Shown here: positions 1 through 56,124 of the stretch, piece after piece | Position numbering within the stretch: the first letter of the stretch is position 1 | Layout of the letters: each line of letters starts with the position of its first letter | Source: a virus | Lineage: Duplodnaviria; Caudoviricetes | IMG/VR virus record: IMGVR_UViG_3300010399_000044 | Coordinates: 1 to 56,124 of that record | DNA length: 56,124 bases | Reading direction: 5' to 3' (one strand) | Position numbers and translations under genes: made by a program | Notes under the pieces: generated by a model | Databases searched by the model: none | The model's input: the letters and a program-made list of their open reading frames with translations, nothing else | Told to the model about the DNA's origin: nothing

Positions 1-66
1 AGCGCCCCTCCGACCCAGTACGGGTTGATGACGAGAAAACCCCAGGTCAGCGAAGAAAACCGCAGG

Positions 67-90
67 TAGTTGCACGTGCAACTATATAAT
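67..90 (+). promoter_or_regulatory. 18-bp perfect palindrome abutting a TATAAT -10 box (possible operator/promoter at the left end)
   Basis: TAGTTGCACGTGCAACTA at 67-84, TATAAT at 85-90. Confidence 0.45.
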
Positions 91-359
91 GTCACACTAT
101 GACATCATGTGACCTGCACCACACCGTGCCACGGATGTGCTCCTGGGGCACCCACTTAACTTATGAAGGACAAAAATCTCACTCATCGTTCGATTTTCGC
201 CTTCACGAAGCCCCTAAGAGGGCTTCGACGGTTGGTTGACTAACTTGGACGACCCCTAGGGAGTCCAAGAGGTTGGTTAAAATTTTATGGAGGTCCCAAA
301 GACCTCCAATAAGGGTACAACCTCTCTAAAACCGTTCGGTTGTACCCAAGGAGAAACCG

Positions 360-659
360 ATGGGTTGGGAAACCTCAACTAGACAACTCCCTCCAAACTG
401 GTCCGCTTTGAGGCGGACCATCCTGGCAAGGGATGGAAATACATGTCAACTCCAATACCCAGGTTGCTCCCAAAGAGCAACCGATGTTGACCATATCGTC
501 CCTGGGGACGATCATAATCTCAACAACCTCCAAGGAGCTTGTAGCTCCTGCCATAGTATCAAATCCTCCAGAGAAGGAGTGTTTGAACGTATCCGAAGGA
601 AGAGGTTGACCAAGAGACCTACAGAACACCATCCGGGCCTCAGGAAGGCCCGTAACTAG
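360..659 (+). CDS. HNH endonuclease (packaging-associated)
   Basis: RDGNTCQ..C..ATDVDHI..GDDH.L.NLQGACSSCH; AAGGAG RBS; lies just before the small terminase. Confidence 0.9.
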   Translation: MGWETSTRQLPPNWSALRRTILARDGNTCQLQYPGCSQRATDVDHIVPGDDHNLNNLQGACSSCHSIKSSREGVFERIRRKRLTKRPTEHHPGLRKARN

Positions 660-675
660 ACTCCCAGGAGGAGTA

Positions 676-1101
676 ATGGCTAAGATCACCGGTCCAGTAC
701 CGAAGCGCAGCGAAGATCGGATTCGTCGGAATGCCGATGTCATTCCGATCGAGAAGCTAGCAGCCGCAGGACTGGTTATCGCTCCGGAACTTGCTCTGGA
801 CGACCCACACCCAATGGTTGTGGACTTTTACTACTCCTTGAAGGAGTCGGCTCAGGCTCGCTATTACGAGCCTTCGGATTGGCAGTACGCCAGGTACGTC
901 ATGTACCACATCAACAAGCTACTCCGACAAAAGAACCCGAGCAGCGTTATGTTCGCTGCTATCAACACTGCTCTTTCCAACCTCCTGATTACCGAAGGCG
1001 ACCGACGTCGCGTTCGTATCGAGGTCGAACGAGAAGGCAAGGAAGCAGATATCACGGATATTGCTACCTACTTCCGAGAGCGTGCACAGAAGTCCGCGTA
1101 A
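676..1101 (+). CDS. terminase small subunit (L5 gp5-like)
   Basis: GPVPKRSEDRIRRN N-terminus, YEPSDW and LLITEGDRRRVRIEVER motifs; AGGAGG RBS. Confidence 0.8.
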   Translation: MAKITGPVPKRSEDRIRRNADVIPIEKLAAAGLVIAPELALDDPHPMVVDFYYSLKESAQARYYEPSDWQYARYVMYHINKLLRQKNPSSVMFAAINTALSNLLITEGDRRRVRIEVEREGKEADITDIATYFRERAQKSA

Positions 1102-1107
1102 CCATGA

Positions 1108-1183
1108 GAAGCTCCCCAACCAGTTGAGTGGTGTTTACTCTCCTTTCCACCGACTCCTGGTTGGGGCTTCCACCAAAGGAGAG
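1108..1183 (+). promoter_or_regulatory. long hairpin whose loop is complementary to the downstream lysin RBS (putative pseudoknot)
   Basis: stem 1108-1133/1148-1170; loop CTCTCCTTT (1138-1146) is the exact complement of AAAGGAGAG (1175-1183). Confidence 0.6.
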
Positions 1184-1185
1184 AC

Positions 1186-1833
1186 ATGACCGACCCAATC
1201 AAGGGGATTGACGTATCGTCCCTTCAGGGGACGATCAATTGGCTAACCCTGAAGAACACAACCGATATCAAATTTGGTATCACCCGAGTCACCCGAGGAC
1301 TGGCAGAGGTTGACACTGCCGCGCAAGCAAATTATGCGGGCATGTACCAGAATGCCATTCTTCCGGGAACCTATCACCGAGCGTTTGTCGATCAGGGTTC
1401 GCCTGAGAAGCAGGCTCTCCATTTCGCCACCAACTTCATGAGAGTCACCTACCGTGGTGACATGATGCTTCCTCCTGCTCTGGACTACGAAGACCAGAAG
1501 CCGGGCAAGGAGTTCTGCCAGCGATTCATCGCAGCCTTCCGGGGTTACACCGGCATCGAAGAGATGCTGATCTACACCTCCGGATCGTTTGTTGACACCT
1601 GGCTTGGTAGTGAGTCGTGGATGGACGACAAGACACACTTGTGGATCGCGGATTATGGCACCTTCACAGGTGCTACTCCAGGATTCCCGAAGTACAAGAC
1701 CGACAGGGTATACATCCACCAGTACACAGCTTCCCTGAAGCTGGGACCCAACGGGGTCCCTGGCAACTCGGCTGGAAACACCGATGGCGATGTATCAACC
1801 AAAGACCTACACGAGATTGCGATTCGACGTTGA
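1186..1833 (+). CDS. GH25 muramidase (lysin A, glycoside hydrolase part)
   Basis: GIDVSSLQGTINW, GTYH, LPPALDYED, IYTS, LWIADY, IHQYT motifs. Confidence 0.9.
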   Translation: MTDPIKGIDVSSLQGTINWLTLKNTTDIKFGITRVTRGLAEVDTAAQANYAGMYQNAILPGTYHRAFVDQGSPEKQALHFATNFMRVTYRGDMMLPPALDYEDQKPGKEFCQRFIAAFRGYTGIEEMLIYTSGSFVDTWLGSESWMDDKTHLWIADYGTFTGATPGFPKYKTDRVYIHQYTASLKLGPNGVPGNSAGNTDGDVSTKDLHEIAIRR

Positions 1834-2786
1834 GCGATGTTCAGATTCTTGTCAACGAACTAAGAGCACGGGGTGTCGTCGTCCACGAGTGGGATGGCTG
1901 GTACGGCCGTGGTAACGAAGGTACTCCCCAGATCGATATCCGTGGTGCGATCATCCACCACACGGGTTCCAACTACGGCTCGGCCTACGAGGGTCTGGTC
2001 TACAGCAAGCAGGACTGGGCCTACGGCAACGCGCTGTGCAACTTCAGCGGCAACGCAGACGGCTCGGTGACTGTCATCGCCTCCGGTCTTACCTGGCACG
2101 CAGGAGGCGGCTACGGGCCGTCTCAGGGGCCTCTAAGCCCCTACGCGGGGAACCGGAACTACTACACCGTAGGCCTGGAGATCGTGTACCCCGGCAATCA
2201 GCCCATGACGGATGCCCAGTACGCCACCGCCAAGAAGTTCGCCCGTACAGTGGCCGATCTGTTCGCAGACGGTAACCTCGAATATGTTCGAGGTCATGGT
2301 GAGGTCAACGGCAAGGGCTACGACGGTAAGTGGGACCCAGGTTGGACCCAGGGCCTGATGATCGACATGAACTTGTTCCGGAGTCAGGCTGCGGCCATTC
2401 CGGATACCGAACCAACTCCTGAACCTCCAGTCGAAGAAAAGAAGGAATCAATGTTCCAGTCTATTTCTGTTCCAGCCACGCTTCCCGATGTCCTGAACGA
2501 GTCTGTGACGACTCTTCCGTGGCAGGGTGGTAGTGGTGGTATCACGGATGTTTTCGTCAACGTGACTGCGGGTTCCGGTGGCCTCAAGCTCGCTGTTGCT
2601 CAGTGGCTTGTTGCCACCAACGAAAACGGCGTGTGGAAGCGTAAGCCTGTCGATATCGTCCCCAAGGGCACGGTCATCACCGGTTTCGCGGATATGGGTG
2701 GCCAGCAGGCCCCTGAGGGCACCTATGCGGTCTTCCTCCAGTACACGGCGACTGCGGGTGCTTCTCTGATCATCGAGGCCGTGTAA
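1830..2786 (+). CDS. N-acetylmuramoyl-L-alanine amidase (lysin A, Amidase_2) with C-terminal domain
   Basis: IIHHTG, TWHAG, VGLE, RGHGE, KWDPG; TTG start at 1830 overlaps the GH25 stop (TTGA), so the track start at 1617 is unlikely. Confidence 0.88.
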   Translation: MSDVQILVNELRARGVVVHEWDGWYGRGNEGTPQIDIRGAIIHHTGSNYGSAYEGLVYSKQDWAYGNALCNFSGNADGSVTVIASGLTWHAGGGYGPSQGPLSPYAGNRNYYTVGLEIVYPGNQPMTDAQYATAKKFARTVADLFADGNLEYVRGHGEVNGKGYDGKWDPGWTQGLMIDMNLFRSQAAAIPDTEPTPEPPVEEKKESMFQSISVPATLPDVLNESVTTLPWQGGSGGITDVFVNVTAGSGGLKLAVAQWLVATNENGVWKRKPVDIVPKGTVITGFADMGGQQAPEGTYAVFLQYTATAGASLIIEAV

Positions 2787-2789
2787 GCC

Positions 2790-3380
2790 GTGGAATCCAG
2801 GCTTTTCGACCCCCTGAGTCCGCCTGAGTGGATTGACCCACTCTGGTGGGTCGATCAGCCCCATGTGAACCACATCGACAACCGTGTGCACCAGGCTCGC
2901 TTGATCTCGGCTGCTGAAACAGCAATGGCGCTATCCGACCAACTCGGTGGTGTTGCTATCTGTGATATCGGCTCGTGTGATGGCGGACTGCTTGAACTGA
3001 TCCGACCCGAGTACACAGCCTTCGGGTACGACGTAATCCAGATCAGCATCAAGTACGGGCGTGAAGTTCGCGGGGTGGATCTGCGTTACGGCAACGTGAC
3101 AGGAAACCCCAAGCTCGAACTTGCCCCTGTCCTTGTGTGCACCGAGATGCTGGAACACCTCAAGGACCCTCACGGGTTCCTGAAGGAGCTACGACGTGCT
3201 AGTATCGAGTACGCCATCTTCTCGTCTCCGCATTCGGAGACAGCCCAGTACCACGAGTGGAATCACGCATGGGCCTGGGATCGAGAAGGATACGCCAATA
3301 TGATCACAGACGCGGGGTGGGAGATCGTATCCCATATCGATGTCGAGTGGTCCCAACAGATTGTTGCGAAGAACTCATGA
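2790..3380 (+). CDS. class I SAM-dependent methyltransferase
   Basis: ICDIGSCDGGLL, GYD, CTEMLEHLKDP, FSSP motifs. Confidence 0.85.
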   Translation: MESRLFDPLSPPEWIDPLWWVDQPHVNHIDNRVHQARLISAAETAMALSDQLGGVAICDIGSCDGGLLELIRPEYTAFGYDVIQISIKYGREVRGVDLRYGNVTGNPKLELAPVLVCTEMLEHLKDPHGFLKELRRASIEYAIFSSPHSETAQYHEWNHAWAWDREGYANMITDAGWEIVSHIDVEWSQQIVAKNS

Positions 3381-3442
3381 GCAACATCCAGTAAGCCGTA
3401 ATACCCAGTTCGGAGCCAGTCTGGGAATCAAAACGGGCACAG

Positions 3443-3514
3443 ACCGTGCGCGCAGTGCGCAGGGAGTCTCATAAGCTCCTTTTTGTCGTGGTGCAAATCC
3501 ACGGTGCGGTACCA
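3443..3514 (+). tRNA. tRNA-Met(CAT), atypical with a minimal D-arm
   Basis: acceptor ACCGTGC/GTGCGGT-A-CCA; anticodon arm GGAGT-CTCATAA-GCTCC; T arm CGTGG-TGCAAAT-CCACG; D arm only GCGC-AGT-GCGC. Confidence 0.7.
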
Positions 3515-3598
3515 GATCGAGAGGGCACTACAGGACCCCTCCGGAGCGCGAACCCAACCTGTAGGACGGGTTCTACAAATCCGGCTTGTCTCGATCCA
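3515..3598 (+). ncRNA. candidate structured ncRNA with complementary loops
   Basis: closing stem GATCGAGA/TCTCGATC; inner stems AGGG/CCCT, CCGGA/TCCGG, GAACCC/GGGTTC; loops CTACAGG and CCTGTAG are complementary. Confidence 0.55.
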
Positions 3599-3599
3599 C

Positions 3600-3674
3600 G
3601 TGTGGTTAGCTCAGTCTGGTCAGAGCGCCTCTCTGATGAAGAGGAAGTCATCGGTTCAAATCCCTTACCACACA
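3600..3674 (+). tRNA. tRNA-Ile(GAT), weak T-stem
   Basis: GTGTGGT/ACCACAC; TAGCTCAG; CCTCT-CTGATGA-AGAGG; GGTTCAAATCC. Confidence 0.8.
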
Positions 3675-3675
3675 C

Positions 3676-3749
3676 GCCCCTCTAGTCCAATTGGCAGAGG
3701 CGCTCGGCTCAGACCCGAGATGATCGCAGTTCGAATCTGCGGAGGGGTA
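3676..3749 (+). tRNA. tRNA-Leu(CAG), short variable loop
   Basis: GCCCCTC/GAGGGGT; CTCGG-CTCAGAC-CCGAG; GTTCGAATC. Confidence 0.85.
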
Positions 3750-3769
3750 CAACCAACGATTGGAAGAGG

Positions 3770-3859
3770 ATGAATTTTCAAGACGGTGCCCATATTTGTT
3801 TGTGTGACAGTCCCCGCAACCCCAACTGCCAGAAGTGCGGGATGCCCTGCCACTGTTAG
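3770..3859 (+). CDS. Cys-rich microprotein, 29 aa (MNFQDGAHICLCDSPRNPNCQKCGMPCHC)
   Basis: purine-rich GGAAGAGG upstream; fills a tRNA spacer; 6 Cys. Confidence 0.6.
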   Translation: MNFQDGAHICLCDSPRNPNCQKCGMPCHC

Positions 3860-3865
3860 TACAAT

Positions 3866-3941
3866 CGCTCATTAGCTCAGTCCGGAGAGAGCACCAGGCT
3901 ACGAACCTGGGTTTGCGGAGGTTCAAATCCTTCATGGGCGG
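3866..3941 (+). tRNA. tRNA-Arg(ACG)
   Basis: CGCTCAT/ATGGGCG; CCAGG-CTACGAA-CCTGG; GGTTCAAATCC. Confidence 0.9.
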
Positions 3942-4027
3942 CATGACTTTAGTTGGCAGTAAACTCGGGGATGAGGAACTGTCTATGGTCCGGCGATGCC
4001 GTTCGCGGTGTATCGAGTGGCCTGTAA

Positions 4028-4099
4028 TCCAGCATAACTCAACGGCAGAGTTCCGACCTGTTAAGTCGGCGGTTCTTGGTTCGAATCCAAGTGTTGGAG
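4028..4099 (+). tRNA. tRNA-Asn(GTT)
   Basis: TCCAGCA/TGTTGGA; CCGAC-CTGTTAA-GTCGG; GGTTCGAATCC. Confidence 0.92.
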
Positions 4100-4101
4100 C
4101 A

Positions 4102-4178
4102 GGAGGGATGCCGAAGTGGACGAGGCACCGGTTTGTGAAACCGGTATCAGTGGGTTCGAGTCCCACCCCTACCGACCA
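4102..4178 (+). tRNA. tRNA-His(GTG), imperfect acceptor stem
   Basis: CCGGT-TTGTGAA-ACCGG; GTGGG-TTCGAGT-CCCAC; acceptor GGAGGG/CCCTACC has a bulge. Confidence 0.75.
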
Positions 4179-4193
4179 CGTCAAGGAGGATAG

Positions 4194-4265
4194 ATGAAGT
4201 ACGAAGTATGCATGGGTGGCTGTGGTGGTACGACACAGACCTGTACGTGTGAAGGAAAGCGATAA
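4194..4265 (+). CDS. Cys-rich microprotein, 23 aa (MKYEVCMGGCGGTTQTCTCEGKR)
   Basis: perfect AAGGAGG RBS; 4 Cys. Confidence 0.65.
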   Translation: MKYEVCMGGCGGTTQTCTCEGKR

Positions 4266-4267
4266 GC

Positions 4268-4348
4268 ATGGCAGACCCAGCTTGCCCGAGGTGTCACGGT
4301 ACCGGCTTCTTTTGGATGCTGGGCTCGTGGCGTCCATGTGGGTGTTAA
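4268..4348 (+). CDS. Cys-rich microprotein, 26 aa (MADPACPRCHGTGFFWMLGSWRPCGC)
   Basis: starts 2 nt after the previous stop; GAAGGAAAG upstream; CxxCxGxG...CGC. Confidence 0.65.
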   Translation: MADPACPRCHGTGFFWMLGSWRPCGC

Positions 4349-4355
4349 TCCCAAC

Positions 4356-4431
4356 CGTCCATTAGCTCAAGTGGTAGAGCAGGAGCTTCTTAAGCTCTCG
4401 GTTCCAGGTTCAAGTCCTGGATGGATGACCA
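4356..4431 (+). tRNA. tRNA-Lys(CTT)
   Basis: CGTCCAT/ATGGATG-A-CCA; GGAGC-TTCTTAA-GCTCT; GGTTCAAGTCC. Confidence 0.92.
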
Positions 4432-4499
4432 CACAGCACGGTGCTGTTACCAGCCGGAACGTTTGATTCCGGGGGTCCGTGTGCGAGGAATACAGGCAA

Positions 4500-4574
4500 T
4501 GCTGATTGGTGTAACTGGCAACACGGGTGGCTCTGAACCACCTGTTCTAGGTTCGAATCCTAGGTCGGCAGCCA
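4500..4574 (+). tRNA. tRNA-Gln(CTG)
   Basis: TGCTGAT/GTCGGCA-G-CCA; GGTGG-CTCTGAA-CCACC; GGTTCGAATCC. Confidence 0.92.
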
Positions 4575-4575
4575 A

Positions 4576-4651
4576 GGGGACATAGTTTAGGTGAGCAAAA
4601 CAGCGGTCTCCAAAACCGCAGTGCGAGGTGCAAGCCCTCGTGGCCCCGCCA
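4576..4651 (+). tRNA. tRNA-Trp(CCA)
   Basis: GCGGT-CTCCAAA-ACCGC; CGAGG-TGCAAGC-CCTCG; encoded CCA end. Confidence 0.85.
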
Positions 4652-4652
4652 A

Positions 4653-4726
4653 GCCGTTGTAGCTCAATATGGTAGAGCACCCGCCTTGTAAGCGGGTGGT
4701 TCGGGGTTCAAGTCCTCGTTGCGGCT
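4653..4726 (+). tRNA. tRNA-Thr(TGT)
   Basis: TAGCTCAA..GGTAGAGC; CCCGC-CTTGTAA-GCGGG; GGTTCAAGTCC. Confidence 0.88.
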
Positions 4727-4785
4727 CTTGTTCAGAAAAACCTCGTGTTCAAGTTTTCTGAACAGCACCACAAAATGAACACGCT

Positions 4786-4857
4786 GTGGGTGTAGCTCAG
4801 GGGTAGAGTGCCTCATTTGGGATGAGGAAGTCGTGGGTTCGAAACCCGCCTCCCGCA
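4786..4857 (+). tRNA. tRNA-Pro(TGG)
   Basis: TAGCTCAG..GGTAGAG; CCTCA-TTTGGGA-TGAGG; GGTTCGAAACC. Confidence 0.88.
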
Positions 4858-4880
4858 CGTTTGACAAGGGGGTGATGTAA

Positions 4881-4940
4881 GTGCGGCAGTCTTTTTGCCC
4901 GGTCTGTGGTAAAGACACAGACCTTAACTGTGGTTGTTAG
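4881..4940 (+). CDS. Cys-rich microprotein, 19 aa (MRQSFCPVCGKDTDLNCGC)
   Basis: AAGGGGGTGA RBS before GTG; CxxC...CGC-stop like its neighbours. Confidence 0.6.
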   Translation: MRQSFCPVCGKDTDLNCGC

Positions 4941-4975
4941 TTTCAGTCATGACTAAACTCTTAGAACGGATCATC

Positions 4976-6448
4976 ATGGTTCTCCCAGCCTCTGTGCCTA
5001 CCGGCACCGTGACCGGCACCTGGTACACCCCCGCAGGGGCGTTGGCTGTCGGCACCATCGTGTTCCTCCTTCTGGAGTCGATCGAGATCCCCGACGACGC
5101 AGACGGGGTCGTGCTGCCTGTCAGGACCGTTGTAGACGTCCCCGCAGGCCAGTTGAACCAAACCCTCCCAGCAGGCACCTATCAGGTCTCCATGAGGCTC
5201 TCAGAGCTGTATAGGGCAACCAAGGTCGTGGCGATCACCGCAGGGGAAGCCCTGAACCTCCCCGATGCTGTAGGGATGCTTCTTCCAGACCCTGATCTGT
5301 ATGATCCGGTGCGCAGTGTCGATGGTTATTTCCCCGACGCCTATGGGAATATCGATCTCCCAGGCGGAGGCGGGGGCGGAGTTACGGACCACGGCGAACT
5401 CACAGGACTTGCAGACGACGACCACAGCCAGTATTTGACCACTACACGTGGTGATACTCGGTATTACACCAAGTCACAGTCGGATACGAGCCTCGCAGGC
5501 AAGGAGAATACCGGAGTAGCAGCAGGTCTTCTGGCGGCTCACGTCGCAGCAGCAGATCCTCATACCCAGTATCTCAAGGAAGCCGATGCAGCTCCGGTTG
5601 CTACGGCAGGTACTTATGCGAGTCTTACAGGTAAGCCAACCATTCCAGCACTGAGCGATGTTGCCGCACTTGTTGTGGGGCAGTCTAACTCAGCCGGTAC
5701 AGGAACAGCCTCTTCCAGGGAAGACCACACCCATAATGGTGTTCCTCAGTCTTTGCTGACCACCAAGGGCGATCTTGTTGTTGCTACCGCGAACAACACG
5801 GCTTCTCGGGTTGGCGTGGGTTCCAACGATCAGGTCCTTACTGCCGATTCCAGCACCGCAAGTGGTGTGAAGTGGGCAACCCCTTCGGGGGGTTCAGCCC
5901 CATTGTCGGAATCCGACTTCAACGGCTTCGCCGCGTGGAGTGGTGATCCTCTGTATTGGATGACCCGATCCGGGGTTGGTAATGGTGACGCTTCTGTTGT
6001 GCGTCTACCAGTCCAGGCAGGAAAGGCCATCAACAAGCTGTGGATTGCTGTGTCAACCGCCGGTTCTTATTCCGCCAACGGTGTTCCCAACCAGATGGGT
6101 ATCTGGGACGACACAGGAGCTTTGCTATCGCTGACTCCTGATGACCCGACATTGTACACATCCAATGGGTGGCGTTCGGGAACCCTGGTCACTCCGGTGG
6201 CTGCGGGTGCAGCCCGATTCTGCTATGTGGGTTTCATCCTGGGTGGTATGACCGGAGTCCAGTTGTTCTACCCCTCGTCCGCGAGTCTGGTAGGGGCAAC
6301 AGCCGAAGGAAACATCATCAACGGCGGTAACGAAACCAAGAGGCGCGCAGCCTACTTGACTTCGCAGACCTCCCTACCAAGTTCATTCACGCCATCAAGT
6401 GTTGGCACCGTAACCGCGTATATTCCGCTGGTTGCCATTTCAAGCTAA
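4976..6448 (+). CDS. minor tail/fibre-like virion protein
   Basis: VRSVDG, poly-G linker, DHGELTGLADDDHSQY, AHVAAADPHTQYL, TTKGDL fibre motifs; start chosen among 4934/4949/4976. Confidence 0.7.
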   Translation: MVLPASVPTGTVTGTWYTPAGALAVGTIVFLLLESIEIPDDADGVVLPVRTVVDVPAGQLNQTLPAGTYQVSMRLSELYRATKVVAITAGEALNLPDAVGMLLPDPDLYDPVRSVDGYFPDAYGNIDLPGGGGGGVTDHGELTGLADDDHSQYLTTTRGDTRYYTKSQSDTSLAGKENTGVAAGLLAAHVAAADPHTQYLKEADAAPVATAGTYASLTGKPTIPALSDVAALVVGQSNSAGTGTASSREDHTHNGVPQSLLTTKGDLVVATANNTASRVGVGSNDQVLTADSSTASGVKWATPSGGSAPLSESDFNGFAAWSGDPLYWMTRSGVGNGDASVVRLPVQAGKAINKLWIAVSTAGSYSANGVPNQMGIWDDTGALLSLTPDDPTLYTSNGWRSGTLVTPVAAGAARFCYVGFILGGMTGVQLFYPSSASLVGATAEGNIINGGNETKRRAAYLTSQTSLPSSFTPSSVGTVTAYIPLVAISS

Positions 6449-6457
6449 GGAGCATCA

Positions 6458-8134
6458 ATGGGTTCGCCACCTCTTGCTCCTGCACCGGCTCACATCGTTG
6501 GCCCCACCTGGCAAAGGCTGGAAAATGGGGACTTCTATCTCCCCGAATTTACTCTGGGGGACGAGATCGTCAACTGGATGTGGAAGTATGTGGTCCAGCC
6601 TTCTGGGCCACGTGCGGGAGAGAATTTCCTTGTAACCGAGGAACAGTTCAGATTCCTACTGTGGTGGTACGCCATCGATGGTATGGGAAAGTTCATTTAC
6701 CGAAATGGTCTTCTACGCCGACTCAAGGGTTGGGGTAAGGACCCGCTTGCGGCGGCCATGGCGCTCGCAGAGCTGTGTGGTCCGGTCCAGTTCAGTCACT
6801 GGGATGAAAAGACAGGTAGGCCCGTGGGGAAGCCAAAGGCTTCGGCATGGATTCAGATCGCTGCGGTGTCCCAGGACCAGACTCGTAACACGTTCACCCT
6901 TTTTCCGGCTATGGCCTCCAAGGTCATGAAGGAAGAGTTCGGACTTGAGGTTCACAAGACCATCATCTATTCGCGTGCGGGTGGGATGATCGAGTCGGTA
7001 ACGTCAAGTCCGCTTGCTCTTGAGGGCAAGCGTCCAACCTTCGTCATCAAGAATGAGACCCAGTGGTGGATCGAATCCAATCAGGGTCTTGAAATGGCCA
7101 ACATCATCCGAGGTAACGTCACCAAGGGTGCTTACGGCACGTGTCGTTCTCTGTCGATCTGCAATGCTCACCGTCCTGGTGAGGAATCGGATGCGGAACG
7201 GGACTGGGACGCGTGGCAGCAGCAGCAAGCAGGTGAGGCTGTAAAGACCGGTTTCCTCTACGATGCACTTGAAGCTCCTGCGGACACACCAGTCGGTGAA
7301 ATCGCTGAGCTGATGGAAGACGAAGAGGCGTACCTAGCAGCCATTCAGCGGCTCCGTGAGGGCCTGGAAATCTGCAAGGGTGACGCGGACTGGCTAGACA
7401 CGGACACGATCGTAGAATCGATCCTGGACGTGCGTGAAGACGTCACGGAGTCACGACGCAAGTTCCTGAACCAGATCAACGCAGCCGAAGATGCTTGGGT
7501 GTCTCCACGAGAATGGGACAAGTGCCTGGGTGTCAAGCTGGAACCGCTCCGTCCTGGTGACCGTATCACCATGGGATTCGATGGTAGTAAGTCCTCGGAC
7601 TGGACAGCCCTGGTGGCGTGTCGAGTAGAAGACGCGGCTATCTTCCCCATCAAGATTTGGAATCCGGAGAAGTACGGCGGTGAGGTTCCTCGCGAGGATG
7701 TGAACAACACGGTGGACTGGGCATTCGCTCAGTATGATGTCGTGGGATTCAGGTCTGACGTCAAGGAATTCGAATCGTATGTTGATGCCTGGGGTGCTGC
7801 GTATGGAAAGAAGCTGAAGCTCAAGGCAACAGCCAAGCACCCAGTTGCGTATGATATGCGTTCCAACATCAAGGCGTTCACACTCGATTGCGAGCGCTTC
7901 CAGGATGCGGTTCTTGAACAAGAACTGGTCCACAACGGCGACGTCGCGCTTCGACGGCACGTGTTGAACGCCATCCGGCGTCCAAACAACTTTGGGATCT
8001 CCATCAGTAAGGCTACCAAGGACTCATCGCGGAAGATTGATGCGGCAGTCTGTGCGGTGCTTGCTTTCGGAGCCCGACAGGAGTTCCTTATGAGTAAGTC
8101 GAATAAGAAGAAGGGAGTTGCAATCCTGCGATGA
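6458..8134 (+). CDS. terminase large subunit
   Basis: RRLKGWGKDP Walker A, NETQWW, GFDGSKSSDWT, KIDAAVCAVLA. Confidence 0.97.
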   Translation: MGSPPLAPAPAHIVGPTWQRLENGDFYLPEFTLGDEIVNWMWKYVVQPSGPRAGENFLVTEEQFRFLLWWYAIDGMGKFIYRNGLLRRLKGWGKDPLAAAMALAELCGPVQFSHWDEKTGRPVGKPKASAWIQIAAVSQDQTRNTFTLFPAMASKVMKEEFGLEVHKTIIYSRAGGMIESVTSSPLALEGKRPTFVIKNETQWWIESNQGLEMANIIRGNVTKGAYGTCRSLSICNAHRPGEESDAERDWDAWQQQQAGEAVKTGFLYDALEAPADTPVGEIAELMEDEEAYLAAIQRLREGLEICKGDADWLDTDTIVESILDVREDVTESRRKFLNQINAAEDAWVSPREWDKCLGVKLEPLRPGDRITMGFDGSKSSDWTALVACRVEDAAIFPIKIWNPEKYGGEVPREDVNNTVDWAFAQYDVVGFRSDVKEFESYVDAWGAAYGKKLKLKATAKHPVAYDMRSNIKAFTLDCERFQDAVLEQELVHNGDVALRRHVLNAIRRPNNFGISISKATKDSSRKIDAAVCAVLAFGARQEFLMSKSNKKKGVAILR

Positions 8135-9534
8135 GTGAATACGACAAGACAGTAGACGATCTGGTCAATGCGCTAAACGGCCGAAAGGGCCGGCTCAAAG
8201 AAAACCAGGCGTACTACGAGTCCGAATACCGACTCAAGGCGCTGGGTTTGTCAACCCCTCCTGAGCTTCGACACATGACGGCCGCTATTGGTTGGCCCCG
8301 AATGTATCTTGACAGTCTCGAAGAGAGGCTGGACCTGGAAGATTTCCGCAATGCGGATCAGGCTGAAGTCGATGAGCGTCTGCGCTCGTGGTGGCAGGCC
8401 AACTTCCTTGACGCAGAATCAGGTTTGGGTCACCTGGAAGCAATGATCCATGGCGTTGCTTATATCACGGTTGCCGCCCCTGGCGACGACGATGACAACC
8501 CGGACATCCCGATTATCCGCGTGGAGTCCCCGTTCAATTTCATCGCGAAGCAGAACAAGCGCACCAAAAAGCTGGACGAAGGTCTTCGTCTGTACAAGCA
8601 TCCCACCATTCCCAAGGAGGATATGGCTACGCTGCTCCTGCCCGACAGGACTGTGTACCTAGCCCGTGGTGGACCGTTTGCACAGTGGAAGGTTGACGAG
8701 GTTATCCAGCATGATCTCGACCGTGTGTTGGCCACCCAGTTGGTGAACCGAGAACGACTGACCGAGTCCTACGGCAAGTCCGAGATCACCCCTGAGCTTC
8801 GTTCGGCAACGGATGCTGCTTCACGGATCATGATGAACCTTCAGACTGCCTCCGAACTAATGGCGATTCCACAGCGTGTGCTCTTTGGTATCGACCGAGA
8901 CGAACTACCTACAGACCCTGACAATCCAGGTGCGGCCATGGAAGCATACATGGCACGTATCCTGGCGTTCGAGAATGAGAACGGCAAGGGTATGCAATTT
9001 TCTGCTGCGGATCTGCGGAACTTTACCGAGTCCCTCCAGGAACTGGCCAAGCAGGTAGCCTCGTACACAGGTCTTCCACCACAGTATCTGTCGTTCTCTT
9101 CGGAGAACCCGGCAAGTGCTGAGGCAATCAAGTCGGCAGAGTCCCGTTTGGTCAAGAAGACCGAGCGCAAGGCCCGCATGTTCGGACAAGCATGGGAAGA
9201 CACCATGCGTCTGGGGATGCTGGTCATGGACGGTTCGATTCCGAAGGATGCTTACCAGCTCGAATCGGTATGGCGTGATCCTTCGACTCCTACCTTCGCG
9301 GCTAAGTCTGATGGTGTTGTCAAGCTTCAGCAGGCTGGAATCATCCCGGTTGAACAGGCTCGTATCGAGATGGGTTACTCGGATGTCCAGCGCAAGCAAA
9401 TGCGTGAGTGGGATAAGGATGACCCCGTAGCCCAGATGAACGCCTTGCTGCTTGATGGTACTGCGAAGACCAATGAGCAGATTGGCAAGGTTGATCCTAA
9501 TGCTGCTAACCCAGCTTCACAAAAGACAGCGTAG
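8131..9534 (+). CDS. portal protein (SPP1 gp6/L5 gp14-like)
   Basis: YGKSEI, ASYTGLPPQYL, NPASAEAI, WRDPSTPT; follows the terminase. Confidence 0.95.
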   Translation: MSEYDKTVDDLVNALNGRKGRLKENQAYYESEYRLKALGLSTPPELRHMTAAIGWPRMYLDSLEERLDLEDFRNADQAEVDERLRSWWQANFLDAESGLGHLEAMIHGVAYITVAAPGDDDDNPDIPIIRVESPFNFIAKQNKRTKKLDEGLRLYKHPTIPKEDMATLLLPDRTVYLARGGPFAQWKVDEVIQHDLDRVLATQLVNRERLTESYGKSEITPELRSATDAASRIMMNLQTASELMAIPQRVLFGIDRDELPTDPDNPGAAMEAYMARILAFENENGKGMQFSAADLRNFTESLQELAKQVASYTGLPPQYLSFSSENPASAEAIKSAESRLVKKTERKARMFGQAWEDTMRLGMLVMDGSIPKDAYQLESVWRDPSTPTFAAKSDGVVKLQQAGIIPVEQARIEMGYSDVQRKQMREWDKDDPVAQMNALLLDGTAKTNEQIGKVDPNAANPASQKTA

Positions 9535-10294
9535 TATCTCAGCCCGCGTAATGCGGCTGATGCTACAGGTACTCCTCCCGTTCTTGTTCATTCCACTCAC
9601 TTCGCAGGTGTGGTCTGACATCGTGCAAAGCATTTTCCCTCTGGTCAACCAAGCCCGGACGGAAAGTGCTTTGCTTGCGCGGGAGTACTACGATACACAG
9701 CGGAAGAACCACACAGGTGATGACGACAGGTTCGACATCGATCTTCCGTCGTATGAATACGACTGGTTCTACGAAGCAATGTTCCCGTCGAAGAAGGCGT
9801 TTCAGTCAGGTAACACCAGCTTGGGCCAAGCGGTCCAGGCTGGGTTCCGGGCTGTCAAGGAAGTAGAGAATGGTGGTCGAAGGACTATCCGGAACGCAGT
9901 CGAACAAGACGGTTCCGCACTGGGTTGGGCTCGTGTGGCAACGGGCCGTGAGACCTGTGGTTTCTGTTTGATGTTGGTGTCACGAGGTCCGGTCTACCAG
10001 TCCGCAGAGTCGGCTGGTCTGAACACGGACGACACAACCGCCCTTGACATCCTGGACGAGAACGACACAGAAGCGTTCAACGAGCTGATGACCAGGTTCC
10101 ATCCAAATTGTGACTGCAAGGTTGTTCCGGTCTTCGACCGGATGGACTGGCAGGGCAGGGATGATTACCTCGCAGCCAGGGACACATGGATTGAAACCAC
10201 TAAGGGCCTCTCCGGGCGGGATGCTCTTAATGCGTTTCGCCGTGCTATCGAAGACAACCAAGTCGATCCAGAAGAGTTTGCAGTAGTCAGGTAG
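9500..10294 (+). CDS. MuF-like minor head protein (usually annotated capsid maturation protease in Cluster A)
   Basis: WARVATGRETCGFCLMLVSRGPVY, FHPNCDCKVVPVF; start approximate. Confidence 0.85.
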   Translation: MLLTQLHKRQRSISARVMRLMLQVLLPFLFIPLTSQVWSDIVQSIFPLVNQARTESALLAREYYDTQRKNHTGDDDRFDIDLPSYEYDWFYEAMFPSKKAFQSGNTSLGQAVQAGFRAVKEVENGGRRTIRNAVEQDGSALGWARVATGRETCGFCLMLVSRGPVYQSAESAGLNTDDTTALDILDENDTEAFNELMTRFHPNCDCKVVPVFDRMDWQGRDDYLAARDTWIETTKGLSGRDALNAFRRAIEDNQVDPEEFAVVR

Positions 10295-10295
10295 A

Positions 10296-10335
10296 TCGGC
10301 CTGGAGCCGATCCCAACAACATCCCCAGGAGGGAT
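10296..10335 (+). promoter_or_regulatory. twin hairpins with complementary loops (CCTGG/CCAGG) covering the scaffold RBS
   Basis: ATCGGC-CTGGA-GCCGAT and ATCCC-CAGGA-GGGAT directly before ATG 10338. Confidence 0.5.
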
Positions 10336-10337
10336 TC

Positions 10338-10835
10338 ATGTCCGACGACAACAAGTCCGCCACGACCGACACCGGCACCCAGGGTAACACCGCTGAGCTT
10401 CCGGAATGGGGTCGTCGGGCTATTGCTGAGGCTAACGCCGAAGCTGCCAGGTACCGAATCAAGGCCCAGACTGCTGCCGATGAGGCTAAGGCTGCGGCCA
10501 AGGCTGAATACGATGCGCAGCTCCAGGCTTTGGCCCAGGAGAAGACCTCCATTATGGGGGAACGTGATAACGCGGTGACCGGGCTTACCAAGCTCAAGGT
10601 CGCCATTGCGGCTGATGTTCCGGGTGAACAGGCCGTGGCTTTTGCAGATTTGCTCAAGGGAAGCACTGAGGATGAGCTGAACGCACACGCGAAGCAGCTC
10701 AAGGAGATGTTCGGTACTCCTGCCGGAAGGCAGCGTGCGACCGATCGTTCCCAGAGTGCGGGTGGTAACGCAAGTGGCGTGAAGACCCCGGCTGAGCTGT
10801 TTGCCGACATGGTCCAAAGTAATCTCAAGAAGTAA
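10338..10835 (+). CDS. capsid scaffolding protein
   Basis: LPEW...EAARYR coiled coil, LKGSTEDEL, TDRSQ; precedes the major capsid gene. Confidence 0.88.
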   Translation: MSDDNKSATTDTGTQGNTAELPEWGRRAIAEANAEAARYRIKAQTAADEAKAAAKAEYDAQLQALAQEKTSIMGERDNAVTGLTKLKVAIAADVPGEQAVAFADLLKGSTEDELNAHAKQLKEMFGTPAGRQRATDRSQSAGGNASGVKTPAELFADMVQSNLKK

Positions 10836-10847
10836 GGAAACGCCGAA

Positions 10848-11846
10848 ATGGCAATGATCAATGAGCTTGCTCCGAATACTACCAACGACCACCAGGGTCG
10901 TCTTGCGTATGTTCCGGATGACCTTCTGCCCCCAGAGATCGTAGGGGCTATTTTCGAGCAGGCGCAGGAGACTTCGCTTGTTCTCCGTCTGGGTGAGCGT
11001 ATCCCCGTCTCGTACGGTGAGACCGTTATCCCGATCCAGACGAAGCGTCCTGAGGTTGGCCAGGTTGGTACTGGTACGACCAACGCGCTCCGAGAGGGTG
11101 GCACCAAGCCACTGTCGGGTGTTGCGTGGGATACCCAGTCCTTCAGCCCAATCAAGCTGGCCACGATCGTGACCGTGTCCGAGGAGTTTGCTCGTACCAA
11201 CCCACAGGGTTTCTACAGCAAGATTCAGTCGGATATGGCTCTCGCGATCGGGCGTGGTATCGACCTCGCGGTCTTCCACGGTAAGCAGCCTCTGACTGGT
11301 GGTGCCCTGTCGGGTATCACGTCTACCAACGTTCTCAACAACACCACTAACGTGGTCAACCTGGACACCGTGCCAGGTCCTGGGAACCTGTATGACGAGC
11401 TGATCGCGGGCTACGAGATGATCGACCCCGAGACGGACTTCGATGGTTGGGCTGTTGACACCCGATTCCGTGCACGCCTGATTCGTGAGGGTGCCGAGCG
11501 CGATGCGAACGGTAACCTGGTGAACCCGGCTGGGATCAACTTCAATGGTACCCGAGGCAACATCCTCGGCTTCCCTGCGGAGTATGGTAAGGCTGTCAAG
11601 GGTGACCTGGGTGCGGCTACGGCCAGCACTACCCAGATCATTGGTGGAGACTTCTCGCAGCTCCGATGGGGCTTCGCGGACGAGGTCCGAATCAAGATTT
11701 CGGATCAGGCCACACTGACTGATGGCGTTTCCAGCATCTCCATGTGGCAGACCAACCAGATTGCCCTGCTGATCGAGGTCACCTTCGGTTGGATCGTGGG
11801 TAACCTGGACGGCTTCGTGAAGTTCACGAACCCATCGGGTAGCTAA
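10848..11846 (+). CDS. major capsid protein (HK97 fold)
   Basis: PIKLATIVTVSEEFAR, GGDFSQL, SMWQTNQIALLIEVTFGW (L5 gp17-like). Confidence 0.97.
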   Translation: MAMINELAPNTTNDHQGRLAYVPDDLLPPEIVGAIFEQAQETSLVLRLGERIPVSYGETVIPIQTKRPEVGQVGTGTTNALREGGTKPLSGVAWDTQSFSPIKLATIVTVSEEFARTNPQGFYSKIQSDMALAIGRGIDLAVFHGKQPLTGGALSGITSTNVLNNTTNVVNLDTVPGPGNLYDELIAGYEMIDPETDFDGWAVDTRFRARLIREGAERDANGNLVNPAGINFNGTRGNILGFPAEYGKAVKGDLGAATASTTQIIGGDFSQLRWGFADEVRIKISDQATLTDGVSSISMWQTNQIALLIEVTFGWIVGNLDGFVKFTNPSGS

Positions 11847-11932
11847 TTCGTAGGGTGCAGGTTCCTCTTGGCTAGAGGATTAAACAGTGATAGTCCGGGC
11901 ACGGCCTGCGCCCCACTACAAGGAGTCCGCCA

Positions 11933-12898
11933 ATGCGTGTAGCAGTTCTAGTACATTTCTATGTTCCTTTTCGATGTGCGGGCTCCGAAACGATGCTCCA
12001 CTCCATGACGAAGGAACTCCTTGCGGCAGGCCATGAAGTCGTGGTCTTCGCTACGGTGATGCCAGAAGCCCCGGTACATTATGAGTACGAGGGTGTAGAG
12101 GTTATCGTCACCAATATCATCTACGCACGACAGAACATCATGACATGGAAGCCTGATGTCATCATCACCCACCATGACAACACGATCCGTGCGAACAACA
12201 TCGCCAAGAAGCTTGGCATTCCGTTGGTTTTCCTGTGCCACAACGACATGCACGGTGTGGAACAGGTGTTCGATCTACAGCCCGAGTTCGTGGTGTTCAA
12301 CTCGGAATGGCTGAAATACAAGTTGGAACGCCTGGGGATGCGTTCCATGATTGTGCATCCCCCTGTTTTTCCGGAGCAGCACAAGACAACCCCCGGCACC
12401 AAAGTCACTCTGGTGAACCTGAATGAGCACAAGGGTTCACAGATCCTGTATGCCCTTGCACGTCGTATGCCAGATGTAGAGTTCCTGGCAGTAGAAGGTG
12501 GTCATGGAACACAGATCATGCCACCCCCTGATCTGAACAACGTGGACTTCGTGAAGCACACAGACCAGATGCGGGATGAGGTCTGGTCACAGACCAAGAT
12601 CCTGTTGATGCCATCCTTCTACGAGTCGTACGGCATGGTTGGGGTCGAGGCGAATGCCTCGGGGATTCCGGTTATCTGTAATCCGACTCCAGGTCTTCTG
12701 GAGTCGCAGGGCCCCGACGGGATCTTTGTCGACCGTGATGATCTGGACATGTATGAATCCGAAATCCGACGACTCTTGCAACCACAGGAGTGGGAAGCAG
12801 CTTCCAAGCTTGCTCTGAAGAGGTCGGCAGAACTAGACCCCAAGGTCGAAATGACGGCCTGGGTCAACGAACTCGAAAGGCTGGTCGATGGGAGTTAA
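11933..12898 (+). CDS. glycosyltransferase, GT-B/GT4 family
   Basis: AGSE..LH...KELL.AGHEV, HKG, LMPSFYESYGMVGVEANASGIPVI (EX7E). Confidence 0.92.
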   Translation: MRVAVLVHFYVPFRCAGSETMLHSMTKELLAAGHEVVVFATVMPEAPVHYEYEGVEVIVTNIIYARQNIMTWKPDVIITHHDNTIRANNIAKKLGIPLVFLCHNDMHGVEQVFDLQPEFVVFNSEWLKYKLERLGMRSMIVHPPVFPEQHKTTPGTKVTLVNLNEHKGSQILYALARRMPDVEFLAVEGGHGTQIMPPPDLNNVDFVKHTDQMRDEVWSQTKILLMPSFYESYGMVGVEANASGIPVICNPTPGLLESQGPDGIFVDRDDLDMYESEIRRLLQPQEWEAASKLALKRSAELDPKVEMTAWVNELERLVDGS

Positions 12899-13076
12899 GA
12901 TCCGAAGTAGCAACGGCGTGGTCGTAGAGGCGTCTGAGAGCAACGCTAAGCGCCTAGTAGAGCAATCCGGGTGGCATTACCTCAAAGAGGTGCCCGAGTC
13001 CGTACAGACGATCTCAGGGCCTGTTACGCCCAAGAAGCGGGGTCGTCCCCCCAAGCAGAAGGAAACCGATGACTAA
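12888..13076 (+). CDS. small head-region protein (L5 gp18-like) with AT-hook-like KKRGRPPK tail
   Basis: KIRS.NG.VVE....A.RL...GW; position; GAAAGG RBS. Confidence 0.65.
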   Translation: MGVKIRSSNGVVVEASESNAKRLVEQSGWHYLKEVPESVQTISGPVTPKKRGRPPKQKETDD

Positions 13077-13290
13077 GACTGCGCCCATTACGGGCTACCG
13101 CGACCTATCCGATGAGGAGCTTCGCATCGCGAACGAGCTGAAGGAGCTGGCATCCCTTGTGGGTGACCATGTCGAAGCCGTGTTCGCCCGTGAAGACACC
13201 GATAAGCGTTGGGCTGCTATTGCCCGAACCGATCTTCAGACCGGATTCATGGCACTGATCCGTTCGGTGCTGCGTCCGACTACGTTCTAA
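13069..13290 (+). CDS. acb2: Acb2-like cyclic-nucleotide sponge (anti-CBASS)
   Basis: ITGYRDLSDEE..N.LKEL...RWAAIARTDLQTGFMALIRSV..P.TF matches recalled Acb2 (IKGYRDLSQEE...[27 protein letters not shown]). Confidence 0.85.
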   Translation: MTKTAPITGYRDLSDEELRIANELKELASLVGDHVEAVFAREDTDKRWAAIARTDLQTGFMALIRSVLRPTTF

Positions 13291-13299
13291 GGAGTTTCA

Positions 13300-13722
13300 G
13301 TGGCCTATGCAACACCACAGGATGTAGTAGACCGCTTGGGCAGGCCACTGGAAGCCGGGGAGACCACGATTGTCCAGACTCGTCTGAACGACGTGGAACT
13401 CATCATCCGTAATCGACTTCCTGATCTGGATACCCTGGTGGCAGACGGAACCCTGGATGTCGAAGTCGTTATCATGGTGGAAGCCGAAGCAATTCTTAGG
13501 CTGATCCGAAACCCAGAGGGGTACACCGCTGAAACAGATGGCAACTACTCCTATCAGATCAGTGTCAAGGTCGCGTCGGGTCGTATCGATATCCTCGCGT
13601 CCGAGTGGGCTCTACTGGGTGTGCGTGCGGGAGCTTATGTCATCCGGCCATACATCGGTCCTTACCCAGGACGCTGTTACCCGCCGTACCCATGGGAAGA
13701 TATTGGGAGTTGGCCAACATGA
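13300..13722 (+). CDS. head-to-tail adaptor
   Basis: MAYATPQDV..RLGRPL, VEAEAILRLIRNPEGY..ETDGNYSY. Confidence 0.9.
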   Translation: MAYATPQDVVDRLGRPLEAGETTIVQTRLNDVELIIRNRLPDLDTLVADGTLDVEVVIMVEAEAILRLIRNPEGYTAETDGNYSYQISVKVASGRIDILASEWALLGVRAGAYVIRPYIGPYPGRCYPPYPWEDIGSWPT

Positions 13723-14072
13723 GCCTTCTAGACACCGGGCGAGAGACCGTAATCATCTTCCAAGAGATCGAGACTATCGACTCGGATGGAAACACAATCA
13801 CCAAGGCAGGTCCAGTAGGAGTAGAGACTATCGCAGCCGTTCAGTTGGCTGCGCAATCCGGTACTTCTGCGAGGCGTGCCGAGCAGGACAACGAGGGTTT
13901 CGAGTCGGAACAGGTTTACCGTCTCAGGCTTCCGAGGTCCTTCCCATTCTTGATCGGGGCCCAGGCCCAGGTCGAGTGGTTGGGTGTGAGGTGGTCCATC
14001 ATCGGTAAGCCTCGTAGGTACAACGGTTCCAACAACACGGCCCACACCGATTATATCATCAGGCGCAACTAA
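13719..14072 (+). CDS. head-to-tail stopper
   Basis: MSLLD..., SGTSARRAEQDNEGFESEQVYRLR; ATGA overlap at 13719. Confidence 0.88.
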   Translation: MSLLDTGRETVIIFQEIETIDSDGNTITKAGPVGVETIAAVQLAAQSGTSARRAEQDNEGFESEQVYRLRLPRSFPFLIGAQAQVEWLGVRWSIIGKPRRYNGSNNTAHTDYIIRRN

Positions 14073-14073
14073 C

Positions 14074-14379
14074 ATGGTCAAGATCAGATTGATCGGACGA
14101 AAGGCCATGAACAAGATTATCGCCCCGCAACCCGAAGTACAGTCCGAAGTGCGTAAGCAGGCAAACCGCCTGGCCAAGATTGCTGAAGGCAGGTTGGCAG
14201 CACACCGCAGGACCGGCGACCACAAGATCGTGACCGAAAAGAGGGTGTCCATGAAGTATGGATTCCTGGATTACCTGATCTCCATGGAAGGTTCTGCCCC
14301 CATGAGTGTCGAGTTCGGTCACCGCAATCATCGTGGCGGTTATGTCCACGGCCTGTACATCATGACCAGCCTACTGTAA
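14074..14379 (+). CDS. neck/tail completion protein (L5 gp21-like)
   Basis: MSVEFGH...GLYIMT; synteny. Confidence 0.75.
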   Translation: MVKIRLIGRKAMNKIIAPQPEVQSEVRKQANRLAKIAEGRLAAHRRTGDHKIVTEKRVSMKYGFLDYLISMEGSAPMSVEFGHRNHRGGYVHGLYIMTSLL

Positions 14380-14388
14380 GGAGGAGAA

Positions 14389-14805
14389 TTGCCCGTAGTT
14401 CGCGATATGCCTCGAATTCAAGCAGTGGTAATCCCTCTCCTGAAGGCACGGCTTGATCCTAGTGTGACCATCGGTTCCTGGATGAGGGATGTAGACCACG
14501 ACCGAACATGGCCCGTGATCAATGTTCGCCGTCTCGGCGGTCTTCCACGAGATCCCCAGCGTCTGGATCGTCCGGTTGTGGAACTCACTGTTTATCACGA
14601 TCAGGGGATTGTCCCTGCCGAAGACCTGTGGTTGGACGCACGCACAGTCCTGTATGAGGCGTGGCTGGCACAGACTGTTGTTACCGGGGTTGGTTATATC
14701 CACTCGTATTTCGAGACGTTTGGCCCTTCCCAGTTCGATTCACCGTTCGATGATACATGGCGCATTCAGGGACTGATCCAACTTGGTCTCCGACCGCATA
14801 ATTAG
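14389..14805 (+). CDS. tail terminator
   Basis: MPRIQAVVIPLL, NVRRLGG, QFDSPF.DTWRIQGLIQLGLRP. Confidence 0.88.
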   Translation: MPVVRDMPRIQAVVIPLLKARLDPSVTIGSWMRDVDHDRTWPVINVRRLGGLPRDPQRLDRPVVELTVYHDQGIVPAEDLWLDARTVLYEAWLAQTVVTGVGYIHSYFETFGPSQFDSPFDDTWRIQGLIQLGLRPHN

Positions 14806-14822
14806 ATGAGGAGTAAGCAAGA

Positions 14823-15401
14823 ATGGCAGAAAATGATGTCGCCGTAATCACACCGGCAAGGGGTTATATCTTCCTTGCCGCGACGGGAACGGCACGACCA
14901 ACCCCTGGTGCGATCGACTCGTTCGATCCTACCGTTGGGCTTTCGGGTTGGGTTTCGATTGGGCACACAGCCCGTGACGAACTCCCAACCTTCGGGTTTG
15001 ATGGTGGTGACACCGAAGTCAAGGGCACTTGGCAGAACGCCTCGCTCCGTGAGGTTGTGACCGAGGTTGCCTCCGACTTTGTCACGTTCAACTGCCACCA
15101 GTTTGACGAGACTGTTCTAGGCCTGTACTACTCCGTGGCCGATGGTGGGTCTACCGAGGGTGTCTTCGAGGTGCAGAGTGCACCGACCACACCAATCGAG
15201 AAGGCTATCGTCATCGTCATCATGGATGGTACGACCAATATTGCCATGTGGGCGTCCAAGGTTTCCATTCGTCGTGAAGACGCGATGGAACTCGCAATCG
15301 ATGAGTTCGCGTTCATGCCACTGCGTGCGACGTTCCTGAAGAACTCTACCGATCCGCTTCTGGCATGGGTGTCTGCCGACACCGGAGTTAACCACTCCTA
15401 A
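14823..15401 (+). CDS. major tail protein
   Basis: MAENDVAV, IGHT.R.ELP.FGFDGGD.EVKG.WQ, QFDE..L.LYY (L5 gp23-like). Confidence 0.93.
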   Translation: MAENDVAVITPARGYIFLAATGTARPTPGAIDSFDPTVGLSGWVSIGHTARDELPTFGFDGGDTEVKGTWQNASLREVVTEVASDFVTFNCHQFDETVLGLYYSVADGGSTEGVFEVQSAPTTPIEKAIVIVIMDGTTNIAMWASKVSIRREDAMELAIDEFAFMPLRATFLKNSTDPLLAWVSADTGVNHS

Positions 15402-15405
15402 TCGG

Positions 15406-15490
15406 TAAGGGGAGCACGGTTCCTGGCGGACCCGCCGTGCTCCCCTTTTTTCTCTGGGTCCACCATCATACTTCGAAAGGGTTCGCCATG
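15406..15490 (+). terminator. terminator-like hairpin whose loop can pair with downstream sequences including the chaperone RBS region
   Basis: AAGGGGAGCACGG/CCGTGCTCCCCTT + T tract; loop TGGCGGACCC is complementary to GGGTCCACCA and to GGGTTCGCCA(TG). Confidence 0.65.
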
Positions 15491-15844
15491 AGTAACACCT
15501 TCAGCCTGGACGATCTGAACCAGGCCATCGAGACCAAGTACGCCCCATTCTGCTTCTCGGCGAATGGCTACACCTACGAGCTTCGACAGCTCCTCCGACT
15601 CGCCTCGTCTGAGCGAGCCGTTGTTGTCACACTCCTCAAGGATCTGGAAGCCATGAGCAGCGAAGACCCAGACGAGGAAGAGATTCTGGATCTCATCGAG
15701 TCGCTTCTGTCTGTGATCACGGCCAACCGCAAGGGTGACGAGCTGATCACCATCCTGGGTCACGATTTGATTCGGGTCAAGATGCTGATGGAAATGTGGA
15801 TGGAGGCGACCCAGGCGGGGGAAGCATCGCCCTCGCCCGCCTAA
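15488..15844 (+). CDS. tail assembly chaperone (gpG)
   Basis: MSNTFSLDDL...KYAP; ends ATQAGEASPSPA. Confidence 0.9.
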   Translation: MSNTFSLDDLNQAIETKYAPFCFSANGYTYELRQLLRLASSERAVVVTLLKDLEAMSSEDPDEEEILDLIESLLSVITANRKGDELITILGHDLIRVKMLMEMWMEATQAGEASPSPA

Positions 15845-16221
15845 TCGACCAGGCTGGTGAGGCTATCGTTGCAGATTTCCAGTCAGAATACTCACTGAAC
15901 TTGGTTGATGTTGTCCGGACGGGGTCTCACGACCCCGCCACACTACTTGTGCTTCTCAAGCAGCTTCCCCTGGGTTCTCGAACGGTTGCCGCCCTTCGAG
16001 GCGGCGAACAATTCGTTGGCTGGGATGTGGATAGGTACTTTTTGGCACAGCTCATCGACAGTGTGAACCGTGTGGCCTATACGGTTGCTGCGGCTAACTC
16101 CAAGAGGAAGCCCAAGGCACCAAAGCCTACTGTTCGCCCTTCGCGAGTCCAGAAGAGTGCGGCACAGTCCAACCCATTCCGACAGCAGCTAGCCAAAGCC
16201 AAAAAGGCTAAGGGAGGATAG
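15817..16221 (+). CDS. tail assembly chaperone gpGT extension via programmed -1 frameshift
   Basis: slippery GGGGGAA at 15817-15823; -1 frame open to 16221 (GSIALARLID..GEAIVAD, GWDVDRY). Confidence 0.88.
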   Translation, partial: GGSIALARLIDQAGEAIVADFQSEYSLNLVDVVRTGSHDPATLLVLLKQLPLGSRTVAALRGGEQFVGWDVDRYFLAQLIDSVNRVAYTVAAANSKRKPKAPKPTVRPSRVQKSAAQSNPFRQQLAKAKKAKGG

Positions 16222-16224
16222 TAC

Positions 16225-18507
16225 ATGAGCAGCCCTGGCGGCTCTACCATTGGTCGCGTATCCGTCAAGGTTGTTCCGGATACCTCCAAGTTCAAGCAGG
16301 AGCTAGAAGCACAGCTCAAGAAGAGTCTCAAGGACTTCAAGGTCAGTATCGACGTCGAAGCCGACACGGCAGCCGCCCGTGCAGAGCTTGAAGCTCTGAA
16401 GAAGAAGATCGATTCACTCGACAAGACGGTTCGTGTCCGGGTAAACCAGGACGACGTGAAGAACCTGAAGAGTATCGGTGGGGCTGCTAGTTCGGCAGGC
16501 GAGGGTTTCAGCAGCATGGGCAGGTTCGCCCTCATCGGTGTTGCTGTACTGCTGCTTCTGGCACCAGCCCTGGCCCTGATCTCCACATTGCTGGCGGGTC
16601 TCCCGTCTCTGCTGTTCCTGGCGGGGTCTGCATTCGCAGCCATCGCGTTGGGCATGGACGGGATCAGTAAGGCAGCAGAAGTATTCGGACCCTCGATCGA
16701 GAGCCTGAAGAACTCGTTGTCGGCCACGTTCGAACGTGGCTTGACCCCTGTATTCGAGCAGTTGAATTCAATTTTCCCAGTCCTTGAACGTGGACTGAAC
16801 GTGGTTGCCGAAGGTCTTGTGTCGGTAGCCCAGGGTTTCACCAATGTGGTTACCTCTTCGGAGGGTATGACCCAGATCGAGAACTTCCTGAACAACACAG
16901 GACAGTTCTTCCAGCAGATTACACCTGGTGTCGAGTCGTTCACACGCACTCTGCTTACCCTGGCGAGTGCTGGGTCTGAATCGTTTGGCAAGCTCGCAGA
17001 TGTTTTCAACACCTTTACCCAGGGTTTTGACGACATGATCCAGGAGGCCGTCAAGAGCGGCACCCTGTTTGATGCGCTGGACGGACTTGCGAAGGTTACT
17101 TCGACACTTCTGGATGTGTTCACCGATCTGTTTGGTGCTGGCCTAGAGGCCATGTCGGTTTTGGGTGGTCCCATCTCGGATCTGTTCAAGGGATTCGGGG
17201 ATGCACTCGTGTCCCTCATGCCAGCTCTGACCAAGCTGTCAGAGATCGTGTTCAACGTCCTGGGCAAGGCATTCGAAGCGCTGGTTCCCATCTTCGATAA
17301 GCTGACCCCGGCATTCCTGAAGCTTGCCGACATCTTCGGAGAGCTTGTGGGCGGCGCGCTGGATGGTCTAAGCCCGCTTCTGGAGACAATCGCGGGTATC
17401 CTAGGGGATACACTCCTGAAGGCGTTGACCGCCCTTGAGCCGTTCATCGAACCACTCCTGAACGCGTTCAAGGAACTTGCTCTTATCGTGAGTGAGAAGC
17501 TGCTCCAGGCATTCACGGATATCATGCCGTTGTTCGATCAGATCGTCAAGTTCATCACGGACCTGATGACAGCAATCACTCCGCTGCTTCCTTCTTTGAT
17601 CGAGTTGGGTTCGGAAATCTTCCAGGCCATCATCGATGTGATGAAGGACCTGATGCCACACCTGATGAGGTTCGCACAGGAAGTACTGCCCCTGATCATT
17701 CAGGCAGTCAAGGATCTGACACCGTTTATCTTGGACATGATCGACGCCTTTATCGACATCGTGCCTGCAATCGCAGACTTGGTGGGGTGGATCATCGACA
17801 AGACAATCCCGGCATTCAACGGTTTCATGCAAATCGTCAAGGATGTCATGGGGCCCATCAAGGATATCATCGCAGGAGCCATCGAATACATCACTGGTGT
17901 TATCGATGCGTTCACAGGACTGATCACAGGTGACTGGGGTAGGTTCTGGGATGGTATCCAGGAGATGGCCAAGGGTGCGGTAGACATCCTGGGTGGAATC
18001 ATCGAAGCAGGCCTTGATCTGGTTATCGATTTCTTCATCAACCTTCCGCTGGAAATCATCGGTGCGATGGGTGATACCGGAAAGATGCTTGCCGACGCCG
18101 GTCGAAAGATCGTCCAGGGCCTGATCGATGGTATCAAGTCCATGATCGGGGCTGCTGGTAATGCCATCAAGGGTGTTGTCGACAACATCCGTAGCTTCCT
18201 GCCGTTCTCCCCTGCCAAGCAGGGTCCGTTCTCGGGTCGTGGGTATACCCTCTACTCGGGTAGGGCACTCATCGAAGACTGGGCGCTGGGTATGCAGCAG
18301 GCAGCACCAAGTGCTATTGCTGCTATCGAAGATGTCATGGGCCGTACCCAAACGGCCATGGATCTCGAAGCGTCTGTACAGTCCGATGGGTTTGGTGGTA
18401 TCAGCGATAAGGTTGCTGCTGCACTTTCGGGATGGAGCGTCGAAATGGACGCGAATGGTTTGACTCGAATGGTCAACAAGACCAACAATCTGAACAAGAG
18501 GCGATAA
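16225..18507 (+). CDS. tape measure protein
   Basis: IGRVSVKVVPDTSKF, long amphipathic repeats, LPFSPAKQGPFSG. Confidence 0.96.
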   Translation: MSSPGGSTIGRVSVKVVPDTSKFKQELEAQLKKSLKDFKVSIDVEADTAAARAELEALKKKIDSLDKTVRVRVNQDDVKNLKSIGGAASSAGEGFSSMGRFALIGVAVLLLLAPALALISTLLAGLPSLLFLAGSAFAAIALGMDGISKAAEVFGPSIESLKNSLSATFERGLTPVFEQLNSIFPVLERGLNVVAEGLVSVAQGFTNVVTSSEGMTQIENFLNNTGQFFQQITPGVESFTRTLLTLASAGSESFGKLADVFNTFTQGFDDMIQEAVKSGTLFDALDGLAKVTSTLLDVFTDLFGAGLEAMSVLGGPISDLFKGFGDALVSLMPALTKLSEIVFNVLGKAFEALVPIFDKLTPAFLKLADIFGELVGGALDGLSPLLETIAGILGDTLLKALTALEPFIEPLLNAFKELALIVSEKLLQAFTDIMPLFDQIVKFITDLMTAITPLLPSLIELGSEIFQAIIDVMKDLMPHLMRFAQEVLPLIIQAVKDLTPFILDMIDAFIDIVPAIADLVGWIIDKTIPAFNGFMQIVKDVMGPIKDIIAGAIEYITGVIDAFTGLITGDWGRFWDGIQEMAKGAVDILGGIIEAGLDLVIDFFINLPLEIIGAMGDTGKMLADAGRKIVQGLIDGIKSMIGAAGNAIKGVVDNIRSFLPFSPAKQGPFSGRGYTLYSGRALIEDWALGMQQAAPSAIAAIEDVMGRTQTAMDLEASVQSDGFGGISDKVAAALSGWSVEMDANGLTRMVNKTNNLNKRR

Positions 18508-19337
18508 TGGTTTCCTGGTACCTAGGCCCATTGGGCAACCTCCGTGAACTGGACACTCCGGAGGTCAGCATGACCATAACGGATGTTCGTTATGGTGGAG
18601 TCCATCAGGCTTTGAGTGGTGCCAGGACCATGGATACCACCGGAGTCAAGCAGGATCTAGCGCTGTCGTTCCGCCTCCTCACCGAGGCGGACTACCGCTG
18701 GCTTCAGGCTCTCGCAACCCGGCATATTCCTGGGCCACACCGCCTGATCAACCCACTTCGTAGGAACCGCATGTCGGAATACGGAGCTTCGTGTAACGCG
18801 GTTAGCTCGTCCCGTCCTGGTCTCCGGTTTTCTGCCGGGGACTGGGAGTGGGTATCCGACTTCCCGTCTGCTGCGGGGTACGGCACAAGGGCTTTGAGGT
18901 GGACTGGACGTACAGCGTCGAGTATCGCCGCATGGGACCCTGATATGCACAACCCCATCTTCCCCCTGGAGCAAATCACAGGGTCTGTTTACGTCAAGGG
19001 CGACTCTTCGATCTCGGCTTTGCTGAAGTTCGACTACTACGACAAGGACAATGTCCTGCTGTCTTCGTCCACCACGGAGGCAGCGGCTGTCACGACCTCG
19101 TGGACCAGGTTCAGCATCACCAGGACGGCCCCCAGCAACGCCTGTGCGGCTCGTTTGGTGCTGTCGGCTGTAGCTACTACGTCCATGAATCTGGCAGCCG
19201 CACAGGTCGAATCAGGGGCTGCTGCTACGGCCTGGGACCTGGGTGGCGGGGCACCCGCAGTACTCATCGACCAGCTACCGTCAACCTCACCACGATACCC
19301 ACTCATGGATTGTACAATCACACTATTGGAGGCGTAA
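18507..19337 (+). CDS. minor tail protein (distal tail-like, with carbohydrate-binding-like insert)
   Basis: TAATG overlap after the tape measure gene; ITGSVYVKG...WTRFSIT.TAP. Confidence 0.75.
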   Translation: MVSWYLGPLGNLRELDTPEVSMTITDVRYGGVHQALSGARTMDTTGVKQDLALSFRLLTEADYRWLQALATRHIPGPHRLINPLRRNRMSEYGASCNAVSSSRPGLRFSAGDWEWVSDFPSAAGYGTRALRWTGRTASSIAAWDPDMHNPIFPLEQITGSVYVKGDSSISALLKFDYYDKDNVLLSSSTTEAAAVTTSWTRFSITRTAPSNACAARLVLSAVATTSMNLAAAQVESGAAATAWDLGGGAPAVLIDQLPSTSPRYPLMDCTITLLEA

Positions 19338-19339
19338 AA

Positions 19340-21766
19340 ATGCAGAACCAAGGGGGCGCTGAAGCCACTGCGGCTATTAAGGCGTCGGACCGCCAGTTCC
19401 GTATTCGTCTCCTGGCTGACTGGAGCAGGGATGGGTTGTTCGCGCACGCGTTGAGCGACCTATCCCGTTACGCACGGGATGTTACCACCGATAGGTCCCT
19501 CAAGGGGTCTGCACCCGAGGAAGTAACCCTCATTGAGGGCTCTGGGGCTGCACAGATGGATGTAATCCTGTCTGGGGAGTACCTGGGGATTCCATTCTCG
19601 GGTGTTTTCAGCCCGTACCAGCCCAAGTCACCCTTTTTCCACCAGGAAATGATCGGTGTGGAGATCAAGTACGAAATTGGGGTGCAAACATCGATCGGAA
19701 TGGTGTGGTATCCCCAGTTCATCGGCAATGTTCGGAGTATCACCCCGAATAGGGGCTCCGGATTGGTGTCGTTGAGTGCTATCGACCGTGCTGAACTCAT
19801 GCGCAGGCCCATTACGTTCCCTGTGTGGGCTATCTACGACTACCACGCCTCGCGTGGCATCATCGAAGCACAGCTAGCAGATCCTCAGTGGGTTATCGAC
19901 CACTGCCTTCGTGAATGCAAGGTCAGTCCGACCCCGTACAGGCCCACTTCTCGTGAAGAGAATGGTCTCCCGGACGACGACATCACCGGACCCCAGATTT
20001 GGATCAATGGGACTGGTTCGTGGTTGCCTTCGATTGGGTGGCTGGACAACTGGAACGTACAGACCTACCCCTTCACTGAAGACACGGGTGAGGTCATGTA
20101 TAACTTCCTGGGTCCGACCAATCCCAACTCCCCCGAGCCCACAACGCCTCCTATGGCGTTGTCCGCCCTCGGAACAACCGGTGATTCCATCCTGAAGTAC
20201 TGGTGCACAGACCGTGACCAGATGTCTTCTATTGGAATGCAGGTTCTTGGGTTCACACTGAACCTTCGAGGTCCTCGGAACACGTTTTATCAGACAGCAG
20301 CCGAACACGAGGTTATCCATGTCCGTCTGGGTGAGTTTTATGTCATCTCCGTGATGATCGAGAATGGTCAGGTCTGGTCCGAGTTCGAAGACGAGACTCT
20401 GGTTACTACTGCGATCTCCTCCAAGGTGAATATCCCCACGACAGGTGATTACCAGCGCATCAACGTGATCTGGGATTACTTCAATGGTGCGGGACCTCAG
20501 GTGTATGTGGCTGCTGGTGTGAACACCAACAACTCGGGTAACTATCAGGACCTGGGTACGGCCAAGACGTGGGTTGGTGCTACAGACGAGCTCAAGGGCT
20601 TGTTCACGGTTGACCACAGGTGTTCGCTCAGCGACATCTACTATACCGCAACCAACTTTGGTTCTCTGGCTGTTGCCGATGCCCTCCAGTGGGGCGGCAG
20701 GACTCCGTCCTACACGGCTGTGCTGGACAATGGTCGTAACGGGTTGTCCTACATGCCTGTTCACCAGGGAGATGATGCCTGGGAGGTCGCGGCACGTGTT
20801 GCCTCGGCCGAGTTCGGCTCCATCTTCTGGGATGAGGCTGGTGTATTCAGGTTCTGGAATGCAGAACGTATGAAGACACTACAAGACACCATCGTCAGGG
20901 AACTGACCCTGGATGATGTGACAGGTCTTGAGATCACCAACTCGTTGGACTCGGTTCGTAATATCTGGACCGTGCAGTCTGGGAAGCGACGAGCCTTCGA
21001 GGCTGCGTCGTACGAATCCAACTCGGAATGGGAATTCTATGTTGAGGGTACGGAAACCAGGCTGTTCCGCATCTGGTCTGACGAAGTCCTGAGTCCCAAC
21101 CCAGGTAAGATCACCAGGTATAGTTCTACCGTGGCTGGTCCGATCCCGGAATGGAATGACATCCTGGATCATGGGTATGTAGTCCAGTGGTACGACGGTG
21201 CTGTGTGGGCTGAGGATGATGGTAAGACTTCTGGTGTCGATATCTACGTGTACTTCGACAACCAGGGTCAGGTCGTAGTCAACTTCCACAATGGGTATGC
21301 CGAACCCGCAAGGCTGGCCAAGGATACTGGTGGTGCAGCATTCCGGGTTGGTGGTACCAAGATCGAGACCTTCGATTCGCAGCTCACCCTGTTCAAGGCA
21401 CAGGAATCCATCGACACCTATGGTGGTAAGAACCTGAGGCTGTCCGGGGACTTCTACCAGGAGATGGTGAACTACGGTGGGGTTATCTCCTACCTCATGC
21501 CAGGGACCGAGCTTCCTGTTCCGACAACCCAGGCCATCACCATCGCAGGGGACCCTCGTCTCCAGTTTGGTGACACCCTGAGGATTCACGACAGGGACGG
21601 ATTCGGGGAACGGTTCGACCTTCAGATTCAGGGTATCCGCAGGAGCTATTCTGTGGACTCTGGGCTGACAGACACACTCTCTGTTGAATTGATCGCAGCA
21701 CCAGCAGGTATCTGGGACTCCAACCAGTACGGCATCTGGGGCTCTACCTTCGTTTGGGGCGAATAG
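19340..21766 (+). CDS. minor tail/baseplate hub protein
   Basis: WDEAGVFRF, GDPRLQFGDTLRI.D; GGAGG RBS before ATG 19340. Confidence 0.8.
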   Translation: MQNQGGAEATAAIKASDRQFRIRLLADWSRDGLFAHALSDLSRYARDVTTDRSLKGSAPEEVTLIEGSGAAQMDVILSGEYLGIPFSGVFSPYQPKSPFFHQEMIGVEIKYEIGVQTSIGMVWYPQFIGNVRSITPNRGSGLVSLSAIDRAELMRRPITFPVWAIYDYHASRGIIEAQLADPQWVIDHCLRECKVSPTPYRPTSREENGLPDDDITGPQIWINGTGSWLPSIGWLDNWNVQTYPFTEDTGEVMYNFLGPTNPNSPEPTTPPMALSALGTTGDSILKYWCTDRDQMSSIGMQVLGFTLNLRGPRNTFYQTAAEHEVIHVRLGEFYVISVMIENGQVWSEFEDETLVTTAISSKVNIPTTGDYQRINVIWDYFNGAGPQVYVAAGVNTNNSGNYQDLGTAKTWVGATDELKGLFTVDHRCSLSDIYYTATNFGSLAVADALQWGGRTPSYTAVLDNGRNGLSYMPVHQGDDAWEVAARVASAEFGSIFWDEAGVFRFWNAERMKTLQDTIVRELTLDDVTGLEITNSLDSVRNIWTVQSGKRRAFEAASYESNSEWEFYVEGTETRLFRIWSDEVLSPNPGKITRYSSTVAGPIPEWNDILDHGYVVQWYDGAVWAEDDGKTSGVDIYVYFDNQGQVVVNFHNGYAEPARLAKDTGGAAFRVGGTKIETFDSQLTLFKAQESIDTYGGKNLRLSGDFYQEMVNYGGVISYLMPGTELPVPTTQAITIAGDPRLQFGDTLRIHDRDGFGERFDLQIQGIRRSYSVDSGLTDTLSVELIAAPAGIWDSNQYGIWGSTFVWGE

Positions 21767-21767
21767 A

Positions 21768-22307
21768 ATGGCACTTACCCTGCCGATGAACGATGCCGTA
21801 CCAGGTAACGTTGCCAGCTCGGCTGATTACAACATCCTGATCGACAACATCCTGGATCTGGACACACGGGTTACCGCGATTACACCTGGTACTCCATCAA
21901 ATATCGAACGCAGGCACAATGCTTCCCAGGCTATCTCTGCGACTACCAACACGAAGGTCCCCTTCGATACATCCATCAATGCCGGTTCTGGGATTACGTA
22001 TACGGGCAGCACCACGAGGTCCTTCACGTTTGCGACAGACGGGGTTTACACGTTCTCGGCCAGTATTCGAACGGATGCCAACGCAGGGCTGTACCTGTGG
22101 TTTGCACCCACATCCGATGCAACCCAGGACCGTGGTAAGAACGCTGCCACGGGTGGTGTGTCGCTGGCAACCTCGGCAACGTTCCGGATCGCAGCAGCCG
22201 ACGTGTTCTCGGTATGGATGTGGTCTTCTATCGGTCTTAACCTCGTCCGTGAGGGGGGCACCGGTAGGGCACCCTGGATCTCCATCGAGTACATGGGGCC
22301 GCTATAA
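21768..22307 (+). CDS. minor tail protein (C1q-like beta-sandwich fibre tip)
   Basis: Q.I...T.TKV.FD, F.....GVY...AS; synteny. Confidence 0.65.
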   Translation: MALTLPMNDAVPGNVASSADYNILIDNILDLDTRVTAITPGTPSNIERRHNASQAISATTNTKVPFDTSINAGSGITYTGSTTRSFTFATDGVYTFSASIRTDANAGLYLWFAPTSDATQDRGKNAATGGVSLATSATFRIAAADVFSVWMWSSIGLNLVREGGTGRAPWISIEYMGPL

Positions 22308-22600
22308 TGACGGAGGATCTGACCGTGCATTCCATTGGAATGACAGAGCTGTACACCGAGATAAGGTCTCTCGGGGATAAGATGACCGACTACATCAACA
22401 GACATGACGTTGAATCAGCAACCCAGGGTCATGACATCGTAGAGCTACGCAAGGATTTTGACCAACTGGAAAGTAAGTTCGAATATGAGACTCAGCAGCG
22501 CAAAAGTTTGTCCAGGCAAGCGATTTGGGCAATTTTGACCTCCCTTGTGTTTCCTATTCTTGTTGCTGTAGCTGCAATAGTGATCACGACCAATAAGTAG
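22307..22600 (+). CDS. membrane protein (coiled coil plus C-terminal TM), lysis-associated
   Basis: AIWAILTSLVFPILVAVAAIVI; next to the holin. Confidence 0.65.
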   Translation: MTEDLTVHSIGMTELYTEIRSLGDKMTDYINRHDVESATQGHDIVELRKDFDQLESKFEYETQQRKSLSRQAIWAILTSLVFPILVAVAAIVITTNK

Positions 22601-22610
22601 AAGAGGAATT

Positions 22611-22829
22611 ATGTGGACCGCACAGTACTGGAAGGCCTTGTTCGAAGAGGCCGTGGTTGGATTTGCCGGTGGTGTTCTGAGTGTTACCGGTTTGGATGCC
22701 GTGGATGTCCTTAACCTGGACTTCAAGGCTGCGCTGGGCGTAGGCCTGGGTGGAGCCCTGGTGGTTGTCCTGAAGGGCCTTGGTCTGAAGAACGTAGGCG
22801 CACCGCAGAGCCCAAGTATCGTGAAGTAA
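22611..22829 (+). CDS. holin (r1t-like)
   Basis: MWT..YWKA..E.AV..FA, two TM segments, PSIV C-terminus. Confidence 0.75.
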   Translation: MWTAQYWKALFEEAVVGFAGGVLSVTGLDAVDVLNLDFKAALGVGLGGALVVVLKGLGLKNVGAPQSPSIVK

Positions 22830-22840
22830 GTCTAGAACGC

Positions 22841-22878
22841 AAAAAAGCCCCCACCTCATCGAGGTGGGGGCTTTTCTT
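22841..22878. terminator. bidirectional intrinsic terminator between the two arms
   Basis: AAAAAAGCCCCCACCTC-ATC-GAGGTGGGGGCTTTT. Confidence 0.92.
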
Positions 22879-22885
22879 GTTTAGA

Positions 22886-22951
22886 TCACCACTGGTTGCA
22901 CCAGCATCCGTCCTTGCAACCGCATTCGGAACAACCGCCTGTGTTATTCAA
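22886..22951 (-). CDS. Cys-rich microprotein, 21 aa (MNNTGGCSECGCKDGCWCNQW)
   Basis: TTG start overlapping the upstream ORF end; 5 Cys. Confidence 0.5.
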   Translation of the reverse strand: MNNTGGCSECGCKDGCWCNQW

Positions 22952-23027
22952 GGTCGAAGTCACCGCTCAGAATCTCGATGTAATCCTCAAGGTCGAGATC
23001 ATCGTCTACACCTTCTGGATCAGCCAT
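22944..23027 (-). CDS. acidic microprotein, 27 aa (MADPEGVDDDLDLEDYIEILSGDFDLE)
   Basis: 8-nt overlap with upstream ORF; GAGGA RBS. Confidence 0.65.
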   Translation of the reverse strand: MADPEGVDDDLDLEDYIEILSGDFDLE

Positions 23028-23124
23028 CTTCAGGGTCCTCATCGGATTCCTCTTCCATCTGCTTCCACAGCTCGTCAAGCTGCTCGTCGGAGAACTCATC
23101 ACCGTTGGCACTGTGCCTACCCAT
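23020..23124 (-). CDS. acidic microprotein, 34 aa (MGRHSANGDEFSDEQLDELWKQMEEESDEDPEDG)
   Basis: GAGGAGGT RBS; 8-nt overlap. Confidence 0.7.
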   Translation of the reverse strand: MGRHSANGDEFSDEQLDELWKQMEEESDEDPEDG

Positions 23125-23215
23125 TGTCAACCTCCTCTCCGTACTCTGCGTCCAGGGCAGTGGAGATGTCTTCCCTGCCTTCGGGGCTTAGCTCATCGTG
23201 GTCAGGTGTGGTCAT
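23117..23215 (-). CDS. acidic microprotein, 32 aa (MTTPDHDELSPEGREDISTALDAEYGEEVDNG)
   Basis: GAGGAGG RBS; overlap. Confidence 0.7.
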   Translation of the reverse strand: MTTPDHDELSPEGREDISTALDAEYGEEVDNG

Positions 23216-23300
23216 CTTGTTCCTCCTCGGGCCACTTGGGTTCTAGCTGGTTCAACTGGTCAATGAAGACCCTGAGGTCTTCGTCGTCGGGGTTAGTCAT
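23202..23300 (-). CDS. acidic microprotein, 32 aa (MTNPDDEDLRVFIDQLNQLEPKWPEEEQDDHT)
   Basis: ATGACTAA overlap with upstream ORF. Confidence 0.65.
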   Translation of the reverse strand: MTNPDDEDLRVFIDQLNQLEPKWPEEEQDDHT

Positions 23301-23400
23301 CTTCCCAGGGTCGGATGTAATTATCCGCCTCATCCCCTAAAATGTCCCTGATGTGTTCCATCTCGTCTTCGGACAACCTGTTACCGTTCGGGTCAGTCAT
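23293..23400 (-). CDS. acidic microprotein, 35 aa (MTDPNGNRLSEDEMEHIRDILGDEADNYIRPWEDD)
   Basis: ATGA overlap; GGATGGTAGGAG upstream. Confidence 0.7.
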   Translation of the reverse strand: MTDPNGNRLSEDEMEHIRDILGDEADNYIRPWEDD

Positions 23401-23480
23401 CTCCTACCATCCAACACATCATTGACAATCTCTTCGATTCGATCCAGGAGTTCTTCGGTTAAATCCTGCGGATCAGTCAT
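23397..23480 (-). CDS. acidic microprotein, 27 aa (MTDPQDLTEELLDRIEEIVNDVLDGRR)
   Basis: AAGGAAG RBS; ATGACTGA overlap. Confidence 0.7.
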   Translation of the reverse strand: MTDPQDLTEELLDRIEEIVNDVLDGRR

Positions 23481-23571
23481 CGTCTTCCTTGTCCAGTTCC
23501 TGATGCAGCCTCTTCTGGATCTTCTCGACCAAGTCCTCCGGAGGAGGATCGTCGTCTTGTGGTTTGCTCAC
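23473..23571 (-). CDS. acidic microprotein, 32 aa (MSKPQDDDPPPEDLVEKIQKRLHQELDKEDDD)
   Basis: GTGA overlap; GAGGT RBS. Confidence 0.65.
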   Translation of the reverse strand: MSKPQDDDPPPEDLVEKIQKRLHQELDKEDDD

Positions 23572-23654
23572 TGTCCCCAACCTCTTCCTGTGCAATCGTC
23601 ACCGCATGAACTTGCGTCTCGACCACCGCAGTGGTCACACACGTACTCGCTCAC
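23568..23654 (-). CDS. Cys-rich microprotein, 28 aa (MSEYVCDHCGGRDASSCGDDCTGRGWGQ)
   Basis: GTG start inside the end of the upstream gene; CxxC..CxxxC. Confidence 0.55.
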   Translation of the reverse strand: MSEYVCDHCGGRDASSCGDDCTGRGWGQ

Positions 23655-23826
23655 TCAGGAGTTCCATTTCCAAGGCGGGCCAGCAATACACACTGAACCC
23701 GTCTTCCATCCTGAGGACAATCTGTCCTGTGTCCTCAATAGCGAGGAGAACCCCCGTGTAAGTCACGGGGGTTGGCTCATCGTCACTTAGTCGTACCCAC
23801 ACTTCTTGTCCTAGGTAAGACACCAT
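23635..23826 (-). CDS. small beta-barrel (Sm/SH3-like) protein
   Basis: YLGQEVWVRL....YTGVLLAIEDTGQIVL pattern. Confidence 0.55.
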   Translation of the reverse strand: MVSYLGQEVWVRLSDDEPTPVTYTGVLLAIEDTGQIVLRMEDGFSVYCWPALEMELLSERVRV

Positions 23827-23840
23827 ATCGTGGAATGGTG

Positions 23841-24263
23841 TCACCAAGGCCACCAGGACGGCTTCTTCCAGAAGCTCTTGCGGGTCTCCTCGTAGTGCGG
23901 GTTCTTGATCAGGCCGATCTCGTTCCGCCACGGGTCCAGGAAGGATGCCGTGACAAACCCTGTGTTTCCACGCGCAGTCTTCGGCTCCACCGCAATGGTG
24001 TTGGGCATGGTCTCGAACCGGAAGATGGCATCATCGATGTCGTTCACAGCCCAGTACGTGATAGCCCGAGGGGTCACACCAATAGGGGATCGATCCGTTC
24101 GGATACCAAACTCCGCAGAGTAGTCACCAAACCGGTACTCGATGTACCCCGGCACCCTGAAGTAGGGCTCCTGGTTGAACAGGACCGAGTAGAAATCCTC
24201 GGCGGCTGCCAGATCATCCACGAAGATGTTGAACGTGGCCATGCCACGGAACGGGTTAGGCAT
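23841..24263 (-). CDS. VOC/glyoxalase-bleomycin resistance family protein
   Basis: FVDDLAAAEDFY, YWAVNDID, ASFLDPWRNEIGL. Confidence 0.88.
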   Translation of the reverse strand: MPNPFRGMATFNIFVDDLAAAEDFYSVLFNQEPYFRVPGYIEYRFGDYSAEFGIRTDRSPIGVTPRAITYWAVNDIDDAIFRFETMPNTIAVEPKTARGNTGFVTASFLDPWRNEIGLIKNPHYEETRKSFWKKPSWWPW

Positions 24264-24486
24264 TCGGGGGCTCCTCGCCTGGCGGGACGTAATCCGGGAG
24301 GAGTTCGTACAGCTCAACCACAGACACCCTGAAGGGGTCTGCGATCGGAGCCTTGAAGAAGTGGAACTCGGACAACTCAGGCAGCGACTTCAACCAGACC
24401 ACAAGCTTGGCCTTCTGGTCGAAGATTGCCAGTGGCTTCTGTGGATAGGCGGTGTGAACCGTCCAGAGCCAGGTAACCGGGGGCAT
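24256..24486 (-). CDS. hypothetical protein
   Basis: ORF tiles the operon. Confidence 0.6.
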   Translation of the reverse strand: MPPVTWLWTVHTAYPQKPLAIFDQKAKLVVWLKSLPELSEFHFFKAPIADPFRVSVVELYELLPDYVPPGEEPPNA

Positions 24487-24744
24487 TTACTTGCACCTTT
24501 CGTCATGGGGGAACTGCTGGATGTTCCCCTCCTTGTAACCGTTCATGTAGACGTAGTAATCCCCGTTCCGGCAGAACAGGGTGACCGTTGACCCGTCGTC
24601 GGGCGTCTTGAACTTGTCCAGAACCCTGTCAGCATAGTTTACTGGGGCTGAGACGGCCTGTGGGGCCCTGAAAGGGGCTGACCCACACCCAACTAGGGCT
24701 AGGGCCATTGCGACGCTTAGAATCGATCTCAGGGCCTTGTTCAT
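24487..24744 (-). CDS. putative lipoprotein
   Basis: MNKALR + hydrophobic stretch + LVGC lipobox. Confidence 0.7.
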   Translation of the reverse strand: MNKALRSILSVAMALALVGCGSAPFRAPQAVSAPVNYADRVLDKFKTPDDGSTVTLFCRNGDYYVYMNGYKEGNIQQFPHDERCK

Positions 24745-25259
24745 TCCATGTCCTCCAACCAGTCGTAGACCTTCTTGTTCCAACGAGCATCAGCCAGGGC
24801 GTGGTGTTCCACGCCATCCTGAACCGGGACTGGATTCACATCGAGATAGGCCGAGATGTAATCCCAGTTCATGTGTAGAACCTGCTTCAGGTCCAGGGTG
24901 TACCAGGGAAGCTCATTCGGCATGTCGACCATGGTCCCGAACAACTGGGCCAGGATCACATGGTCGTAGTCGGCGTAGTATCCCCACAGCTCGTGGTCTT
25001 CCTTCGGGGAATCCTCAACCAGGAACTCTCGGACCAGGTCACCAATCTGTCGGTGATGCAGGACCACATCCGGTGCGTTGTAGAGCCAGGGGAACACGTT
25101 GTCCACCAGGAAATGGCCCTCAGGGACCATGACAGGGTCGAAGTCTGCGTTCTCCAGGTACAGTTCTCGACCATCCTCGGCAACAATACCGATGGAGATG
25201 AGCTGAATCGGGTTGTCGTAGCCATTCTCGTAGAACTCGGTGTCGTAGAAGAACTTCAC
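24741..25259 (-). CDS. DEDDh 3'-5' exoribonuclease (RNase AS/Rv2179c-like)
   Basis: FFYDTEF, LISIGIVAEDGRE, WGYYADYDHV, HHALADARWN. Confidence 0.9.
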   Translation of the reverse strand: MKFFYDTEFYENGYDNPIQLISIGIVAEDGRELYLENADFDPVMVPEGHFLVDNVFPWLYNAPDVVLHHRQIGDLVREFLVEDSPKEDHELWGYYADYDHVILAQLFGTMVDMPNELPWYTLDLKQVLHMNWDYISAYLDVNPVPVQDGVEHHALADARWNKKVYDWLEDME

Positions 25260-25390
25260 GAGGTCTCCCCATCACTGTACAATTCTGCGTTATCAGGGTT
25301 CTGCGGACACATACTCTCGTGCTGAGAAATCATGACCGCTGGAATCCACCCCATGCAATACTGGCATCGTTCCCTATCGTCATTCCCCAT
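25256..25390 (-). CDS. C2HC zinc-finger microprotein, 44 aa
   Basis: MGNDDRERCQYCMGWIPAVMISQHESMCPQNPDN...; overlaps both neighbours. Confidence 0.7.
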   Translation of the reverse strand: MGNDDRERCQYCMGWIPAVMISQHESMCPQNPDNAELYSDGETS

Positions 25391-25532
25391 CCGTATCCTC
25401 CTGATTTTCGGGGTTGCTTGCGCAGATCGTCATGTGGTTGTAGATCCACCTCTCGGGGAAGTAGTAACCACAGTGTGGGCACTTCTCTTGTCCGTGGGTG
25501 TAGAAGTTCCCCATGTCATTGGTCTTGCCCAT
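25380..25532 (-). CDS. C2HC zinc-finger microprotein, 50 aa
   Basis: CPHCG...HMTICASNPEN; AAGGAG RBS. Confidence 0.7.
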   Translation of the reverse strand: MGKTNDMGNFYTHGQEKCPHCGYYFPERWIYNHMTICASNPENQEDTDGE

Positions 25533-25752
25533 TGTTCTCCTTCTTTTCGAAGTGCTTCTTGAGACCATAGATGTTGATAGGCCCGAACAGGGCCACGGTC
25601 ACGAAGAAACCATACTGGTGTGTTGTCAAGGCATACGTAATCCACCCAACCTGGTTGGCAAGACCCAACCACAGCCCGGACACCTTCCCCCTGATTGCCA
25701 GGAAGTAGTTCAGTGCCCCGGAGATAGCCAAGACGTAACTCCAGTACTCCAC
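25516..25752 (-). CDS. PnuC-like small membrane protein
   Basis: three TM segments, G.WLGL.NQ..W..YA. Confidence 0.6.
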   Translation of the reverse strand: MEYWSYVLAISGALNYFLAIRGKVSGLWLGLANQVGWITYALTTHQYGFFVTVALFGPINIYGLKKHFEKKENNGQDQ

Positions 25753-25760
25753 GACACTCC

Positions 25761-25949
25761 CTAATCGATGTAATCCCAGTAATCCACGGTAGGCCTTCGC
25801 AGCTCGAACTCCTCCACAAATTCCTGGACGATGTCATTCTGTTGGTCGTAATCCATCTGGGCGAACCCAGCGGGGAGATCAACCTCTCCCCGCCAGGACT
25901 CCGGTTTGTCGAAATAGATGACCAGCTTCTCCCGATCTACCTTCACCAC
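25761..25949 (-). CDS. hypothetical protein
   Basis: tiling ORF. Confidence 0.6.
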   Translation of the reverse strand: MVKVDREKLVIYFDKPESWRGEVDLPAGFAQMDYDQQNDIVQEFVEEFELRRPTVDYWDYID

Positions 25950-26209
25950 GTCACGGTCACCTCAACCTGAGCCGTACGTAGGAGTTCGAAGACATGCTTC
26001 AGCTCCTCGTCTTCCGGGTCGTAGCCAAAGAACTGTTCGGCCATTTCCCACACCGTAGAGTTCTCAATGTCCTCTACCTGATTCTCGTAGAGAAACCGGA
26101 TGTACTCCTTGAGATGTCCATCGTCCGAGGACGACTGGATCTGGGTGACATTACTGCCACCCACCGCAACCTGTGAAGAACCACCCGAGGTGGTTACATT
26201 GATGTTCAC
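25943..26209 (-). CDS. hypothetical protein
   Basis: tiling ORF, AAGGAG RBS. Confidence 0.6.
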   Translation of the reverse strand: MNINVTTSGGSSQVAVGGSNVTQIQSSSDDGHLKEYIRFLYENQVEDIENSTVWEMAEQFFGYDPEDEELKHVFELLRTAQVEVTVTW

Positions 26210-26355
26210 TGCACCAAACTCCTTACCAGTTCATCACGAAGCGCCTCGGCTGCCCACATGGGGATAACCAAATTCTCCCGACTCCAGGTTTCCGCGATGA
26301 TACGAGCCTCCTTGGGGATGCTGATCCATACTTCATCACCACGGATCTCCATCAT
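26206..26355 (-). CDS. hypothetical protein, 49 aa
   Basis: ATGA and GTGA overlaps at both ends. Confidence 0.55.
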   Translation of the reverse strand: MMEIRGDEVWISIPKEARIIAETWSRENLVIPMWAAEALRDELVRSLVQ

Positions 26356-26909
26356 AGCTGCCCCTTGTGGATCTCGTCGTTCTCAAGCAGGATCTTGTAC
26401 TTCTGCTGGGTCTCCTTGTGCCAGACGATGATGCCCTCAGCCTTGGCATCCCACTTAGCTCCGGGAACATAGGAGTGGAAGGCCATCAGGTTGTTGATGA
26501 CCGTAGGAATGGTGTTGTAATCCGCCTGGCCCTCGAAGAGGACTGGGACAAACTCCACCAGACCCGAGTTCTCGATGCGCTCCTTCTCCTCGTCATTGAA
26601 CTTCCACGGAGAGAAGTGGGCAAACCGCTTGCCCTCAATGCCAAGCGGGTTCTTCTGGATACCCTCACCGAACCACTCACCGAAGTGAACCCCGTAGCCC
26701 AGCACATCTGTCAGAGCACCAGCATTGTCGTAGGCCCACCTTGCGAAACCGAAGTTGTCGTCGTCGGGGGTGATCATCCTCTTTCGAGACTGGGTCGTGA
26801 GTTCACCATCCAGGATTCGGATGCACGCATTCGTGCCATCGATCTTCTCGCTGATGGTCAGGTACTTGTGGAACCTGGGCGTGCTGTCCCACTTGATGAA
26901 ATCAACCAT
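26352..26909 (-). CDS. RNA ligase (Rnl2-like adenylyltransferase domain)
   Basis: SEKIDGTN motif I, QSR, FGEW.G.GIQ, EGIIV. Confidence 0.88.
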   Translation of the reverse strand: MVDFIKWDSTPRFHKYLTISEKIDGTNACIRILDGELTTQSRKRMITPDDDNFGFARWAYDNAGALTDVLGYGVHFGEWFGEGIQKNPLGIEGKRFAHFSPWKFNDEEKERIENSGLVEFVPVLFEGQADYNTIPTVINNLMAFHSYVPGAKWDAKAEGIIVWHKETQQKYKILLENDEIHKGQL

Positions 26910-27351
26910 TGTCTACCTCCACTCGGACCTTCTCCACGATGACACCTTCCAGATCCTCGAAGTAACCCTTCCAGGTTCCGTTGTAGAACGAGTACTCACC
27001 AACATTGATAGCACCAAAGTTGGAGTTCTTGTTGTCTTCCCAGATAGCAGCACGAACCGCTTCTGCGTCTTCCTCGGAATAGCACACGGTAGCAACCGTG
27101 GAGTTACCCGTCGAGTGCCCGAAGGTGTCCCCGGTGCCGTACACCACAACCACAATCCAAAGCGGGGTCAGAACTTCGACCTCGTCCTTGACGTCGAAGA
27201 TGTCGGTGTTCCAGCCAATACGGCCACCCCCGCCAAGGGTGGCTTCTACACCGCTGTACTCGTAACTGGCACGCCAGTCCCCGTAGGGCTCACCATCATC
27301 GTACTGCTCGATGGTGTAGTTGCTGATAGAAACAGCCAACCTCTTCGTCAT
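26902..27351 (-). CDS. hypothetical protein
   Basis: tiling ORF. Confidence 0.7.
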   Translation of the reverse strand: MTKRLAVSISNYTIEQYDDGEPYGDWRASYEYSGVEATLGGGGRIGWNTDIFDVKDEVEVLTPLWIVVVVYGTGDTFGHSTGNSTVATVCYSEEDAEAVRAAIWEDNKNSNFGAINVGEYSFYNGTWKGYFEDLEGVIVEKVRVEVDNG

Positions 27352-27665
27352 CGAATCCAGCTCCCGTCATCGTTGTATTCGGAGAAGTAATGAGGCTGAC
27401 CACAGCAGTGGCAGCCCTCATCGTACGGACTCAATCCGGTTACATCCTCGAACTCGGCCATTGCCACACGAACAGACACATCACGACGAATGGCTTCTCG
27501 GGCAAGGGCACCTAGCCAGCGTTCCGTCCCTTCCTCCCGGAAGGGTGACTTCTCATCCTTGATCCACTGGACTTCCCACCCAGCAGCTTCCAGGTCGTAC
27601 CAGTTCTGATCGGTGAGCCACCAGGACCCACCCGAGTTGTTGGAACTGTATTCTACGTAGCTCAC
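27348..27665 (-). CDS. hypothetical protein (YSSNNSGG.WWL...GC.CCG.PH)
   Basis: tiling ORF with distinctive motifs. Confidence 0.7.
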   Translation of the reverse strand: MSYVEYSSNNSGGSWWLTDQNWYDLEAAGWEVQWIKDEKSPFREEGTERWLGALAREAIRRDVSVRVAMAEFEDVTGLSPYDEGCHCCGQPHYFSEYNDDGSWIR

Positions 27666-28021
27666 AGTCGCACCAGCTTTCCTACTAGTTCCAGAGCATC
27701 ATCCGAAGGGTCGAACGTACGCCAGGAATAACTCTCGTTGACCTTCTTGACACGTTCAAGCTCGTCCAGCAGGGCCTTAATACACTCATGCTTGGTTCCC
27801 TTGAACACATCATCATGATCCAAGGACGTGAAGTCCTCGAACGGGGCAGGACAGGAACACCCCGAGTCTTGAGCCCAGTAGAAGACCTTCGGGTCTTCCT
27901 TGGACTGCCACACCACGGTGAAATTGAAGGAGTATGACTCGTCGTTCCACTCTACTTCACCAATGGTCTGAAGACCGAAAGCCTCAGGCTGGTAGTACAG
28001 GTCGGGCTTTTCGTATCCCAT
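27662..28021 (-). CDS. conserved actinophage hypothetical protein (DSGCSCP.PFE)
   Basis: GAAGGAG RBS before ATG 28021. Confidence 0.7.
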   Translation of the reverse strand: MGYEKPDLYYQPEAFGLQTIGEVEWNDESYSFNFTVVWQSKEDPKVFYWAQDSGCSCPAPFEDFTSLDHDDVFKGTKHECIKALLDELERVKKVNESYSWRTFDPSDDALELVGKLVRL

Positions 28022-28022
28022 T

Positions 28023-28238
28023 TCAGTTCTCCTTCTGAGCGATGATCGCAAGGGCCTTCGCGATGGTTTCGAGGGCATGAAGGTTGGACATGCGGATCGT
28101 GTAGTCGGCCAGCAGCTTCGGCCGATCAGCCTCGTGATGGGACCCGATGTGCTTTTCCACGGCATCTGTGATCAGGTCCCATGCTGCACCGATCTCGGAA
28201 ACATCGTCCAGCAGGTTGTTAAGAGCGTTGCTACTCAT
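28023..28238 (-). CDS. hypothetical protein
   Basis: AAAGGAG RBS. Confidence 0.65.
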   Translation of the reverse strand: MSSNALNNLLDDVSEIGAAWDLITDAVEKHIGSHHEADRPKLLADYTIRMSNLHALETIAKALAIIAQKEN

Positions 28239-28280
28239 TGTGTTCTCCTTTGGTTAGGGAGGCCCCGAAGGGCCATCCCG

Positions 28281-30089
28281 CTAGTCAACGTCCGCGTACA
28301 AACTGCCCCATGAGCGACGACCAACCTCGGCATCCGTGTCGATGAAGACCGGACCAATAGTCTCACTCATGTGTCGTGCAACTTCGTTGGCTCCCCATTC
28401 TGCACGTGCCGTAGGCATAGACAGGAGGAGTTCGTCATGGATCGGAAGACGCATGTAAGGCCCAAAACCAGCCCTGTATGCCCTCAGGATGCCACGACAG
28501 GTCACGTCCCTACTGGATGACTGCACCATGTAGTTGAGAGCGCTGTAGGCCCTGCTACGGTCCACAGGGAGCCTACGCCCGAAGTACGTGGTGATATAAC
28601 CATCTCGCTCGGACAACTTCGCAAGCTTGTCCGCGTAATTGGTCACTCCGGGATACCTCTTGTCAAACGCCTCGACCACCTTCTTGGCTTGCATGAAAGT
28701 AAGTCCGGTTTGTTCGGCAACCACCTTGGCACCACCACCAAAGACACGGGCAAAGTTGGTGATCTTGCCCGCCTTGTATTCCTTGGTGTCCTTGAGGACA
28801 TGATCCCCGAAGGCTGCCTGAGCAGTCAGGAGATGAAGGTTCAGATCGTGCTTGAACGCATCGATCATGGTCTTGTCACCGCTCAGGGCTGCCAGAACAC
28901 GGAGTTCCTGCCCCTTGTAGTCCACGCTGACAATAGAATGACCCTCTTCGGCAACAAAGCACTTACGGATGGTGTAGTCAGACGCAGGAAGCGTCTGAGC
29001 CGGGATACCAGTGATCGACATACGCCCAGTACGAGCCTGGAGTGTGTTGATCGAGGCGTGGCACCTACCGTTGTCGTCCATGTTGTTGAGGAAGCCATCA
29101 ACCCATGTGGTACGCCACTTGCGTGCCTTCTTTGCCTTCTGTACAGCAATGGCAAACTCGTCGTTCTCTTTCACCAGCTTATCCAGGATTGTTTTGGACA
29201 CCTGAAGCTTGCCTGTCGGAGTCCTGTCCTTGAGGACAACACCCCTGTGAAGGAGAACCTCGGCTACTTGATCCGTGGAGTTCACATTCTCGCAGCCAAA
29301 CCGGGCTGCTATCTCGGAGTACTTCTCCTCTTGCTCGTGCAGTTCCATCGAGAGATTCTGTGTGTACTCCAGGTCAAGGAGGAACCCTCCCCGATCCATG
29401 TATGTGCACACCTCTGCGATCTCGTGCTCGAAGTGGATGAGCTGCACAGCCGAAGCCGGAATCAACTTACTCTGAATACCTTCGAGCCTAGCCGGGAAGA
29501 TGGTGTCCATCCCCGCATAGATGTTGTATTCAGGATGATTCAGGTCAACCTTTTCGAAGACCTTGGCCTTGGTGGTCTTGTACTCCTTGGCAATCTTGGA
29601 CATCAGACCCTTGACGTTGTCCGCCAGGTTTGGGTCCAGGTAATGCCGAACCAGGTCTTCCAGGGATACACCGATACCACCCTTGAGAGTATCTCGGGGA
29701 TCGATCAGCTTGGCTTGGATCTCCACATCGAAAGCCTTGGGCCAGAGCTTCTCCATCGGGATGCCCAGACACCTGTCGATAACCTTGAAATCGAAGGCAA
29801 GGTTCTTACCCACGATCTTCTCCACGGCCATCAGGGTCTGGATCGTCACGGTGATGTAATCACCACCTAGCTCAACCGGCAGCACCCATGCTTCGTTTTT
29901 GTTGCCGAACTGGACTAGCCGAAGACGATACCCTCGGGAGTAAATATCGAGCCCTGTGGTCTCCGTGTCAAACGCCAAGACCTTGAGGTTCTTCCGAACA
30001 AATTCCTTAAACAGTTCCAGGTCTTCGTAAGACTCCACCCGATGAACCCGGACTGGGTCACCCTGAACATGAATTGTCCATGTTTGCAT
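28281..30089 (-). CDS. DNA polymerase I (family A, 3'-5' exonuclease plus polymerase)
   Basis: DTETTGL, ARTGRMS, DYKGQELRVLA, KITNFARVFGGG, NYMVQSS, IHDEL. Confidence 0.97.
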   Translation of the reverse strand: MQTWTIHVQGDPVRVHRVESYEDLELFKEFVRKNLKVLAFDTETTGLDIYSRGYRLRLVQFGNKNEAWVLPVELGGDYITVTIQTLMAVEKIVGKNLAFDFKVIDRCLGIPMEKLWPKAFDVEIQAKLIDPRDTLKGGIGVSLEDLVRHYLDPNLADNVKGLMSKIAKEYKTTKAKVFEKVDLNHPEYNIYAGMDTIFPARLEGIQSKLIPASAVQLIHFEHEIAEVCTYMDRGGFLLDLEYTQNLSMELHEQEEKYSEIAARFGCENVNSTDQVAEVLLHRGVVLKDRTPTGKLQVSKTILDKLVKENDEFAIAVQKAKKARKWRTTWVDGFLNNMDDNGRCHASINTLQARTGRMSITGIPAQTLPASDYTIRKCFVAEEGHSIVSVDYKGQELRVLAALSGDKTMIDAFKHDLNLHLLTAQAAFGDHVLKDTKEYKAGKITNFARVFGGGAKVVAEQTGLTFMQAKKVVEAFDKRYPGVTNYADKLAKLSERDGYITTYFGRRLPVDRSRAYSALNYMVQSSSRDVTCRGILRAYRAGFGPYMRLPIHDELLLSMPTARAEWGANEVARHMSETIGPVFIDTDAEVGRRSWGSLYADVD

Positions 30090-30104
30090 TCCGTCCCGTC
30101 TTTC

Positions 30105-30773
30105 CTATACGTAGCGGCCTCTCTGATCGATGTACCGGAGCATGTCTTCACGGGTTTCGATTCGCTCATACTCCTGGCACAGCGCCAGGTTGTCTTCTCC
30201 CAACACACGGTGTTCACTCCGGTGCCACAAGCACTTCAAGGTGTGGGGCAACGGTGTTCCATGACCATTCAACTTCCACACAGCCATTCTGAATGCCGAG
30301 TCCTCGGCCCCCCAACCTTCGAACCGTTCGTCAGATCCGCCGGTTTCCAGGAACACCTCTCGACGCAGTGCCATCACACCAGTCTGGAACGGAACAGCAA
30401 GGTTCTCATCGACGGCCAGCTCATCGCGGGGCCACCCGTCCACAATCATGTTGGTGGCGTATTCGTTGTAGTAGTCGGTCCTGTCGAACAAGGGAACCCA
30501 GGGAAGACCCGACTCCAACCAGTGGTAGCCATCTCGGATGGCATTGTAGTCCGGCAAACAATCCGCACCGAACTGCATGATGTATGGCTTGGTCGACATC
30601 CTGAACGCACGGTTCAGGGCACGCGAGCAGTTGAACGGACCACCTTCATCGTCAACCCCAACACACAGCTCAACCCCGAGGAACTCCCACTCCTTTCTGA
30701 TGTATTCCCAGACTCTTTCTCTTTGGGGATCTCCTCCCCTCCAAGGAATCAGGACACTGATATTGCTTAGCAT
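30105..30773 (-). CDS. glycosyltransferase, GT-A (GT2/galactosyltransferase-like)
   Basis: SVLIPWR, FNCSRALN, GAD, GGSDERFEGWGAED, CLWH. Confidence 0.88.
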   Translation of the reverse strand: MLSNISVLIPWRGGDPQRERVWEYIRKEWEFLGVELCVGVDDEGGPFNCSRALNRAFRMSTKPYIMQFGADCLPDYNAIRDGYHWLESGLPWVPLFDRTDYYNEYATNMIVDGWPRDELAVDENLAVPFQTGVMALRREVFLETGGSDERFEGWGAEDSAFRMAVWKLNGHGTPLPHTLKCLWHRSEHRVLGEDNLALCQEYERIETREDMLRYIDQRGRYV

Positions 30774-30786
30774 GTTCCTCCTAAGA

Positions 30787-30812
30787 GGAGGGGGTCCCGA
30801 AGGACCCCCTCC
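30787..30812 (-). terminator. stable UUCG hairpin (terminator/stabiliser)
   Basis: GGAGGGGGTCC-CGAA-GGACCCCCTCC on + strand (TTCG loop on - strand). Confidence 0.65.
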
Positions 30813-30817
30813 GAGAA

Positions 30818-31363
30818 TTACTTGTCGAACTGGGGCTTGCACTGTCCGGGAGTGTCCCGAGGAGTCGGGCAGAAGAACCCACTCCAGGCCTTGCCAGACG
30901 CACTAACGCCTGACTTGGGTACCATCTGGCCGTGAGGACAGGTCTTGACCACACCACCCTGTCCGGCAGCCGATGCAGCGGGCTGCCCAGACTGGGTCTG
31001 AGAGGCTCCCTGCTGCTGGGTAGGGGTCGGAGCAGGGGCCTTGTCTGCGAAGTACGCAGAGGCCTTCTGAGCCCTCTCAAGGAGGTCGGTGATCTGAGGA
31101 TCGTTGATCTGATCCAGAGCGTCACCCACATCCTTACCGTGGATCACAACCCACGGAGCATTGAATCCCACACCACCCTTCAGGGTCACGGTCACCTTGC
31201 CCTCACTGGAAGGAACCACAACAACCGGCTTCTCCGCAGGGCGGATCACGCCCTGCGAATCGATATCAGCCTGCGCCTCATCCCCAGGGGTGTCGTTCCC
31301 CTCAGGCGCGGTCTCAAAAGGGTCGGTCTCGAACGGGTCGGTCTTCTTCTTTGCGACTGCCAT
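30818..31363 (-). CDS. conserved Cluster A-type protein with C-terminal zinc ribbon (possible ssDNA-binding/recombination factor)
   Basis: TLKGG.G..APWVVIH, CPHG.M....G......W.GFFCP...QC. Confidence 0.65.
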   Translation of the reverse strand: MAVAKKKTDPFETDPFETAPEGNDTPGDEAQADIDSQGVIRPAEKPVVVVPSSEGKVTVTLKGGVGFNAPWVVIHGKDVGDALDQINDPQITDLLERAQKASAYFADKAPAPTPTQQQGASQTQSGQPAASAAGQGGVVKTCPHGQMVPKSGVSASGKAWSGFFCPTPRDTPGQCKPQFDK

Positions 31364-31378
31364 GTTAATTCAACTTCC

Positions 31379-31453
31379 TTACTTCTTGGTGGGTTCTACA
31401 TGTACGTGCTTCTTGTGGAACTCTTCTTCGGTCTGTACTACGGGGTCTGCCAC
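31379..31453 (-). CDS. microprotein, 24 aa (MADPVVQTEEEFHKKHVHVEPTKK)
   Basis: TAGTG overlap; fills the gap between neighbours. Confidence 0.4.
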   Translation of the reverse strand: MADPVVQTEEEFHKKHVHVEPTKK

Positions 31454-31998
31454 TACAAATCCCCGACCTTTCTAGCACCTGGACCCTGGTGGTCCGTGTA
31501 CCTATTGCTGGTGTTGCAGCGATTCATCAACACCGTGAGAGCATCGACAGCCCTGGTTACAGCCTTGCGGTCTTCCTGCTCGTTACCGTAAACGAATCTG
31601 TCTACGATGGTATCGAACATCGACTTATTCTTGGCCTTCAGCATCAGCATCCCGGTAGACAAGTCGGTAGACTCACTCAGGGTTGCCGCTTCTCTGTTGG
31701 TGATTAGACCCATTTCAAGCAGGGTTCGGACCTCGTCCGTGCCGTACTCGTATTGACCCGAGAAGAACTCGTAGACATCGGCTGCCATAGCCGCACGTTG
31801 CCCTGCAATCCTACGAAGCTGCGTGGAAGGATCTTCTTCCTTGAGCAGCTTGACGTATTCAGGCTTGTTCTCAAGCAGGTAGACCCAGACGTCCTGCCTG
31901 ATGTCCTCCCAATCCAGTGTTGGCCACTTACGACCAGCACCCCTGGCTGCCTGCTCTACTGCGTCGTAGAACTCCTTTGGAATGTGTTCGTGCATCAT
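31453..31998 (-). CDS. sigma-70-like / helix-turn-helix DNA-binding protein
   Basis: EDIRQDVWV region-2-like; Y.Y.TDEVR.LL; RAVDALT..MN; GPG.RK. Confidence 0.7.
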   Translation of the reverse strand: MMHEHIPKEFYDAVEQAARGAGRKWPTLDWEDIRQDVWVYLLENKPEYVKLLKEEDPSTQLRRIAGQRAAMAADVYEFFSGQYEYGTDEVRTLLEMGLITNREAATLSESTDLSTGMLMLKAKNKSMFDTIVDRFVYGNEQEDRKAVTRAVDALTVLMNRCNTSNRYTDHQGPGARKVGDL

Positions 31999-32011
31999 GT
32001 TGTTCTCCTTG

Positions 32012-32752
32012 CTATGCCGAACCCCGAAGGTCGGTTAGTTGTTCTGACCTTCCACTGCGACTCCAAGCACCACAATCACATCGGTACTGTTGGTACTTCC
32101 CGAGGTTGGTGTACTTGAACCCGCGTCGATGTCCGACCCCTAGCTGATTTCCGCAGTTCGGGCAGGCATCCGTAGTGCCGTCGTAAAGCGCATGGCTTGG
32201 GTGGTTGGTGATCCAAGGCCTGAGTGTGTCATAGAGATTCTCGGTGAGTACAACATCCTGCTTGTTATACTTCCTCATTGAATCCCAGGCCTTCTTGTCA
32301 CCCGCCATGCACTTCACCCAGAGGGTGTGCCCAGCATGGGATGCTTTCCCACCAAGTCCAAGTTGCTGGGCAACATGGTCCAACTTATTCGAGGTGAACC
32401 TGAACTTGTTCCGCACCACCTTCAGAAGATCGATCTCCTGAAAGGAGGATGTAGGAGTCATGCCCCTGAGTAGGAACTCCCGCTTCAAATGCGGGATGTC
32501 AAACCGTGTCCCGTTGTAGTGCACAATCACATCGGCCTCATCGAGAAGGTCATAAGCCTTATCGATCATCACGTCAAACCCATCGTGGTATTCCGAGTGG
32601 AATGCCACCTTTGGCTTGTCGTGCCACTTGGCAGCAAAGCACATCACTCGGGTTGACTCACGTAGTTGGTTCAACGATACGTTCTGGTTGAACAGTGCCC
32701 AAACATCGGCAATGTTTGGGGACGTCTCAATATCTAGCGTCAAAATCTTCAA
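32012..32752 (-). CDS. DnaQ/RNase H-like exonuclease
   Basis: LDIETSP, HYNG.RFDIP, IDLL, YNKQDV, C-terminal CPNCG..C.CG. Confidence 0.88.
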   Translation of the reverse strand: MKILTLDIETSPNIADVWALFNQNVSLNQLRESTRVMCFAAKWHDKPKVAFHSEYHDGFDVMIDKAYDLLDEADVIVHYNGTRFDIPHLKREFLLRGMTPTSSFQEIDLLKVVRNKFRFTSNKLDHVAQQLGLGGKASHAGHTLWVKCMAGDKKAWDSMRKYNKQDVVLTENLYDTLRPWITNHPSHALYDGTTDACPNCGNQLGVGHRRGFKYTNLGKYQQYRCDCGAWSRSGRSEQLTDLRGSA

Positions 32753-33168
32753 TTGCGCCTCCTTGCTCGTTCCCTATCACGGTGGCAAGTAACGCAGTCT
32801 CGTCCCCTTCTATTGGGTCGGATGTTTTCCGGTGTGTATTCATGCCCCTGTGGGCAGTTCGTACGTTCCGTACGGCCGTTCCTGTGACGACCTCTGCGTA
32901 CTTTGTCGTCGGCGTTGTCCTGAGCAGAACCAAGTTCCAGGTGTTCTGGATTAACACAGCAACGTACATCACATCTGTGCCTGACATGAACACCTTCAGG
33001 AATCCAACCAACATAAGTCAAATAACTGAACCTGTGTGCACCCATAGTCTTTCGGTTTCCAACTCCGAAACAACCATATCCGCCCGTATCCAAAGCGCCG
33101 GTCCACAACCAACACCCGGACATTGGTTCGGGGATGAACTTAGCCTCGAACCTGTCCAGGATCTTCAC
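32749..33168 (-). CDS. HNH homing endonuclease
   Basis: GCWLWTG, AHRFSY, VRHRCD..CVNPEHL, CPQGHEY. Confidence 0.92.
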   Translation of the reverse strand: MKILDRFEAKFIPEPMSGCWLWTGALDTGGYGCFGVGNRKTMGAHRFSYLTYVGWIPEGVHVRHRCDVRCCVNPEHLELGSAQDNADDKVRRGRHRNGRTERTNCPQGHEYTPENIRPNRRGRDCVTCHRDRERARRRN

Positions 33169-33302
33169 GCACTAACCGTCTTGCCCAGGGCGTGTGCCAG
33201 TAGGTCCAGCAACGCCTCAGCCTGATCCTGGTCAAGGTTATACTCCTCGAAGTCCAAGACCACCAGAACTGACTTGGTCACCTCAATGTTTACATCACTC
33301 AT
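33165..33302 (-). CDS. hypothetical protein
   Basis: GAAGGAG RBS; tiling. Confidence 0.55.
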   Translation of the reverse strand: MSDVNIEVTKSVLVVLDFEEYNLDQDQAEALLDLLAHALGKTVSA

Positions 33303-33489
33303 CGTCTTTGTCTCCTTCGTCACGAGTAGGACCAAAACCAAATGACCCACCCTTGTTGTACTCCACGTCATCCTTCGGAAGCACGGCTTCCAGTTGCTCG
33401 TACAGTTCACGAGCTTCGTCCAACCCGATCACGAACGATAGGGTTTCCAGCTCGATACGAACACGAGATTCCAAGTAAGCATCAGCCAC
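33295..33489 (-). CDS. hypothetical protein
   Basis: tiling ORF. Confidence 0.55.
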   Translation of the reverse strand: MADAYLESRVRIELETLSFVIGLDEARELYEQLEAVLPKDDVEYNKGGSFGFGPTRDEGDKDDE

Positions 33490-34141
33490 TGATTTTCCCC
33501 ATCTTCTTGAGCACTGAGTTGACACCGAACTTCTTGATTGTGGAGTTCACATCTTCTCCGTCTGGCATGTTGATAATGCGACCCTTGGGAAGGGTCTTCA
33601 TGACATCAAACGCGAAGTCACGCCCTGCCTGGTCCCCGTCTGCCAGGATGTAAACCCTTTCGTATCCCTTGAACATCCTGTGGAAGTGTGACTTCCAGTT
33701 CTCGCGACCTGGAATACCTACGGACGGCAAACCCATCAGCTCGGCTGAGATAGCATCAAGCTCACCTTCGCAAATGCATATCTCATCGTTGCTCCGCAAC
33801 ACCGACAGGGTGTTGAAAATGTGGATCTGACTTCCGGGGTGTGCCATGTACTTACCGTGTCGACCATGATCGTGGTCTTCCAGGCACCTGAACCTCATGG
33901 TGATGACACACCAGCCCTGACCAGGACTCCACCTCAAGTAGGGAATGGCAAGCCATCCCCGGTACATGTCGTGCCCCGGCAGGGGGTTCTCAACTACGCC
34001 AAGCCGGAACTTTTTTAGTTCCGGTCCTTCCAGTCCCCGACTGGCCAAATACTCTTCGGCTTGGCTTCCTGGGAGGCTTGCGTGGTACAGGGACGTAGCT
34101 TCCATCAAGAAGTTCTTCTGCGTATCGTTCGGCTTCTGCAA
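33482..34141 (-). CDS. DNA primase, TOPRIM part
   Basis: YL.SRG, LAIPYLR, ICEGELDA, ADGD.AG. Confidence 0.92.
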   Translation of the reverse strand: MQKPNDTQKNFLMEATSLYHASLPGSQAEEYLASRGLEGPELKKFRLGVVENPLPGHDMYRGWLAIPYLRWSPGQGWCVITMRFRCLEDHDHGRHGKYMAHPGSQIHIFNTLSVLRSNDEICICEGELDAISAELMGLPSVGIPGRENWKSHFHRMFKGYERVYILADGDQAGRDFAFDVMKTLPKGRIINMPDGEDVNSTIKKFGVNSVLKKMGKISG

Positions 34142-34361
34142 ACTTCAGCCCTTCCTTTCGCATAATCAGGCTGATCACACCACCCTTCATCGCACACCCA
34201 TGACAAGTGAACGCATTGAGTTCCAGTGATATGGATGCTGAGGCTCGTGTCTCAGCATGGAACGGACACAAAACGGGAAGCCAAGTCCTCTTGCCCCGAG
34301 GTGGTTCCCAATCGGGGAACCACCTCTTGAGCAAGACTACGATCGGAGGTTCAGTTCCCAT
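33990..34361 (-). CDS. DNA primase, CHC2 zinc-finger part (split primase)
   Basis: CPFHAETRAS..F.CHGC..KG; overlaps the TOPRIM ORF. Confidence 0.88.
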   Translation of the reverse strand: MGTEPPIVVLLKRWFPDWEPPRGKRTWLPVLCPFHAETRASASISLELNAFTCHGCAMKGGVISLIMRKEGLKFAEAERYAEELLDGSYVPVPRKPPRKPSRRVFGQSGTGRTGTKKVPAWRS

Positions 34362-34540
34362 TCGAAATCCTCCGTGATGCCATTCACATCCTCCATCACA
34401 ACCCGAAGAATGCCGACACCCCTGGACACCGTAAGGGTCCAGGTGTGGTCGTAACCATCACCACGGGTGTAGTACCCCGAGGGGTGATCTTCGGAGAACC
34501 AGTCAGCAAGAACATTGAGAGCCTCGGTCGTGTCAGTCAT
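34337..34540 (-). CDS. hypothetical protein
   Basis: tiling ORF. Confidence 0.6.
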   Translation of the reverse strand: MTDTTEALNVLADWFSEDHPSGYYTRGDGYDHTWTLTVSRGVGILRVVMEDVNGITEDFEWELNLRS

Positions 34541-34661
34541 CAGACTTCCTCTCGTTCATGACATCAGTCCAGTACCTGACTACTTCACATGGAGCACCCT
34601 GAAGACACGCTTCAGGGTCAGGGCAGTCACCACACAATGGCTGTGGGTCACTCGTCGTCAT
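34533..34661 (-). CDS. Cys-rich small protein (CGDCPDPEAC..G.PC)
   Basis: GAGGA RBS; tiling. Confidence 0.55.
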   Translation of the reverse strand: MTTSDPQPLCGDCPDPEACLQGAPCEVVRYWTDVMNERKSDD

Positions 34662-34737
34662 CGTTGTTATCCTCTTCGAGGTCAGTCCCGAAACACTCAT
34701 CCGGGAACTGGCACTCACCGCCAAGAACACACTCCAT
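34648..34737 (-). CDS. acidic Cys microprotein, 29 aa (MECVLGGECQFPDECFGTDLEEDNNDDDE)
   Basis: AGGAGGT RBS. Confidence 0.6.
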   Translation of the reverse strand: MECVLGGECQFPDECFGTDLEEDNNDDDE

Positions 34738-34749
34738 TACAACACCTCC

Positions 34750-35253
34750 TCAGTAATCGATCCCCTTGTTGGGCACCCCTGCGTTGTTGATGGCGTAGTC
34801 GTTCGGATTGCCCGTGCCGTTGATGTAGACCGCTTCCAACTGGTCTGCGATCTGCTCGAAGCTCCAACCGTAGTCATCGTTGGCTTCGGACGCGTTGAAT
34901 GCACAACCATCCACGTCCACACCCAGGGCCACGTTATCCACCATGAACCCGACGGGGTCAACACCCAGAACTTCTGCGATGAGTCGGGTGCTCGGCAACC
35001 CGGTCTCACCCTTGGCGGTCAGCCCGTAGAACGCCAGGTTCTCGAACTTCACACCATCTCCCGCCCTCATCACATCAACCTGAGGACTAGCCTCGTTTCC
35101 TGCTACCTCTTCGAGGACACCCAAGCAGCAGTAGGACTTGTTGCCATCGGCATCCACCTTGCACAGCGCACCCTCAGCCTGTGCCAGGTCGGGATCACGT
35201 AGCTTGGCAACCCAGTCCACCATCAACTGGGTGGGCTTGTACTGATTCGTCAT
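34750..35253 (-). CDS. hypothetical protein (YCCLGVL...ND..G.SF.QIAD family)
   Basis: GAAGGAG RBS; motif. Confidence 0.7.
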   Translation of the reverse strand: MTNQYKPTQLMVDWVAKLRDPDLAQAEGALCKVDADGNKSYCCLGVLEEVAGNEASPQVDVMRAGDGVKFENLAFYGLTAKGETGLPSTRLIAEVLGVDPVGFMVDNVALGVDVDGCAFNASEANDDYGWSFEQIADQLEAVYINGTGNPNDYAINNAGVPNKGIDY

Positions 35254-35738
35254 GTTCTCTCCTTCATGAGTGCGAACAACGCCTTGGCAGGCGGGTTCTT
35301 GATGTATTCGATTGTTCGTTCCAGTGCTTCTACCGAATCACGCAGGTGTCCAAGCACACCCTTGTTGCAGGGGTTGCATAGCAATCCACGAACACACTTA
35401 CCGCACGAGGTCTTCCCAGGGCAGCAAGCATGATCATGATCTACACAGCTCCCACGGTTGCGTTGGCACGTGTAGCACTTGCCTCCCTGAAGCTCCCAGA
35501 GCGCCTTGTACTGCTCTGGGGTCAAACCATACTGCTTGGCTACGTAAGTCAGCCTACGAGCCTCCTGGAGGGCTTTACGACGTGCTACACGGCACGTCGC
35601 ACACCTCGGACCCGGCTTCGACACCGGGCGAGTCAGGGAACCGCAGTCTTTGCAGGTTCCCTTGGTTGAGATGGGGGTAGGTGGAGCAGAACTCGGTGAG
35701 GAGTTTCGCTGCTTCCTCTTTCGTGAGCGCGGGGGCAT
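35250..35738 (-). CDS. endonuclease VII (Holliday junction resolvase)
   Basis: YGLT..QY...W..QGG.C..C, VDHDH, VRGLLC.PCN. Confidence 0.92.
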   Translation of the reverse strand: MPPRSRKRKQRNSSPSSAPPTPISTKGTCKDCGSLTRPVSKPGPRCATCRVARRKALQEARRLTYVAKQYGLTPEQYKALWELQGGKCYTCQRNRGSCVDHDHACCPGKTSCGKCVRGLLCNPCNKGVLGHLRDSVEALERTIEYIKNPPAKALFALMKERT

Positions 35739-35740
35739 TG

Positions 35741-35935
35741 CTACCAGTCACCGAGTTCCTTCCTCGCAGCTTCCAAAGCCTCTTCTACAGAAACCCCGGT
35801 ATCCCCGATCGAGTTACCAGGATTATCCGAACACAACATCTCGTGGTTGGCCACGATGTTCTGTACGCCTGCAATAGTCTTGTCACTGAACGGCTTGCCG
35901 CAGTACGCACAGTTGTCATGGAAGTGTCTTGCCAT
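35741..35935 (-). CDS. C2HC zinc-finger small protein
   Basis: CAYCGKPF...HEMLCSDNPGN. Confidence 0.7.
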   Translation of the reverse strand: MARHFHDNCAYCGKPFSDKTIAGVQNIVANHEMLCSDNPGNSIGDTGVSVEEALEAARKELGDW

Positions 35936-35946
35936 TGGTGTTCCCT

Positions 35947-36081
35947 TCATTGTTGGGAATTGGCTGGGTTATCCTTGCATCCCGATTCGTGCGAAGAAAC
36001 CATGGACTTCAGAGTAGACAGGTCACTGTCGTTGAATCCCTTGCCGCAGTGCCGACAGAAATCGTGGTGGTGATCAGGCAT
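35947..36081 (-). CDS. C2HC zinc-finger microprotein, 44 aa
   Basis: CRHCGKGF...HESGCKDNPAN. Confidence 0.7.
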   Translation of the reverse strand: MPDHHHDFCRHCGKGFNDSDLSTLKSMVSSHESGCKDNPANSQQ

Positions 36082-36250
36082 CCATGTCCCTTTCCGTAAC
36101 CCAATGGGTCGGGACAACAGCCCCGAACCCAACTCCGTTGGCTGCCACACCCACACGGATACCCGTCTCGGGGTACCTCGGGTCCAAGTAGCTCTCGAAG
36201 AACCCTGGGCTCACACCCAGAATCCACACCGGATCATTCAAGTTGAACAT
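36074..36250 (-). CDS. hypothetical protein, 58 aa
   Basis: AGGAG RBS; MFNLNDPVWI... Confidence 0.55.
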   Translation of the reverse strand: MFNLNDPVWILGVSPGFFESYLDPRYPETGIRVGVAANGVGFGAVVPTHWVTERDMDA

Positions 36251-36251
36251 G

Positions 36252-36416
36252 TCACTCCTGGATCAGGTAGACGGCCAGTGCCAGCAGCCCGAAGGCTGCT
36301 ACCACCACTCCGGTCATGATTGATGTCTGGACAAGGCCAAGACTGTACGAGGCCATCCCAAACCAGCCCCCGAAGAGGCCAGCCAGGATCATGTAACCAC
36401 CAACCTTGCGCATCAC
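36252..36416 (-). CDS. small two-TM membrane protein
   Basis: hydrophobic ORF, GTGA overlap. Confidence 0.55.
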   Translation of the reverse strand: MMRKVGGYMILAGLFGGWFGMASYSLGLVQTSIMTGVVVAAFGLLALAVYLIQE

Positions 36417-37027
36417 AGCGCCCGGTTGGCCGTGAAGATCCACGCAGATCCGTCACCAATGAAGTCCTTGAGTTCCTGCCACGACATCGGACTCTTGGTG
36501 AACCCATTGGACTGGGTCAGGTACCAGGACCGGCTGATCCGGAGAGCCACGAATTCATACAACTTACCACTGGAATCGTACTGCTTCTTGAACTTCAAGA
36601 CAGTCCCGTCCCCTGGTTCAAAACGAAACCGCAGGTCCTGCTGCGCCTTCTTCTCGTCGTACCTGGCCTGAGCCAGGGCCTTCTCAGCCTCACGGACCCT
36701 GCGTTCTGCGGCTTCTACCTTGGTTTCCGTCTCGTACATAGACGAGTTCACATAGCTCACTTCATCCTCCTTGTCATTGTACACAACACCACAATCATAG
36801 ACCGTGATGTGGAATGCCGTCTTGCCCTCGCACGGCTTCTGCGGGGTTACACAACCCTTGTGGCTGTTGGTCCAGACGTGGGTTGCCCCGTTGGGTCCCA
36901 GCTTCTCTTCGTAACCACACATGTAAACCCTGTGATCACTGGCGGGCCTCGACAGCACATGGCAGGGCCACATACTATATTGGCTCACACAGTTGTGCTT
37001 CCATGGTGCGTCATTCACCCTGACCAT
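36413..37027 (-). CDS. hypothetical protein (true start may be internal)
   Basis: coiled coil then GTVL.F.KQY...Y.FVALR...WY.T. Confidence 0.6.
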   Translation of the reverse strand: MVRVNDAPWKHNCVSQYSMWPCHVLSRPASDHRVYMCGYEEKLGPNGATHVWTNSHKGCVTPQKPCEGKTAFHITVYDCGVVYNDKEDEVSYVNSSMYETETKVEAAERRVREAEKALAQARYDEKKAQQDLRFRFEPGDGTVLKFKKQYDSSGKLYEFVALRISRSWYLTQSNGFTKSPMSWQELKDFIGDGSAWIFTANRAL

Positions 37028-37896
37028 TCCAACTCCTCTTGCTGTCTACGTTGGTCGTCCTCCCACTGCTGTTCCGGGGGAGCAACCTCTTGGAGTTCCA
37101 CATCCTTGAATGACATCCTGTTTCCGATGAACTCCAGTTCTGCCCAGGTCATTCCGGTGGGGTCGGGTTGACCCCCGCGAACCTTCACCTTGGAGATACA
37201 GAGTAGGCTCGTCTGGTCGTCCAAAGGACGCTTGTGCAGGGTCAGGATCATCTCGGGTACTCGTCCGATCTGACCCTTGATCCCGTTCAAGGGGATTGGC
37301 TTGTCTCCGTTGTTGTACTCACCCTTGACGTGGTGAAGACCAATAACACACGCAGCGGTTTCCCGTGCCATGCCATGAAGGTAATCCATCAGGCCTTCGA
37401 GGCCTGCGGAGTAATCTGTGTCCTCACCCCCAACACCTTCCACGTTGGTGATGTTGTCGATGACAATCAGGGTGGGGTACTCGCCGAACAGTTCCCAGTA
37501 CGCTTCCAGGATCTCTTCCATGTCCTCGGACGATGGAGAGGTCTCGTAGTCGATACGCAGCGGAACATTGGTTAGTTGCTCCACAATTTCTGCTGGGATT
37601 TCGTCTTCCAGAACCATCTCCGTGGTCTTGGCCAGTGGAAGACCCGTAATCATGGAGATTGCTCGTGTCATCTGTGTGAAGGCATCAGAGTCAGCACTGA
37701 AGATCATACCCGGAACCCCGGATTGGATGGTCAGTGCGAGTGTAAGAGCAGACTTTGCGGTACCGGGTCCCGCAGCGATCAGAACGAGCTGACCCCTGCG
37801 GAACACGATACCCGCGTTGTCCAGTGCTTTCCACCCAGTAGGGATTGGGTCCCCACCAGAACCCCTAGCCCGCATCGATTGAGTCAGGCTAAAGAT
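37015..37896 (-). CDS. DnaB/RecA-family helicase (L5 gp65-like)
   Basis: AGPGTAKS Walker A, FSADSD, IVIDN, GLHH, IKGQIGRVPE; start may be ATC at 37896 or ATG at 37875. Confidence 0.92.
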   Translation of the reverse strand: MFSLTQSMRARGSGGDPIPTGWKALDNAGIVFRRGQLVLIAAGPGTAKSALTLALTIQSGVPGMIFSADSDAFTQMTRAISMITGLPLAKTTEMVLEDEIPAEIVEQLTNVPLRIDYETSPSSEDMEEILEAYWELFGEYPTLIVIDNITNVEGVGGEDTDYSAGLEGLMDYLHGMARETAACVIGLHHVKGEYNNGDKPIPLNGIKGQIGRVPEMILTLHKRPLDDQTSLLCISKVKVRGGQPDPTGMTWAELEFIGNRMSFKDVELQEVAPPEQQWEDDQRRQQEELEWSG

Positions 37897-37905
37897 GGTG
37901 ACTCC

Positions 37906-38079
37906 TTACAGTCGGTTCAGATCGCGCTCGAAGGCTTCCAGCATCTTGATGGAGTTGCCCGCACACTCAGCGGCAACCTGCTGGTTGCGGAGCATGTAGG
38001 ACAGACCTTCCATTGCAAGGGTGTCCTTCATGATGTCGATCGCAACCTGAATCGAGGCCTTGGTGACAGTAGTGCTCAT
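37906..38079 (-). CDS. hypothetical protein, 57 aa
   Basis: GGAGAAGGA RBS; MSTTVTKASIQ... Confidence 0.6.
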   Translation of the reverse strand: MSTTVTKASIQVAIDIMKDTLAMEGLSYMLRNQQVAAECAGNSIKMLEAFERDLNRL

Positions 38080-38104
38080 GTTTCCTTCTCCTTTTGTTTG
38101 TTTG

Positions 38105-38535
38105 TCAGGGGGTGATGCCGATGGTGCTGCCCATCTGGGCGAACATCTGGTCGGTCCACACGTGGATGTACGGACCCATGATGTAGATGAATGCCCACAG
38201 ACCGAAGATGGACATCACCGTACGAAACGCAGAGAGCTTGAACATCTACTACTTCATCTCCTTGTCGTCATTTACCCAAGATTCTGTGACCATGAATAGC
38301 CCTACGAAACCGGCTCCGATGGCGAACTCTTTCAGTTGCGCGATCCAACACACGATGGCTACACCACCAAAGCACAGACCGCCAAACAACCATGCCAGCC
38401 TCATGCAGTTACCCCTGCGGCAACCATGACGGTGGCCAGGACCAACACCACCGTGCCGACAGCCTTGGACTTGCTGTACAGCCCAAGCCCGATGAGGGCG
38501 AGGACACCTGCGATGATCAGACTCGAACTGTGCAT
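38105..38535 (-). CDS. three tandem small membrane proteins (38401-38535, 38249-38404, 38105-38245)
   Basis: 44, 51 and 46 aa hydrophobic ORFs with RBS or overlaps. Confidence 0.55.
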
Positions 38536-38553
38536 TGTTTTCTCCTTTGATTT

Positions 38554-39483
38554 TTAGAAATCACCGTCTGCTACCTGAAGTACTGTCAACCCAATGGAAC
38601 GGTAAGCCGCAACAACCCTGTTGCGGTCGTCGTATGCCCGCTTGATGTTCCAGTTACCCCTGATGTGCTTGTCGAAGAGTTCCAGCTTCACGACCGCATC
38701 GTTGCGGGTGTCGCCTTCCGAACGCATGAATAGTCCTGCAATAGGAACCTTGACTTCCTGGTACAACCACTCCTCGGACACCCCGAAGAACTTGTGACTA
38801 CGACCAGACCCGAACACGATCTTGTTTCCGAGGTCGTAGTACTCGTGCCTCACGATGTCAATGATGGGGAGGTTGGGCTTGTCCAGGTGATACCTGGAGG
38901 TGTCGTACGGGCCTCTCACACCATCGTGGAGAGCCACAGTCCCATCGATGTCCACCAGCACCGCGTCTGGCAGGCTGGTGTCCGGAACGTACAACTCATG
39001 CTGTGGGATCGTGAACTTCCCCCGCACAGCAGGCTCAACCGGAGTCTTGCCTTGGAGTGGGGTGACGTAGCGCTGGAACATGTTCCGGATTACATCTTCC
39101 GGAACGGGGTGTTCGCGCTTGGAGTTCCTTTCCAAGCAGGTTTCCAGCGGAACCCAGGTGAAATCTACCTGGCACCACTCCACACCAAGACGCTCTGCGA
39201 TCAAGGCCAGAGGCCTACGGTACGCAGTCTTCAGGTTGCAGTCGTGAACAACAACCCGAAGGCCACGACTCAAAGCCTTGTCGATCATCGAGTGTTCCAG
39301 TGCCGTGATCTCGTTCTCCTGATCCGAGGTCAGACCCAGCTTGGTACCGTACAGGGTCAGCCTCAGGTCATCCCTGGAGATGGCCACAGCCTCACCAGGA
39401 GGAAGACTCGCTACGATCTCTCGTGCGAAGGTGGTCTTCCCAGAACCGGGAAGACCCACACAGATGTACAGCTCCCCGCTCAC
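38554..39483 (-). CDS. polynucleotide kinase/3'-phosphatase (T4 PseT-like)
   Basis: GLPGSGKTT, RDD.R, DIDGT HAD motif, SGR, DDR. Confidence 0.95.
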   Translation of the reverse strand: MSGELYICVGLPGSGKTTFAREIVASLPPGEAVAISRDDLRLTLYGTKLGLTSDQENEITALEHSMIDKALSRGLRVVVHDCNLKTAYRRPLALIAERLGVEWCQVDFTWVPLETCLERNSKREHPVPEDVIRNMFQRYVTPLQGKTPVEPAVRGKFTIPQHELYVPDTSLPDAVLVDIDGTVALHDGVRGPYDTSRYHLDKPNLPIIDIVRHEYYDLGNKIVFGSGRSHKFFGVSEEWLYQEVKVPIAGLFMRSEGDTRNDAVVKLELFDKHIRGNWNIKRAYDDRNRVVAAYRSIGLTVLQVADGDF

Positions 39484-39599
39484 TTCTCTTCTCCCTCTTG
39501 TGCGAAGGGGTCCTCATCCGGACCGCAGGTCAGACAGAACACAGATCCGCAAGGCCCCCAAGTTCCGTCTTTCAACTGGGTGTTTCCGTTGCAGTTCAT
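39480..39599 (-). CDS. Cys-rich microprotein, 39 aa
   Basis: MNCNG...PCGSVFCLTCG; 4-nt overlaps on both sides. Confidence 0.55.
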   Translation of the reverse strand: MNCNGNTQLKDGTWGPCGSVFCLTCGPDEDPFAQEGEEK

Positions 39600-39781
39600 G
39601 CTGCCAACTCCAGTTCCTTGAGTGGTTCGGGGAACTCCAGTGCCACATCAACACCATGACAAATGCAGTTACACGGAGTCTTGATGATTCTCCGGAACAG
39701 ATCCGAGTGGATCATTCCGTTGAAGCAAAACTCCAGGTCATCCTCATTGAACCCGCAGTCACACGGGCTGGGAATGCTCAT
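39596..39781 (-). CDS. Cys-rich hypothetical protein (C.C...C.C.CH)
   Basis: ATGA overlap. Confidence 0.55.
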   Translation of the reverse strand: MSIPSPCDCGFNEDDLEFCFNGMIHSDLFRRIIKTPCNCICHGVDVALEFPEPLKELELAA

Positions 39782-40869
39782 GGTTTCGCCACCTTCGTCT
39801 GTCCCTTGGGTTCGAACTGCTTGTAGATGTACTGGGTGTAGTCCATTCCGTCCCACATGCACCACAACACCTTCTGTACCCATCGTGGTGCGTCTCGGGT
39901 CATCCTTGCAAGTTCCTTGCGGGCAGACCGGTCGCCCCGTGCGAACAGCTCGTCTACCTCAGGGATAAATCGAGTCTCTTCGACAAGCGTAATGTGGTCC
40001 TGAAATTTTTGGAGAAATGGAGAGGCCGTGATGTCCATCCACTCATGGAACTCGTCTGGCATCCCCTTCTTGTACTCCTCGAACCTTCCGTCCTTCAGGG
40101 ATTCCCAGACAGTCTTCTCGGACAGGTTGAACACCAACTTGTGCTTGTCGATGTAGTCTTGCTGCTTGATCTTGACTCGCTCATCGGTGTCCAGGTACCT
40201 GACTACGAAACCCTCTGCGTTCTCACGAGGCAACGCCGATACAACCTCACCAAGCGTGAAGTACCACGAGATGTTCACGGCTGCACCGTTCCACGAAGAC
40301 CAAATACCCGCGTCTTCCATACCATCTGGGTTGTAGGTCTTACCCGTCTTGATGTCGATACCCTCAATCAGGGCGAGGTAACGAGCATCTCCGTAGTCCA
40401 GGACGATCCTGTTCTCGGGGTAAATGATCTCCCACAATGGGGTCACACCCTCAGGCGGAAGCCAATCGGGGTAATACTTGTGCAGCATCCAGGTTCCTTC
40501 GATAGCCTGGGGGCTATCGAAGCTTCCCTTGGTGGCGATATAACACTTACCCTCCCAGACATACCCAATGCCCAGAGACCCATCCATCTTGTCGGTTACT
40601 TCTACCTGTGCTTCGTAATCCACACGAGCCCCAGGCTCGCCCAGGTTGAAGAACTTGGGGAAGGGACGCGCGAGAATTTCACCTGTCTTTTCGTGCCAGA
40701 TCAATCCGCGACACGCTGTAGTGACCTGGTTCCATTCCCGCTTGACTACCGCATCCTTGGTGTAGGTAGCGATACACAACGGAAACGAGGGGTGGAACTG
40801 GATGCGAACCATCCCCTCGTTCACCATGTCCAACAGCAGTTGCGGATCGAAGATGTCTCCGATCCTCAT
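39778..40869 (-). CDS. RNA ligase (T4 Rnl1-like)
   Basis: CRGLI, RPFPKFFN, KMDGSLG, ATKGSF.S, EIIYPENRIV, EGFVV, VKIK. Confidence 0.93.
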   Translation of the reverse strand: MRIGDIFDPQLLLDMVNEGMVRIQFHPSFPLCIATYTKDAVVKREWNQVTTACRGLIWHEKTGEILARPFPKFFNLGEPGARVDYEAQVEVTDKMDGSLGIGYVWEGKCYIATKGSFDSPQAIEGTWMLHKYYPDWLPPEGVTPLWEIIYPENRIVLDYGDARYLALIEGIDIKTGKTYNPDGMEDAGIWSSWNGAAVNISWYFTLGEVVSALPRENAEGFVVRYLDTDERVKIKQQDYIDKHKLVFNLSEKTVWESLKDGRFEEYKKGMPDEFHEWMDITASPFLQKFQDHITLVEETRFIPEVDELFARGDRSARKELARMTRDAPRWVQKVLWCMWDGMDYTQYIYKQFEPKGQTKVAKP

Positions 40870-40871
40870 GC

Positions 40872-41240
40872 TTACTCCTCTTCGTAGACCGTGATGGTCT
40901 TCTGCTTCGGGAACACTTCCTTGAAGGTCCCGTCGAAATCGCACCCGTAGTACGAACCGTACCAACCCAGCTTCTTGAAGAACCTGGACTCGAACGAGAA
41001 TTTCTTGGTTCCGTCGACATGCGGGGAAACCTCTACAACAACCTCAACGTATTCCCCACCACCTTCATGACCACCCACAGTCTTGATCGTACGGGCCATG
41101 TACTGGTCGTTGAGGCGTACGAACTCACCATCTCCGCCCTCGTTGAGCCAGTAGTGCCAGGAGAAATGCTCGGTGTAGGTCTCTCCGTCGTATTCGTATG
41201 ACCTCTGACCCGAGGTCAGAAGATCCTCGAAGTAGCTCAT
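40872..41240 (-). CDS. G-x3-SY family protein, paralog 1
   Basis: GGHEGGG...FFKKLGWYGSYYG..FD...EV....KTITVYE. Confidence 0.75.
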   Translation of the reverse strand: MSYFEDLLTSGQRSYEYDGETYTEHFSWHYWLNEGGDGEFVRLNDQYMARTIKTVGGHEGGGEYVEVVVEVSPHVDGTKKFSFESRFFKKLGWYGSYYGCDFDGTFKEVFPKQKTITVYEEE

Positions 41241-41869
41241 CACCATCCTCCTGAATCCGACGACGAGTACGGACCAGAATCCGAGCTACCCCCTCCAGAA
41301 TAGGAGCTGCTGCTCCCGGAATCTGACGGAGCGCTCCACGAGCTTCCGCTGTCGTACGAAGTCATGCTCTGAGGTGCCTCGTAAGAGAGGCTAGGAGCCT
41401 CGTACACGGGAGAAACCGTCTCCTGAGGGTAATCATACCCGGAAGGGCTGTCCGGGGCCTTAGAGACGCTCTCAGGGCTGGTTTCCTCGTTCTGGTAGAA
41501 CCACGCCTCATCGAACGCCGTTCCCGCCACGTACATTTCGAAGTCGTGGCCGTCGTGGTATGGATTCTTGATCTTCCGCTCCCTCAACACACGATCTGTG
41601 TTCTGCGCCTGGATCAGGTAGTTCGTGCCCCTGTTCGTGGCCTTGGGAGTCTGGGTGTACACCTTCGCGATGTCATCCCAGACGACACCACCCTTGAGCC
41701 GAGCCCCGGCTACCACACCATCCTGACGGTTGTAGGTCACCGCCTTCATAGGCTTCTCCTCGGGCTCAGGCTGCTGCCTGATAGGCTCCTTGTGCGGGAC
41801 CGGAACCGGCTTGTTCTTCTTCTGCCTTCGGGTCAGCTTGGCCACCAGGTCAGAAAAAATGTTCCTCAT
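41240..41869 (-). CDS. hypothetical protein with Ser/Asp/Gly-rich tail
   Basis: SSYDSGSS...SSSDSGGW low-complexity C-terminus. Confidence 0.65.
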   Translation of the reverse strand: MRNIFSDLVAKLTRRQKKNKPVPVPHKEPIRQQPEPEEKPMKAVTYNRQDGVVAGARLKGGVVWDDIAKVYTQTPKATNRGTNYLIQAQNTDRVLRERKIKNPYHDGHDFEMYVAGTAFDEAWFYQNEETSPESVSKAPDSPSGYDYPQETVSPVYEAPSLSYEAPQSMTSYDSGSSWSAPSDSGSSSSYSGGGSSDSGPYSSSDSGGW

Positions 41870-41954
41870 ACTAAATCCTCATTCCTGGCCTCAAATTTTG
41901 GTGAAATTCTAGAAGCCGGAACTACTAGGAACCCCGAAGGATTCCTAGAAGAAC

Positions 41955-42335
41955 CTACTCGTAGAAGGTCACTTCACGAACAACCGCGTTCACCTCGGAC
42001 AGCGGACCCTCGTAATACCCGCCGTCATAAGAGGCGTAGTAGCCTCCCAACTTGTAAAGCTGTTCACAGCCTCCGTAGAAGACGACTAGGAAGACCATGT
42101 AGTACTCGTCTCCCTGGCCTTCACCGCCGAAGGACTCGATGACACTGACCTCACCCAGACCATGAACCGTCACAGGACTGCCATCGTTCTCGGCCCAGGC
42201 ATCCCAGCCCTCGGTCTCCCAATGACCACCAGGAGTGGAATAGGAACCATCCTGCGAAGTCCAGGGCTCGTTATAGCCCCTGAACACGTGGCTCTCGATC
42301 AGGTCAGATACTTCCTGTTCGCTCATATCAGCCAT
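41955..42335 (-). CDS. G-x3-SY family protein, paralog 2
   Basis: FGGEGQG..Y.MVF...YKLGGYYASYDG..YE..L.EV....REVTFYE. Confidence 0.75.
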   Translation of the reverse strand: MADMSEQEVSDLIESHVFRGYNEPWTSQDGSYSTPGGHWETEGWDAWAENDGSPVTVHGLGEVSVIESFGGEGQGDEYYMVFLVVFYGGCEQLYKLGGYYASYDGGYYEGPLSEVNAVVREVTFYE

Positions 42336-42699
42336 AGTAAACAGATGTCCTCTCCTTCTTCTCAACGTTCACCAGTCGTTCGTTCCACTCGATCCCGTCG
42401 TACGAACTCCAGGCACCGGTAACCTTGACGAAGTTGTCGTAGCCGATCTCGAACACCATGGATACGTCTACAGACCCGTAGCCCTCAAGCTCGTCTCGGT
42501 CTTCCGGAGTCTTCTGGACCATTTCGTAGGTCTTACCATCACGGTAGTGTTCCTCGCCTACCTTCCAGTATTCCCACCCCGCCTGAAGACCGGTGGTTCC
42601 CCACTTCCCGATCTCGTCACAGATCGACAGGATGTGGAAGTAGTCCTGAGACTGACCTTCCTTTACCGACTGCCCGCAGGCGCTGCACGTCTCGCTCAT
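42328..42699 (-). CDS. G-x3-SY family protein, paralog 3
   Basis: EGYG...MVFEI..FVKVTGAWSSYDG.EWN..L.NV....RTSVYY. Confidence 0.75.
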   Translation of the reverse strand: MSETCSACGQSVKEGQSQDYFHILSICDEIGKWGTTGLQAGWEYWKVGEEHYRDGKTYEMVQKTPEDRDELEGYGSVDVSMVFEIGYDNFVKVTGAWSSYDGIEWNERLVNVEKKERTSVYYG

Positions 42700-43103
42700 C
42701 AGACCCCCTCGAAGATACTCTCGAAGACCTGAACGGTCTTCTCCACGATCCGAACCTCTCGGAGAGGGTTGTCCCACGACACATTGCCATAGGAGTTGGC
42801 AGTTCCACCCTTGCGGAAGTACAGCTCGGTACCATCCGACTCGGTCACCTTCAGGATGACCCACGCATCGAACTCGGAACCCTGCCGGTACTCACCATCA
42901 CCGTACCCCGGACCCCACGAGTCCTTGTCGTGCTTGTCGACGGTTTCGACCTCAGCGCCATTCGACAGGCTTCGCTTGAAGGTCCTGTACACGCCCTGGT
43001 AGCTGCCCAGCTTGTAGTCGTAGTCCCCGTCGTAGGCGGTCTCCCAGTCGATGTCCGCATCGAATAGGAGCTGTTCGTACTTGCACTTCACACACTCACT
43101 CAC
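42699..43103 (-). CDS. G-x3-SY family protein, paralog 4
   Basis: WVILKV...YFRKGGTANSYG..SWD..L.EV...EKTVQVFE. Confidence 0.75.
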   Translation of the reverse strand: MSECVKCKYEQLLFDADIDWETAYDGDYDYKLGSYQGVYRTFKRSLSNGAEVETVDKHDKDSWGPGYGDGEYRQGSEFDAWVILKVTESDGTELYFRKGGTANSYGNVSWDNPLREVRIVEKTVQVFESIFEGV

Positions 43104-43468
43104 TTAGTGCCTCCCGATCCACTGGATGATCTCGATTGCGCCCCACACGCCCAATCCCGTCAGGGCCACGCCGACAAGCAACATGAACCAGAACCAGGCG
43201 ATTGCCATCTTTACTGCTGTCTCTTCCTTCACTTGTTCTCCTTCTCAGAACAAAGCGGCAGCCAGGATGACCACCACCATCAGAGCAATGCAGAAACATA
43301 CGACGGCAATCGAGAAGCCGTTGTCTTCCCTCGTCATCGTTTACCTCCGTTGATCGCAGCAATGACAATCCAGAACGGAAGCCATACACCGCAGGTACAT
43401 ACCGTCACGATCAAGTGAAGTGCGTGGTTGGTCCCCTTCTTCTGTGGGGGATAAGGCTGATACGTCAT
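43104..43468 (-). CDS. three tandem small membrane proteins (43334-43468, 43245-43337, 43104-43232)
   Basis: NHALHLIVTVCTCGVWLPFWI; IAVVCFCIALMVVVILAAALF; AWFWFMLLVGVAL. Confidence 0.55.
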
Positions 43469-43642
43469 TCTTCCTCATTCAGTTGTCTAGTACGGATACT
43501 TCGTAGTGGTAGAAATCTGTGGGGAACTTGTCGTCGTCCAGGAACACTCGGATGTAATCCGCAGTCCAAGAGATCACATCACCTTCCATCCCCAGAAGCT
43601 CCTGTTCGTCTTCTGGGGCGTGGATAACCCGAACCCGACCCG

Positions 43643-43978
43643 TCACTTGGTGAACATCTCCCTGAAGGTCTGGCGCAGTGTTCGTGGCTCACGAATCCAC
43701 AACTCTCCGGAAGCTGGGCCCGAAACTCCCAACTTCTGGGAAATCTCGAACTCCCACCTGTATCGAATCGTGAGCGCGTACAGCGCTTCCCGCCTGTCTT
43801 TGAATTCTGCGCATTCCGGCATCCAAGAACGGGAAGCATGTTCCGTGTAGAACACCTTGCACCACTCGCCAGGTCGTTCTGCTGCCTTGTTGGCGACGCA
43901 TCTCGCCCATTCGAGGTATTCCAGTTCCTTCTTCTCTTTCGGAGTCAGAGGAAGCGGACCAAACTCTACTTCACACAT
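43643..43978 (-). CDS. hypothetical protein
   Basis: TGATG overlap with the nucleotidyltransferase gene. Confidence 0.6.
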   Translation of the reverse strand: MCEVEFGPLPLTPKEKKELEYLEWARCVANKAAERPGEWCKVFYTEHASRSWMPECAEFKDRREALYALTIRYRWEFEISQKLGVSGPASGELWIREPRTLRQTFREMFTK

Positions 43979-44742
43979 CAGACCCTCACCAACTTGTGTG
44001 ACTTGGACAGGTGTCGCTGGATGTAATCCGAACCCGGAGTCAGGAAGAGTTCCGCGTTGTCCAGGATGGTCCTTGCGGTCCAGCCCTTGGTCAGACTGGT
44101 CGCAGTACGCCTGAAGGCCCACCAGTAAGCCGCACCCGGACTCACATCGTAATCCTTGGGGACAACAACGCGTTCGAGTGCAGTCACGAAGATTTCCTCC
44201 TTGATGAGGTCGACAAACCTCTCAAGCGGAAGGGCCTTCAGCTTCTTCATGTCGATGTCGACCTCAGCCCCATCCTTCAGGACCTCGGTGTAGATCGGGT
44301 GCTCACCATAGGCCACCGAGTCATGAAGGCTGTCATGATCGTACGTGCGTCGCACGGCGTCATCGAAGAACTCTGCCTTGTCTTGGGCAAGGTCCATGAC
44401 TTTGACCCCGTGAGTATCTTCCCAAACGGAGTACAACAACTTGTGTAGTTGCAGATCCAGAACAGCCCCTGCACGCTTGAGCTGTACGATGTCGTAGACA
44501 TGCTTTTCCCAGGTATTGTTATTCAACTCCCACTGTGCATGGGACACCTTGATGGTGTACAGCTCGTCAAGGGTGGCAAACCTGAACGAGTCGTCGCCGA
44601 TCCACTCGCGAAGCGACTCATGCCAGAATGAATCCCACTCAGGATTATTGGGGTTGTCACTGAAAACGTCGACATCCTTGGGATAGCGCGCCCCCGGAAG
44701 GAAGCGCGCCATCGCCGTGGAGCCGACCACGAGTGTCGGCAC
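43978..44742 (-). CDS. Pol-beta-superfamily nucleotidyltransferase-like protein
   Basis: VVGSTAM...KDVDV (hGS-x-DxD), LYTIK.SH..W, DHDSLH, EE..V.ALER, TSLTKGW. Confidence 0.72.
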   Translation of the reverse strand: MPTLVVGSTAMARFLPGARYPKDVDVFSDNPNNPEWDSFWHESLREWIGDDSFRFATLDELYTIKVSHAQWELNNNTWEKHVYDIVQLKRAGAVLDLQLHKLLYSVWEDTHGVKVMDLAQDKAEFFDDAVRRTYDHDSLHDSVAYGEHPIYTEVLKDGAEVDIDMKKLKALPLERFVDLIKEEIFVTALERVVVPKDYDVSPGAAYWWAFRRTATSLTKGWTARTILDNAELFLTPGSDYIQRHLSKSHKLVRV

Positions 44743-44751
44743 AGCTTCTCC

Positions 44752-45216
44752 TTAGATGTAGGAAACCTCGTCCACACCATGCGTGGACCGGATGTAGTCC
44801 AGGTCGTGAGCGTAGCCCTCGGCCCCGTCACGGGCGTGCTTGCGCTTGGCCTCGGTCAGGTCTTCACCCATCCGGAACAGGTCGTGCTCCACCTCGTACC
44901 AGAAGTCGCCCTCGGAGTCCAGGACCCTGCGGGTACCGTCCTTCAGGATCTCGGTGAGCACATCCCGAAGCTTGGTGGCTTCCTCGCGGCTGAGGGCTGC
45001 CTGTACCACATCAGCCTTGAACACCTTGCCGGTCTGTTCCAACTTGATGTGCACGCCACCGCTGAACACACCAGACTCCTTGACCGTGAACCGCCGGGAA
45101 AGCGTGGTGTCGATCACTTCCTTGATCTCGACCTCCGTCTCTTCGATGGTCAGACCATCCGGGAGGTTGGTCGGCTTGATGGTGGACGTACCCGTGACGC
45201 TGTAAACCTTACGCAT
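44752..45216 (-). CDS. hypothetical protein, paralog of 45316-45990
   Basis: YSVTG.S..KP..LP.GL; one WYEVE domain. Confidence 0.7.
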   Translation of the reverse strand: MRKVYSVTGTSTIKPTNLPDGLTIEETEVEIKEVIDTTLSRRFTVKESGVFSGGVHIKLEQTGKVFKADVVQAALSREEATKLRDVLTEILKDGTRRVLDSEGDFWYEVEHDLFRMGEDLTEAKRKHARDGAEGYAHDLDYIRSTHGVDEVSYI

Positions 45217-45315
45217 TGTTTTTCTCCTTTGATTTGAGACAAAGTCTCAACTCTGAGTGGTCAGGCTTTGCCTGAACCACGTGTGATCTGAAATTTTGGT
45301 GGATTTGTGGAAGTC

Positions 45316-45990
45316 TTACTCGGGGACCTGAACGAAATCGTCACGGTAGATGCCACGCACGTCGCTGAGGTTCCGACCAAAGTCGGTGTTGCCCACCTCT
45401 ACCGCACCCTTGTAGCTGTCCTCGGCAATCGACCTGGAACCAGCCCACACAACCCATTCCGGCTTGACCTCGTACCAGTGTGACCTGGTGCTGGTACCAT
45501 CCGAGAACTTCCGGAGCTTGGTCTCCCCGGACAGGGTCCCGTTCGGGTAACTCAACTTCAGGCTCTCGAAGCTGTCGTAACCGAACCCGCTCCGGTACTC
45601 GCCCTCAGAGATCCTGACAGCCGCTGCCCGACTCCTGGCCGTCACGAACCACTCAGGTTCGATCTCGTACCACACACCAGAGCTGGTGGTGTACTCGCGG
45701 AGTTCCTGCTTGTAGGAATCCGCGACCTCGATCAGCCACTCACCGATCTTTCGTGCATCCTCGATCTTGAAGGATCGCATCGTACCTTCGAAGTCGACCC
45801 GAACCCAGCCCGTGTTGCGCACGATTCCAGGCTTCTCCTCGAACGTGCAGGTACGACCTCCGTTCGAAACCACGGTCAGAGTAGGGAAGGTCTTGCTGTC
45901 TTCCACCACCTGAAGACCTTCAGGGAGGCCCTCAGGCCTGGTGCTGCTGGAACCGTTGACACTGTACGTCGTCTTCACTTGTTCTCCCAT
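45316..45990 (-). CDS. hypothetical protein with duplicated WYE(I/V).PEW domain
   Basis: YSVNG.S..RP..LP.GL; WYEIEPEWFVTARSR and WYEVKPEWVVWAGSR. Confidence 0.7.
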   Translation of the reverse strand: MGEQVKTTYSVNGSSSTRPEGLPEGLQVVEDSKTFPTLTVVSNGGRTCTFEEKPGIVRNTGWVRVDFEGTMRSFKIEDARKIGEWLIEVADSYKQELREYTTSSGVWYEIEPEWFVTARSRAAAVRISEGEYRSGFGYDSFESLKLSYPNGTLSGETKLRKFSDGTSTRSHWYEVKPEWVVWAGSRSIAEDSYKGAVEVGNTDFGRNLSDVRGIYRDDFVQVPE

Positions 45991-46256
45991 TCTTTGATGA
46001 TCTCCAAAGCTTTCTTATGAAGCCTTTCCGAATTCTCTTCGGAGAACCGAGGCCACATGTGGTTACACTTCTCGCACTTCCATATCAGGATGCCGTCATA
46101 GACACCCTGAACCTCAATGCCCAGTTTGGTGGACGAGTACTTGGTTTCTCCTACTTCCCAGTCGCCGTAGTACCCACCGGACAGCAACGCCACGGAAATC
46201 TCTTCACCACGGAAACTTTCTCCGCATTTTCCGCAGAACTCCTCTTCATCCATCAC
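45975..46256 (-). CDS. zinc-ribbon hypothetical protein
   Basis: CGKCG...GIE..GVYDG...W.C.KC. Confidence 0.65.
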   Translation of the reverse strand: MMDEEEFCGKCGESFRGEEISVALLSGGYYGDWEVGETKYSSTKLGIEVQGVYDGILIWKCEKCNHMWPRFSEENSERLHKKALEIIKEWENK

Positions 46257-46699
46257 ATCTCCTGGGTGAACTTGAAAATAGGGATTCCCCGTTCTTCGGC
46301 AAACCCGATCGTGCTGGCAGTCCCAGGAGTTCCACCACAGTCAAAGGCCAGGAGGAAGTAAGCCCTTGCCACGATGGACTCATTCCTAACGTGGTAGGCC
46401 CGTGGACTCCCGTAGATGTCAAACAGCGGCTCATGAAGATAAGCCTTTCCCTCACCTAGGAAAGGCCACGCCTCCAGGCACAGAGCGTCCGCTCCAGCCT
46501 TGCAGTGTCCATTGTGCATGACCGCATCGGGGAAGAACATCCCAACAGCACCCAGCGCCATAGCAACCATTCCGAGGTCTGTGTAGCCCCGTGAGCCGCT
46601 CACTCCGAACTGGACAGGGCTGGGTAGGGTCAAGTCCTGTAGGTAGGCGTACAGGCGCAACAGGACGTCGTTGTTGTTACCCACGTTCACACACCTCAC
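46253..46699 (-). CDS. SLOG-superfamily protein (YspA/DUF2493, 'DprA-like')
   Basis: VSGSR.Y.D, G.C..GAD, RN..IV, LAF..G...GT..TI..A...GIP. Confidence 0.8.
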   Translation of the reverse strand: MRCVNVGNNNDVLLRLYAYLQDLTLPSPVQFGVSGSRGYTDLGMVAMALGAVGMFFPDAVMHNGHCKAGADALCLEAWPFLGEGKAYLHEPLFDIYGSPRAYHVRNESIVARAYFLLAFDCGGTPGTASTIGFAEERGIPIFKFTQEM

Positions 46700-46832
46700 G
46701 AATCACATGCTTGACGTAGCGGTCTACCGTGATGTCTGGGTTTTGCGCTTGTACCCGTCGTAGGAACAGCTCCAGATCGGCCAAATCGACATACCTTCGT
46801 CCGTTGGCCCTTATGTAGTTAACTTTGCTCAT
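46677..46832 (-). CDS. hypothetical protein, 51 aa
   Basis: ATGA overlap; AAAGGAG RBS. Confidence 0.5.
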   Translation of the reverse strand: MSKVNYIRANGRRYVDLADLELFLRRVQAQNPDITVDRYVKHVIREVCERG

Positions 46833-47044
46833 TTGTCGTCATCTCCTTTCAGCATCTGCACAACCCACCAGCCCGGAATGAACAGCGGCCAGAGCCAACA
46901 GCAGCAGAGGCCTCCAAGCGCGGCCATCCAGTAATCGCCTGTGTCGTTCTCTCCGAACGAGCTGTCATCCAGGATGAACCTGGCAATGGGCACAAGAAAC
47001 ACCATGCACCCCGCGAGGTAAACAATAAGTATGATCGTGCCCAT
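46829..47044 (-). CDS. small membrane protein
   Basis: two TM segments, WPL. Confidence 0.65.
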   Translation of the reverse strand: MGTIILIVYLAGCMVFLVPIARFILDDSSFGENDTGDYWMAALGGLCCCWLWPLFIPGWWVVQMLKGDDDK

Positions 47045-47056
47045 TGCCGATCCCTT

Positions 47057-47827
47057 CTAGGCCATTGCGAAGTTACACGAGCTTCGGACAGAACAGAACT
47101 GACACGTCTCGACGCTAGGTTTCGGATCAAAGTTCTCCGCTTTGATCTGTTGGTCTGCTTCACCGTACACATCGGCAAGCCTCTGGATCGACCAACCACT
47201 CAAGTCGTAGTCTCGTGTGGGCTTGCCTTGCTGGGCCATCCAATACCGACCGGTCTTGAACGGGAGGTCATACTTGACGTTCAACGCACCCGCATAGGTT
47301 GCTAGCTGAAAGTCTGATCCTGGCTTCTTACCGGTCTTCAGGTCTTCGGGCTCTCCACTCTCAACCTTATCAATCAAACCCCTAACCGGGATTCCACCGA
47401 ACTCCACATCGAATGACAACTCGATGGCCAATCCATCAGGGCTGACCCACGGGACCTTTTCTGGGTACTTCTCGTAGTACCCAATGTAGGTTTCTACCTG
47501 GGCAATACCGATGCTCCACCTGCGTTCGACGTCGGTACGTCCGTTGTAAGGCCCTGAGCGCTCCCAGAAGTCGAAGTTAGGAGTTGTGGCAGCATACTTT
47601 GCTACCTCGTCCGTGTACGACTGTTTGAAAGCGTTCTGAGCCTCTTCCAGGCTCATGGTACGGCCCGACTTCTCCCACATCTCAGCCGCGTAGTGGACTG
47701 CGGTGCCTTGCGGGAGCCATGCTGCGGGTTTCTTCCAGGCTCGTTCGATACGTCCGAGGCGATACGCCTCGGGACACCGTTCCAGTTCGTTTACCTGAGA
47801 AACACTCCTATATGTTGGTACTCCCAT
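47057..47827 (-). CDS. RecB-like/Cas4-family PD-(D/E)XK exonuclease
   Basis: RSVSQ...CP, GTAVH, RGLID, DLKTG, QL.TY, C.FC.V...C. Confidence 0.92.
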   Translation of the reverse strand: MGVPTYRSVSQVNELERCPEAYRLGRIERAWKKPAAWLPQGTAVHYAAEMWEKSGRTMSLEEAQNAFKQSYTDEVAKYAATTPNFDFWERSGPYNGRTDVERRWSIGIAQVETYIGYYEKYPEKVPWVSPDGLAIELSFDVEFGGIPVRGLIDKVESGEPEDLKTGKKPGSDFQLATYAGALNVKYDLPFKTGRYWMAQQGKPTRDYDLSGWSIQRLADVYGEADQQIKAENFDPKPSVETCQFCSVRSSCNFAMA

Positions 47828-47833
47828 CTGTGC

Positions 47834-48247
47834 CTAACCCTTCCAAAATGCTGCCATTGCGAAACACAGACCGATGATAACAAGGATGATGATCCCTACC
47901 ACCGCTTTGGAACCCTGCGACAATTCCCCCGAATAGGCCAACATGATTACATTTCCCTCCTTTCCTTATTTGGTCTTGCCCGAAATGATAAGACAGAAGA
48001 ACAGTAGTGACGTGAACACGACCCCGGAAAAGAAACCCTGGATCATCTCGTAGGTTATCACCACTTGTCCTTGTCGTTGTTGCCGCCGTACTTGTCGTGC
48101 AGGTACAGCCCCAGCAGCAACAGGACTATCGCTCCTGCGAAGTAGTAAATACCCATGCTATCCCTTCCACGGATGAGATGCTGCGAGCATCAAAGCCAGC
48201 ACGAGGGGTACGACCACGAAGCAGAACCACAGAATCAGCGCATCCAC
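47834..48247 (-). CDS. four tandem single-TM microproteins (48158-48247, 48058-48156, 47966-48064, 47834-47944)
   Basis: 29, 32, 32 and 36 aa, each with one hydrophobic helix; abutting or overlapping with RBSs. Confidence 0.55.
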
Positions 48248-48639
48248 TACACACCCCCAACCACACGAGCCACGATGCGAGCCTCCGTGTCGTCCTTGTC
48301 GGCGGTCTCCTGGTCCAGGTCGCGGTTCTCGTAGGCCGTGATGATCTCCTCACGGATGCGGCCCACCGAGGACACCTCGAACCCAGCCTTGCGGGCCCAT
48401 GCACGGATCTCGTTGAGTTCCGCCGTGGTCCTCATGGGAATCGTACGCTTGCCGAAGGTCTTGACCTCGTGCCGCACCTTCGTTGCGAACGGCACGTAAC
48501 GAGCCATGAGCCTACGGAACTCGTCGGCGTTCTCGTCGCTGAGGTCGATCGTGTAGTTGTCCCCACCCCACGAAAATTCGAGGGTGTCCGTAGCGTCCGT
48601 GCCATCGATGTCGTCGATGATCTTCGTAACCTTGGCCAT
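48247..48639 (-). CDS. lsr2: Lsr2-like nucleoid-associated DNA-bridging protein
   Basis: IIDDIDG, Y.IDLSDENA..F, IRAWA...G.EVS..GRI..EI..AY. Confidence 0.93.
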   Translation of the reverse strand: MAKVTKIIDDIDGTDATDTLEFSWGGDNYTIDLSDENADEFRRLMARYVPFATKVRHEVKTFGKRTIPMRTTAELNEIRAWARKAGFEVSSVGRIREEIITAYENRDLDQETADKDDTEARIVARVVGGV

Positions 48640-48677
48640 GTCTTTCACCTTTTCTTGTTGTGTTCTCATTGTAGGAG

Positions 48678-48749
48678 TGACCTCACCAGGATTTGCACCT
48701 GGTCTACCTTAGCCCCGCGCCAGGCGTGCTCTAGTTACACTATGAGGTC
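48678..48749 (-). ncRNA. tRNA-like RNA lacking a canonical anticodon loop
   Basis: GACCTCA/TGAGGTC-A acceptor, TA, D arm GTGT/GCAC, T arm CCAGG-TGCAAAT-CCTGG; anticodon arm irregular. Confidence 0.65.
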
Positions 48750-49083
48750 ATGTGCGCTGTCGGGTGGGATGAGCCCGAACGGTGTGCCGTGTGAACATTC
48801 CCCTTATCGCCACCAGCGCTCAAACACAGGGAACCCTATAGGACGTTTTTAACCACTGTGTTTGCTATTCAATTGTTGGCGCAGTCGTAGGCAAAACCCA
48901 ACCCACAACCAATTGCCAGGCCACCGCAAGAGTACGGTGCACCCTGTGTCGGTCTAAACCCTCACCTTCCGACTGCCCCGGCTCCCTATCCGTATCTTGG
49001 GGTAGGTTCCCAAACTAGACTCACAGATCCGCTACGCGTTCACTGCTGGCATTAAGCCAATCCCCTACGGGGACGAATCGGTC

Positions 49084-49293
49084 TTACTGAAACACAGGCC
49101 AGGGCTCGGACTGGATCGGGCTGTCTGCGCTTACCATCTTGTGGTATGCAACCCAACCCGCCAAGAACCCCTGAATCACATCCGGAGTCATGTTGTCGAC
49201 CCTGTGAACCCTGGTAATCCCAAACCCGTGGATCGTCAGATCACGACCATTGGCGAGGGTGACGGTCCATCCGTCACTCTGCATCTGGATCAT
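49084..49293 (-). CDS. hypothetical protein
   Basis: TGATG overlap. Confidence 0.55.
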   Translation of the reverse strand: MIQMQSDGWTVTLANGRDLTIHGFGITRVHRVDNMTPDVIQGFLAGWVAYHKMVSADSPIQSEPWPVFQ

Positions 49294-49400
49294 CAGTACC
49301 AGCCCTGACCCGAACACGTCTGGCACTCGTCGCCGTCAGGGTTCACGCCAGATCCGCCGCAGTCTCCGCACTTCTTCCTCGGGCTATGCAAGTTAAACAT
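49293..49400 (-). CDS. DnaJ-type zinc-finger microprotein, 35 aa
   Basis: CGDCGGSG...CQTCSGQG; GAGGA RBS. Confidence 0.7.
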   Translation of the reverse strand: MFNLHSPRKKCGDCGGSGVNPDGDECQTCSGQGWY

Positions 49401-49412
49401 TGTCTTCCTCTC

Positions 49413-49970
49413 TTACCTCGGAACTACCTGTGTGGTCTGGGGAGCCTCGTGGGACGAAGGCGGTGCTTGGCAGGAATACACAATCCCACCAAACACAGCC
49501 CCGATAGCCAAGACTTTCCAGAACCCGATGTTGGACCTTACCGGCAGGGCTCTACTCCTGTCGATATGGGGCAGTCTGCCTTTGCTCTTACCTTTCTTAG
49601 GGGGCATTGTGGTACGTCCCGACAAACGCCGACAGCACACCCACGAGGAAGCACGCGAACGCAGCGTACTTGTTGTTCCGGCCCAGGAAACACGCGGCCA
49701 TGAACAGGATGATGGTCAAGATGTAAAACGGGTTGGTCATAGTACAACCTTCCTGTGTGGCCACCTCTGGAGGAAGGTGGAAACCGGTTCGGGTTCGCCT
49801 GTACACAACTCACGCACGGTCTGTGCGTAGTTGGCATACGACATGGCGAACTGGTGTGCGTCTTTCACATAACGATGGATGTTTTGGATGATGTCCAGCT
49901 CCCGACCGGGGTCGATGCCCCGGTCGGACAGCTCGAACAAGTGACTAACCGTCACCTGGTGTCGTCGCAT
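49413..49970 (-). CDS. three small proteins (49413-49607 TM, 49597-49740 TM, 49737-49970)
   Basis: tiling, overlapping ORFs. Confidence 0.55.
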
Positions 49971-50073
49971 GATGTCTTTCCTAGTCGAAGTCTTGAGGAT
50001 CGGCAAAGATCCAGGCCAGGGAGATTGCCACGACAACAACCCCCCAAAACAGTGGCCAGAAGTATTCCATGTC

Positions 50074-50538
50074 TCAGGCTGCGAAAGTCGACGGAACCGA
50101 GCCGTACTTCTTCATGCGCTTGACGCGCCGACGCTCGTTCAGACGGGACAGGGCCCCTCGGAGCTGGAACTTGCTCTTGCGCTTGTCCTCACGGTTGGGG
50201 ACGACCTCGGGCTTGTCCAGATCCACCGCCTTCAGGAGGTTCTGTGCGGCCTCCTGGACCATCTCCGGGGTGATGCCCGCCGGATTGCCTTCCGTGGTCT
50301 CCACGGGCTTCTCAGCCGCCTCTACGGGCTGGTTGTAGGTGGTGGTGTCGTTGCCGAGTTGCCGTGCGGCCTCCACACCTTCCGGGGTCAGGTAGCCCTT
50401 GTCGTCGGTCAGTCCTCGGGTTTCCAGACCCTTGACGGTCTGCCCCTTCGTGTCGTTGGAGACACGCACGTGTGCACCCTCGATGGTTGCTCCCTTCAGA
50501 GCCGTAACCATGGCGGGGGACAGCTTGATTTCGGTCAT
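50074..50538 (-). CDS. hypothetical protein, N-terminal winged-HTH-like
   Basis: TV.GL..RGL.....LT.EG pattern; AGGAG RBS. Confidence 0.65.
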   Translation of the reverse strand: MTEIKLSPAMVTALKGATIEGAHVRVSNDTKGQTVKGLETRGLTDDKGYLTPEGVEAARQLGNDTTTYNQPVEAAEKPVETTEGNPAGITPEMVQEAAQNLLKAVDLDKPEVVPNREDKRKSKFQLRGALSRLNERRRVKRMKKYGSVPSTFAA

Positions 50539-50621
50539 GTCTTTACTCTCCTATTTTTGGGATACGCGCTGAATGCGCACCGGGAGACCTCAAGTCAAAA
50601 CTTGAGATCCCCGGAATGCGT

Positions 50622-50975
50622 TCAGAGCCACGATTGGGCTGTCTTGACCTGACCCCACGATCCGGAGTCAGCCTCAGCTAACCCAGACCGTACTGGCACG
50701 TACTTCTGCCCTAGGTCGATAGCCGCTGCCAGCCTGTGGTGGCCGTCGGACAACACCTTCACCCCATTGATCCAGCTCACACATCCCACGCCTTTGGTCC
50801 ACCCCTCTGTCTTTAGGGTTTCTACCAGCTTGGGGTAATGGTCATCACCACGCTTGTGGTCCAGCATCTGTGGGAGGGTCATACCCATCATCTCGGCATC
50901 TCCGCTTTCCCAGGTGTCCAGGATTTCGTCAATCGGAACCACACTCATCACTTCGTCAGTGACTTTGTATTCCAT
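50622..50975 (-). CDS. ParB/Srx-like domain protein
   Basis: LSDGHHRLAAA..LG...VPV. Confidence 0.8.
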   Translation of the reverse strand: MEYKVTDEVMSVVPIDEILDTWESGDAEMMGMTLPQMLDHKRGDDHYPKLVETLKTEGWTKGVGCVSWINGVKVLSDGHHRLAAAIDLGQKYVPVRSGLAEADSGSWGQVKTAQSWL

Positions 50976-51060
50976 GGTTCTAACCTTTCGTCTGACTTAG
51001 GGTTCAACCCGGTAGACGCCGTTCTGCACACCGTCTACCAGATTCAATCCTTGTCAAACC

Positions 51061-51432
51061 TTACTCGTTCCACGGGAACGTGTGCACACCATCCCTTTCC
51101 TCGGAGTCCATCCAGTTCAGGAACTCCTGGTGGTATGCGGTCGGGTCGACTTCCTTCAACACCCGTGCCGGATCGTAGTTGTAACCACAGATGGTCACGG
51201 TTTCGTTGAACTCGTTGAAGAATTCCTCGAACATGTCTTCGGCTTCCTGCTCGTCCAACTCGGGAACCTTGGGTTCGACGCAGCACTCGTCCTCGCAGTC
51301 CGAGGGGCATTCCACGGCCAGCAGAAGTTCTGCTTCCATGTCCCAGTTCCGGCCTGCCGTGATCTCCTCCGCCAATTTCTCGACGATCGGGGCGAACGCG
51401 GGGAGTTCAGCGTTGAATTCAGAAGTAGTCAT
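51061..51432 (-). CDS. acidic hypothetical protein
   Basis: V.ICG..Y.PARVLKEVDP.AY motif; GAAAGG RBS. Confidence 0.7.
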   Translation of the reverse strand: MTTSEFNAELPAFAPIVEKLAEEITAGRNWDMEAELLLAVECPSDCEDECCVEPKVPELDEQEAEDMFEEFFNEFNETVTICGYNYDPARVLKEVDPTAYHQEFLNWMDSEERDGVHTFPWNE

Positions 51433-51500
51433 GTCTCTTGCCTTTCGACTGAGGGTAAAACCCGGCATAGAGAACCAAGTCTCTACACCAGGCAGAACCG

Positions 51501-51836
51501 TCAGGCCACGATCTCGTAAACCCTGCGCTTCCATTCTGCGGTCAGAAGCGCGTAGTCCTCGCGGTTCGGGCTATCGAACCCGTGGGCCAGCATCCACTCC
51601 GAAGAGGGTTCGTGCAGATCGTGAAACCTGCCCCAACCACCCCACTCGCAGATGTTCGGTGCGTAGAGCTGCCCGATCACACACTGCACGATGTTTCCGA
51701 GGTCAAGCCTTCCCGTGTCCAGGTCCCAGGGCCACGGCTTGCCCAGTTCCTCATCCAGGAACCGGATGCCGTTGTCAACCCTTTCCCGAATGACCTCGAA
51801 AGGGGTGACCGGAATACTCGTAACAATGGTTTCCAT
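51501..51836 (-). CDS. hypothetical protein (RV..G..FLD...P...LD.....CV.GQLY)
   Basis: AGGAGG RBS. Confidence 0.7.
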   Translation of the reverse strand: METIVTSIPVTPFEVIRERVDNGIRFLDEELGKPWPWDLDTGRLDLGNIVQCVIGQLYAPNICEWGGWGRFHDLHEPSSEWMLAHGFDSPNREDYALLTAEWKRRVYEIVA

Positions 51837-51893
51837 AACCAAACCTCCTAGTAAGGACCAAAGGCGGGGGCGTGCCCCCGTCTAAGGAAAGAA

Positions 51894-52145
51894 CTAGGCT
51901 GCGAGTTCCTGGTCGGTCGGGACATGCACGGCCGAGTTCTCGAAAGAGATACCCGCCGTGAGTTCATTCATCTGGTCCGCGATTTCCTGGATCTCGTCAC
52001 GCTTGGAGTCCGGGAACCTGATCACGTTCTCCTTCCCATCCCTCACGGCCTGTCCGCTGAACGTGTCGCGGACGTACACCCCGAACAGGTCCGACTGGAC
52101 CACGAAACGGGGAGACCTGGGGAAGATTTCAGCCATGCTGTTCAT
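51894..52145 (-). CDS. hypothetical protein
   Basis: GAAAGG RBS. Confidence 0.6.
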   Translation of the reverse strand: MNSMAEIFPRSPRFVVQSDLFGVYVRDTFSGQAVRDGKENVIRFPDSKRDEIQEIADQMNELTAGISFENSAVHVPTDQELAA

Positions 52146-52215
52146 TGTTCTAGCCTTTCGTAGGGGTCAAACATGGCGTAGGGCCGTCACACACGGCCCC
52201 CACCAAATCAGGCCT

Positions 52216-52713
52216 CTACTCAGCGCAGTGCACGCACTGCACGGGCTCACCGTGGTGCAAGAGCTGGCCCTCTGCCAAACCTCCGCAGAAACACTCAGTC
52301 TCGCACTCAGGGCAGTCGTACAGCGTTCCGGGCTCATGTCCAGGGGTGTGCCATTCCCGGAACGCAATGCCCCAACCCTCTTGCACATCCTGGCACTCGC
52401 ACTCGGTTGTGTGTTCGCACTCTGCGGTGTAGGTGTGAGTCACGGCCACGTAGACACCAGGCCTGTCCAAGATGTCTTCTGCCAAGTGTCCGCCGATGTA
52501 CTCGGAGTCGTGCATCACCGGACCCGAGTACAGGTACTGACCCGTGTAGCCCGTCAGCATGGTCCACGACTTGTCGAAACACTTGCTGTCGTAGAACTCC
52601 GGAGCCCAAAAACCTTCTGGTTCCGAGATTGTTCCGTCATCGTGAACACGAATGACATGATCGAATTCCATCATGTCTTCCAACTCTTGGATACGACCCT
52701 TGACCTTGCCCAT
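52216..52713 (-). CDS. hypothetical protein with Cys-rich C-terminus
   Basis: GYTGQY.Y.GP.MH.SEYIGG; GGGAG RBS. Confidence 0.7.
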   Translation of the reverse strand: MGKVKGRIQELEDMMEFDHVIRVHDDGTISEPEGFWAPEFYDSKCFDKSWTMLTGYTGQYLYSGPVMHDSEYIGGHLAEDILDRPGVYVAVTHTYTAECEHTTECECQDVQEGWGIAFREWHTPGHEPGTLYDCPECETECFCGGLAEGQLLHHGEPVQCVHCAE

Positions 52714-52777
52714 AACTTACACTCCCTAAGTGAGGATGGCAGGATAGAGACCGAAGCCTCTACCCCACCAAGGTCAC

Positions 52778-53155
52778 TCAAGACTTGGTGATCACGAACG
52801 CGGGCTCACCGGGATGTGAAGCCTTGTACTTCTCGACGTACTGATCGGCTTCATTCTTGGTGCCGAACACCACGATTCCCGACGAGATCGCACCAGCCCG
52901 TGCCTGGTGCCAGGATGGCCTACCCGTGTGCGCCTCAAACCTCGGAGGGTTCTCGCACCTGTACTTGGTGTAGGTAGCCGTCTGAAACCCGTGGGTCTCC
53001 GAATAGGTGGTGTGGTACTTGACCCACTTACCAGGCAGTTTCCGGACGAATGCTCCAGTCGCGGAACCGCGTTCACGGCGGGTTCCACCAACGGCCCTAA
53101 CCTCGATAAACCGCACGCCGTTGTGGTCGTAAGTTGTATTCGACACGTCGCTCAT
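52778..53155 (-). CDS. hypothetical protein
   Basis: early-region ORF. Confidence 0.6.
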   Translation of the reverse strand: MSDVSNTTYDHNGVRFIEVRAVGGTRRERGSATGAFVRKLPGKWVKYHTTYSETHGFQTATYTKYRCENPPRFEAHTGRPSWHQARAGAISSGIVVFGTKNEADQYVEKYKASHPGEPAFVITKS

Positions 53156-53167
53156 GGCTCAAACCCC

Positions 53168-53598
53168 CTACAGTGCGGGAACGATGGATTTCAATGCGGT
53201 GTTGATATGCGAATCGTTGTAGTCCGCATCCTTCACCACATCGTAGGCATTGGCAGCCCACATCAGGTCCCACCTGTAACGGCGGTTCAAGTCTTGTGTG
53301 AGTTCAGACCTAGGAAACAGGCCGTCCCTGTAGTTCTGTCGAGTCTCTTCGGTGTCCAGCGGCTCGATCAAAGCTTGCATAGCCGCGATGTGCTCTTTGG
53401 TCATCCTCATGACTCTACCTCACCGTAACTTGAGTGGATCATCCGGCCACACTGGTCCAAGCAATCACACTCGATTGCCGGACCTTCCCAGTAGGGTTGC
53501 TGTTGGTCCACGTCACTTGCGCAATCACCATGTACAACAAGGTCATCACTCGTGACATAGAAGACCGAATAGCCCGATACCAGGGTTGTGCGGCTCAT
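53168..53598 (-). CDS. two hypothetical proteins (53168-53410, 53407-53598)
   Basis: ATGA overlaps, GAGGT RBSs. Confidence 0.6.
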
Positions 53599-53819
53599 GA
53601 CTTGACCTCATCCAGGTTGGCAGCGGCGAACTCGCGGATACGTCCGGTCTTGAACATCCGGACGTGGACCCATTTGCCAACCCTCACAACCCTGCCGTAC
53701 CTCTCACCCCGCATCCAACAATCAAGGTGGGGCTTGACTTGAACCCTCTGGTGCAACTTGATCATAACTTGACCTTTCGAGTGGAGAATCCCGCGAGGGG
53801 TCCCCGAAAGGACCCCTCA

Positions 53820-54259
53820 CTAGACAAGCGACTCGAAATCGGTAGTGACCGTGTAACCCTCTACCCTTGACTCTGTCGCCAAGTCAAGGGCCTCTTGGTG
53901 GTTGTCGAAGGACTGTTTGTCGATCATGTCTCCGGTATCAGGGTCGATCAGGTACACCGTGTAGACGTCCAACCCTTGATTGATCAGCCTTTCGGCTTCG
54001 TTCCATCCCTTGAGGATGGTAGCGATCACACGATGCAAGATTCTCATGCCTTCTGCGCCCCAGTCCTGGAGTCTTCGGGTGAACCGATCCACCCAATCGT
54101 GTCTTCCGGGCAGTCCGAAGACCTCAGGAAGAACACACCACACGAGTTGGTGTCAACCTTGGGTGAATCCTTCGGAGCACACGCTCCAAGACTCACACAT
54201 CCAAGGATGATTCCAGCGATCACCGGAGCGATCACGATTCGCCTCAATGCTTGTTTCAT
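53820..54259 (-). CDS. hypothetical protein (53820-54047) and putative lipoprotein (54044-54259, LGAC lipobox)
   Basis: ATGA overlap; signal peptide-like N-terminus. Confidence 0.55.
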
Positions 54260-54326
54260 ATCAACTAACCTCATCTCTAGGTGTAGAAAGCGGCTTACGG
54301 GTCTCCCCGTGAGCCACTCAAGACAT

Positions 54327-54548
54327 CTAGCGACGACCAGGCAGCCCGGTCACGGGCATGATCTCTCCCATGAACTCGTTTGCCATGAACTTCTCGAACG
54401 TCTCGCCAACCCTCATTTTCATGACTTCGGTCTGGTCTGCCTTGAACTCACCATCGTACTTCCAGAAGGTGGACACGTACTGTGACCCTGGGGTCCAGGA
54501 CGCGTAGGTCACCGAGTTGCCGAACACTGCTTTGAGTTGCTTGACCAT
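54327..54548 (-). CDS. hypothetical protein
   Basis: AAAGGAG RBS. Confidence 0.65.
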   Translation of the reverse strand: MVKQLKAVFGNSVTYASWTPGSQYVSTFWKYDGEFKADQTEVMKMRVGETFEKFMANEFMGEIMPVTGLPGRR

Positions 54549-54609
54549 AACTTACTCCTTTGAACGGTGGTTCAACCCTCCGGGAGGGACCGAAGCCCCT
54601 CCCGAATGT

Positions 54610-54888
54610 TCAGCCGTCGTTCTCTTCTGTCAGCCTGAAGTCTTCCCAGGCGGAGTACTTGTAAAGGAACTCGAACAGTTCCTCTACATTGTCCCAACCC
54701 TTCACCGTGATTCCGTCCTCCTGAATCAAGCCGTCATCGTATGCTGCGATGATCGGCCATGCCAGGTCGAAACGCGATGTGATTTCGTCGTACTCACTGC
54801 TCAGTTCGACGAAGGTGTGAATCCTCTTGAGGATCACTCCGGTTCTGGGCATTGCGTCGAGTTCGATGAATGCGAAAGCCAATTCCAT
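54610..54888 (-). CDS. acidic hypothetical protein (first early gene)
   Basis: AGGAGAG RBS. Confidence 0.65.
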   Translation of the reverse strand: MELAFAFIELDAMPRTGVILKRIHTFVELSSEYDEITSRFDLAWPIIAAYDDGLIQEDGITVKGWDNVEELFEFLYKYSAWEDFRLTEENDG

Positions 54889-55193
54889 TTCAACTCTCCT
54901 GAATGCAGACTCGAATTGCCACCCAAGACCGTGCTAAAGGCACCGTAGCGCGGACCGAAGTCGACTCAACAGAACCGATGGCACGGGCAAGGGAAGCATT
55001 TCAAACCTTAGCCCTGTCAATCTCAACTTGAACTAGTATCACCAAAACTCCCGTGGGACAAGTCACCACCAGCTATGGCTTTACAGTCTAGGAGACCTAA
55101 CAGGATTTCTGCCGGGGCTGTCAGCAGGTTGTGCAAGACTCAGTGTTGAGTGGGCGCTTACTGCGCCACCTCTAGGCTCAACGCTTGCATATG

Positions 55194-55241
55194 GAGTTCT
55201 CAAAGAGCAGTGGCATCCAGGTTCTTCCAGCCTTTCGGCTG
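55194..55241 (-). promoter_or_regulatory. boxB-like GAAA hairpin plus boxA-like antitermination site
   Basis: - strand CAGCC-GAAA-GGCTG followed by TGCTCTTTGAGAACTC. Confidence 0.6.
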
Positions 55242-55278
55242 TTCGGCCCCTGTACCCGTTTCCCTGTGTTGTGGCCTA

Positions 55279-55308
55279 ACCGTACCAGCCCGTTTCCGGG
55301 CTGTCAAG
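55279..55308 (-). promoter_or_regulatory. leftward SigA-type promoter
   Basis: TTGACA-N18-TACGGT. Confidence 0.6.
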
Positions 55309-55480
55309 TCGGTTTCGATGTCAGGCTCTAGGCCCTACGTCTCGGTTGTAAGCATCGCGGAAGTGTTGTCCCCTAAGGGCACTCCCCCTAACCGATCCAC
55401 CTGTCAGTAACCAGGTAGCATGGGTGCGGAGACCGTTTGCGACTTGTATGTAGTTGTGGGGGCCTTTCGGCTCCGGGTGA

Positions 55481-55509
55481 AGCTTAGCAAATCGGGTTTC
55501 CCCTGTCAA
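55481..55509 (-). promoter_or_regulatory. leftward SigA-type promoter (extended -10)
   Basis: TTGACA-N17-TAAGCT with TG. Confidence 0.7.
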
Positions 55510-55682
55510 CTCCCAGTGAATCGACTTGTCGAGTCACGAGGCTGGTCCGTACCATCCCCCGCTCTAGGCGGGTTGTCCTCGGGACCATGTGGAGTTGATG
55601 GGAGAAACGTACCAGACGGGGTTCTGACCCGCAACCCCCAATTTCGGGGCCTTCCTGGTGTCCCGTCCTGGCGACAACACGA

Positions 55683-55711
55683 ACAGTACGCCTCCCCCAA
55701 GACCCTGTCAA
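55683..55711 (-). promoter_or_regulatory. leftward SigA-type promoter
   Basis: TTGACA-N17-TACTGT. Confidence 0.65.
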
Positions 55712-56124
55712 ATCGGCCCATAACCCCAGGTCAGGAGGGGTTTCGCCCTGGGGAGGGGGGTCTATACAGGGGGCCCTACCAGGGAAAACCTATTTAAGCC
55801 CTCTGTGGGGCAATCTCAGGGCCTACACCCCCCTGGGTAGCCCTTCGTACCAGGCACCCACTGTAGGGGGCTGTATGGAGCTGCTAGGGCCCTGTATGGG
55901 GGTGTGTGCAGGCAGGGCTAGGGCTGTGTGGGGGTAGGGTGAGGAGAGTGCACGCGTACTAGCACACTAGGGTGTGCTTGGCTAGTGGTAGACGTGTGTG
56001 GTGTGCAGCACGCAGATTGGGGATTGTGCTGTGGTGTGTGGCATGGGAGGATGTGTGCACACAAGTTAATAACGTAGATTGAGGCGAGGTAGGGGGGTGA
56101 CCCCCAGCCCCGCCTCGCGGACAA

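Follow-up and report, generated by a model that had tools for sequence, protein, structure and literature searches.

A helix-closed, tRNA-sized cassette with complementary loops in a phage tRNA array, tentatively read as a non-tRNA RNA gene

Introduction

What is the segment that fills the slot between a tRNA-Met-like gene and the first canonical tRNA in the array of this phage? The window, meaning the whole stretch of DNA analysed here, is a complete IMG/VR virus record of 56,124 nt with a GC content of about 55%. It carries a tailed-phage gene set (terminase large subunit, portal, tape measure, endolysins and a family-A DNA polymerase), with a portal about 50% identical to Mycobacterium phage portals. 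Ten canonical tRNA genes, recognised by both ARAGORN and Rfam, lie on the + strand at 3600-4858. An earlier note, made from the letters of the sequence, had described a structured non-tRNA RNA at the head of this array and had proposed that it is excised by tRNA processing. We follow up this proposal by examining the anatomy of the element, its distribution among related phages and its relation to known RNA classes.

Results

The element abuts tRNA-type genes on both sides

The element and its surroundings comprise the following features, with positions given in the window.

2790-3380: class-I methyltransferase ORF, 5' of the tRNA array
3443-3514 (+): tRNA-Met(CAT)-like gene, D arm minimal, T loop TGCAAAT, sub-threshold for default callers
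3515-3596 (+): conserved 82-nt core, identical in all five carrier records, with variable flanks starting immediately outside
3597-3599 (+): variable 3' spacer, CAC here and TTCT in another haplotype, outside the conserved unit
3600-3675 (+): tRNA-Ile(GAT), first canonical tRNA of the ten-gene array, called by ARAGORN and Rfam
4934-6448: unassigned 504-aa ORF, 3' of the tRNA array
38554-39483 (-): polynucleotide kinase-phosphatase (Pnkp), elsewhere in the phage genome
39778-40965 (-): T4 Rnl1-type RNA ligase, elsewhere in the phage genome

The gene immediately upstream had been taken for a tRNA-Met, which holds in part. Its acceptor stem is good, an anticodon arm with CAT and a T arm are both present, and ARAGORN calls it at relaxed settings (-ps80, and in -mt mode). 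However, its D arm is vestigial (a stem of 3-4 bp with a 3-nt loop), neither ARAGORN nor Rfam reports it at default thresholds, and in other carriers the CCA at its end is CTA or CGA. The tRNA-Met-like gene is kept in relatives, the version in contig L003 differing in the acceptor stem and D region.

The element is separated from this gene by 0 nt and from tRNA-Ile by 3 nt, as closely packed as the tRNAs of the array are among themselves. This spacing makes it plausible that the element would be excised by tRNA processing. A promoter and terminator scan returned neither feature flanking the 82-nt element. Elsewhere in the genome, Pnkp and Rnl1 constitute the classical T4-type tRNA repair pair; Rnl1 is also found in relatives G001, G002 and G004, with an in-frame TAA in the G001 copy.

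Two further observations concern the array itself. Just 5' of the tRNA-Met-like gene, at 3404-3442 (+), a hairpin CCCAG...CTGGG is followed by AATCAAAACGGG; this region is nearly invariant in five relatives, the spacer around the hairpin is variable, and the hairpin may be a promoter or processing signal for the array. Three tiny Cys-rich ORFs of 29, 23 and 26 aa are scattered among the tRNAs (3770-3859, 4194-4265 and 4268-4348, all +). Purine-rich stretches lie 5' of the first two, and the first (3770-3859) is also present in L002 and L004.

The element is a three-way junction with complementary loops

At the level of individual helices, the element is composed as follows.

3515-3522 (+): 5' strand of the closing helix H1, GATCGAGA, making 8 Watson-Crick pairs with 3589-3596 (pair probability 0.77-0.97)
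3589-3596 (+): 3' strand of H1, TCTCGATC, paired with 3515-3522
3523-3538 (+): hairpin H2, GGG (3523-3525)/CCC (3536-3538) with a 10-nt loop, flush with H1 (pair probability ~0.61)
3528-3534 (+): loop-1 heptamer CTACAGG, exact complement of 3558-3564
3541-3584 (+): arm H3 (pair probability 0.86-0.96)
3541-3545/3580-3584 (+): proximal helix of H3, CCGGA/TCCGG
3546-3549/3574-3579 (+): internal loop of H3, GCGC/TACAAA, asymmetric 4/6
3550-3555/3568-3573 (+): distal helix of H3, GAACCC/GGGTTC, with a 12-nt loop at 3556-3567
3558-3564 (+): loop-2 heptamer CCTGTAG, complement of loop 1

Every helix described in the earlier note is present, including the closing helix, the first hairpin with its CTACAGG loop and the two-part second arm carrying CCTGTAG. 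Its helix list needs one correction, since A3522 had been used both in the closing helix and in the AGGG strand of hairpin 1. H2 pairs either as GGG/CCC or in the alternative register AGGG/CCCT, with a loop of 10-11 nt depending on the register. The minimum free energy (MFE) fold of 3515-3598 is exactly the three-way junction that had been proposed, and the two loops are indeed exact reverse complements over 7 nt. The 22 helix pairs and 7 loop-loop pairs are mutually compatible, giving 29 pairs with no mismatch, and a junction combined with a kissing helix is the sole arrangement that uses all of them simultaneously.

The MFE of 3515-3598 is -32.2 kcal/mol (z = -2.55), and 3 of 200 shuffled sequences fold as well. 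When the two loops were shuffled, a complement of at least 7 nt arose in 85 of 200,000 trials (P ~4e-4); the duplex formed by the two loop segments is worth -11.7 kcal/mol. As a genome control, we folded all 50 stretches of 70-95 nt that are closed by a perfect 8-bp helix, on both strands (100 strand-folds). The element alone among the 50 has a loop-loop complement longer than 4 nt. Its folding energy is ordinary in the same set, ranking 33rd of 100 for the + strand and 16th of 100 for the - strand. The loop-loop complement is therefore non-random, and the element is distinctive by this complement and by its position, without unusual stability.

Other properties of the fold are less specific. 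The minus-strand RNA folds better (-34.8 kcal/mol), and a nested alternative in which the heptamers form an ordinary helix is only 2.2 kcal/mol worse. All pairs of the element are Watson-Crick, with no G-U, so the structure cannot tell an RNA strand from a palindrome acting at the DNA level.

The element is a cassette restricted to one phage lineage

About 15 related phage contigs were recovered via the 504-aa ORF and the methyltransferase ORF. The element is found in the window and in four other records, namely metagenome contig L071 and three contigs of IMG/VR; L072, another metagenome contig, equals the contig of L007 in length and is identical to it in local sequence, and was taken as the same assembly and not counted separately. 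The 82-nt core is 100% identical in all five carrier records and is framed by three flank haplotypes: ACCA/core/CAC, ACTA/core/CAC and ACGA/core/TTCT. What is conserved corresponds exactly to the body closed by the helix, 3515-3596. The terminal CCA (3596-3598), which had been regarded as part of the element, is thus not a conserved feature, other copies reading core followed by TTCT. Similarly, the element sits in a tRNA slot as the earlier note had it, but the conserved body is 82 nt rather than about 84 nt and stops 3 nt short of tRNA-Ile.

The closest relatives, L002 and L003 (97% identity in the 504-aa ORF), as well as L004 (87%), are without the element. In all three, the tRNA-Met-like gene is joined directly to the next module, the L002 junction reading ...GGTACCA-A-GTGTGG (tRNA-Ile), and in more distant relatives tRNA-His directly follows tRNA-Met. 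The boundaries of presence and absence coincide with the ends of H1. Variation among carriers likewise starts right outside the core, so that flank variation begins at the ends of the closing helix as it does at tRNA bodies in these arrays. The element is accordingly a lineage-restricted cassette, confined to one soil-phage lineage.

Searches for the element returned this lineage and no other. A blastn search against 50,697 phage records matched 18 records, all solely on the tRNA-Leu part of the query. A covariance model (R1) run over 93 sources matched identical copies alone, the best other matches having E values of ~0.3-1.5. Patterns with either the loops or the stems fixed recovered the same three contigs and no others from IMG/VR; in JGI metagenomes the loops-fixed pattern found two contigs, both of this phage lineage, and in one genome each of 185,579 prokaryote species the two patterns gave 0 matches. 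Further relatives collected via the upstream methyltransferase and via a neighbouring array motif contained no homologue of the element. In four public sequencing runs, one soil DNA contig spans 3453-3688 with 2 mismatches, the positions of which are not given; among the differences listed, none falls inside the element. Another two run contigs break off within the element, and the source of one is labelled RNA-Seq but rated 'probably DNA'; one of the four runs looks like the element-less haplotype. No RNA run is listed as covering the element.

These arrays have a mosaic make-up: in a comparison of the window with L007, identity is 100% for tRNA-Arg and for tRNA-Asn, and 84%, 82% and 66% for tRNA-Ile, tRNA-Trp and tRNA-Pro, respectively. 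Compared with G002, the 89-nt perfect run that holds the element is merely the 31st longest of 212 runs of at least 40 nt, so 100% identity is unexceptional for these mosaic genomes. Because all copies are identical, they carry no covariation signal on the kissing helix, for or against. Between the carriers and one non-carrier, about 20 segments co-vary with whether the element is present, a number too large for a partner to be singled out.

A cassette of this kind could act as DNA. The element might be an inverted-repeat cassette, either MITE-like or a product of recombination, the palindromes of which function at the DNA level. Its precise presence or absence agrees with such an origin, as do its 8-bp terminal inverted repeats (GATCGAGA/TCTCGATC), its strand-symmetric pairing by Watson-Crick pairs alone and its identity in genomes that are otherwise about 87% alike. 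Yet there is a single copy per genome, always in the same slot, rather than dispersed copies; no target-site duplication is seen at the junctions; and 0 copies were found in another context, whether in prokaryote genomes or in viral and metagenome contigs, where the matches belong to the same phage lineage only. MITEs usually form a single long hairpin, from which a branched junction with complementary loops differs. We consider a DNA-level cassette distinctly unlikely.

The element matches no known RNA family

At the gathering threshold, Rfam reports tRNAs as the sole matches in the window and none on the element. At E<=10, the sole overlap with the element is SmY on the minus strand (E 1.5), which we regard as noise. 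The earlier note had called for this search and had allowed that a match to an existing family would remove the novelty of the element; with no family match even at this permissive cutoff, that objection does not apply. Neither the phi29 pRNA model (Phage_pRNA) nor the SRP models containing an Alu domain match at E<=10, so the comparison with pRNA and the SRP Alu domain that had been offered stands as an analogy of topology and not as family membership. GOLLD and ROOL are also without a match, in the window at the gathering threshold as in the element region at E<=10. A literature search on kissing or structured RNAs in phage tRNA arrays led to GOLLD/ROOL, pRNA and theta ribozymes and to nothing resembling the element, and a scan for complementarity with the rest of the tRNA array found nothing involving the element loops. 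A coding segment was rejected on two counts: the element has no ATG, and the 85-nt presence/absence indel is not a multiple of 3.

The claim that the element is not a tRNA is borne out. It lacks a cloverleaf, a 7-nt anticodon loop and a T loop, and it receives no call from RF00005 or from ARAGORN at default settings. Relaxed ARAGORN (-ps80, -mt) produces mutually overlapping junk calls over the element and no credible tRNA, and a tandem dimer of the element, submitted to ARAGORN, reveals no permuted tRNA. Likeness to tRNAs was further assessed by alignment. When the element was aligned locally to the 130 distinct tRNAs of all the arrays collected, 72 of 200 shuffles reached its score. Gapped alignments to Met/His/Phe regions of distant relatives are marginal, being equalled by 6, 73 and 3 of 300 shuffles, and GGTTC-TAC-AAATCC at 3569-3582 resembles a T-loop box with a 3-nt insertion. 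Overall the likeness does not reach significance, and descent of the element from a tRNA is no more than possible.

These comparisons bear on whether the element does anything at all. It could be a functionless leftover of cassette shuffling, that is a remodelled tRNA relic or a spacer that folds by chance. This would be in keeping with its narrow lineage, with closest relatives that do without it, with mosaic arrays in which modules are gained and lost and with its ordinary folding energy; the weak local likeness to 3' parts of tRNAs in two of the three gapped comparisons and the T-loop-like box interrupted by TAC point the same way. On the other hand, 29 perfect pairs and a 7-nt loop complement of the significance given above are unexpected for a decaying relic, the third gapped comparison and the survey of 130 tRNAs show likeness no greater than chance, and neither relaxed ARAGORN nor the dimer test uncovers a tRNA, permuted or otherwise. 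A functionless leftover is, in our judgement, unlikely, if still to be taken seriously.

The position of G3515 directly after the tRNA-Met-like gene's 3' end raises another alternative, a new class of self-cleaving ribozyme that would cut at its own 5' end to generate the tRNA-Met-like RNA's 3' end, as an analogue of theta ribozymes. According to a passage in PMC10879173, theta ribozymes sit at most 1 nt from tRNA ends, and the element shares this feature of context alone; G3515 likewise lies inside the range of 1-5 nt from a tRNA 3' end in which the cleavage-site G of such ribozymes is placed. An HDV-like or theta order of helices, which in the earlier note's view does not fit, is impossible on inspection: nucleotides 1-7 are complementary solely to 3590-3596 at the 3' terminus, so that no P1 can be made from the first 6-7 nt before the 3' strand of P2. 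HDV, hatchet, twister, pistol and hammerhead models have no match on the element at E<=10. Moreover, other carriers have CTA or CGA in place of the CCA upstream, and in relatives this tRNA-like gene is matured with no element present. We therefore see only a very slight chance that it is such a ribozyme.

Other non-tRNA modules occur in these arrays

The arrays hold further structured segments that are not tRNAs. Between tRNA-Arg and tRNA-Asn, the window holds a conserved motif at 3988-4021 (+), GUCCRGCGAUG-[hairpin]-RUAUCGAGUGGC; it occurs also in L002, L003, L004, L007, L011, L013, L014, L093, L094, L099, L107, L113 and L115, following tRNA-Ser in L093. Its hairpin spans 13-38 nt and varies in sequence and length, the reading frame is not kept between copies, and G-U pairs polarise it to the + strand. 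The pattern has 30 matches, about a dozen of them in long ORFs without tRNAs and apparently due to chance. This motif has no Rfam match. It may be a better-supported new RNA motif than the 82-nt element.

A minihelix-like module of about 45 nt, GGCGCGRAGGGUURAAGYCCC...UGCGCC, is located inside the tRNA arrays of relatives (L002 3602-3622, L003 1961-1981, L007 3674-3694, L013 2508-2528 and others), and none was found in the window when up to 3 mismatches were allowed. This is a further cassette, likewise not a tRNA, that is gained and lost. In the slot of the element and tRNA-Ile, L003 (1138-1244) and L004 (2834-2905) carry different stretches of about 70-100 nt with no ARAGORN call; a long terminal helix, with 8 pairs in the MFE fold, closes the one in L003.

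Discussion

The observation that started this analysis is real and statistically supported, and the reading as a processed structured RNA is reasonable, but it rests on one sequence. The explanation that we tentatively favour is that the element is a discrete, tRNA-sized, non-tRNA RNA gene occupying a slot of the array, released by tRNA processing and locked by a kissing interaction. This reading is suggested by the fold statistics, by 29 compatible pairs, by tRNA-like spacing and by boundaries that fall at the ends of H1. It also draws on the other structured non-tRNA modules in these arrays and on the precedents of T4 RNA C/D and GOLLD/ROOL. We count against it the ordinary folding energy and modest z-score of -2.55, an identity between copies that is unexceptional and leaves no variation, pairs that are strand-symmetric, the better fold of the minus strand, the alternative fold within 2.2 kcal/mol and the existence of close relatives without the element.

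We envisage the following course of events, in which transcription, release, kissing fold and function are all predicted. The tRNA array would be transcribed as a single precursor containing the element. Two events would release the element, RNase P cleavage at the tRNA-Ile 5' end and processing of the tRNA-Met-like gene at its 3' end; the element would then be trimmed back to the 8-bp H1, sealing both ends. H1 would stack on H2 to give 11 continuous pairs, and the asymmetric GCGC/TACAAA internal loop would allow the distal part of H3 to bend back and bring the heptamers together in a 7-bp kissing helix. The end product would be a compact, exonuclease-resistant, pseudoknotted three-way junction of tRNA size. 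Because the same phage encodes Pnkp and Rnl1 and carries an aberrant tRNA-Met-like gene, our best guess is that such an RNA may act in a tRNA-centred conflict with the host, as a tRNA-shaped decoy or binding partner.

The same RNA could instead pair its loops between molecules, with head-to-tail contacts leading to dimers, rings or chains, in principle a miniature relative of the ROOL/GOLLD nanocages and of phi29 pRNA. Within one molecule, each loop complements the other over 7 nt, and the geometry that we infer would favour contacts in trans: H2 has only 3-4 bp, loop 2 stands off from the junction by about 11 bp and an internal loop, and an intramolecular contact would require a sharp bend. 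Self-assembly by kissing loops is described for phage RNAs near tRNA islands in a passage of PMC12286853, and self-association of pRNA by kissing in a part of PMC4201828. However, the asymmetric 4/6 internal loop could supply the bend, the element has no Rfam match to pRNA, ROOL or GOLLD, and this phage packages its DNA by a TerL/portal system and not by a phi29-type motor. Pairing between molecules is distinctly improbable. The more specific proposal that the 82-nt RNA self-assembles, loop 1 of one molecule kissing loop 2 of the next to build closed rings or filaments, is slightly less probable again. If true, it would make the element the smallest natural case of an RNA-only quaternary assembly of the kind recently seen for ROOL and GOLLD, sharing with them a niche in phage tRNA arrays immediately after a tRNA-Met-type gene.

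Under the preferred reading of an RNA gene in a tRNA slot, what the element would add is a very small and cleanly defined example, with an architecture readable from the sequence as one junction and one 7-bp loop-loop contact. Such a small defined element would be an easy object for the study of passenger excision from tRNA precursors, tRNA-shape mimicry and self-association. Its value is limited by its narrow distribution in one soil-phage lineage and by its invariant copies. We know of no established function for any of the known non-tRNA RNAs of phage tRNA arrays (T4 RNA C/D, GOLLD and ROOL).

Several known systems share individual traits with the element. A tRNA resembles it in slot position, in near-tRNA size and in a closing helix of 7-8 bp, and the predicted 11-bp coaxial stack of H1 and H2 recalls the acceptor/T-arm stack. 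Theta ribozymes likewise follow a phage tRNA immediately on its 3' side, most frequently tRNA-Met; in a passage of PMC10879173, more than 70% adjoin tRNA-Met, suppressor tRNA or tRNA-Leu. They differ in folding as a nested double pseudoknot with P1 made from the first nucleotides (same source, in part), whereas nucleotides 1-7 of the element pair with the 3' terminus. The phi29 pRNA, as portrayed in a part of PMC4201828, also combines a three-way junction with two mutually complementary loops. It is set apart by the lack of an Rfam match and by the usual tailed-phage TerL and portal of the window phage. In addition, the loop complement of pRNA is shorter and the pRNA itself is longer.

The closest parallels are those of setting. 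T4 RNA C and RNA D, also called species 1 and 2 stable RNAs, are small non-tRNA RNAs placed directly against tRNA genes in a phage tRNA cluster, the T4 annotation putting rnaD at 1 nt from tRNA-Arg and rnaC another 6 nt along, and the element fits this descriptive class as a non-tRNA segment abutting tRNAs on the same strand. They are longer (119 and 139 nt versus 82 nt), they come from another phage lineage, and their MFE folds differ, that of rnaC having a canonical T-arm-like hairpin of which the element is devoid. No Rfam family was found for T4 RNA C/D and none is shared with the element; their 'biological roles unknown' is the wording of a passage in PMC3014915. GOLLD and ROOL, phage or prophage RNAs often near tRNA islands, depend on kissing loops as a central part of their architecture, and GOLLD env-38 lies downstream of a Met-tRNA (PMC12286853, in part). 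The likeness to the element is one of setting and kissing loops; the difference is one of length, 82 nt here against several hundred nt for GOLLD and ROOL and often more than 800 nt for GOLLD (same source, in part), accompanied by the absence of an Rfam match. Taken together, the element matches no described family and belongs with the non-tRNA passenger RNAs of phage tRNA clusters, resembling T4 RNA C/D and GOLLD/ROOL not in sequence but in setting.

Follow-up and report, generated by a model that had tools for sequence, protein, structure and literature searches.

Conserved cysteine-rich micro-genes, probably zinc-binding, in the spacers of an actinophage tRNA array

The spacers between tRNA genes are usually deemed non-coding. 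The tRNA array of an uncultured soil actinophage (IMGVR_UViG_3300010399_000044; the window is the whole 56,124-nt stretch of DNA that we analyzed) raises the question of whether such spacers can contain genes and, if so, whether the products have to do with tRNAs. The genes of this array score 38-62 bits against the Rfam tRNA model, and Rfam finds no RNA family other than tRNA in the spacers. Homologous tRNA arrays occur in seven of eight related loci and in six additional loci, all on IMG/VR contigs. A preliminary description of this DNA reported four Cys-rich micro-ORFs, here called P1 to P4, between and after the tRNA genes. All four lie at exactly the positions given there with exactly the translations given, and none overlaps any of the ten tRNAs identified with ARAGORN and Rfam (Table 1).

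Table 1. Positions of the tRNA array, the Cys-rich micro-ORFs and associated sequence elements in the window.
Feature	Position	Strand	Source
tRNA array, ten genes (Ile-Leu-Arg-Asn-His-Lys-Gln-Trp-Thr-Pro)	3600..4858	+	ARAGORN, Rfam
GTACAA, left copy of 6-nt direct repeat bounding the 112-nt P1 cassette	3747..3752	+	array comparison
Shine-Dalgarno-like purine-rich GGAAGAGG, abutting the P1 start	3762..3769	+	sequence
P1, 29 aa, 6 Cys (CxC..CxxC..CxC-stop), Leu-Arg spacer	3770..3859	+	ORF
GTACAA, right copy, overlapping the last base of the P1 stop	3859..3864	+	array comparison
AAGGAGG Shine-Dalgarno, 4 nt upstream of the P2 start	4183..4189	+	sequence
P2, 23 aa, 4 Cys (Cx3C..CxC), His-Lys spacer, first cistron	4194..4265	+	ORF
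GAAGGAAAG, leader before P3	4251-4259	+	sequence
P3, 26 aa, CPRCHGTG...CGC-stop, His-Lys spacer, second cistron	4268..4348	+	ORF
Shine-Dalgarno-like AAGGGGGTGA, 5 nt upstream of the P4 GTG	4866..4875	+	sequence
P4, 19 aa, CPVCG...CGC-stop, GTG start, after tRNA-Pro	4881..4940	+	ORF
21-aa ORF, CSECGC..CWC, TTG start (25 aa from GTG at 22963)	22886..22951	-	pattern match
28-aa Cys4 micro-ORF (CxxCGG..Cx3C), right arm, far from tRNAs	23568..23654	-	ORF
35-aa micro-ORF, double CxxCxGxG, right arm	49293..49400	-	ORF

The ORFs are closely fitted to their surroundings. P1 is 19 nt from the upstream tRNA-Leu and 6 nt from the downstream tRNA-Arg, and the P2-P3 pair is 15 nt from tRNA-His and 7 nt from tRNA-Lys. 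P3 starts 2 nt downstream of the P2 stop and its translation is probably coupled to that of P2. The stop codon of P4 is 8 nt upstream of the ATG (4949) that starts the next gene, which encodes 499 aa and is without a Pfam family match. Cysteine accounts for 15-21% of the residues in these peptides, and P1 contains two His in addition. As described before, three of the ORFs terminate in CxC-stop, the exception being P2, which ends in CTCEGKR-stop. The claim of a purine-rich ribosome binding site ahead of each ORF was also borne out. Measured from the upstream tRNA, the leaders are 15-22 nt long, each with a Shine-Dalgarno sequence, P3 excepted. The P1 leader reads GGATGAGG in L002 and L003. In L004, L005 and L007, which have no P2, AAGGAGG instead serves P3, which then has a GTG start, and the AAGGGGGTGA leader occurs only in arrays with P4. 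Start codons swap among ATG, TTG and GTG across copies, as with the exchange of ATG and TTG in P2 among contigs, and the Shine-Dalgarno sequence is retained.

Across the whole window, every six-frame ORF of 12-45 aa was scanned for the pattern Cx2-3C, 3-25 residues and a CxC no more than four residues from the end. Five of 730 short ORFs matched, and four of these five are inside the 1.3-kb tRNA array; the fifth is the minus-strand 21-aa ORF. Shuffling the six spacers with dinucleotides preserved (n = 5000) gave a mean of 0.0014 matching ORFs versus the four observed, and none of the 5000 shuffles contained two or more. The earlier judgement that four matches are improbable by chance is upheld by these figures, which exclude chance. 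The ORF-bearing spacers had fold z-scores of 0.03, +1.83 and -0.93, that is, no excess RNA structure.

Comparison with related contigs revealed how these ORFs change. P1 is found in four of eight arrays (the window, L002, L003 and L006), where five of seven variable sites are synonymous, both replacements lie upstream of the first Cys and every Cys is retained (pS 0.14-0.26 vs pN 0-0.029). P2, likewise in four of eight arrays, has 13 internal variable sites, all of them synonymous third positions (P = 2.8e-9), and the window and L002 differ in it with Sd 11 and Nd 0. For P3, which is in six of eight arrays, 10 of 12 changes are synonymous, as are six of seven in a 15-aa ORF of the relatives. 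P4 is present in three of eight arrays (the window, L003 and L006) and is outside these counts because the three copies are identical. Pooled, 34 of 39 in-ORF changes are synonymous (P about 1e-18), a count drawn from a handful of closely related IMG/VR contigs whose substitutions are not fully independent events. The preliminary description had named loss of frame or of Cys codons in homologous spacers as the finding that would count against it; among related contigs with homologous arrays, frames are intact and every copy retains all of its Cys codons. Sequencing runs from other studies, none of those listed being an RNA run, show the same picture. Among the differences listed, those within ORFs are at third positions, bar one E-to-P codon past the last Cys of P2, and none is an indel; P1 differs only at third positions, 3811 and 3850. 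By contrast, the ORF-less Arg-Asn spacer has 1-, 2- and 3-nt indels in those runs, and it measures anywhere from 44 to 108 nt across contigs, whereas the P1 spacer is always 115 nt long. Judged by this pattern, P1-P3 are genuine coding sequences under purifying selection with a conserved Cys pattern. Since all 13 changes in P2 are synonymous, its non-Cys residues (G, P, T and aromatics) are protected as much as Cys.

These data bear on two explanations in which the peptides themselves would not matter. It is hardly credible that the four are not genes but ORFs arisen by chance or spacers kept for their RNA processing signals. All of them are too short for gene callers, to which genes of 15-31 codons are invisible, and a word search of 5.8 billion proteins found no homologue of a 41-aa relative, but the shuffled spacers and the three-periodic substitution pattern contradict this explanation, as do the lack of excess RNA structure and the retention of start codons and Shine-Dalgarno sequences. 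Alternatively, the ORFs could be cis-acting sensors in which ribosome pausing at Cys codons tunes downstream processing or expression and the peptide is irrelevant. We consider this very unlikely because the Cys codons are spaced as in a knuckle and are not consecutive, non-Cys residues are equally protected, the window ORFs are preceded by Shine-Dalgarno leaders instead of being leaderless, and three of the four precede tRNAs, not a regulated cistron. The closeness of the P4 stop to the next start codon would suit such a sensor, as would the Cys-responsive attenuation via short ORFs that the accessible text of 10.1101/834739 describes in mycobacteria.

The distribution of the ORFs among arrays indicates that they are cassettes that are gained and lost. 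P1 is in a cassette bounded by a direct repeat (Table 1); L004 and L007, which lack the cassette, have a single GTACAA and a Leu-Arg spacer of 3 nt. P4 is a 66-nt cassette missing from L002, L004 and L007. The relatives contain additional Cys4 ORFs of 15-41 aa (sizes of 40-41, 31, 28 and 15 aa) in other tRNA spacers, P3 paralogues among them, so that different micro-ORFs occupy different tRNA spacers across two sub-clades.

Micro-ORFs of this kind also occur outside of the array. The minus-strand 21-aa ORF is flanked by the last gene of the right arm and the inter-arm terminator. It had been called related to the array peptides, and its pattern fits; comparative support is absent, since all four full-length relatives lack it and have a stop codon that runs directly into the terminator. 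It is an insertion of about 57 nt that only the window has, and is putatively coding. The 28-aa right-arm ORF retains its four Cys in G001-G004 (71-96% amino acid identity). The 35-aa ORF has homologues in G001 and G002 (72-74%) and scores 21.9 bits against DnaJ_CXXCXGXG, for which the cut-off is 32.7. Comparative support therefore covers P1-P3 and the 28-aa and 35-aa right-arm ORFs, with P4 identical wherever present, and this one 56-kb genome has at least six conserved micro-genes.

The four array peptides had been proposed to form one family. This holds for P3, P4 and several of the relatives' ORFs, which align on CPxC...CxC, and does not extend to P1 and P2, which share the general layout only. 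A profile matched by P3 finds 313 small proteins at E<=1e-3. We define the underlying module, DPxCPxCxGTG...CxC, as an invariant C-P-x-C-x-G-x-G followed by 8-30 residues and C-x-C; all 24 members collected share its C, P, C, G, G, C and C. P3 fits this definition and aligns with the module over its full length, P4 has CPxC...CxC without xGTG, and P1 and P2 do not fit. Database members are at least 39 aa long and usually have a tail past the CxC, where P3 ends. By these alignments, the 26 aa of P3 are the minimal version of a small-protein module that is widespread and uncurated. In two longer proteins the module is at the C-terminus of phage replisome-organiser proteins, a context that P3 does not have. 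The neighbors of stand-alone module genes at five unrelated viral loci include a GIY-YIG endonuclease, UDG with a Pol A exonuclease domain, ParB-N with a methylase, and a glycosyltransferase, with no recurring partner.

Other searches returned no name for these peptides. Pfam and PHROGs, searched with P1-P3 and the relatives' peptides, contain no family for them. DNA comparison with those deposited phages that were open to the search gave tRNA-sized matches only and no close relative of the window, and tblastn against the same phages gave nothing significant (best E of 0.1 for P3 and 2 for P1). We found no annotation of these micro-ORFs in the databases searched, and literature searches, covering main texts outside subscription journals, turned up no account of Cys-rich micro-ORFs from actinophage tRNA arrays. 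A structural model of a relative's 31-aa paralogue, which is not a window peptide, predicts a knuckle and a beta-hairpin with moderate confidence (pLDDT 73). Foldseek and VIA-align searches with this 31-residue model found no fold match, including in the PDB. In the ESM Atlas, its best score was 0.87, to unnamed clusters, and a virus-rich cluster labelled Anti-TRAP scored 0.76, which is a lead only.

A metal-binding knuckle is probably the natural reading of CPxC(xGxG)...CxC in these sequences. The preliminary description had offered Zn or redox buffering as a possible role, and the peptides, chiefly P1 and the 22.9-kb ORF, could conceivably sequester or deliver Zn or Cu during infection in the manner of metallothioneins and dock to no protein. 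Their clustered CxC and CxxC motifs and high Cys content would agree with this, and the relative L008 has an ORF that opens with a CxCxCxC run. We nonetheless regard such buffering as improbable, given that P1-P3 match no metallothionein family in Pfam at E<=10, that P3 keeps bulky aromatics (FFW, W) and other selected non-Cys residues, and that a single structural site accounts for four Cys per peptide more readily than a metal cluster does.

We also considered whether the location points to a role in tRNA biology, for example inhibition of a tRNA-targeting defense or modulation of the enzymes that process phage tRNA precursors. Two sub-clades have micro-ORFs in their tRNA spacers, and the spacers used and the ORFs in them vary; this recurrent use could tie the peptides to tRNA expression or processing. 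Put concretely, the half-site of the RNase E Zn-link could be capped by P3 and its paralogues and RNase E assembly thereby altered. The CPRCHGTG of P3 equals the Zn-link consensus CPxCxGxG, which in RNase E coordinates a Zn shared by two protomers and is required for the tetramer (PMC2631609, in its accessible part), and P3 residues 5-15 align weakly with the start of RNase_E_G_Thio (Pfam, E 0.18). However, this motif is not specific to RNase E: it also defines the DnaJ cysteine-rich domain, where the longer relatives score better. It is complete only in P3 and not in P1, P2 or P4, and with four Cys in its own chain P3 would not need to share a metal. Complex prediction pairing the 31-aa paralogue with residues 280-529 of E. 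coli RNase E and Zn gave a score of 0.01, which counts neither for nor against the idea.

The distribution of similar ORFs speaks against such a role as well. A search for the pattern in the tRNA arrays of other actinophages had been proposed. It recurs in the homologous arrays of relatives but not in three unrelated actinophage arrays, where none of 16 ORFs in 27 spacers has three or more Cys, and micro-ORFs are absent from the isolated relatives Naca and Dinger, which have 1-3 tRNAs. Of the 45 shortest ORFs listed with the motif at unrelated viral loci, none lies within 5 kb of a tRNA except on the relative's own contig. A tRNA-specific role is thus disfavored by the conserved Cys4 ORFs of the right arm, by the occurrence of the module away from tRNAs and by the three empty arrays. 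The link to tRNAs is weak, and we consider a role in tRNA biology unlikely.

A related proposal, which we hold to be quite improbable, is a viral version of tRNA punctuation: mini-mRNAs of 50-180 nt would be freed as RNase P and 3'-end maturation cut out the neighboring tRNAs, and at least the CPxCxGxG members would feed back on this machinery by capping the host RNase E half-site. P1 and the P2-P3 pair directly adjoin same-strand tRNA genes, which is the layout of tRNA punctuation. In the relatives, four ORFs begin on the first base past the tRNA end predicted by ARAGORN, and some of the mini-mRNAs would start at or within one base of the start codon and be effectively leaderless. If this proposal is true, peptide output would be coupled to tRNA-precursor processing.

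We favor, with a probability of roughly 0.7, the explanation that P1-P4 are real Cys4 micro-genes encoding zinc peptides that bind a partner in trans, and that the tRNA array is a permissive landing site. Each 19-29-aa peptide would fold around one metal ion, probably Zn2+, held by four thiolates from an N-terminal CxxC or Cx3C knuckle and the C-terminal CxC. The ORFs occupy spacers of a co-oriented tRNA array in the late left arm (lysis, packaging and structural genes). Because the ORFs have their own Shine-Dalgarno leaders, or are coupled in the case of P3, translation is expected to proceed from the tRNA precursor or its processing fragments, with co-transcription presumed. Short-homology indels would account for the gain and loss of cassettes. 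The clade appears to place Cys4 knuckle micro-proteins wherever an intergenic slot is free, be it a tRNA spacer, the end of the right arm or a site within it, and this suggests that the array is a permissive and well-transcribed landing site and not a target. By analogy with single-knuckle zinc mini-proteins, the peptides would most likely work in trans, each a rigid module that binds a protein of the host or the phage.

P1-P4 are thus among the smallest conserved phage genes and probably zinc-binding. Should zinc binding hold, they would rank with the smallest autonomous zinc-knuckle proteins in nature and could serve as convenient minimal scaffolds. Comparative data alone reveal the selection that maintains phage ORFs of 15-31 codons, tRNA spacers can harbor genes, and P3 points to a module with many profile matches that is widespread and uncurated. 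The arrangement is also a clean system in which to ask whether mini-mRNAs fit for translation can be released by tRNA processing in bacteria.

Among known systems, the CxxCxGxG knuckle is shared by the DnaJ cysteine-rich domain (PF00684) and by Anti-TRAP (PF15777). Anti-TRAP is a zinc protein of 53 aa that acts solely by binding another protein. Four such motifs form two Zn sites in DnaJ, whereas P3 has one motif plus CxC and P1, P2 and P4 have no complete copy. The 40-41-aa relatives score 23.2 and 25.4 bits against PF00684, under the gathering cut-off of 32.7, and longer relatives match the DnaJ structure 1exk in the PDB at E 0.012; P1-P3 do not match PF00684 at E<=10. PF15777 gives 14-18 bits for the longer relatives only, below its cut-off of 32.

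As far as can be told from sequence, the ORFs resemble mitochondrial tRNA punctuation in being flanked directly by tRNAs in one transcription unit. Mitochondrial punctuated mRNAs are mostly leaderless, whereas the window ORFs have 15-22-nt Shine-Dalgarno leaders or are coupled to the preceding ORF. In mitochondria, tRNA excision frees the mRNAs (PMC12242768, the portion accessible). Inserted ORFs are tolerated by other phage tRNA clusters: T4 segB sits within one (PMC2330249, in the text accessible), and HNH genes lie between tRNAs in Weasels2, Magritte and the relatives L015 and L022. Those are self-spreading homing endonucleases of about 100-220 aa, while the micro-ORFs are 15-41 aa and have no nuclease features. 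The polycysteine sORFs of mycobacteria are likewise very short, Cys-rich and from Actinobacteria. According to the accessible part of 10.1101/834739, they have consecutive Cys, are leaderless, precede Cys-metabolism genes and encode an unimportant peptide; the phage ORFs differ in having spaced Cys, leaders, tRNAs or a 499-aa protein downstream, and selection on the whole peptide.

In motif, the peptides also resemble the C(P)XCG micro-proteins of haloarchaea (Haloferax volcanii, Halobacterium Brz), several of which are zinc binders with functions in regulation or adaptation (PMC11241148, PMC10716476, PMC6562870 and PMC2253796, as far as their accessible text goes). Both are stand-alone proteins with little beyond a Cys4 site, and at 19-29 aa the window peptides are within the <70 aa of that class. 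As described in those sources, the haloarchaeal proteins are about 40-70 aa with two C(P)XCG motifs. The phage peptides of 15-31 aa have one CxxC plus a terminal CxC: a single such motif is found in each of P4 (CPVCG), P3 (CPRCHG) and P1 (CQKCG), and the second half-site is CxC in all four. The phage peptides are also viral and encoded inside a tRNA operon, and the likeness seen is one of motif. Zinc-finger micro-proteins are thus already known, and what is new is a variant located in phage tRNA spacers.

Four Cys-rich micro-ORFs (P1-P4) occupy the tRNA array, with exactly the coordinates and translations that the preliminary description gave them, and none of the four overlaps a tRNA gene called by ARAGORN or Rfam. 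Their leaders match the purine-rich ribosome-binding sites claimed for them, and the P3 ATG lies 2 nt downstream of the P2 stop. Across the window and its relatives, leaders fall into two classes, 14-22 nt with a Shine-Dalgarno sequence or zero nt; the zero-nt class comprises four ORFs of relatives that start directly after the ARAGORN tRNA end, which at these sites is one base beyond the discriminator. These four resemble genes of Rhodococcus phage Weasels2 in starting at a tRNA 3' end. In that phage, annotated protein genes (4800-5096 and 6234-6803) start within the final bases of tRNA genes; the overlap is 2 nt between an XRE regulator and tRNA-Arg, and 1 nt between an HNH gene and tRNA-Phe. 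Across all six frames of the window, 5 of 730 ORFs of 12-45 aa match Cx2-3C...CxC close to the C-terminal end: four array members plus the previously flagged ORF at 22.9 kb. Dinucleotide-preserving shuffles of six spacers gave a mean of 0.0014 such ORFs and 0/5000 shuffles reached two, which bears out the earlier judgment that four are unlikely by chance.

Micro-ORFs and neighboring genes of the window, with leaders and substitution data (changes that are synonymous; binomial P; pS and pN)
Feature	Position	Strand	Leader	Remarks
HNH endonuclease	360-659	+		left arm
Small terminase	676-1101	+		left arm
GH25 lysozyme	1186-1833	+		left arm
Amidase	within 1617-2786	+		left arm
Methyltransferase-domain protein	2790-3380	+		left arm
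Ten tRNA genes	3600-4858	+		left arm
P1, 29 aa	3770-3859	+	GGAAGAGG, abutting start	5/7; P 2.6e-3; pS 0.14-0.26 vs pN 0-0.029
P2, 23 aa	4194-4265	+	AAGGAGG, 4 nt upstream of start	13/13, all third positions; P 2.8e-9; pS 0.76-0.90 (pairs with L002) vs pN 0
P3, 26 aa	4268-4348	+	GAAGGAAAG, upstream	10/12; P 1.3e-5; pS 0.24-0.36 vs pN 0-0.017
P4, 19 aa	4881-4940	+	AAGGGGGTGA, 5 nt upstream of GTG	
499-aa protein	4949-6448	+		left arm; no family match
Large terminase	6458-8134	+		left arm
28-aa ORF, CxxCGG..Cx3C	23568-23654	-		four Cys kept in 4/4 full-length relatives, 71-96% aa identity
39-aa Cys-rich ORF	39480-39599	-		right-arm coding strand
35-aa ORF, two CxxCxGxG knuckles	49293-49400	-		homologues in two relatives
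12-aa Cys-rich ORF	54966-55004	-		right-arm coding strand

The window is a complete IMG/VR virus record of 56,124 bp with a G+C content of 55%. Its large terminase shares 65% identity with its counterparts in Rhodococcus phage RGL3 and Benedictvirus-type Mycobacterium phages, and a DNA-level search of deposited phages found no close relative. From the left-arm gene order, genes for lysis, packaging and structure surround the tRNA array in a single co-oriented block. Upstream of the first tRNA are 200 nt without genes (3400-3599), containing a terminator-like hairpin (3461-3481) and then a T-arm-like GGTGCAAATCCAC. This stretch is kept in relatives and is variable in other sequencing runs (a 112-nt skip with replacement); an Rfam scan of it gave no match, and it may be a decayed tRNA.

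The methyltransferase and terminase genes that flank the array gave access to related IMG/VR contigs. Of eight loci retrieved by methyltransferase, seven carry a homologous array, and terminase added six more arrays, with some contigs fetched twice (L003=L010, L006=L012, L002=L014, L005=L021). In a set of eight arrays (the window and relatives L002-L008), P1 and P2 each occur in four (the window, L002, L003 and L006), P3 in six (absent from L002 and L008) and P4 in three (the window, L003 and L006). Frame and Cys codons, whose loss from homologous spacers the preliminary description took to speak against the ORFs, are kept throughout, as is length. A 15-aa ORF of relatives has 6/7 synonymous changes (binomial P 2.4e-4; pS 0.77 vs pN 0.029), and pooled with P1, P2 and P3 the count is 34/39. 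Both P1 replacements are N-terminal to the first Cys, and the start codon alternates between ATG, TTG and GTG among contigs with the Shine-Dalgarno sequence retained. The three copies of P4 are identical and therefore allow no substitution test. In contigs from four soil and freshwater runs of other studies, the in-ORF differences among those listed (53 more exist) are at third positions, bar one Glu-to-Pro codon C-terminal to the last Cys of P2, and none is an indel. In these runs the ORF-less Arg→Asn spacer has indels of 1, 2 and 3 nt together with substitutions in clusters; its length across contigs ranges from 44 to 108 nt, against 115 nt for the P1 spacer in 4/4 carriers. Conservation due to RNA structure is unlikely because the ORF spacers are no more stably folded than their shuffled versions (z 0.03, +1.83 and -0.93) and an Rfam scan of the spacers detected tRNAs and no other RNA family. 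Judged by their substitution pattern, the micro-ORFs are under selection, that is, they are genes; that they are non-genes we regard as extremely improbable. Cys-sensing leader ORFs are also a very doubtful explanation, since residues other than Cys are under selection and the Cys are spaced apart, in contrast to such leaders as portrayed in 10.1101/834739.

The micro-ORFs behave as cassettes. In L004, L005 and L007 the Leu→Arg spacer, which holds P1 in the window, measures just 3 nt. GTACAA direct repeats (3747-3752 and 3859-3864) flank the extra 112 nt of the window, and a single GTACAA is found at the empty site. In arrays lacking P2, P3 uses the AAGGAGG of P2 with a GTG start. P4 is a 66-nt insertion bearing its own Shine-Dalgarno sequence. 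L002 has a different 28-aa CPDC...CEC ORF at the P3 position, and a 31-aa P3 paralogue lies in the Gln→Trp spacer of L004, L005 and L007. A second sub-clade (terminase 88-91% identical) has arrays of 13 tRNAs, in which a two-knuckle ORF of 40-41 aa (knuckles CxxCxG(xG)) and the 15-aa CKDC...C[VA]C ORF, which fills a 52-nt spacer, occur in 6/6, and a 28-aa CPDCHGTG...CHC ORF in 2/6. L008, the most distant relative, has two additional Cys-rich ORFs. One 40-aa ORF there (4074-4196), starting at the first base past tRNA-Val, opens with a CxCxCxC run plus CxxC and looks metallothionein-like in sequence.

The arrays vary in other ways. Order and content of tRNAs differ among close relatives (3600-4858 of the window against L002-L008 and L015-L023): His, Lys and Gln tRNAs swap positions and Tyr-Phe-Val is extra in one sub-clade. 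Other-run contigs join over 223-249 nt with replaced sequence immediately 3' of the P3 stop. The Thr→Pro spacer (4728-4785), found in most relatives, has a 10-bp inverted repeat (GTTCAGAAAA...TTTTCTGAAC) and a fold z-score of -1.54; a 16-aa ORF that overlaps there shows replacements and is probably not coding.

The proposal that the peptides form one family held in part: P3, P4, the relatives' 15-aa ORF and the L002 ORF align on CPxC/CxxC...CxC, and P1 and P2 share the general layout only. Searches of P1-P3 against Pfam and PHROG gave no family match. A pattern scan followed by a profile search showed that D-P-x-C-P-x-C-x-G-T-G...C-x-C is a recurrent module, with 313 proteins at E<=1e-3 (none at E<=1e-10) among 1.84 billion representatives. 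Most matches are 40-120 aa with the module N-terminal; 2 of 10 longer matches are phage replisome-organiser proteins that carry it C-terminally. None of the 24 module proteins checked is covered by a curated family, and P3 is the bare module. The relatives' longer ORFs and the 35-aa ORF of the window score 22-25 bits on DnaJ CXXCXGXG, below the cut-off of 32.7 (the 35-aa ORF has a sub-threshold 21.9 bits on the DnaJ central domain), and weakly on Anti-TRAP; the solved structure of the DnaJ cysteine-rich domain gives a match of E 0.012. For the 31-aa paralogue, a model (28 aligned sequences, pLDDT 73) predicts a knuckle, then a beta-hairpin into CxC, and a PDB fold search with it gave no match.

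We put at about 70% the reading that these are translated micro-genes making single-site Cys4 knuckle peptides, probably binding Zn. Expression would come from the transcript of the tRNA operon or fragments of it. The genes would be gained and lost as cassettes through short-homology indels, and the peptides would work in trans as small, rigid modules that bind a partner. The existence of the ORFs, the selection acting on them, their behavior as cassettes and the wider family are demonstrated; translation, metal binding, co-transcription and the binding role are inferred. The main alternative, a tRNA-linked role, we consider unlikely. In E. coli, RNase E starts the cleavage of polycistronic tRNA precursors, and the sharpest form of this alternative ties the P3 motif to the RNase E Zn-link. 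P3 CPRCHGTG fits the CPxCxGxG consensus by which two RNase E protomers share one zinc (PMC2631609), but the motif is also found in DnaJ and is complete only in P3 among P1-P4. Metallothionein-like buffering by the peptides ranks slightly lower still.

The evidence leans against a functional tRNA context, given right-arm Cys4 ORFs, motif loci without tRNAs and other arrays without such ORFs. The right arm has two conserved Cys4 micro-ORFs distant from any tRNA, and the 28-aa ORF is a predicted Cys4 micro-gene beyond the array. The 39-aa ORF has a weak Pfam Antifungal_pept match (E 0.009, below cut-off). For the 45 shortest motif-bearing ORFs listed out of 118 unrelated viral loci, a tRNA lay within 5 kb only on the contig of the relative itself. 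Arrays of three unrelated actinophages, Weasels2, Magritte and Tonenili (27 spacers, 3,344 nt in total), contain 16 ORFs of at least 12 aa, none with three or more Cys. Naca and Dinger, which are isolated relatives, carry 1-3 closely packed tRNAs and lack Cys-rich micro-ORFs. A peptide at 22886-22951 (-), suggested earlier to be related, fits the pattern but is absent from 4/4 full-length relatives, where the preceding stop codon directly abuts the inter-arm terminator; by this comparison the putative ORF is a window-specific insertion. A strong G+C-rich hairpin between the convergent arms (22836-22878), with U-runs on both strands and kept in relatives, looks like a bidirectional terminator.

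Zinc-finger micro-proteins and ORFs within phage tRNA clusters are already known. New here are the extreme smallness (15-31 aa), the demonstration of selection on ORFs occupying tRNA spacers, and the tie of P3 to a large uncurated module family; literature searches, with subscription journals and supplementary files outside their coverage, returned no earlier description of such ORFs. In two of the six second-sub-clade arrays, two tRNAs are separated by a gene for an HNH endonuclease. A 111-aa HNH-type ORF in contigs L015 (875-1210) and L022 (4177-4512) lies inside the Trp→Thr spacer, 3 nt in other relatives, and begins 2 nt past the tRNA end. By analogy, the array has the look of a transcribed site that tolerates insertions, such as homing endonucleases use: T4 segB is a homing endonuclease gene in a phage tRNA cluster (PMC2330249), and genes of this kind likewise sit in the arrays of the relatives, Weasels2 and Magritte.

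Follow-up and report, generated by a model that had tools for sequence, protein, structure and literature searches.

Genes of 21–35 codons are routinely discarded by annotation, and for this reason the region considered here was read as being without a credible ORF. Does it encode proteins, and if so, what might these proteins do? The window, meaning the whole stretch of about 56 kb that was analyzed, originates from an uncultured soil phage. On its minus strand, nine ORFs of 21–35 codons tile positions 23654..22886 with overlaps of 4–14 nt (4, 8, 4, 8, 14, 8, 8 and 8 nt from P1/P2 to P8/P9, in order); they are numbered P1–P9 in this direction. The features of the locus are given below, with core and accessory referring to the occurrence of each unit among related loci.

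Upstream 69-aa gene, 23635..23844, minus strand: last gene of normal size before the chain; PHROG 30799/18619, unknown function.
P1, 23568..23654, minus strand: Cys-rich, 28 aa, GTG start, MSEYVCDHCGGRDASSCGDDCTGRGWGQ; core.
P2, 23473..23571, minus strand: acidic, 32 aa, GTG start; accessory, diverging between relatives; 6 loci.
P3, 23397..23480, minus strand: acidic, 27 aa; accessory; an exact 80-nt unit.
P4, 23293..23400, minus strand: acidic, 35 aa, invariant start MTDPNGN; core.
P5, 23202..23300, minus strand: acidic, 32 aa, a helix followed by a P-x-W-P motif; core; 11/11 loci.
P6, 23117..23215, minus strand: acidic, 32 aa; accessory; 6 loci; pN/pS 0.24.
P7, 23020..23124, minus strand: acidic, 34 aa, net charge −12, strong SD; core; 11/11 loci.
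P8, 22944..23027, minus strand: acidic, 27 aa, DLxLxDYIxxLxGxF; core; 11/11 loci.
P9, 22886..22951, minus strand: Cys-rich, 21 aa, TTG start, weak SD; accessory.
Bidirectional intrinsic terminator, 22843..22875, no strand assigned: 15-bp stem flanked by an A-run and a T-run.
Convergent holin gene, 22611..22829, plus strand: PF16945 at 48.4 bits (above cut-off), PHROG 443; boundary of the locus.

All nine minus strand ORFs and their products agree with an earlier description made from the letters alone (hereafter the sequence-only reading), as do the D+E counts of 12/27 for P8 and 14/34 for P7 and the start M-(S/T/A)-x-P in six of the seven acidic peptides. The ORFs had also been called hidden, which holds for five of them; the other four (P4, P6, P7 and P8) occur letter-identical, but unnamed, in public predicted-protein collections. 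The statement that most of them carry a ribosome binding site was too generous. SD pairing is strong only in P6 (−11.6 kcal/mol) and P7 (−12.7 kcal/mol) and moderate in P2 and P4 (about −6.7 kcal/mol), whereas it is weak at 5/9 starts and there no better than the local background.

The first alternative to be considered is that no genes are present and the tiling arose by chance, in which case the stretch would be an untranslated 3′ tail, the remnant of a longer gene that has decayed, or sequence antisense to a plus strand gene. The shortness of the ORFs, the five weak SD sites and the lack of a family match for the peptides (Pfam, PHROG) would fit this explanation, as would long ORFs on the opposite strand (22877–23191, 22896–23246 and 23353–23790). 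Against a chance tiling, however, a chain of nine never occurred in 2000 dinucleotide shuffles of this stretch, the longest shuffled chain being one of seven ORFs (2/2000). A scan of both strands of the whole window returned P1–P9 as the single chain of at least five short overlapping ORFs. No extra copy of any chain family was detected outside the chain by an HMM scan of the entire window, and Tandem Repeats Finder reported no DNA-level tandem array within it.

Further evidence on this alternative comes from relatives. The same chain is borne by 13 other, related metagenomic phage records. In the proposed frame, pN/pS was 0.00–0.35 in 13/13 peptide families with a total of 0.29, compared to totals of 1.36 and 1.62 in the two shifted frames; since these sums cover all pairs of related sequences in protein-guided alignments, they are non-independent and lean slightly to the proposed frame. 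This lean is offset by nucleotide alignments without protein guidance, in which 151, 114 and 328 mismatches fell on codon positions 1, 2 and 3. Single families behave alike, with in-frame versus shifted values of 0.26 vs 1.68 and 1.42 for P1, 0.31 vs 1.03 and 1.53 for P2, 0.27 vs 1.27 and 1.92 for P4, 0.35 vs 1.19 and 1.49 for P5, 0.29 vs 1.34 and 1.88 for P7, and 0.28 vs 1.75 and 1.44 for P8. The mismatches of P4 are distributed 14/11/62 over the codon positions.

Between the window and the relative L002, indels inside P4–P8 measure 6, 6 and 3 nt, and P8 carries an in-frame 9-nt indel in L055, L056, X3 and X5. Unit-sized indels of 80 and 85 nt were found among relatives. Gaps of 5, 19 and 59 nt, seen against L002/L003, lie in the diverged P1/P2 junction and P2–P3 stretch, where one sequence takes the place of another and the two do not align; the L004 alignment holds one 1-nt gap at an unmapped location. 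Start codons are retained in relatives, with P2 starting with GTG in the window and with ATG in relatives. As expected by the sequence-only reading for genuine genes, frames, starts and stop/start overlaps are thus kept in relatives, and divergence is biased to synonymous sites. Compared to the clade of L005/L007, the chain peptides share 50–81% amino acid identity, which equals or exceeds that of the neighboring enzymes; among neighboring genes, the values are 51% for the exoribonuclease, 42% for the tail protein and 28–44% for p150.

Since selection has kept the ORFs intact in relatives, they almost certainly yield real mini-proteins, and comparison of sequences leaves us with little doubt that all nine are true protein-coding micro-genes, each with its own initiation. 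The explanation without genes is highly improbable, as purifying selection tracks each small frame through its switches every 80–100 nt, and as the chain reaches 50–81% amino acid identity in a clade with only 42% identity between tail proteins. Long antisense genes were rejected, because none would stay intact across unit indels of 80 and 85 nt. P9 is the least certain member of the chain. It is restricted to the window, L055 and L056, which are near-identical, with the core GGCSECGCKDGCWCNQW being identical in all three; its substitutions comprise 8 synonymous versus 2 non-synonymous changes, and 6/8 mismatches are at third positions. By this comparative evidence, nine consecutive micro-genes stand under selection, and the locus offers a clean natural test case for the number of functional micro-proteins hidden in phages.

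With regard to its genomic context, the chain forms the promoter-distal end of a long leftward operon, which also encodes DNA polymerase I, a primase, a sigma factor, an RNA ligase and an exoribonuclease. Directly upstream, the 69-aa gene (91% identity in L002) shares a GTGA overlap with the preceding glyoxalase-like gene, and its 3′ end is overlapped by P1 over 20 nt. The terminator, a strong one, closes both this operon and the rightward structural/lysis arm, and its position is conserved across all relatives; P8 is the final gene before it in every relative without P9. Rfam searches over the region gave sub-threshold matches only, all on the terminator hairpin, and a promoter scan gave nothing above chance. 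The holin gene served as the anchor for finding relatives. A profile search of genome contigs with the holin alignment found no relative and therefore gave no clue to the host. The chain had been said to occupy a position typical of integrase or parAB, and it does lie at the genome center, where Rhodococcus phage Dinger, a relative by its terminase, has a serine integrase. No integrase, recombinase or ParB was found in the window.

Next, we consider how the chain varies among relatives. In total, 11 loci were analyzed, with P1 and P4 being scored in the 10 arrays in which that part is sequenced, and contigs from sequencing runs served for DNA variants only (X11, despite its RNA-Seq label, is probably DNA). 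These loci show seven chain architectures, with the losses and changes in order of units falling exactly on short junction repeats. The core comprises five families (P1, P4, P5, P7 and P8; P1 and P4 each in 10/10 arrays), and P2, P3, P6 and P9 are accessory, together with Z2, Z3, Z6, Px and a DUF3310 gene in relatives. This bears out the earlier expectation that arrays recur at this locus with variable copy number.

For example, P3 occurs in the window and in L007-type arrays (63% identity), but is missing from the nearest relatives L002, L004, L054, L055 and L056, where a gap of 80 nt with the repeat GATGACTGA at its borders is seen. The same unit is polymorphic in soil runs, being skipped in the X3 and X5 contigs and kept in X2. 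In L004, P6 is lost via an 85-nt deletion between GAGGAGG repeats, which fuses the head of P5 to the tail of P6, and in L057 P6 is located after P7, so that their order is swapped. Whole units are probably lost or reordered by recombination in the short junction and SD repeats (GATGACTGA, GAGGAGG), which leaves all remaining frames and overlaps intact. Judging from the comparison of relatives, unit-wise gain and loss of cassettes is likely. The more distant L063 and L064, which have the same phage build and a holin with 61–64% identity, lack the entire chain, which is therefore inessential to this phage build.

The junctions themselves are strongly patterned. Overlaps were found at 71/76 junctions in the 11 loci, most often of 8 nt (37), 4 nt (13) or 1 nt (9) and more rarely of 14 nt (8), 11 nt (3) or 32 nt (1), in counts that are not independent because the loci are related. 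A 12-mer junction motif has five copies in the window, four of them inside the chain; none of 100 shuffles reached five. In the chain each stop falls within the following start or adjoins it, the 8-nt form ATGNNTGA/TAA being the most common, and with such an arrangement ribosomes would most likely re-initiate on the following peptide. We infer that translation is probably coupled along the chain. The locus could also serve as a test case for coupling via 8-nt overlaps and for cassette evolution at microhomologies.

The uniformity of the junctions, each of which would require a +1 shift immediately before the stop, could also suit a different explanation, in which repeated programmed frameshifting joins the units into one long acidic protein. 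However, judging from the sequence, the last sense codons of the units (GAC, GGC and others) would be unable to re-pair after a +1 shift. Each unit has kept an ATG of its own, some junctions in L005 and L057 are one-base overlaps (TGATG/TAATG) or a 2-nt gap, and units are freely lost and reordered. Repeated +1 frameshifting was rejected on these grounds, and its probability is close to nil.

We further looked into the peptides, of which P2–P8 have net charges of −6 to −12 and a D+E content of 33–44%. AF2 predicted a single helix in P4 (residues 11–28, pLDDT 76) and in P7 (13–28, pLDDT 72), at moderate confidence and from input alignments of 5–6 rows. An amphipathic helix had been proposed for all acidic peptides; in a shuffle test of the hydrophobic moment (5%), P2, P5 and P7 passed, whereas the other four of the seven failed. 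The values of the amphipathic segments in P2 (13–23) and P5 (9–19) were reached by 15/1000 and 13/1000 shuffles, respectively. P4 has 18 invariant columns and P8 has 11.

The acidic peptides had moreover been described as seven related sequences. This appears to apply to P4, P6 and P7, but not clearly to P2, P3, P5 and P8 once the shared start is removed. Profile–profile comparison of P4 and P6 gave 87% (hhalign) and 45% without the first four columns, and P6 is probably a paralogue of P4; P4–P7 gave 36–50% and Z6–P7 76–79%. Weaker pairs dropped without the shared start, from 38 to 14% for P5–P8, from 23 to 4% for P3–P4 and from 15 to 2% for P2–P3. For 15/36 pairs the observed score was reached by at least one of 20 column shuffles, and several of the remaining 21 scored no better than a reversed-profile control. 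Part of the M-T-D/N start and of the D-D end is forced by the 8-nt overlap ATGACTGA/TAA and not by the proteins. What the others have in common is composition and a start motif partly forced by the overlap, and the description as seven related sequences is supported only in part.

P1 follows the pattern CxxC-x7-C-x3-C, then TGRxWG. Its four cysteines (C6, C9, C17 and C21) are invariant in 6/6 aligned sequences, and so are the G, R and W. Four invariant putative metal ligands with CxxC...C/H spacing correspond to a zinc-knuckle/zinc-ribbon, and P1 is probably a metal knuckle. In relatives, Z2 and Z3 are candidates for the same class, with Z3 giving only sub-threshold matches to DnaJ_CXXCXGXG and zinc-ribbon families (14–16 bits).

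Searches for homologs of the chain peptides returned little. For all nine, Pfam and PHROG gave nothing better than E 0.05, and no match to Ocr, ArdA or anti-defence families was obtained (Pfam to E 10; PHROGs). Isolated phage genomes, searched at the DNA level for both close and remote similarity, gave no match across the chain, and tblastn of P4, P7 and P1 against these genomes gave no or chance-level matches (E ≥ 4). Among 1.84 billion representative proteins, P4 has only three true clusters; the MTDPNGN DNA pattern matched 41 stretches and was true in only six contigs, all of them already known. P0006, a distant relative of P4, is encoded on a contig of 49,980 bp, and P0002 on 16 contigs. 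The ESM Atlas gave no usable match for P4 and P7. PDB sequence searches with P1, P4 and P7 profiles gave short motif matches only, which were judged non-homologous (C2H2-finger and rubredoxin CxxC; an ‘FSxEELDxLW’ helix in RAP and EF-hand proteins). An EF-hand assignment was likewise rejected, with PF25325 at 13.8 bits against a cut-off of 27, PF14658 at 13.1 against 37, and a single helix predicted for P4 and P7.

What could such peptides do? We propose that the locus encodes translationally coupled acidic single-helix mini-proteins, together with Cys-rich knuckles, which bind basic protein surfaces during infection; to this overall reading we assign a probability of roughly 55%. Each of the seven very acidic peptides would be little beyond one helix in which hydrophobic and aromatic positions are conserved, whereas the two Cys-rich peptides would probably hold a metal ion. 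As small stoichiometric binders, they might dock on basic surfaces of nucleic-acid-handling proteins of the host and possibly of the phage. Such binders would act as inhibitors or decoys during takeover, the most likely of the roles considered, though itself less likely than not. In contrast to typical arms-race genes, the core peptides do not exceed their housekeeping neighbors in divergence, and they show no homology to known inhibitors (Pfam, PHROG, PDB), both of which count against counter-defence. If the peptides inhibit host proteins, they would represent minimal helix-sized binding modules of about 3–4 kDa, useful as probes or leads, and would lower the minimum size of phage counter-defence proteins.

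A bolder and rather unlikely extension is a self-shuffling micro-protein library, by which a lytic soil phage could quickly vary 3–4 kDa acidic helix peptides, each disabling a different basic host protein, possibly defence nucleases or nucleoid proteins. Here one junction (GATGACTGA, a stop inside a start, often with GAGGAGG before it) would have three jobs, namely to encode the acidic tail, to couple translation of the next unit and to give microhomology, at which cassettes of 80–100 nt would be gained, lost and reordered in frame. If true, no smaller class of phage counter-defence effectors would be known.

We consider it equally unlikely that the core (P1, P4, P5, P7 and P8) serves the phage's own machinery, for example as small subunits or regulators of replication proteins, the sigma factor or RNA-repair enzymes, with only the accessory units being host-directed or these being dispensable. 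The presence of core members in every array seen, conservation matching that of the neighboring replication and repair genes, and the operon shared with DNA polymerase I, primase, sigma factor, RNA ligase and exoribonuclease all point in this direction, but L063 and L064 have the same build and do without the chain. Should this hold for the replication machinery, the peptides would be small subunits of it that have escaped recognition.

The inferred coupling and the constant core set could also lead to co-assembly, at fixed ratios, into one acidic multi-helix ‘split’ protein that might mimic DNA as a whole, and each peptide would be too small for folding alone (a single helix being predicted for P4 and P7). 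This is very unlikely, since mutual repulsion is expected from the net charges of every acidic peptide (−6 to −12), and since membership and order vary freely in close relatives, which is hard to fit with an obligate complex. A complex prediction for P4+P5+P7 (score 0.01, mark 0.32) is evidence neither way.

Even less probable are RiPP-like precursors, secreted communication peptides or divalent-cation chelators. These were suggested by P9, a Cys/Gly/Ser-rich 21-mer directly after the acidic, ‘leader-like’ P8, by sub-threshold EF-hand matches of P7 and P8 (E 0.05–0.14, 13–14 bits vs cut-offs of 27–37) and by EF-hand proteins among the weak PDB matches. However, no modifying enzyme, transporter or signal peptide was found among the 20 neighboring window proteins scanned, P8 and P9 lie in different frames and most relatives lack P9, and the EF-hand matches span only the ‘loop end plus exiting helix’, far under cut-off.

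Returning to the binding of basic surfaces, strongly acidic products of phages and mobile elements made to bind DNA-binding host proteins have precedents, and an analogy to these was drawn in the sequence-only reading, which considered nucleic-acid mimics or inhibitors of defence. At 27–35 aa, the peptides are, to our knowledge, far below the size of any known DNA mimic. T7 Ocr, a dimer of 116 aa per monomer, is described as a DNA-mimic anti-restriction protein in PMC3439906 and PMC7261183, and ArdA likewise in PMC2731889. The chain peptides share acidity with these proteins, but no sequence similarity; they are 3–6 times shorter and have no folded body of at least about 100 aa (P4 and P7 being single helices in AF2), and a single peptide could not present the long carboxylate array that mimics a DNA duplex.

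T4 Stp, a phage peptide of 26 residues, acts on a host restriction/anticodon-nuclease complex in a system paired with polynucleotide kinase and RNA ligase, and illustrates that a phage peptide of such size can be functional. Both polynucleotide kinase and RNA ligase are encoded in the window. Stp is a single gene, whereas the chain is an array, and a link between the two may be taken as a lead only. In anti-CRISPR and anti-defence clusters, several small genes for inhibitors follow one another, as a rule accompanied by an HTH regulator. The chain resembles them in its tandem small genes and in a membership that is variable in close relatives. Unlike an acr-aca locus, it has a terminator downstream and upstream genes of 69 and 158 aa without an HTH match (the 69-aa gene has no Pfam match), and its core is stably conserved rather than patchy.

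Small phage proteins are treated in a review (PMC11323111), and small phage genes in a survey entitled ‘Thousands of small, novel genes predicted in global phage genomes’. Literature searches of the articles themselves found no description of an array of this form. The closest known kind are the clusters of small early or accessory phage genes, such as takeover modules, hyperplastic regions and the right arms of actinobacteriophages. Packed operons of short genes with start/stop overlaps and without assigned function, mosaic gain and loss and a place in the non-structural arm are common to both. The chain differs from these clusters in that all nine genes have 21–35 codons, at or below the usual annotation floor, and in that they form one unbroken run with a nearly uniform 8-nt junction, seven of them encoding extremely acidic products. 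At the equivalent end of the operon in Rhodococcus phage Dinger, the smallest annotated genes have about 67 codons.

The minus strand of the window is tiled from 23654 to 22886 by nine open reading frames of 21–35 codons each (P1 to P9), and all nine products listed in the sequence-only reading were recovered exactly as given. Successive frames overlap by 4, 8, 4, 8, 14, 8, 8 and 8 nt from P1 to P9. When the region was shuffled 2000 times with its dinucleotides preserved, no chain of nine arose (the longest had seven members, in 2/2000), and a scan of both strands of the whole window yielded only one chain of at least five short overlapping frames, P1–P9. The acidic products P2–P8 have net charges of −6 to −12, and four of the nine peptides (P4, P6, P7, P8) are already present, unnamed, in public predicted-protein sets. 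No tandem repeat is left in the chain at the DNA level.

To find related loci, searches were anchored on the upstream 69-aa gene and, after it, on the holin. The locus turned up in six IMG/VR contigs and in further metagenome contigs, and a scan with family HMMs located the chain in 15/17 loci. The two chain-less loci (L063, L064) have holins that are merely 61–64% identical. Downstream of the holin, on the minus strand, they carry other Cys-rich ORFs of 25–45 aa in place of the chain; a 146–151-aa ORF in both is, by eye, a candidate cytidine/dCMP deaminase (HAE...C..C). Searching a P4 profile against 1.84 billion representative proteins returned only three true clusters, all of 35 aa, one being a more distant form on a single 49,980-bp contig. 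The DNA of the chain region had no match among isolated phage genomes.

Across 11 loci, thirteen peptide families were defined. In-frame pN/pS was 0.00–0.35 in 13/13 families (total 0.29), whereas the shifted frames gave totals of 1.36 and 1.62, which is the synonymous-biased divergence that the sequence-only reading had proposed to look for. Since these alignments were protein-guided, mismatches were also counted after the window had been aligned with five relatives at the nucleotide level alone; there, codon positions 1/2/3 held 151/114/328 mismatches (counts for P3 and P9 against loci lacking those units reflect misalignment and are to be disregarded) and 14/11/62 in P4 alone. Indels within P4–P8 measure 3, 6, 6 and 9 nt. 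Peptides of the window share 50–81% identity with their counterparts in the L005/L007 clade of relatives, compared with 51% for the exoribonuclease, 42% for the 888-aa tail protein and 28–44% for a 150-aa neighbour; the peptides are conserved equally to or better than these three. The weakest member is P9, known from three near-identical records only, with eight synonymous and two non-synonymous changes and an unaltered Cys-rich core. Long ORFs on the opposite strand were excluded as the conserved feature, because the selected frame switches every 80–100 nt and whole units are gained or lost in lengths of 80 and 85 nt. On this comparative evidence, the nine ORFs can be called genes with high confidence.

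The window is a complete virus record of 56,124 bp with 55% G+C. Its rightward arm carries structural genes along with a tail protein and an r1t-type holin. Running towards it, the long leftward operon encodes DNA polymerase I and primase, a sigma factor, polynucleotide kinase, RNA ligase and an Rv2179c-like exoribonuclease, together with ribonucleotide-reductase-like and glyoxalase-like genes. The chain occupies the last 770 nt of this operon, and the nine conserved micro-genes form the distal end of a replication and repair operon.

Selected features of the window
3600-4858, plus strand: block of ten tRNA genes
22611-22829, plus strand: r1t-type holin
22843-22875: bidirectional terminator with a 15-bp stem, where the leftward and rightward arms meet
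23841-24317, minus strand: glyoxalase/bleomycin-resistance-fold gene (PF00903, 25.5 bits), two genes upstream of the chain
24741-25259, minus strand: Rv2179c-like 3'-5' exoribonuclease
26352-26909, minus strand: RNA ligase (PF09414)
31453-31998, minus strand: sigma factor (PHROG 354, E 6.8e-30), inside the same leftward operon as the chain
38554-39483, minus strand: polynucleotide kinase (PHROG 505, E 2.6e-82)

The phage-encoded sigma factor probably redirects host RNA polymerase. The terminase shares ~65% identity with its counterparts in Rhodococcus phages and Cluster A mycobacteriophages. Searches of the window for an integrase, a large serine recombinase or ParB found none; the terminase relative Dinger, a Rhodococcus phage, carries a serine integrase at the equivalent genome centre. 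Locus L004 lacks the glyoxalase-fold gene and the 69-aa gene and has a lipoprotein-like ORF and a 76-aa ORF in their stead.

As the sequence-only reading had suggested might be seen, arrays recur at this locus with varying membership, in seven arrangements including that of the window.

Arrangements of the array in the window and in related metagenomic loci (Z2, Z3, Z6, Px and DUF3310 are units absent from the window)
Window: P1-P2-P3-P4-P5-P6-P7-P8-P9
L055, L056: window order minus P3
L002/L003, L054: window order minus P3 and P9
L004: window order minus P3, P6 and P9
L005/L006/L058: P1-Z2-(acidic 30-mer, no family)-P4-P5-Z6-P7-Z3-P8
L007/L008/L060-62: P1-Z2-P3-P4-Px-P5-Z6-P7-Z3-DUF3310-P8
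L057 (fragment): P4-P5-P7-P6'-P8, P6 and P7 in exchanged order

P1, P4, P5, P7 and P8 are common to every array (the L057 fragment starts at P4). P3 is an exact 80-nt unit with the repeat GATGACTGA at its bounds, and soil-metagenome contigs retain it in one run but lack it in two others. L004 has lost P6 through the deletion of 85 nt lying between two GAGGAGG repeats, which joins the head of P5 in frame to the tail of P6 and to the start of P7. Overlaps occur at 71 of 76 junctions from 11 loci, which are related to each other, and measure 8 nt at 37 of these junctions. Of the five matches to the junction 12-mer in the window, four lie inside the chain; 0/100 shuffles reached five. It is at such junction microhomologies that units are gained, lost and reordered. 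The sole 12-mer match outside the chain (34530-34541, minus strand, one mismatch) may be another ATGA-type gene junction of the same operon. In the L007/L008/L062 clade, a DUF3310-like gene of 74 aa sits inside the micro-gene chain, between Z3 and P8 (PHROG 5839, E 6e-19; Pfam 22.4 bits, cut-off 24).

The seven acidic peptides had been read as one related family, which, from profile-profile comparison with column-shuffle controls, appears to hold only in part. Kinship is suggested for P4-P6 (87%, falling to 45% after the first four columns were dropped) and P4-P7 (36–50%), as well as for Z6-P7 (76–79%), but without the shared start P5-P8 drops from 38% to 14%, P3-P4 from 23% to 4% and P2-P3 from 15% to 2%. 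In 15/36 pairs the observed score was reached by one or more of 20 column shuffles, and several of the other 21 did not exceed the reversed-profile control. The overlap itself accounts for part of the common M-T-D/N start and D-D end: in ATGACTGA the same bases are read as upstream GAT-GAC-TGA and downstream ATG-ACT-GAx. Proline at position 4 is not forced by the overlap, and the full MTDPNGN of P4 is kept under a different junction (TGATG in L005).

None of the peptides had a family match in Pfam or PHROG at E < 0.05, and PDB searches gave short motif matches only. AF2 predicted a single helix for P4 (residues 11–28, pLDDT 76) and for P7 (residues 13–28, pLDDT 72), each from an alignment of 5–6 rows. 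Positions kept across relatives are hydrophobic or aromatic with helical spacing. The amphipathic helix claimed for all seven acidic peptides is borne out for P2, P5 and P7, whose hydrophobic moment exceeds shuffles at 5%, but not for the other four. In P1 four Cys never vary (CxxC-x7-C-x3-C) and the tail reads TGRxWG, and Z3 of the relatives has two CxxCxGxG-like motifs with sub-threshold matches only. Ribosome-binding sites had likewise been ascribed to most starts; Shine-Dalgarno (SD) pairing is strong at P6 and P7 alone (−11.6 and −12.7 kcal/mol) and moderate at P2 and P4, but no better than local background at the remaining starts. Translation would be handed from unit to unit by termination-reinitiation, and the acidic codons of each tail (GAG/GAA/GGA) could at the same time supply the following unit with its purine-rich SD.

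The products would be acidic one-helix binders together with small metal knuckles, and the likeliest role for them, at roughly one chance in three, may be docking on basic surfaces of host nucleic-acid-handling proteins during takeover. The main rival, that the peptides act within the phage's own machinery, appears unlikely. A single helix of 27–35 residues does not fit DNA mimicry in the strict sense; the peptides may work like small acidic inhibitors. With polynucleotide kinase, RNA ligase, exoribonuclease and ten tRNA genes, the phage seems equipped to counter host anticodon nucleases by repairing and replacing RNA/tRNA, which recalls the response of T4. There, the answer to anticodon nucleases involves the 26-residue peptide Stp; a parallel with the chain peptides would be a lead, not a finding.

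Clusters of small accessory phage genes with overlapping stops and starts, as in the chain, are well known. A limited literature search, mostly of listings and abstracts, gave no description of an uninterrupted, selection-kept chain of nine genes, all of at most 35 codons, combined with a near-uniform junction, cassette-like turnover and extreme acidity.

Three extra small Cys-rich ORFs of 35–55 aa lie upstream of the chain in the L005/L007 clade (L005 5300-5700 and L007 5270-5650, minus strand of the loci), with patterns such as WTCxxCG...H...C; they lengthen the micro-gene zone of that clade and make it rich in mini-proteins that probably bind zinc. Besides that, a 250-nt contig from sequencing run X11, a wastewater library labelled RNA-Seq and flagged as probably DNA, covers window 23280-23480, spanning P4 and P3 with 23 differences followed by Z2-like sequence, a possible sign that another habitat harbours one more arrangement, Z2-P3-P4.

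Follow-up and report, generated by a model that had tools for sequence, protein, structure and literature searches.

What does a phage do with four versions of a small protein encoded beside a single nucleotidyltransferase (NTase)? This question is raised by a stretch of 56,124 nucleotides (the window), comprising positions 1 to 56,124 of the IMG/VR virus record IMGVR_UViG_3300010399_000044 (Duplodnaviria; Caudoviricetes). A preliminary description had recognized four paralogs with a common C-terminal core, a Pol-beta-type NTase about 0.9 kb upstream and an RNA ligase/polynucleotide kinase (PNK) pair downstream. Our evaluation of sequence families, predicted structures and gene neighborhoods shows that the NTase and the paralogs, here called partners, constitute a conserved two-component phage system, of which we found no description in the literature and no paper naming either family.

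Organization of the locus

All module genes are encoded on the minus strand, at the coordinates first given in the open reading frame (ORF) list. The gene of the 254-aa NTase (43978..44742) is followed, after a gap of 875 bp between its stop and the first paralog, by genes of partners of 134 aa (42699..43103; first of the paralogs in transcription order, with an N-terminal CxxC), 123 aa (42328..42699; the paralog that diverges most from the others, with a 1-nt overlap between its start and the stop of the preceding gene), 126 aa (41955..42335; nearest to the family consensus) and 122-124 aa (40872..41246). The stop of the last one is followed, at a distance of 2 nt, by the likely ATG of a T4 Rnl1-type RNA ligase (39778..40965; PF09511, E 2.6e-14; phrog_562, E 4.4e-61), and a polynucleotide kinase-phosphatase (38554..39483; phrog_505, E 2.6e-82) comes next, so that Rnl1 and then PNK are found directly downstream of the cassette, as had been described.

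Additional ORFs are interspersed. A 209-aa protein with a Ser/Gly-rich tail (41240..41869), encoded between two of the paralogs, belongs to no known family (no Pfam or PHROG match) and has relatives in just 3 of 113 loci; it is probably not part of the module. The interval between NTase and first partner (43104..43977) hosts one ORF of up to 159 aa and one of 55 aa, neither with a family match in Pfam or PHROG, as well as two of 42-44 aa, which, judged by eye, have a membrane-spanning look. Relatives of the genes in this interval occur in 2-3 of the 113 loci. In most other phages, a partner abuts the NTase in place of such intervening small genes, the median distance across loci between the NTase stop and the aligned portion of the nearest downstream partner being 88 nt.

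The NTase combines a Pol-beta core with a helical domain

The 254-aa protein carries the Pol-beta signature hG[GS] followed by [DE]h[DE]h, and the previously noted motifs VVGSTAM...KDVDV and DHDSLH were recovered. VVGS occupies residues 5-8 and DVDV residues 23-26, which provides the G7-S8 and D23-x-D25 elements. Both D23 and D25 occur without exception in a set of 47 sequences, in which conservation of G7, S8 and D37 reaches at least 90%. K65 and D84 are invariant as well; located within the stretch aligned by Pfam to AbiEii positions 132-216, they are candidate counterparts of the motif III Lys and motif IV Asp in the DUF1814 active site. D37, a candidate third catalytic carboxylate, falls into strand 36-39 of the structural model. 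Judged by these conserved motifs, the enzyme appears catalytically intact.

In terms of families, the protein is a clear member of DUF7275 (E 7e-53; 179.7 bits vs. a Pfam gathering cut-off of 27) and of phrog_6944 (E 1e-91), DUF7275 representing the helical domain that follows the N-terminal catalytic core. A match to DUF7277 (E 1.2e-4) stays below the cut-off with 23.2 vs. 27 bits, and 39 of the 47 NTase relatives match this family at E<0.01 (DUF7275/DUF7277: PF23940, PF23942). The AbiEii family (DUF1814, PF08843) scores 22.1 bits, just under its cut-off of 22.5, and is matched by 7 of the 47 relatives at E<0.01. When profiles were compared with two AbiEii homologs, the alignment was confined to the GS...DxD stretch (probability 5% for one and 0.1% for the other). 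In a protein atlas, the nearest named clusters were AbiEii/DUF6036/DUF2204 NTases, which we regard as a lead only.

The AlphaFold2 (AF2) model (pLDDT 90.4) predicts an alpha/beta Pol-beta NTase fold. All ten best VIA matches out of 48,161 chains were Pol-beta NTases (Z 4.6-6.8), the top four being AbiEi (by its C-terminal domain), MenT1, MenT4 and TglT at Z 6.1-6.8, values that are modest, given that a Z under 8 may reflect a common arrangement. A Foldseek search with the same model returned no match at E <= 0.001 (best row, E 0.39). On the basis of motif conservation, model and structural matches, the earlier assignment to the Pol-beta NTases stands, and the MenT/AbiEii (DUF1814) enzymes are its nearest relatives as predicted from structure. 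Of these, MenT1, MenT3 and MenT4 are described to add nucleotides onto tRNA acceptor ends (PMC10435456).

The partners form one family of small acidic proteins

BLASTP reveals little pairwise similarity between the four paralogs: identities amount to 27-31%, with E values ranging from 5e-5 to 0.02 in five of the six pairs, and par1/par3 is the sole pair without significant similarity. Despite this, their homology is supported by matches to an independent library, since all four hit phrog_18295 (E 5.9e-10 for 40872..41246, 1.7e-11 for 41955..42335, 7.6e-5 for 42328..42699 and 2.9e-7 for 42699..43103) and three of them phrog_8206 (E 6.9e-10 for 40872..41246, 1.7e-17 for 41955..42335 and 1.4e-9 for 42699..43103). 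The family HMM recognized 42699..43103 (E 2e-30), 42328..42699 (E 2e-13) and 40872..41246 (E 1e-23); no Pfam family was found for any of the four. Their alignment contains seven invariant columns (start Met, a Val, three Gly, the Ser-Tyr pair and a second Val), which agrees with the C-terminal core reported for them. At the level of the family, this core reads GGEGxGD ... G-x3-S; 41955..42335, the paralog nearest to the consensus, has GGEGQGD ... GGYYASYDGG. The N-termini, initially considered unrelated, are indeed variable, but many family members have an N-terminal helix in common.

Across the family, all 206 members examined retain one particular Gly and the Ser four residues later. The preliminary description had considered the "SY" pair as a possible nucleotidylation site; its Tyr is a Tyr in 136 members only, with His (36), Phe (27) or Trp (7) in others, and therefore cannot be a universal acceptor, Ser alone being invariant. 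Furthermore, all 206 members have a pI <5.2 (median 4.37; 4.05 for 41955..42335). Being uniformly acidic, the partners are poor candidates for RNA-binding adaptors.

Modeling was performed for the 41955..42335 protein (AF2, pLDDT 80.3), the shared fold of the other three resting on profile homology. The model starts with a helix (residues 6-14) and continues into an antiparallel sheet, in which the first two long strands are connected by the Gly-rich loop and the turn with the Ser links the final pair of strands. Loop and Ser turn are thereby predicted to meet at the same end of the meander sheet. In the phylogenetic tree, each window paralog falls into a clade of its own together with partners from 4-21 other loci; the clade of 42699..43103, for instance, holds partners from 20 loci and no other window paralog (support 0.42). 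The window thus contains four old paralogs of a small acidic alpha+beta protein.

NTase and partners are tightly linked across genomes

Of the 113 unique viral NTase loci, 110 encode partners downstream of the NTase and on its strand. These loci are mutually related, many originate from actinophage-like contigs and the counts do not represent independent events. One partner was found in 35 of these 110 loci, two in 34, three in 24 and four in 17. Within the 80 viral loci retrieved via the NTase, 77 have one to four same-strand partners downstream, and the three remaining ones are cut off or extend just 684 bp downstream. The reverse approach via the partner identified the NTase upstream in 74 of 79 loci; for five loci (three distinct contigs), no DUF7275 NTase was detected within 10 kb. 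Both families are present, and adjacent, in 17 of 17 bacterial-genome loci. The two of these that were examined have prophage-like surroundings, the module occurring in such regions of actinobacterial chromosomes.

The adjacency spans actinophages, Vibrio phages and a Cellvibrionaceae MAG and persists down to 33% NTase identity on contigs of 4 to 313 kb, with all other neighbors changing and no third gene common to many loci. In Vibrio phage VH1_2019, the partner is shifted upstream of the NTase and is still adjacent. Five long-form T4-like NTase homologs were found without a partner within 4 kb. In addition, three natural NTase-partner fusions exist: P0327 (395 aa), a protein of an Alteromonas phage (383 aa, carrying DUF7275) and a Nocardia ninae reading frame that joins DUF7277, DUF7275 and a partner domain. 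The two families are tightly linked and not independently distributed, and similar gene pairs do occur in unrelated phages, as stated in the preliminary description. Since partners are found fused to the NTase in nature, they most likely bind it.

That the adjacency is nothing but inherited synteny of related phages, with both families working separately, is disfavored and in our opinion very improbable. The relatedness of many of the actinophage-like contigs, the three contigs with a partner and an undetected NTase and the long-form NTases lacking a partner would fit such an explanation; the retention of adjacency at low identity over diverse phages and contigs while other neighbors change, the relocated and still adjacent partner of VH1_2019 and the three fusions all argue against it.

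RNA-related neighborhood of the module

Rnl1-type ligases are encoded within 10 kb in 23 and PNK in 22 of 113 loci (one or both in 28), hence ligase and kinase are neighbors and not fixed parts of the module. In the Streptomyces phage Circinus, the module is located between an RNA ligase/PNK and a second RNA ligase, and the Salmonella phage SE_PL encodes a long-form NTase homolog among RNA ligase, kinase and phosphoesterase genes. tRNA genes are more frequent: 75 of the 113 loci have them within 10 kb. This neighborhood is not sharply defined, the tRNA density staying about level across 9 kb on the upstream side and rising only a little within the first kb on the downstream side. No tRNA gene is nearby in 13 of the 17 bacterial-genome loci. 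In the window, the tRNA array is situated ~36 kb from the module, and six of the ten tRNA genes of the window lack an encoded CCA.

Proposed function and alternative explanations

The explanation we consider best, and put forward tentatively, is an RNA/tRNA 3'-end NTase working with dedicated partner proteins. One component would be the DUF7275/DUF7277 Pol-beta-superfamily NTase with its conserved catalytic motifs, the other one to four copies of the small acidic alpha+beta partner. Families, fold class, catalytic motifs, linkage and fusions are observed, and from them we infer that the partners most likely bind the NTase, which most likely adds nucleotides in a template-independent manner to RNA 3' ends, above all those of tRNA. 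Such additions would help the phage to repair RNA or maintain tRNA while it infects its host. The role of the acidic partners would be to hold back or guide the enzyme, e.g., by occupying its RNA-binding face until needed. In favor of this reading are the NTase fold and motifs, the linkage and the fusions, the uniformly acidic and old paralogous partners, the RNA-related genes near many loci and the tRNA genes without encoded CCA in a phage that has no PolyA_pol-type CCA enzyme. Against it stand the modest structural similarity to MenT, the low-probability profile comparison, the diffuse tRNA neighborhood, the distance of the tRNA array in the window, the bacterial-genome loci with no tRNA gene nearby, the relatedness of the loci, the partner loci with no detected DUF7275 NTase and the long-form NTases lacking a partner.

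A transfer onto protein has a precedent in the type VII toxin-antitoxin pairs, where HepT is AMPylated by MntA. The NTase could accordingly place an NMP on the invariant Ser of the partners, whose modified forms, equipped with variable N-terminal regions, would be the actual effectors, e.g., against host defense proteins. We regard this as unlikely, even if it ranks among the more serious alternatives: every member has the Ser and, four positions ahead of it, the Gly; the Ser turn and the Gly-rich loop are predicted at the same sheet end, fusions and adjacency indicate a tight tie between enzyme and partner, and several old paralogs per genome fit several substrates of one enzyme. However, a tight turn can require such invariant Ser and Gly residues for structure alone, the neighboring Tyr is conserved in only about two-thirds of the members, and the enzymes structurally closest to the NTase use tRNA and not protein as their substrate. 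An extended version, in which a MenT-like NTase loads the nucleotide on the invariant Ser of interchangeable acidic carriers, appears less probable still. The variable N-terminal parts of such carriers would each aim at a different host target, and this new type of enzyme-carrier system would, if true, represent a modular, multi-target phage counter-defense device. In a variant of the idea, the acidic partners would imitate the acceptor ends of tRNA and thereby distract host toxins that attack tRNA, leaving repair of the damage to the NTase.

A comparably low probability is given to a toxin with inhibitors, i.e., a MenT-like NTase that poisons translation for host shut-off or prophage addiction and is held in check by acidic partners blocking its positively charged cleft. 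MenT toxins are among the best structural matches, MenA1 is described as a small protein blocking the electropositive cavities of MenT1 (PMC10435456), and both the uniform acidity of the partners and the prophage-like locations in actinobacterial chromosomes would be in line with it. The enzyme-first gene order, though, is the reverse of MenAT, where menA1 is upstream of menT in 15 of 21 cases, and the partner does not resemble MenA1, which is helical (PMC10435456). Up to four old, distinct paralogs are odd for an antitoxin, enzyme and partner are covalently fused in three cases, and the majority of carriers resemble lytic phages that possess tRNA arrays. Improbable to a greater extent is an interference with nucleotide signals, in which the NTase makes or caps a messenger or the partners sponge immune nucleotides in a Gly-rich pocket. 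Small, abundant, multi-copy partners with a conserved Gly-rich loop would suit this role, and the cluster of the Thoeris inhibitor Tad3 appeared at atlas rank 29, but its score of 0.81 is at chance level, in the stated noise range of the tool. Moreover, the partner family matches no known sponge in sequence or fold, and known sponges need no enzyme partner, whereas the partners are nearly always encoded beside the NTase.

Comparison with known systems

Class II CCA-adding enzymes (PF01743), carried by some large phages (PMC7824862), resemble the preferred 3'-end NTase as template-independent enzymes building or mending tRNA 3' ends. In contrast, the NTase described here is much smaller with another C-terminal domain, and PF01743 (PolyA_pol) has no match in the whole phage record; 10 of 14 control genomes were matched. 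RlaP (PF10127), a Pol-beta NTase of phages and bacteria found beside RNA ligases, is described to extend the 3' ends of damaged RNA by one or two NMPs, which makes repaired tRNA functional again (bioRxiv 10.64898/2025.12.29.696909; PMC7824862), and in the window the cassette is likewise placed directly upstream of Rnl1 and PNK. The absence of a PF10127 match at E <= 0.1 assigns our NTase to a different family, the ligase neighborhood exists in only about a quarter of its loci, and an obligate small partner is not part of the RlaP description in these sources (bioRxiv 10.64898/2025.12.29.696909; PMC7824862).

With respect to paired systems, the cassette differs from HEPN/MNT in that the partner has no HEPN match and a different predicted fold and its candidate acceptor Tyr is not conserved. 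In HepT/MntA, the precedent for the nucleotidylation idea of the preliminary description, a small Pol-beta NTase is likewise encoded beside its partner, a protein that it modifies. The likeness to the MenT/AbiEii enzymes consists in hG[GS] and DxD within a Pol-beta core, a helical domain C-terminal to this core, the top structural matches (Z 6.1-6.8), a Pfam AbiEii score just under the cut-off and the pairing with a dedicated small protein, there the MenA or AbiEi antitoxins. Nevertheless, an NTase below the Pfam cut-off, with 7 of 47 relatives matching, and a profile comparison that does not establish homology set it apart. The search for an AbiEi/COG5340 or MenA-type antitoxin among the upstream genes (Pfam, PHROG) gave no match. 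Whereas upstream AbiEi/COG5340 or helical MenA1 proteins accompany those chromosomal toxin-antitoxin NTases, the enzyme described here is phage-borne, and its beta-rich, acidic partner represents a new family whose genes lie downstream, often as several copies.

Linkage of the nucleotidyltransferase to a family of small proteins

The ORF list places a 254-aa nucleotidyltransferase (NTase; 43978-44742) and four small paralogous genes downstream of it (42699-43103, 42328-42699, 41955-42335 and 40872-41246), here called partners, all on the minus strand, in agreement with the preliminary description. We are confident that these two components form a genuine and conserved phage module, in which the NTase and its partners work together. 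The evidence was gathered from both sides of the pair. Starting from the enzyme, 80 viral contigs were collected with their 10-kb flanks (NTase identity 33-86%), 77 of them with between one and four partners encoded downstream in the same orientation; the remaining three contigs are truncated directly behind the NTase or extend past it by only 684 bp. Starting from the partners, loci were found via motifs from a 12-sequence alignment, and the NTase was located just upstream in 74 of 79 viral loci. The five exceptions fall on three distinct contigs (L156/L157, L158 and L159/L160), in which no DUF7275 NTase was detected within 10 kb, even with filters off. Their upstream genes are unrelated and encode DUF932, UPF0227 or unknown proteins.

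In the merged set of 113 unique NTase sequences, 110 are accompanied by partners, with one copy in 35, two in 34, three in 24 and four in 17 cases. The window, with its four copies, is thus at the maximum of this distribution. From the NTase stop codon to the aligned portion of the first partner, the median distance is 88 nt. The pair is also present in 17/17 loci from bacterial genomes, and in the two of these that were examined the module lies among phage replication genes. Similar gene pairs also occur in cultured phages. The layout of the window recurs in WilliamBoone, a Gordonia phage, and in Streptomyces phage Circinus; the partner is located downstream of the NTase in Vibrio phage K460 and directly upstream of it in the KVP40-like phage VH1_2019. 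Several of the cultured host-phage pairs with the module are non-pathogenic, among them Gordonia phages of the Smoothie group, Circinus and K460.

Three natural fusions combine NTase and partner in one protein: P0327 (395 aa), an Alteromonas phage protein of 383 aa with DUF7275, and a reading frame of Nocardia ninae. The Alteromonas phage fusion is known only from a row in BFVD, the collection of predicted viral structures, since none of the 642 records of cultured phages matching P0327 by tblastn covered 80% of the protein. The linkage stops at longer NTase forms with an insertion after the catalytic motif, comprising RB69ORF134c (L084) and homologues in Salmonella, Acinetobacter, Stenotrophomonas and Pseudomonas phages; a partner was found within 4 kb in none of five such forms. 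Long DUF7275 NTases are carried by T4-like and jumbo phages, and the one of Salmonella phage SE_PL (L165, gp310) lies among genes for an RNA ligase, kinase, phosphoesterase and DNA ligase.

Properties of the nucleotidyltransferase

Pfam assigns residues 61-234 of the 254-aa protein to DUF7275 (E 7e-53), accompanied by a weak DUF7277 match at the N-terminus and an AbiEii hit just below threshold (22.1 bits vs a cut-off of 22.5). Among 47 relatives, DUF7275 was matched in all 47, DUF7277 in 39 and AbiEii in seven. The alignment of these 47 sequences shows D23 and D25 in every member and G7, S8 and D37 with a conservation of at least 90%, and for this reason the enzyme looks catalytically active. 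The predicted structure is confident (pLDDT 90.4). Foldseek returned no match for it at E <= 0.001; exhaustive alignment to 48,161 chains yielded a best ten composed entirely of NTase-fold proteins, a uniform list with modest Z values. It is led by the AbiEi C-terminal domain, MenT1, MenT4 and TglT (Z 6.1-6.8) and further contains a fungal NTase-like protein, ANT(2''), Rv2827c, a Helicobacter NTase, TM1012 and LnuA. Taken with the conserved motifs, this sustains the original assignment to the Pol-beta superfamily. Profile comparison (hhalign) with two AbiEii homologues from bacterial genomes aligned the GS...DxD stretch alone, with probabilities of 5% and 0.1%; consequently, we file the enzyme as a Pol-beta NTase of MenT/AbiEii-like architecture, outside DUF1814 itself. 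The enzyme is neither RlaP, as PF10127 gave no hit at E <= 0.1, nor a PolyA_pol CCA enzyme, as PF01743 had no match in the whole record.

The partner family

The C-terminal core attributed to all four small ORFs was recovered by alignment (28-31% identity). Pairwise BLASTP is weak, with E values of 5e-5 to 0.02 for five of the six pairs and no significance for the sixth. Membership in one family is nevertheless settled by the independent PHROG profile library, in which phrog_18295 matches all four and phrog_8206 three of them, both profiles being of unknown function; Pfam matched none of the four. Three paralogues follow one another head to tail, the stop codon of one overlapping the start codon of the next, and the last one (40872-41246) terminates 2 nt ahead of the likely start of the RNA ligase gene. 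Promoter and terminator predictions for 38000-48200 have no bearing on operon structure, since sites were fewer than in shuffled sequences. Between two paralogues lies a 209-aa ORF (41240-41869, minus strand) with a long Ser/Gly/Asp-rich tail, which matched neither Pfam nor PHROG and has relatives in only 3/113 loci. A CxxC pair at the N-termini of the proteins from 42699-43103 (MSECVKCK...) and 42328-42699 (MSETCSACG...) is kept in orthologues; it may represent half a zinc knuckle, absent in the other two paralogues.

A profile of 49 partners retrieved 3,452 cluster representatives among 1.84 billion proteins at E <= 0.001; with the stricter limit of E <= 1e-10 the number was 1,311. A Pfam scan of these 49 sequences gave nothing real, leaving the family without a Pfam model. 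All 206 members examined are acidic (median pI 4.37, maximum 5.18) and contain an invariant Gly followed four residues on by an invariant Ser, together with a nearly invariant GGEGxGD loop. A few members are two-domain tandem proteins, e.g., P0189 (268 aa) and P0193 (284 aa), with the first repeat lacking the GGEGxG loop and still containing the G-x3-S turn. In a tree of 246 partner domains, each window paralogue groups in a separate clade with partners from 4-21 other loci (supports 0.42 to 0.99), so the four copies are old lineages that have been maintained separately and did not arise by recent duplication.

In the AlphaFold prediction for the 41955-42335 protein (pLDDT 80.3), a helix at the N-terminus and an ill-defined segment precede a meander of four long antiparallel strands; given the order of these strands, the Gly-rich loop would be located at the same end of the sheet as the Ser turn. 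No convincing likeness among solved structures emerged from Foldseek against the PDB (best E 0.3) or from VIA-align against 48,161 chains (best Z 4.5, unrelated proteins), and PDB sequence searches with partner and NTase profiles gave no matches. In BFVD, significant matches were confined to uncharacterised members of this family from phages. Candidate identities as a T4 Y04K-type protein or a Tad3-like protein (protein atlas cluster scores 0.83 and 0.81) and as "nucleotide reductase subunit C" (Foldseek rows at E 0.15-0.29) were all dismissed as too weak.

Genomic and RNA context

The 56,124-bp virus record has an estimated completeness of 100% (CheckV) and a GC content of ~55%; megablast of the module region revealed no close DNA relative among cultured phages. 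Structural genes occupy the plus strand up to ~24 kb, followed by a long minus-strand block of replication and nucleic-acid genes, including a DNA polymerase in two pieces, a DnaB-like helicase, an exonuclease, a polynucleotide kinase and an RNA ligase. Since the nearest cultured relatives of the studied proteins belong to Gordonia, Streptomyces and Mycobacterium phages, the host is probably an actinobacterium. The polymerase apparently consists of two separately encoded parts, the polymerase portion (28281-30089) and an exonuclease subunit (32012-32752), both on the minus strand, with a galactosyl-transferase-like gene (30105-30842) and other ORFs in between. Further along, 46253-46699 (minus strand) encodes a 148-aa protein weakly matching the phrog_289 "GTP-binding domain" (E 2.4e-6).

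Downstream of the cassette in the window lie genes for a T4 Rnl1-type RNA ligase (39778-40965) and a polynucleotide kinase-phosphatase (PNK; 38554-39483), both on the minus strand. The T4 Rnl1 and PNK pair repairs tRNA cleaved by host anticodon nucleases. An Rnl1-type ligase or PNK occurs within 10 kb in 28/113 loci, and tRNA genes within 10 kb in 75/113 and within 1 kb in 32/113. This neighbourhood is suggestive, not compelling, because tRNA density changes little with distance (apart from a slight increase over the first kb downstream), a nearby tRNA gene is absent in 13/17 bacterial-genome loci, and the window's own array of ten tRNA genes (3600-4858, plus strand; Ile, Leu, Arg, Asn, His, Lys, Gln, Trp, Thr and Pro) is far from the cassette. 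The CCA end is not encoded in six of these ten genes, nor in 372 of 508 phage tRNA genes at related loci. The phage contains no classical CCA enzyme, and that of the host could serve its tRNAs.

Proposed function and alternatives

The NTase and its partners are probably in contact. Complex prediction for the NTase with the 41955-42335 partner, performed without controls, scored 0.00 in both runs and weighs neither way. We tentatively favour a reading in which the NTase would add nucleotides to RNA 3' ends, with tRNA as the first candidate, and the acidic partners would gate or direct it. If it acts on tRNA ends, it would provide a third activity beside the phage Rnl1/PNK repair pair, bearing on how phages cope with tRNA-targeting defences.

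Alternatively, the NTase might nucleotidylate the partner proteins themselves, which we consider rather unlikely. Within the "SY" motif, initially put forward as a possible nucleotidylation site, the Tyr does not stand as an acceptor, being present in only 136/206 members (His in 36, Phe in 27, Trp in 7); the invariant Ser is still a candidate acceptor. Distinctly improbable is a toxin NTase restrained by inhibitory partners, a reading that agrees with fold and charge but is hard to reconcile with the order of the genes, the four old paralogues and the fusions. Interference with nucleotide signals is an unlikely role as well. No other neighbouring gene is common to more than about a fifth of the loci, and it is unlikely that the adjacency reflects mere synteny. 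The near-obligate linkage and the fusions offer a clear and inexpensive handle for experiments.

Comparison with known systems

The NTase family is named solely as domains of unknown function. A search of openly available full texts for DUF7275, DUF7277, PF23940, PF23942 and phrog_6944 found no paper, and nothing on this family was among the titles and abstract openings listed for DUF1814, bacteriophage, tRNA and counter-defence. Both families and their linkage appear undescribed so far. Pairings of a Pol-beta NTase with a protein devoted to it are already known: MenAT, AbiE and HepT/MntA combine these components and are central in bacterial toxin-antitoxin and anti-phage biology. RlaP, a Pol-beta NTase of a different family found beside RNA ligases, offers a functional analogue, adding one or two nucleotides to damaged RNA ends (PMC7824862; bioRxiv 10.64898/2025.12.29.696909). 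MenT toxins extend the acceptor ends of tRNA, and their electropositive active-site cavities are blocked by MenA1, a small protein (PMC10435456). The phage NTase with its acidic partners looks like a phage-side counterpart of the MenAT, AbiE and HepT/MntA systems.
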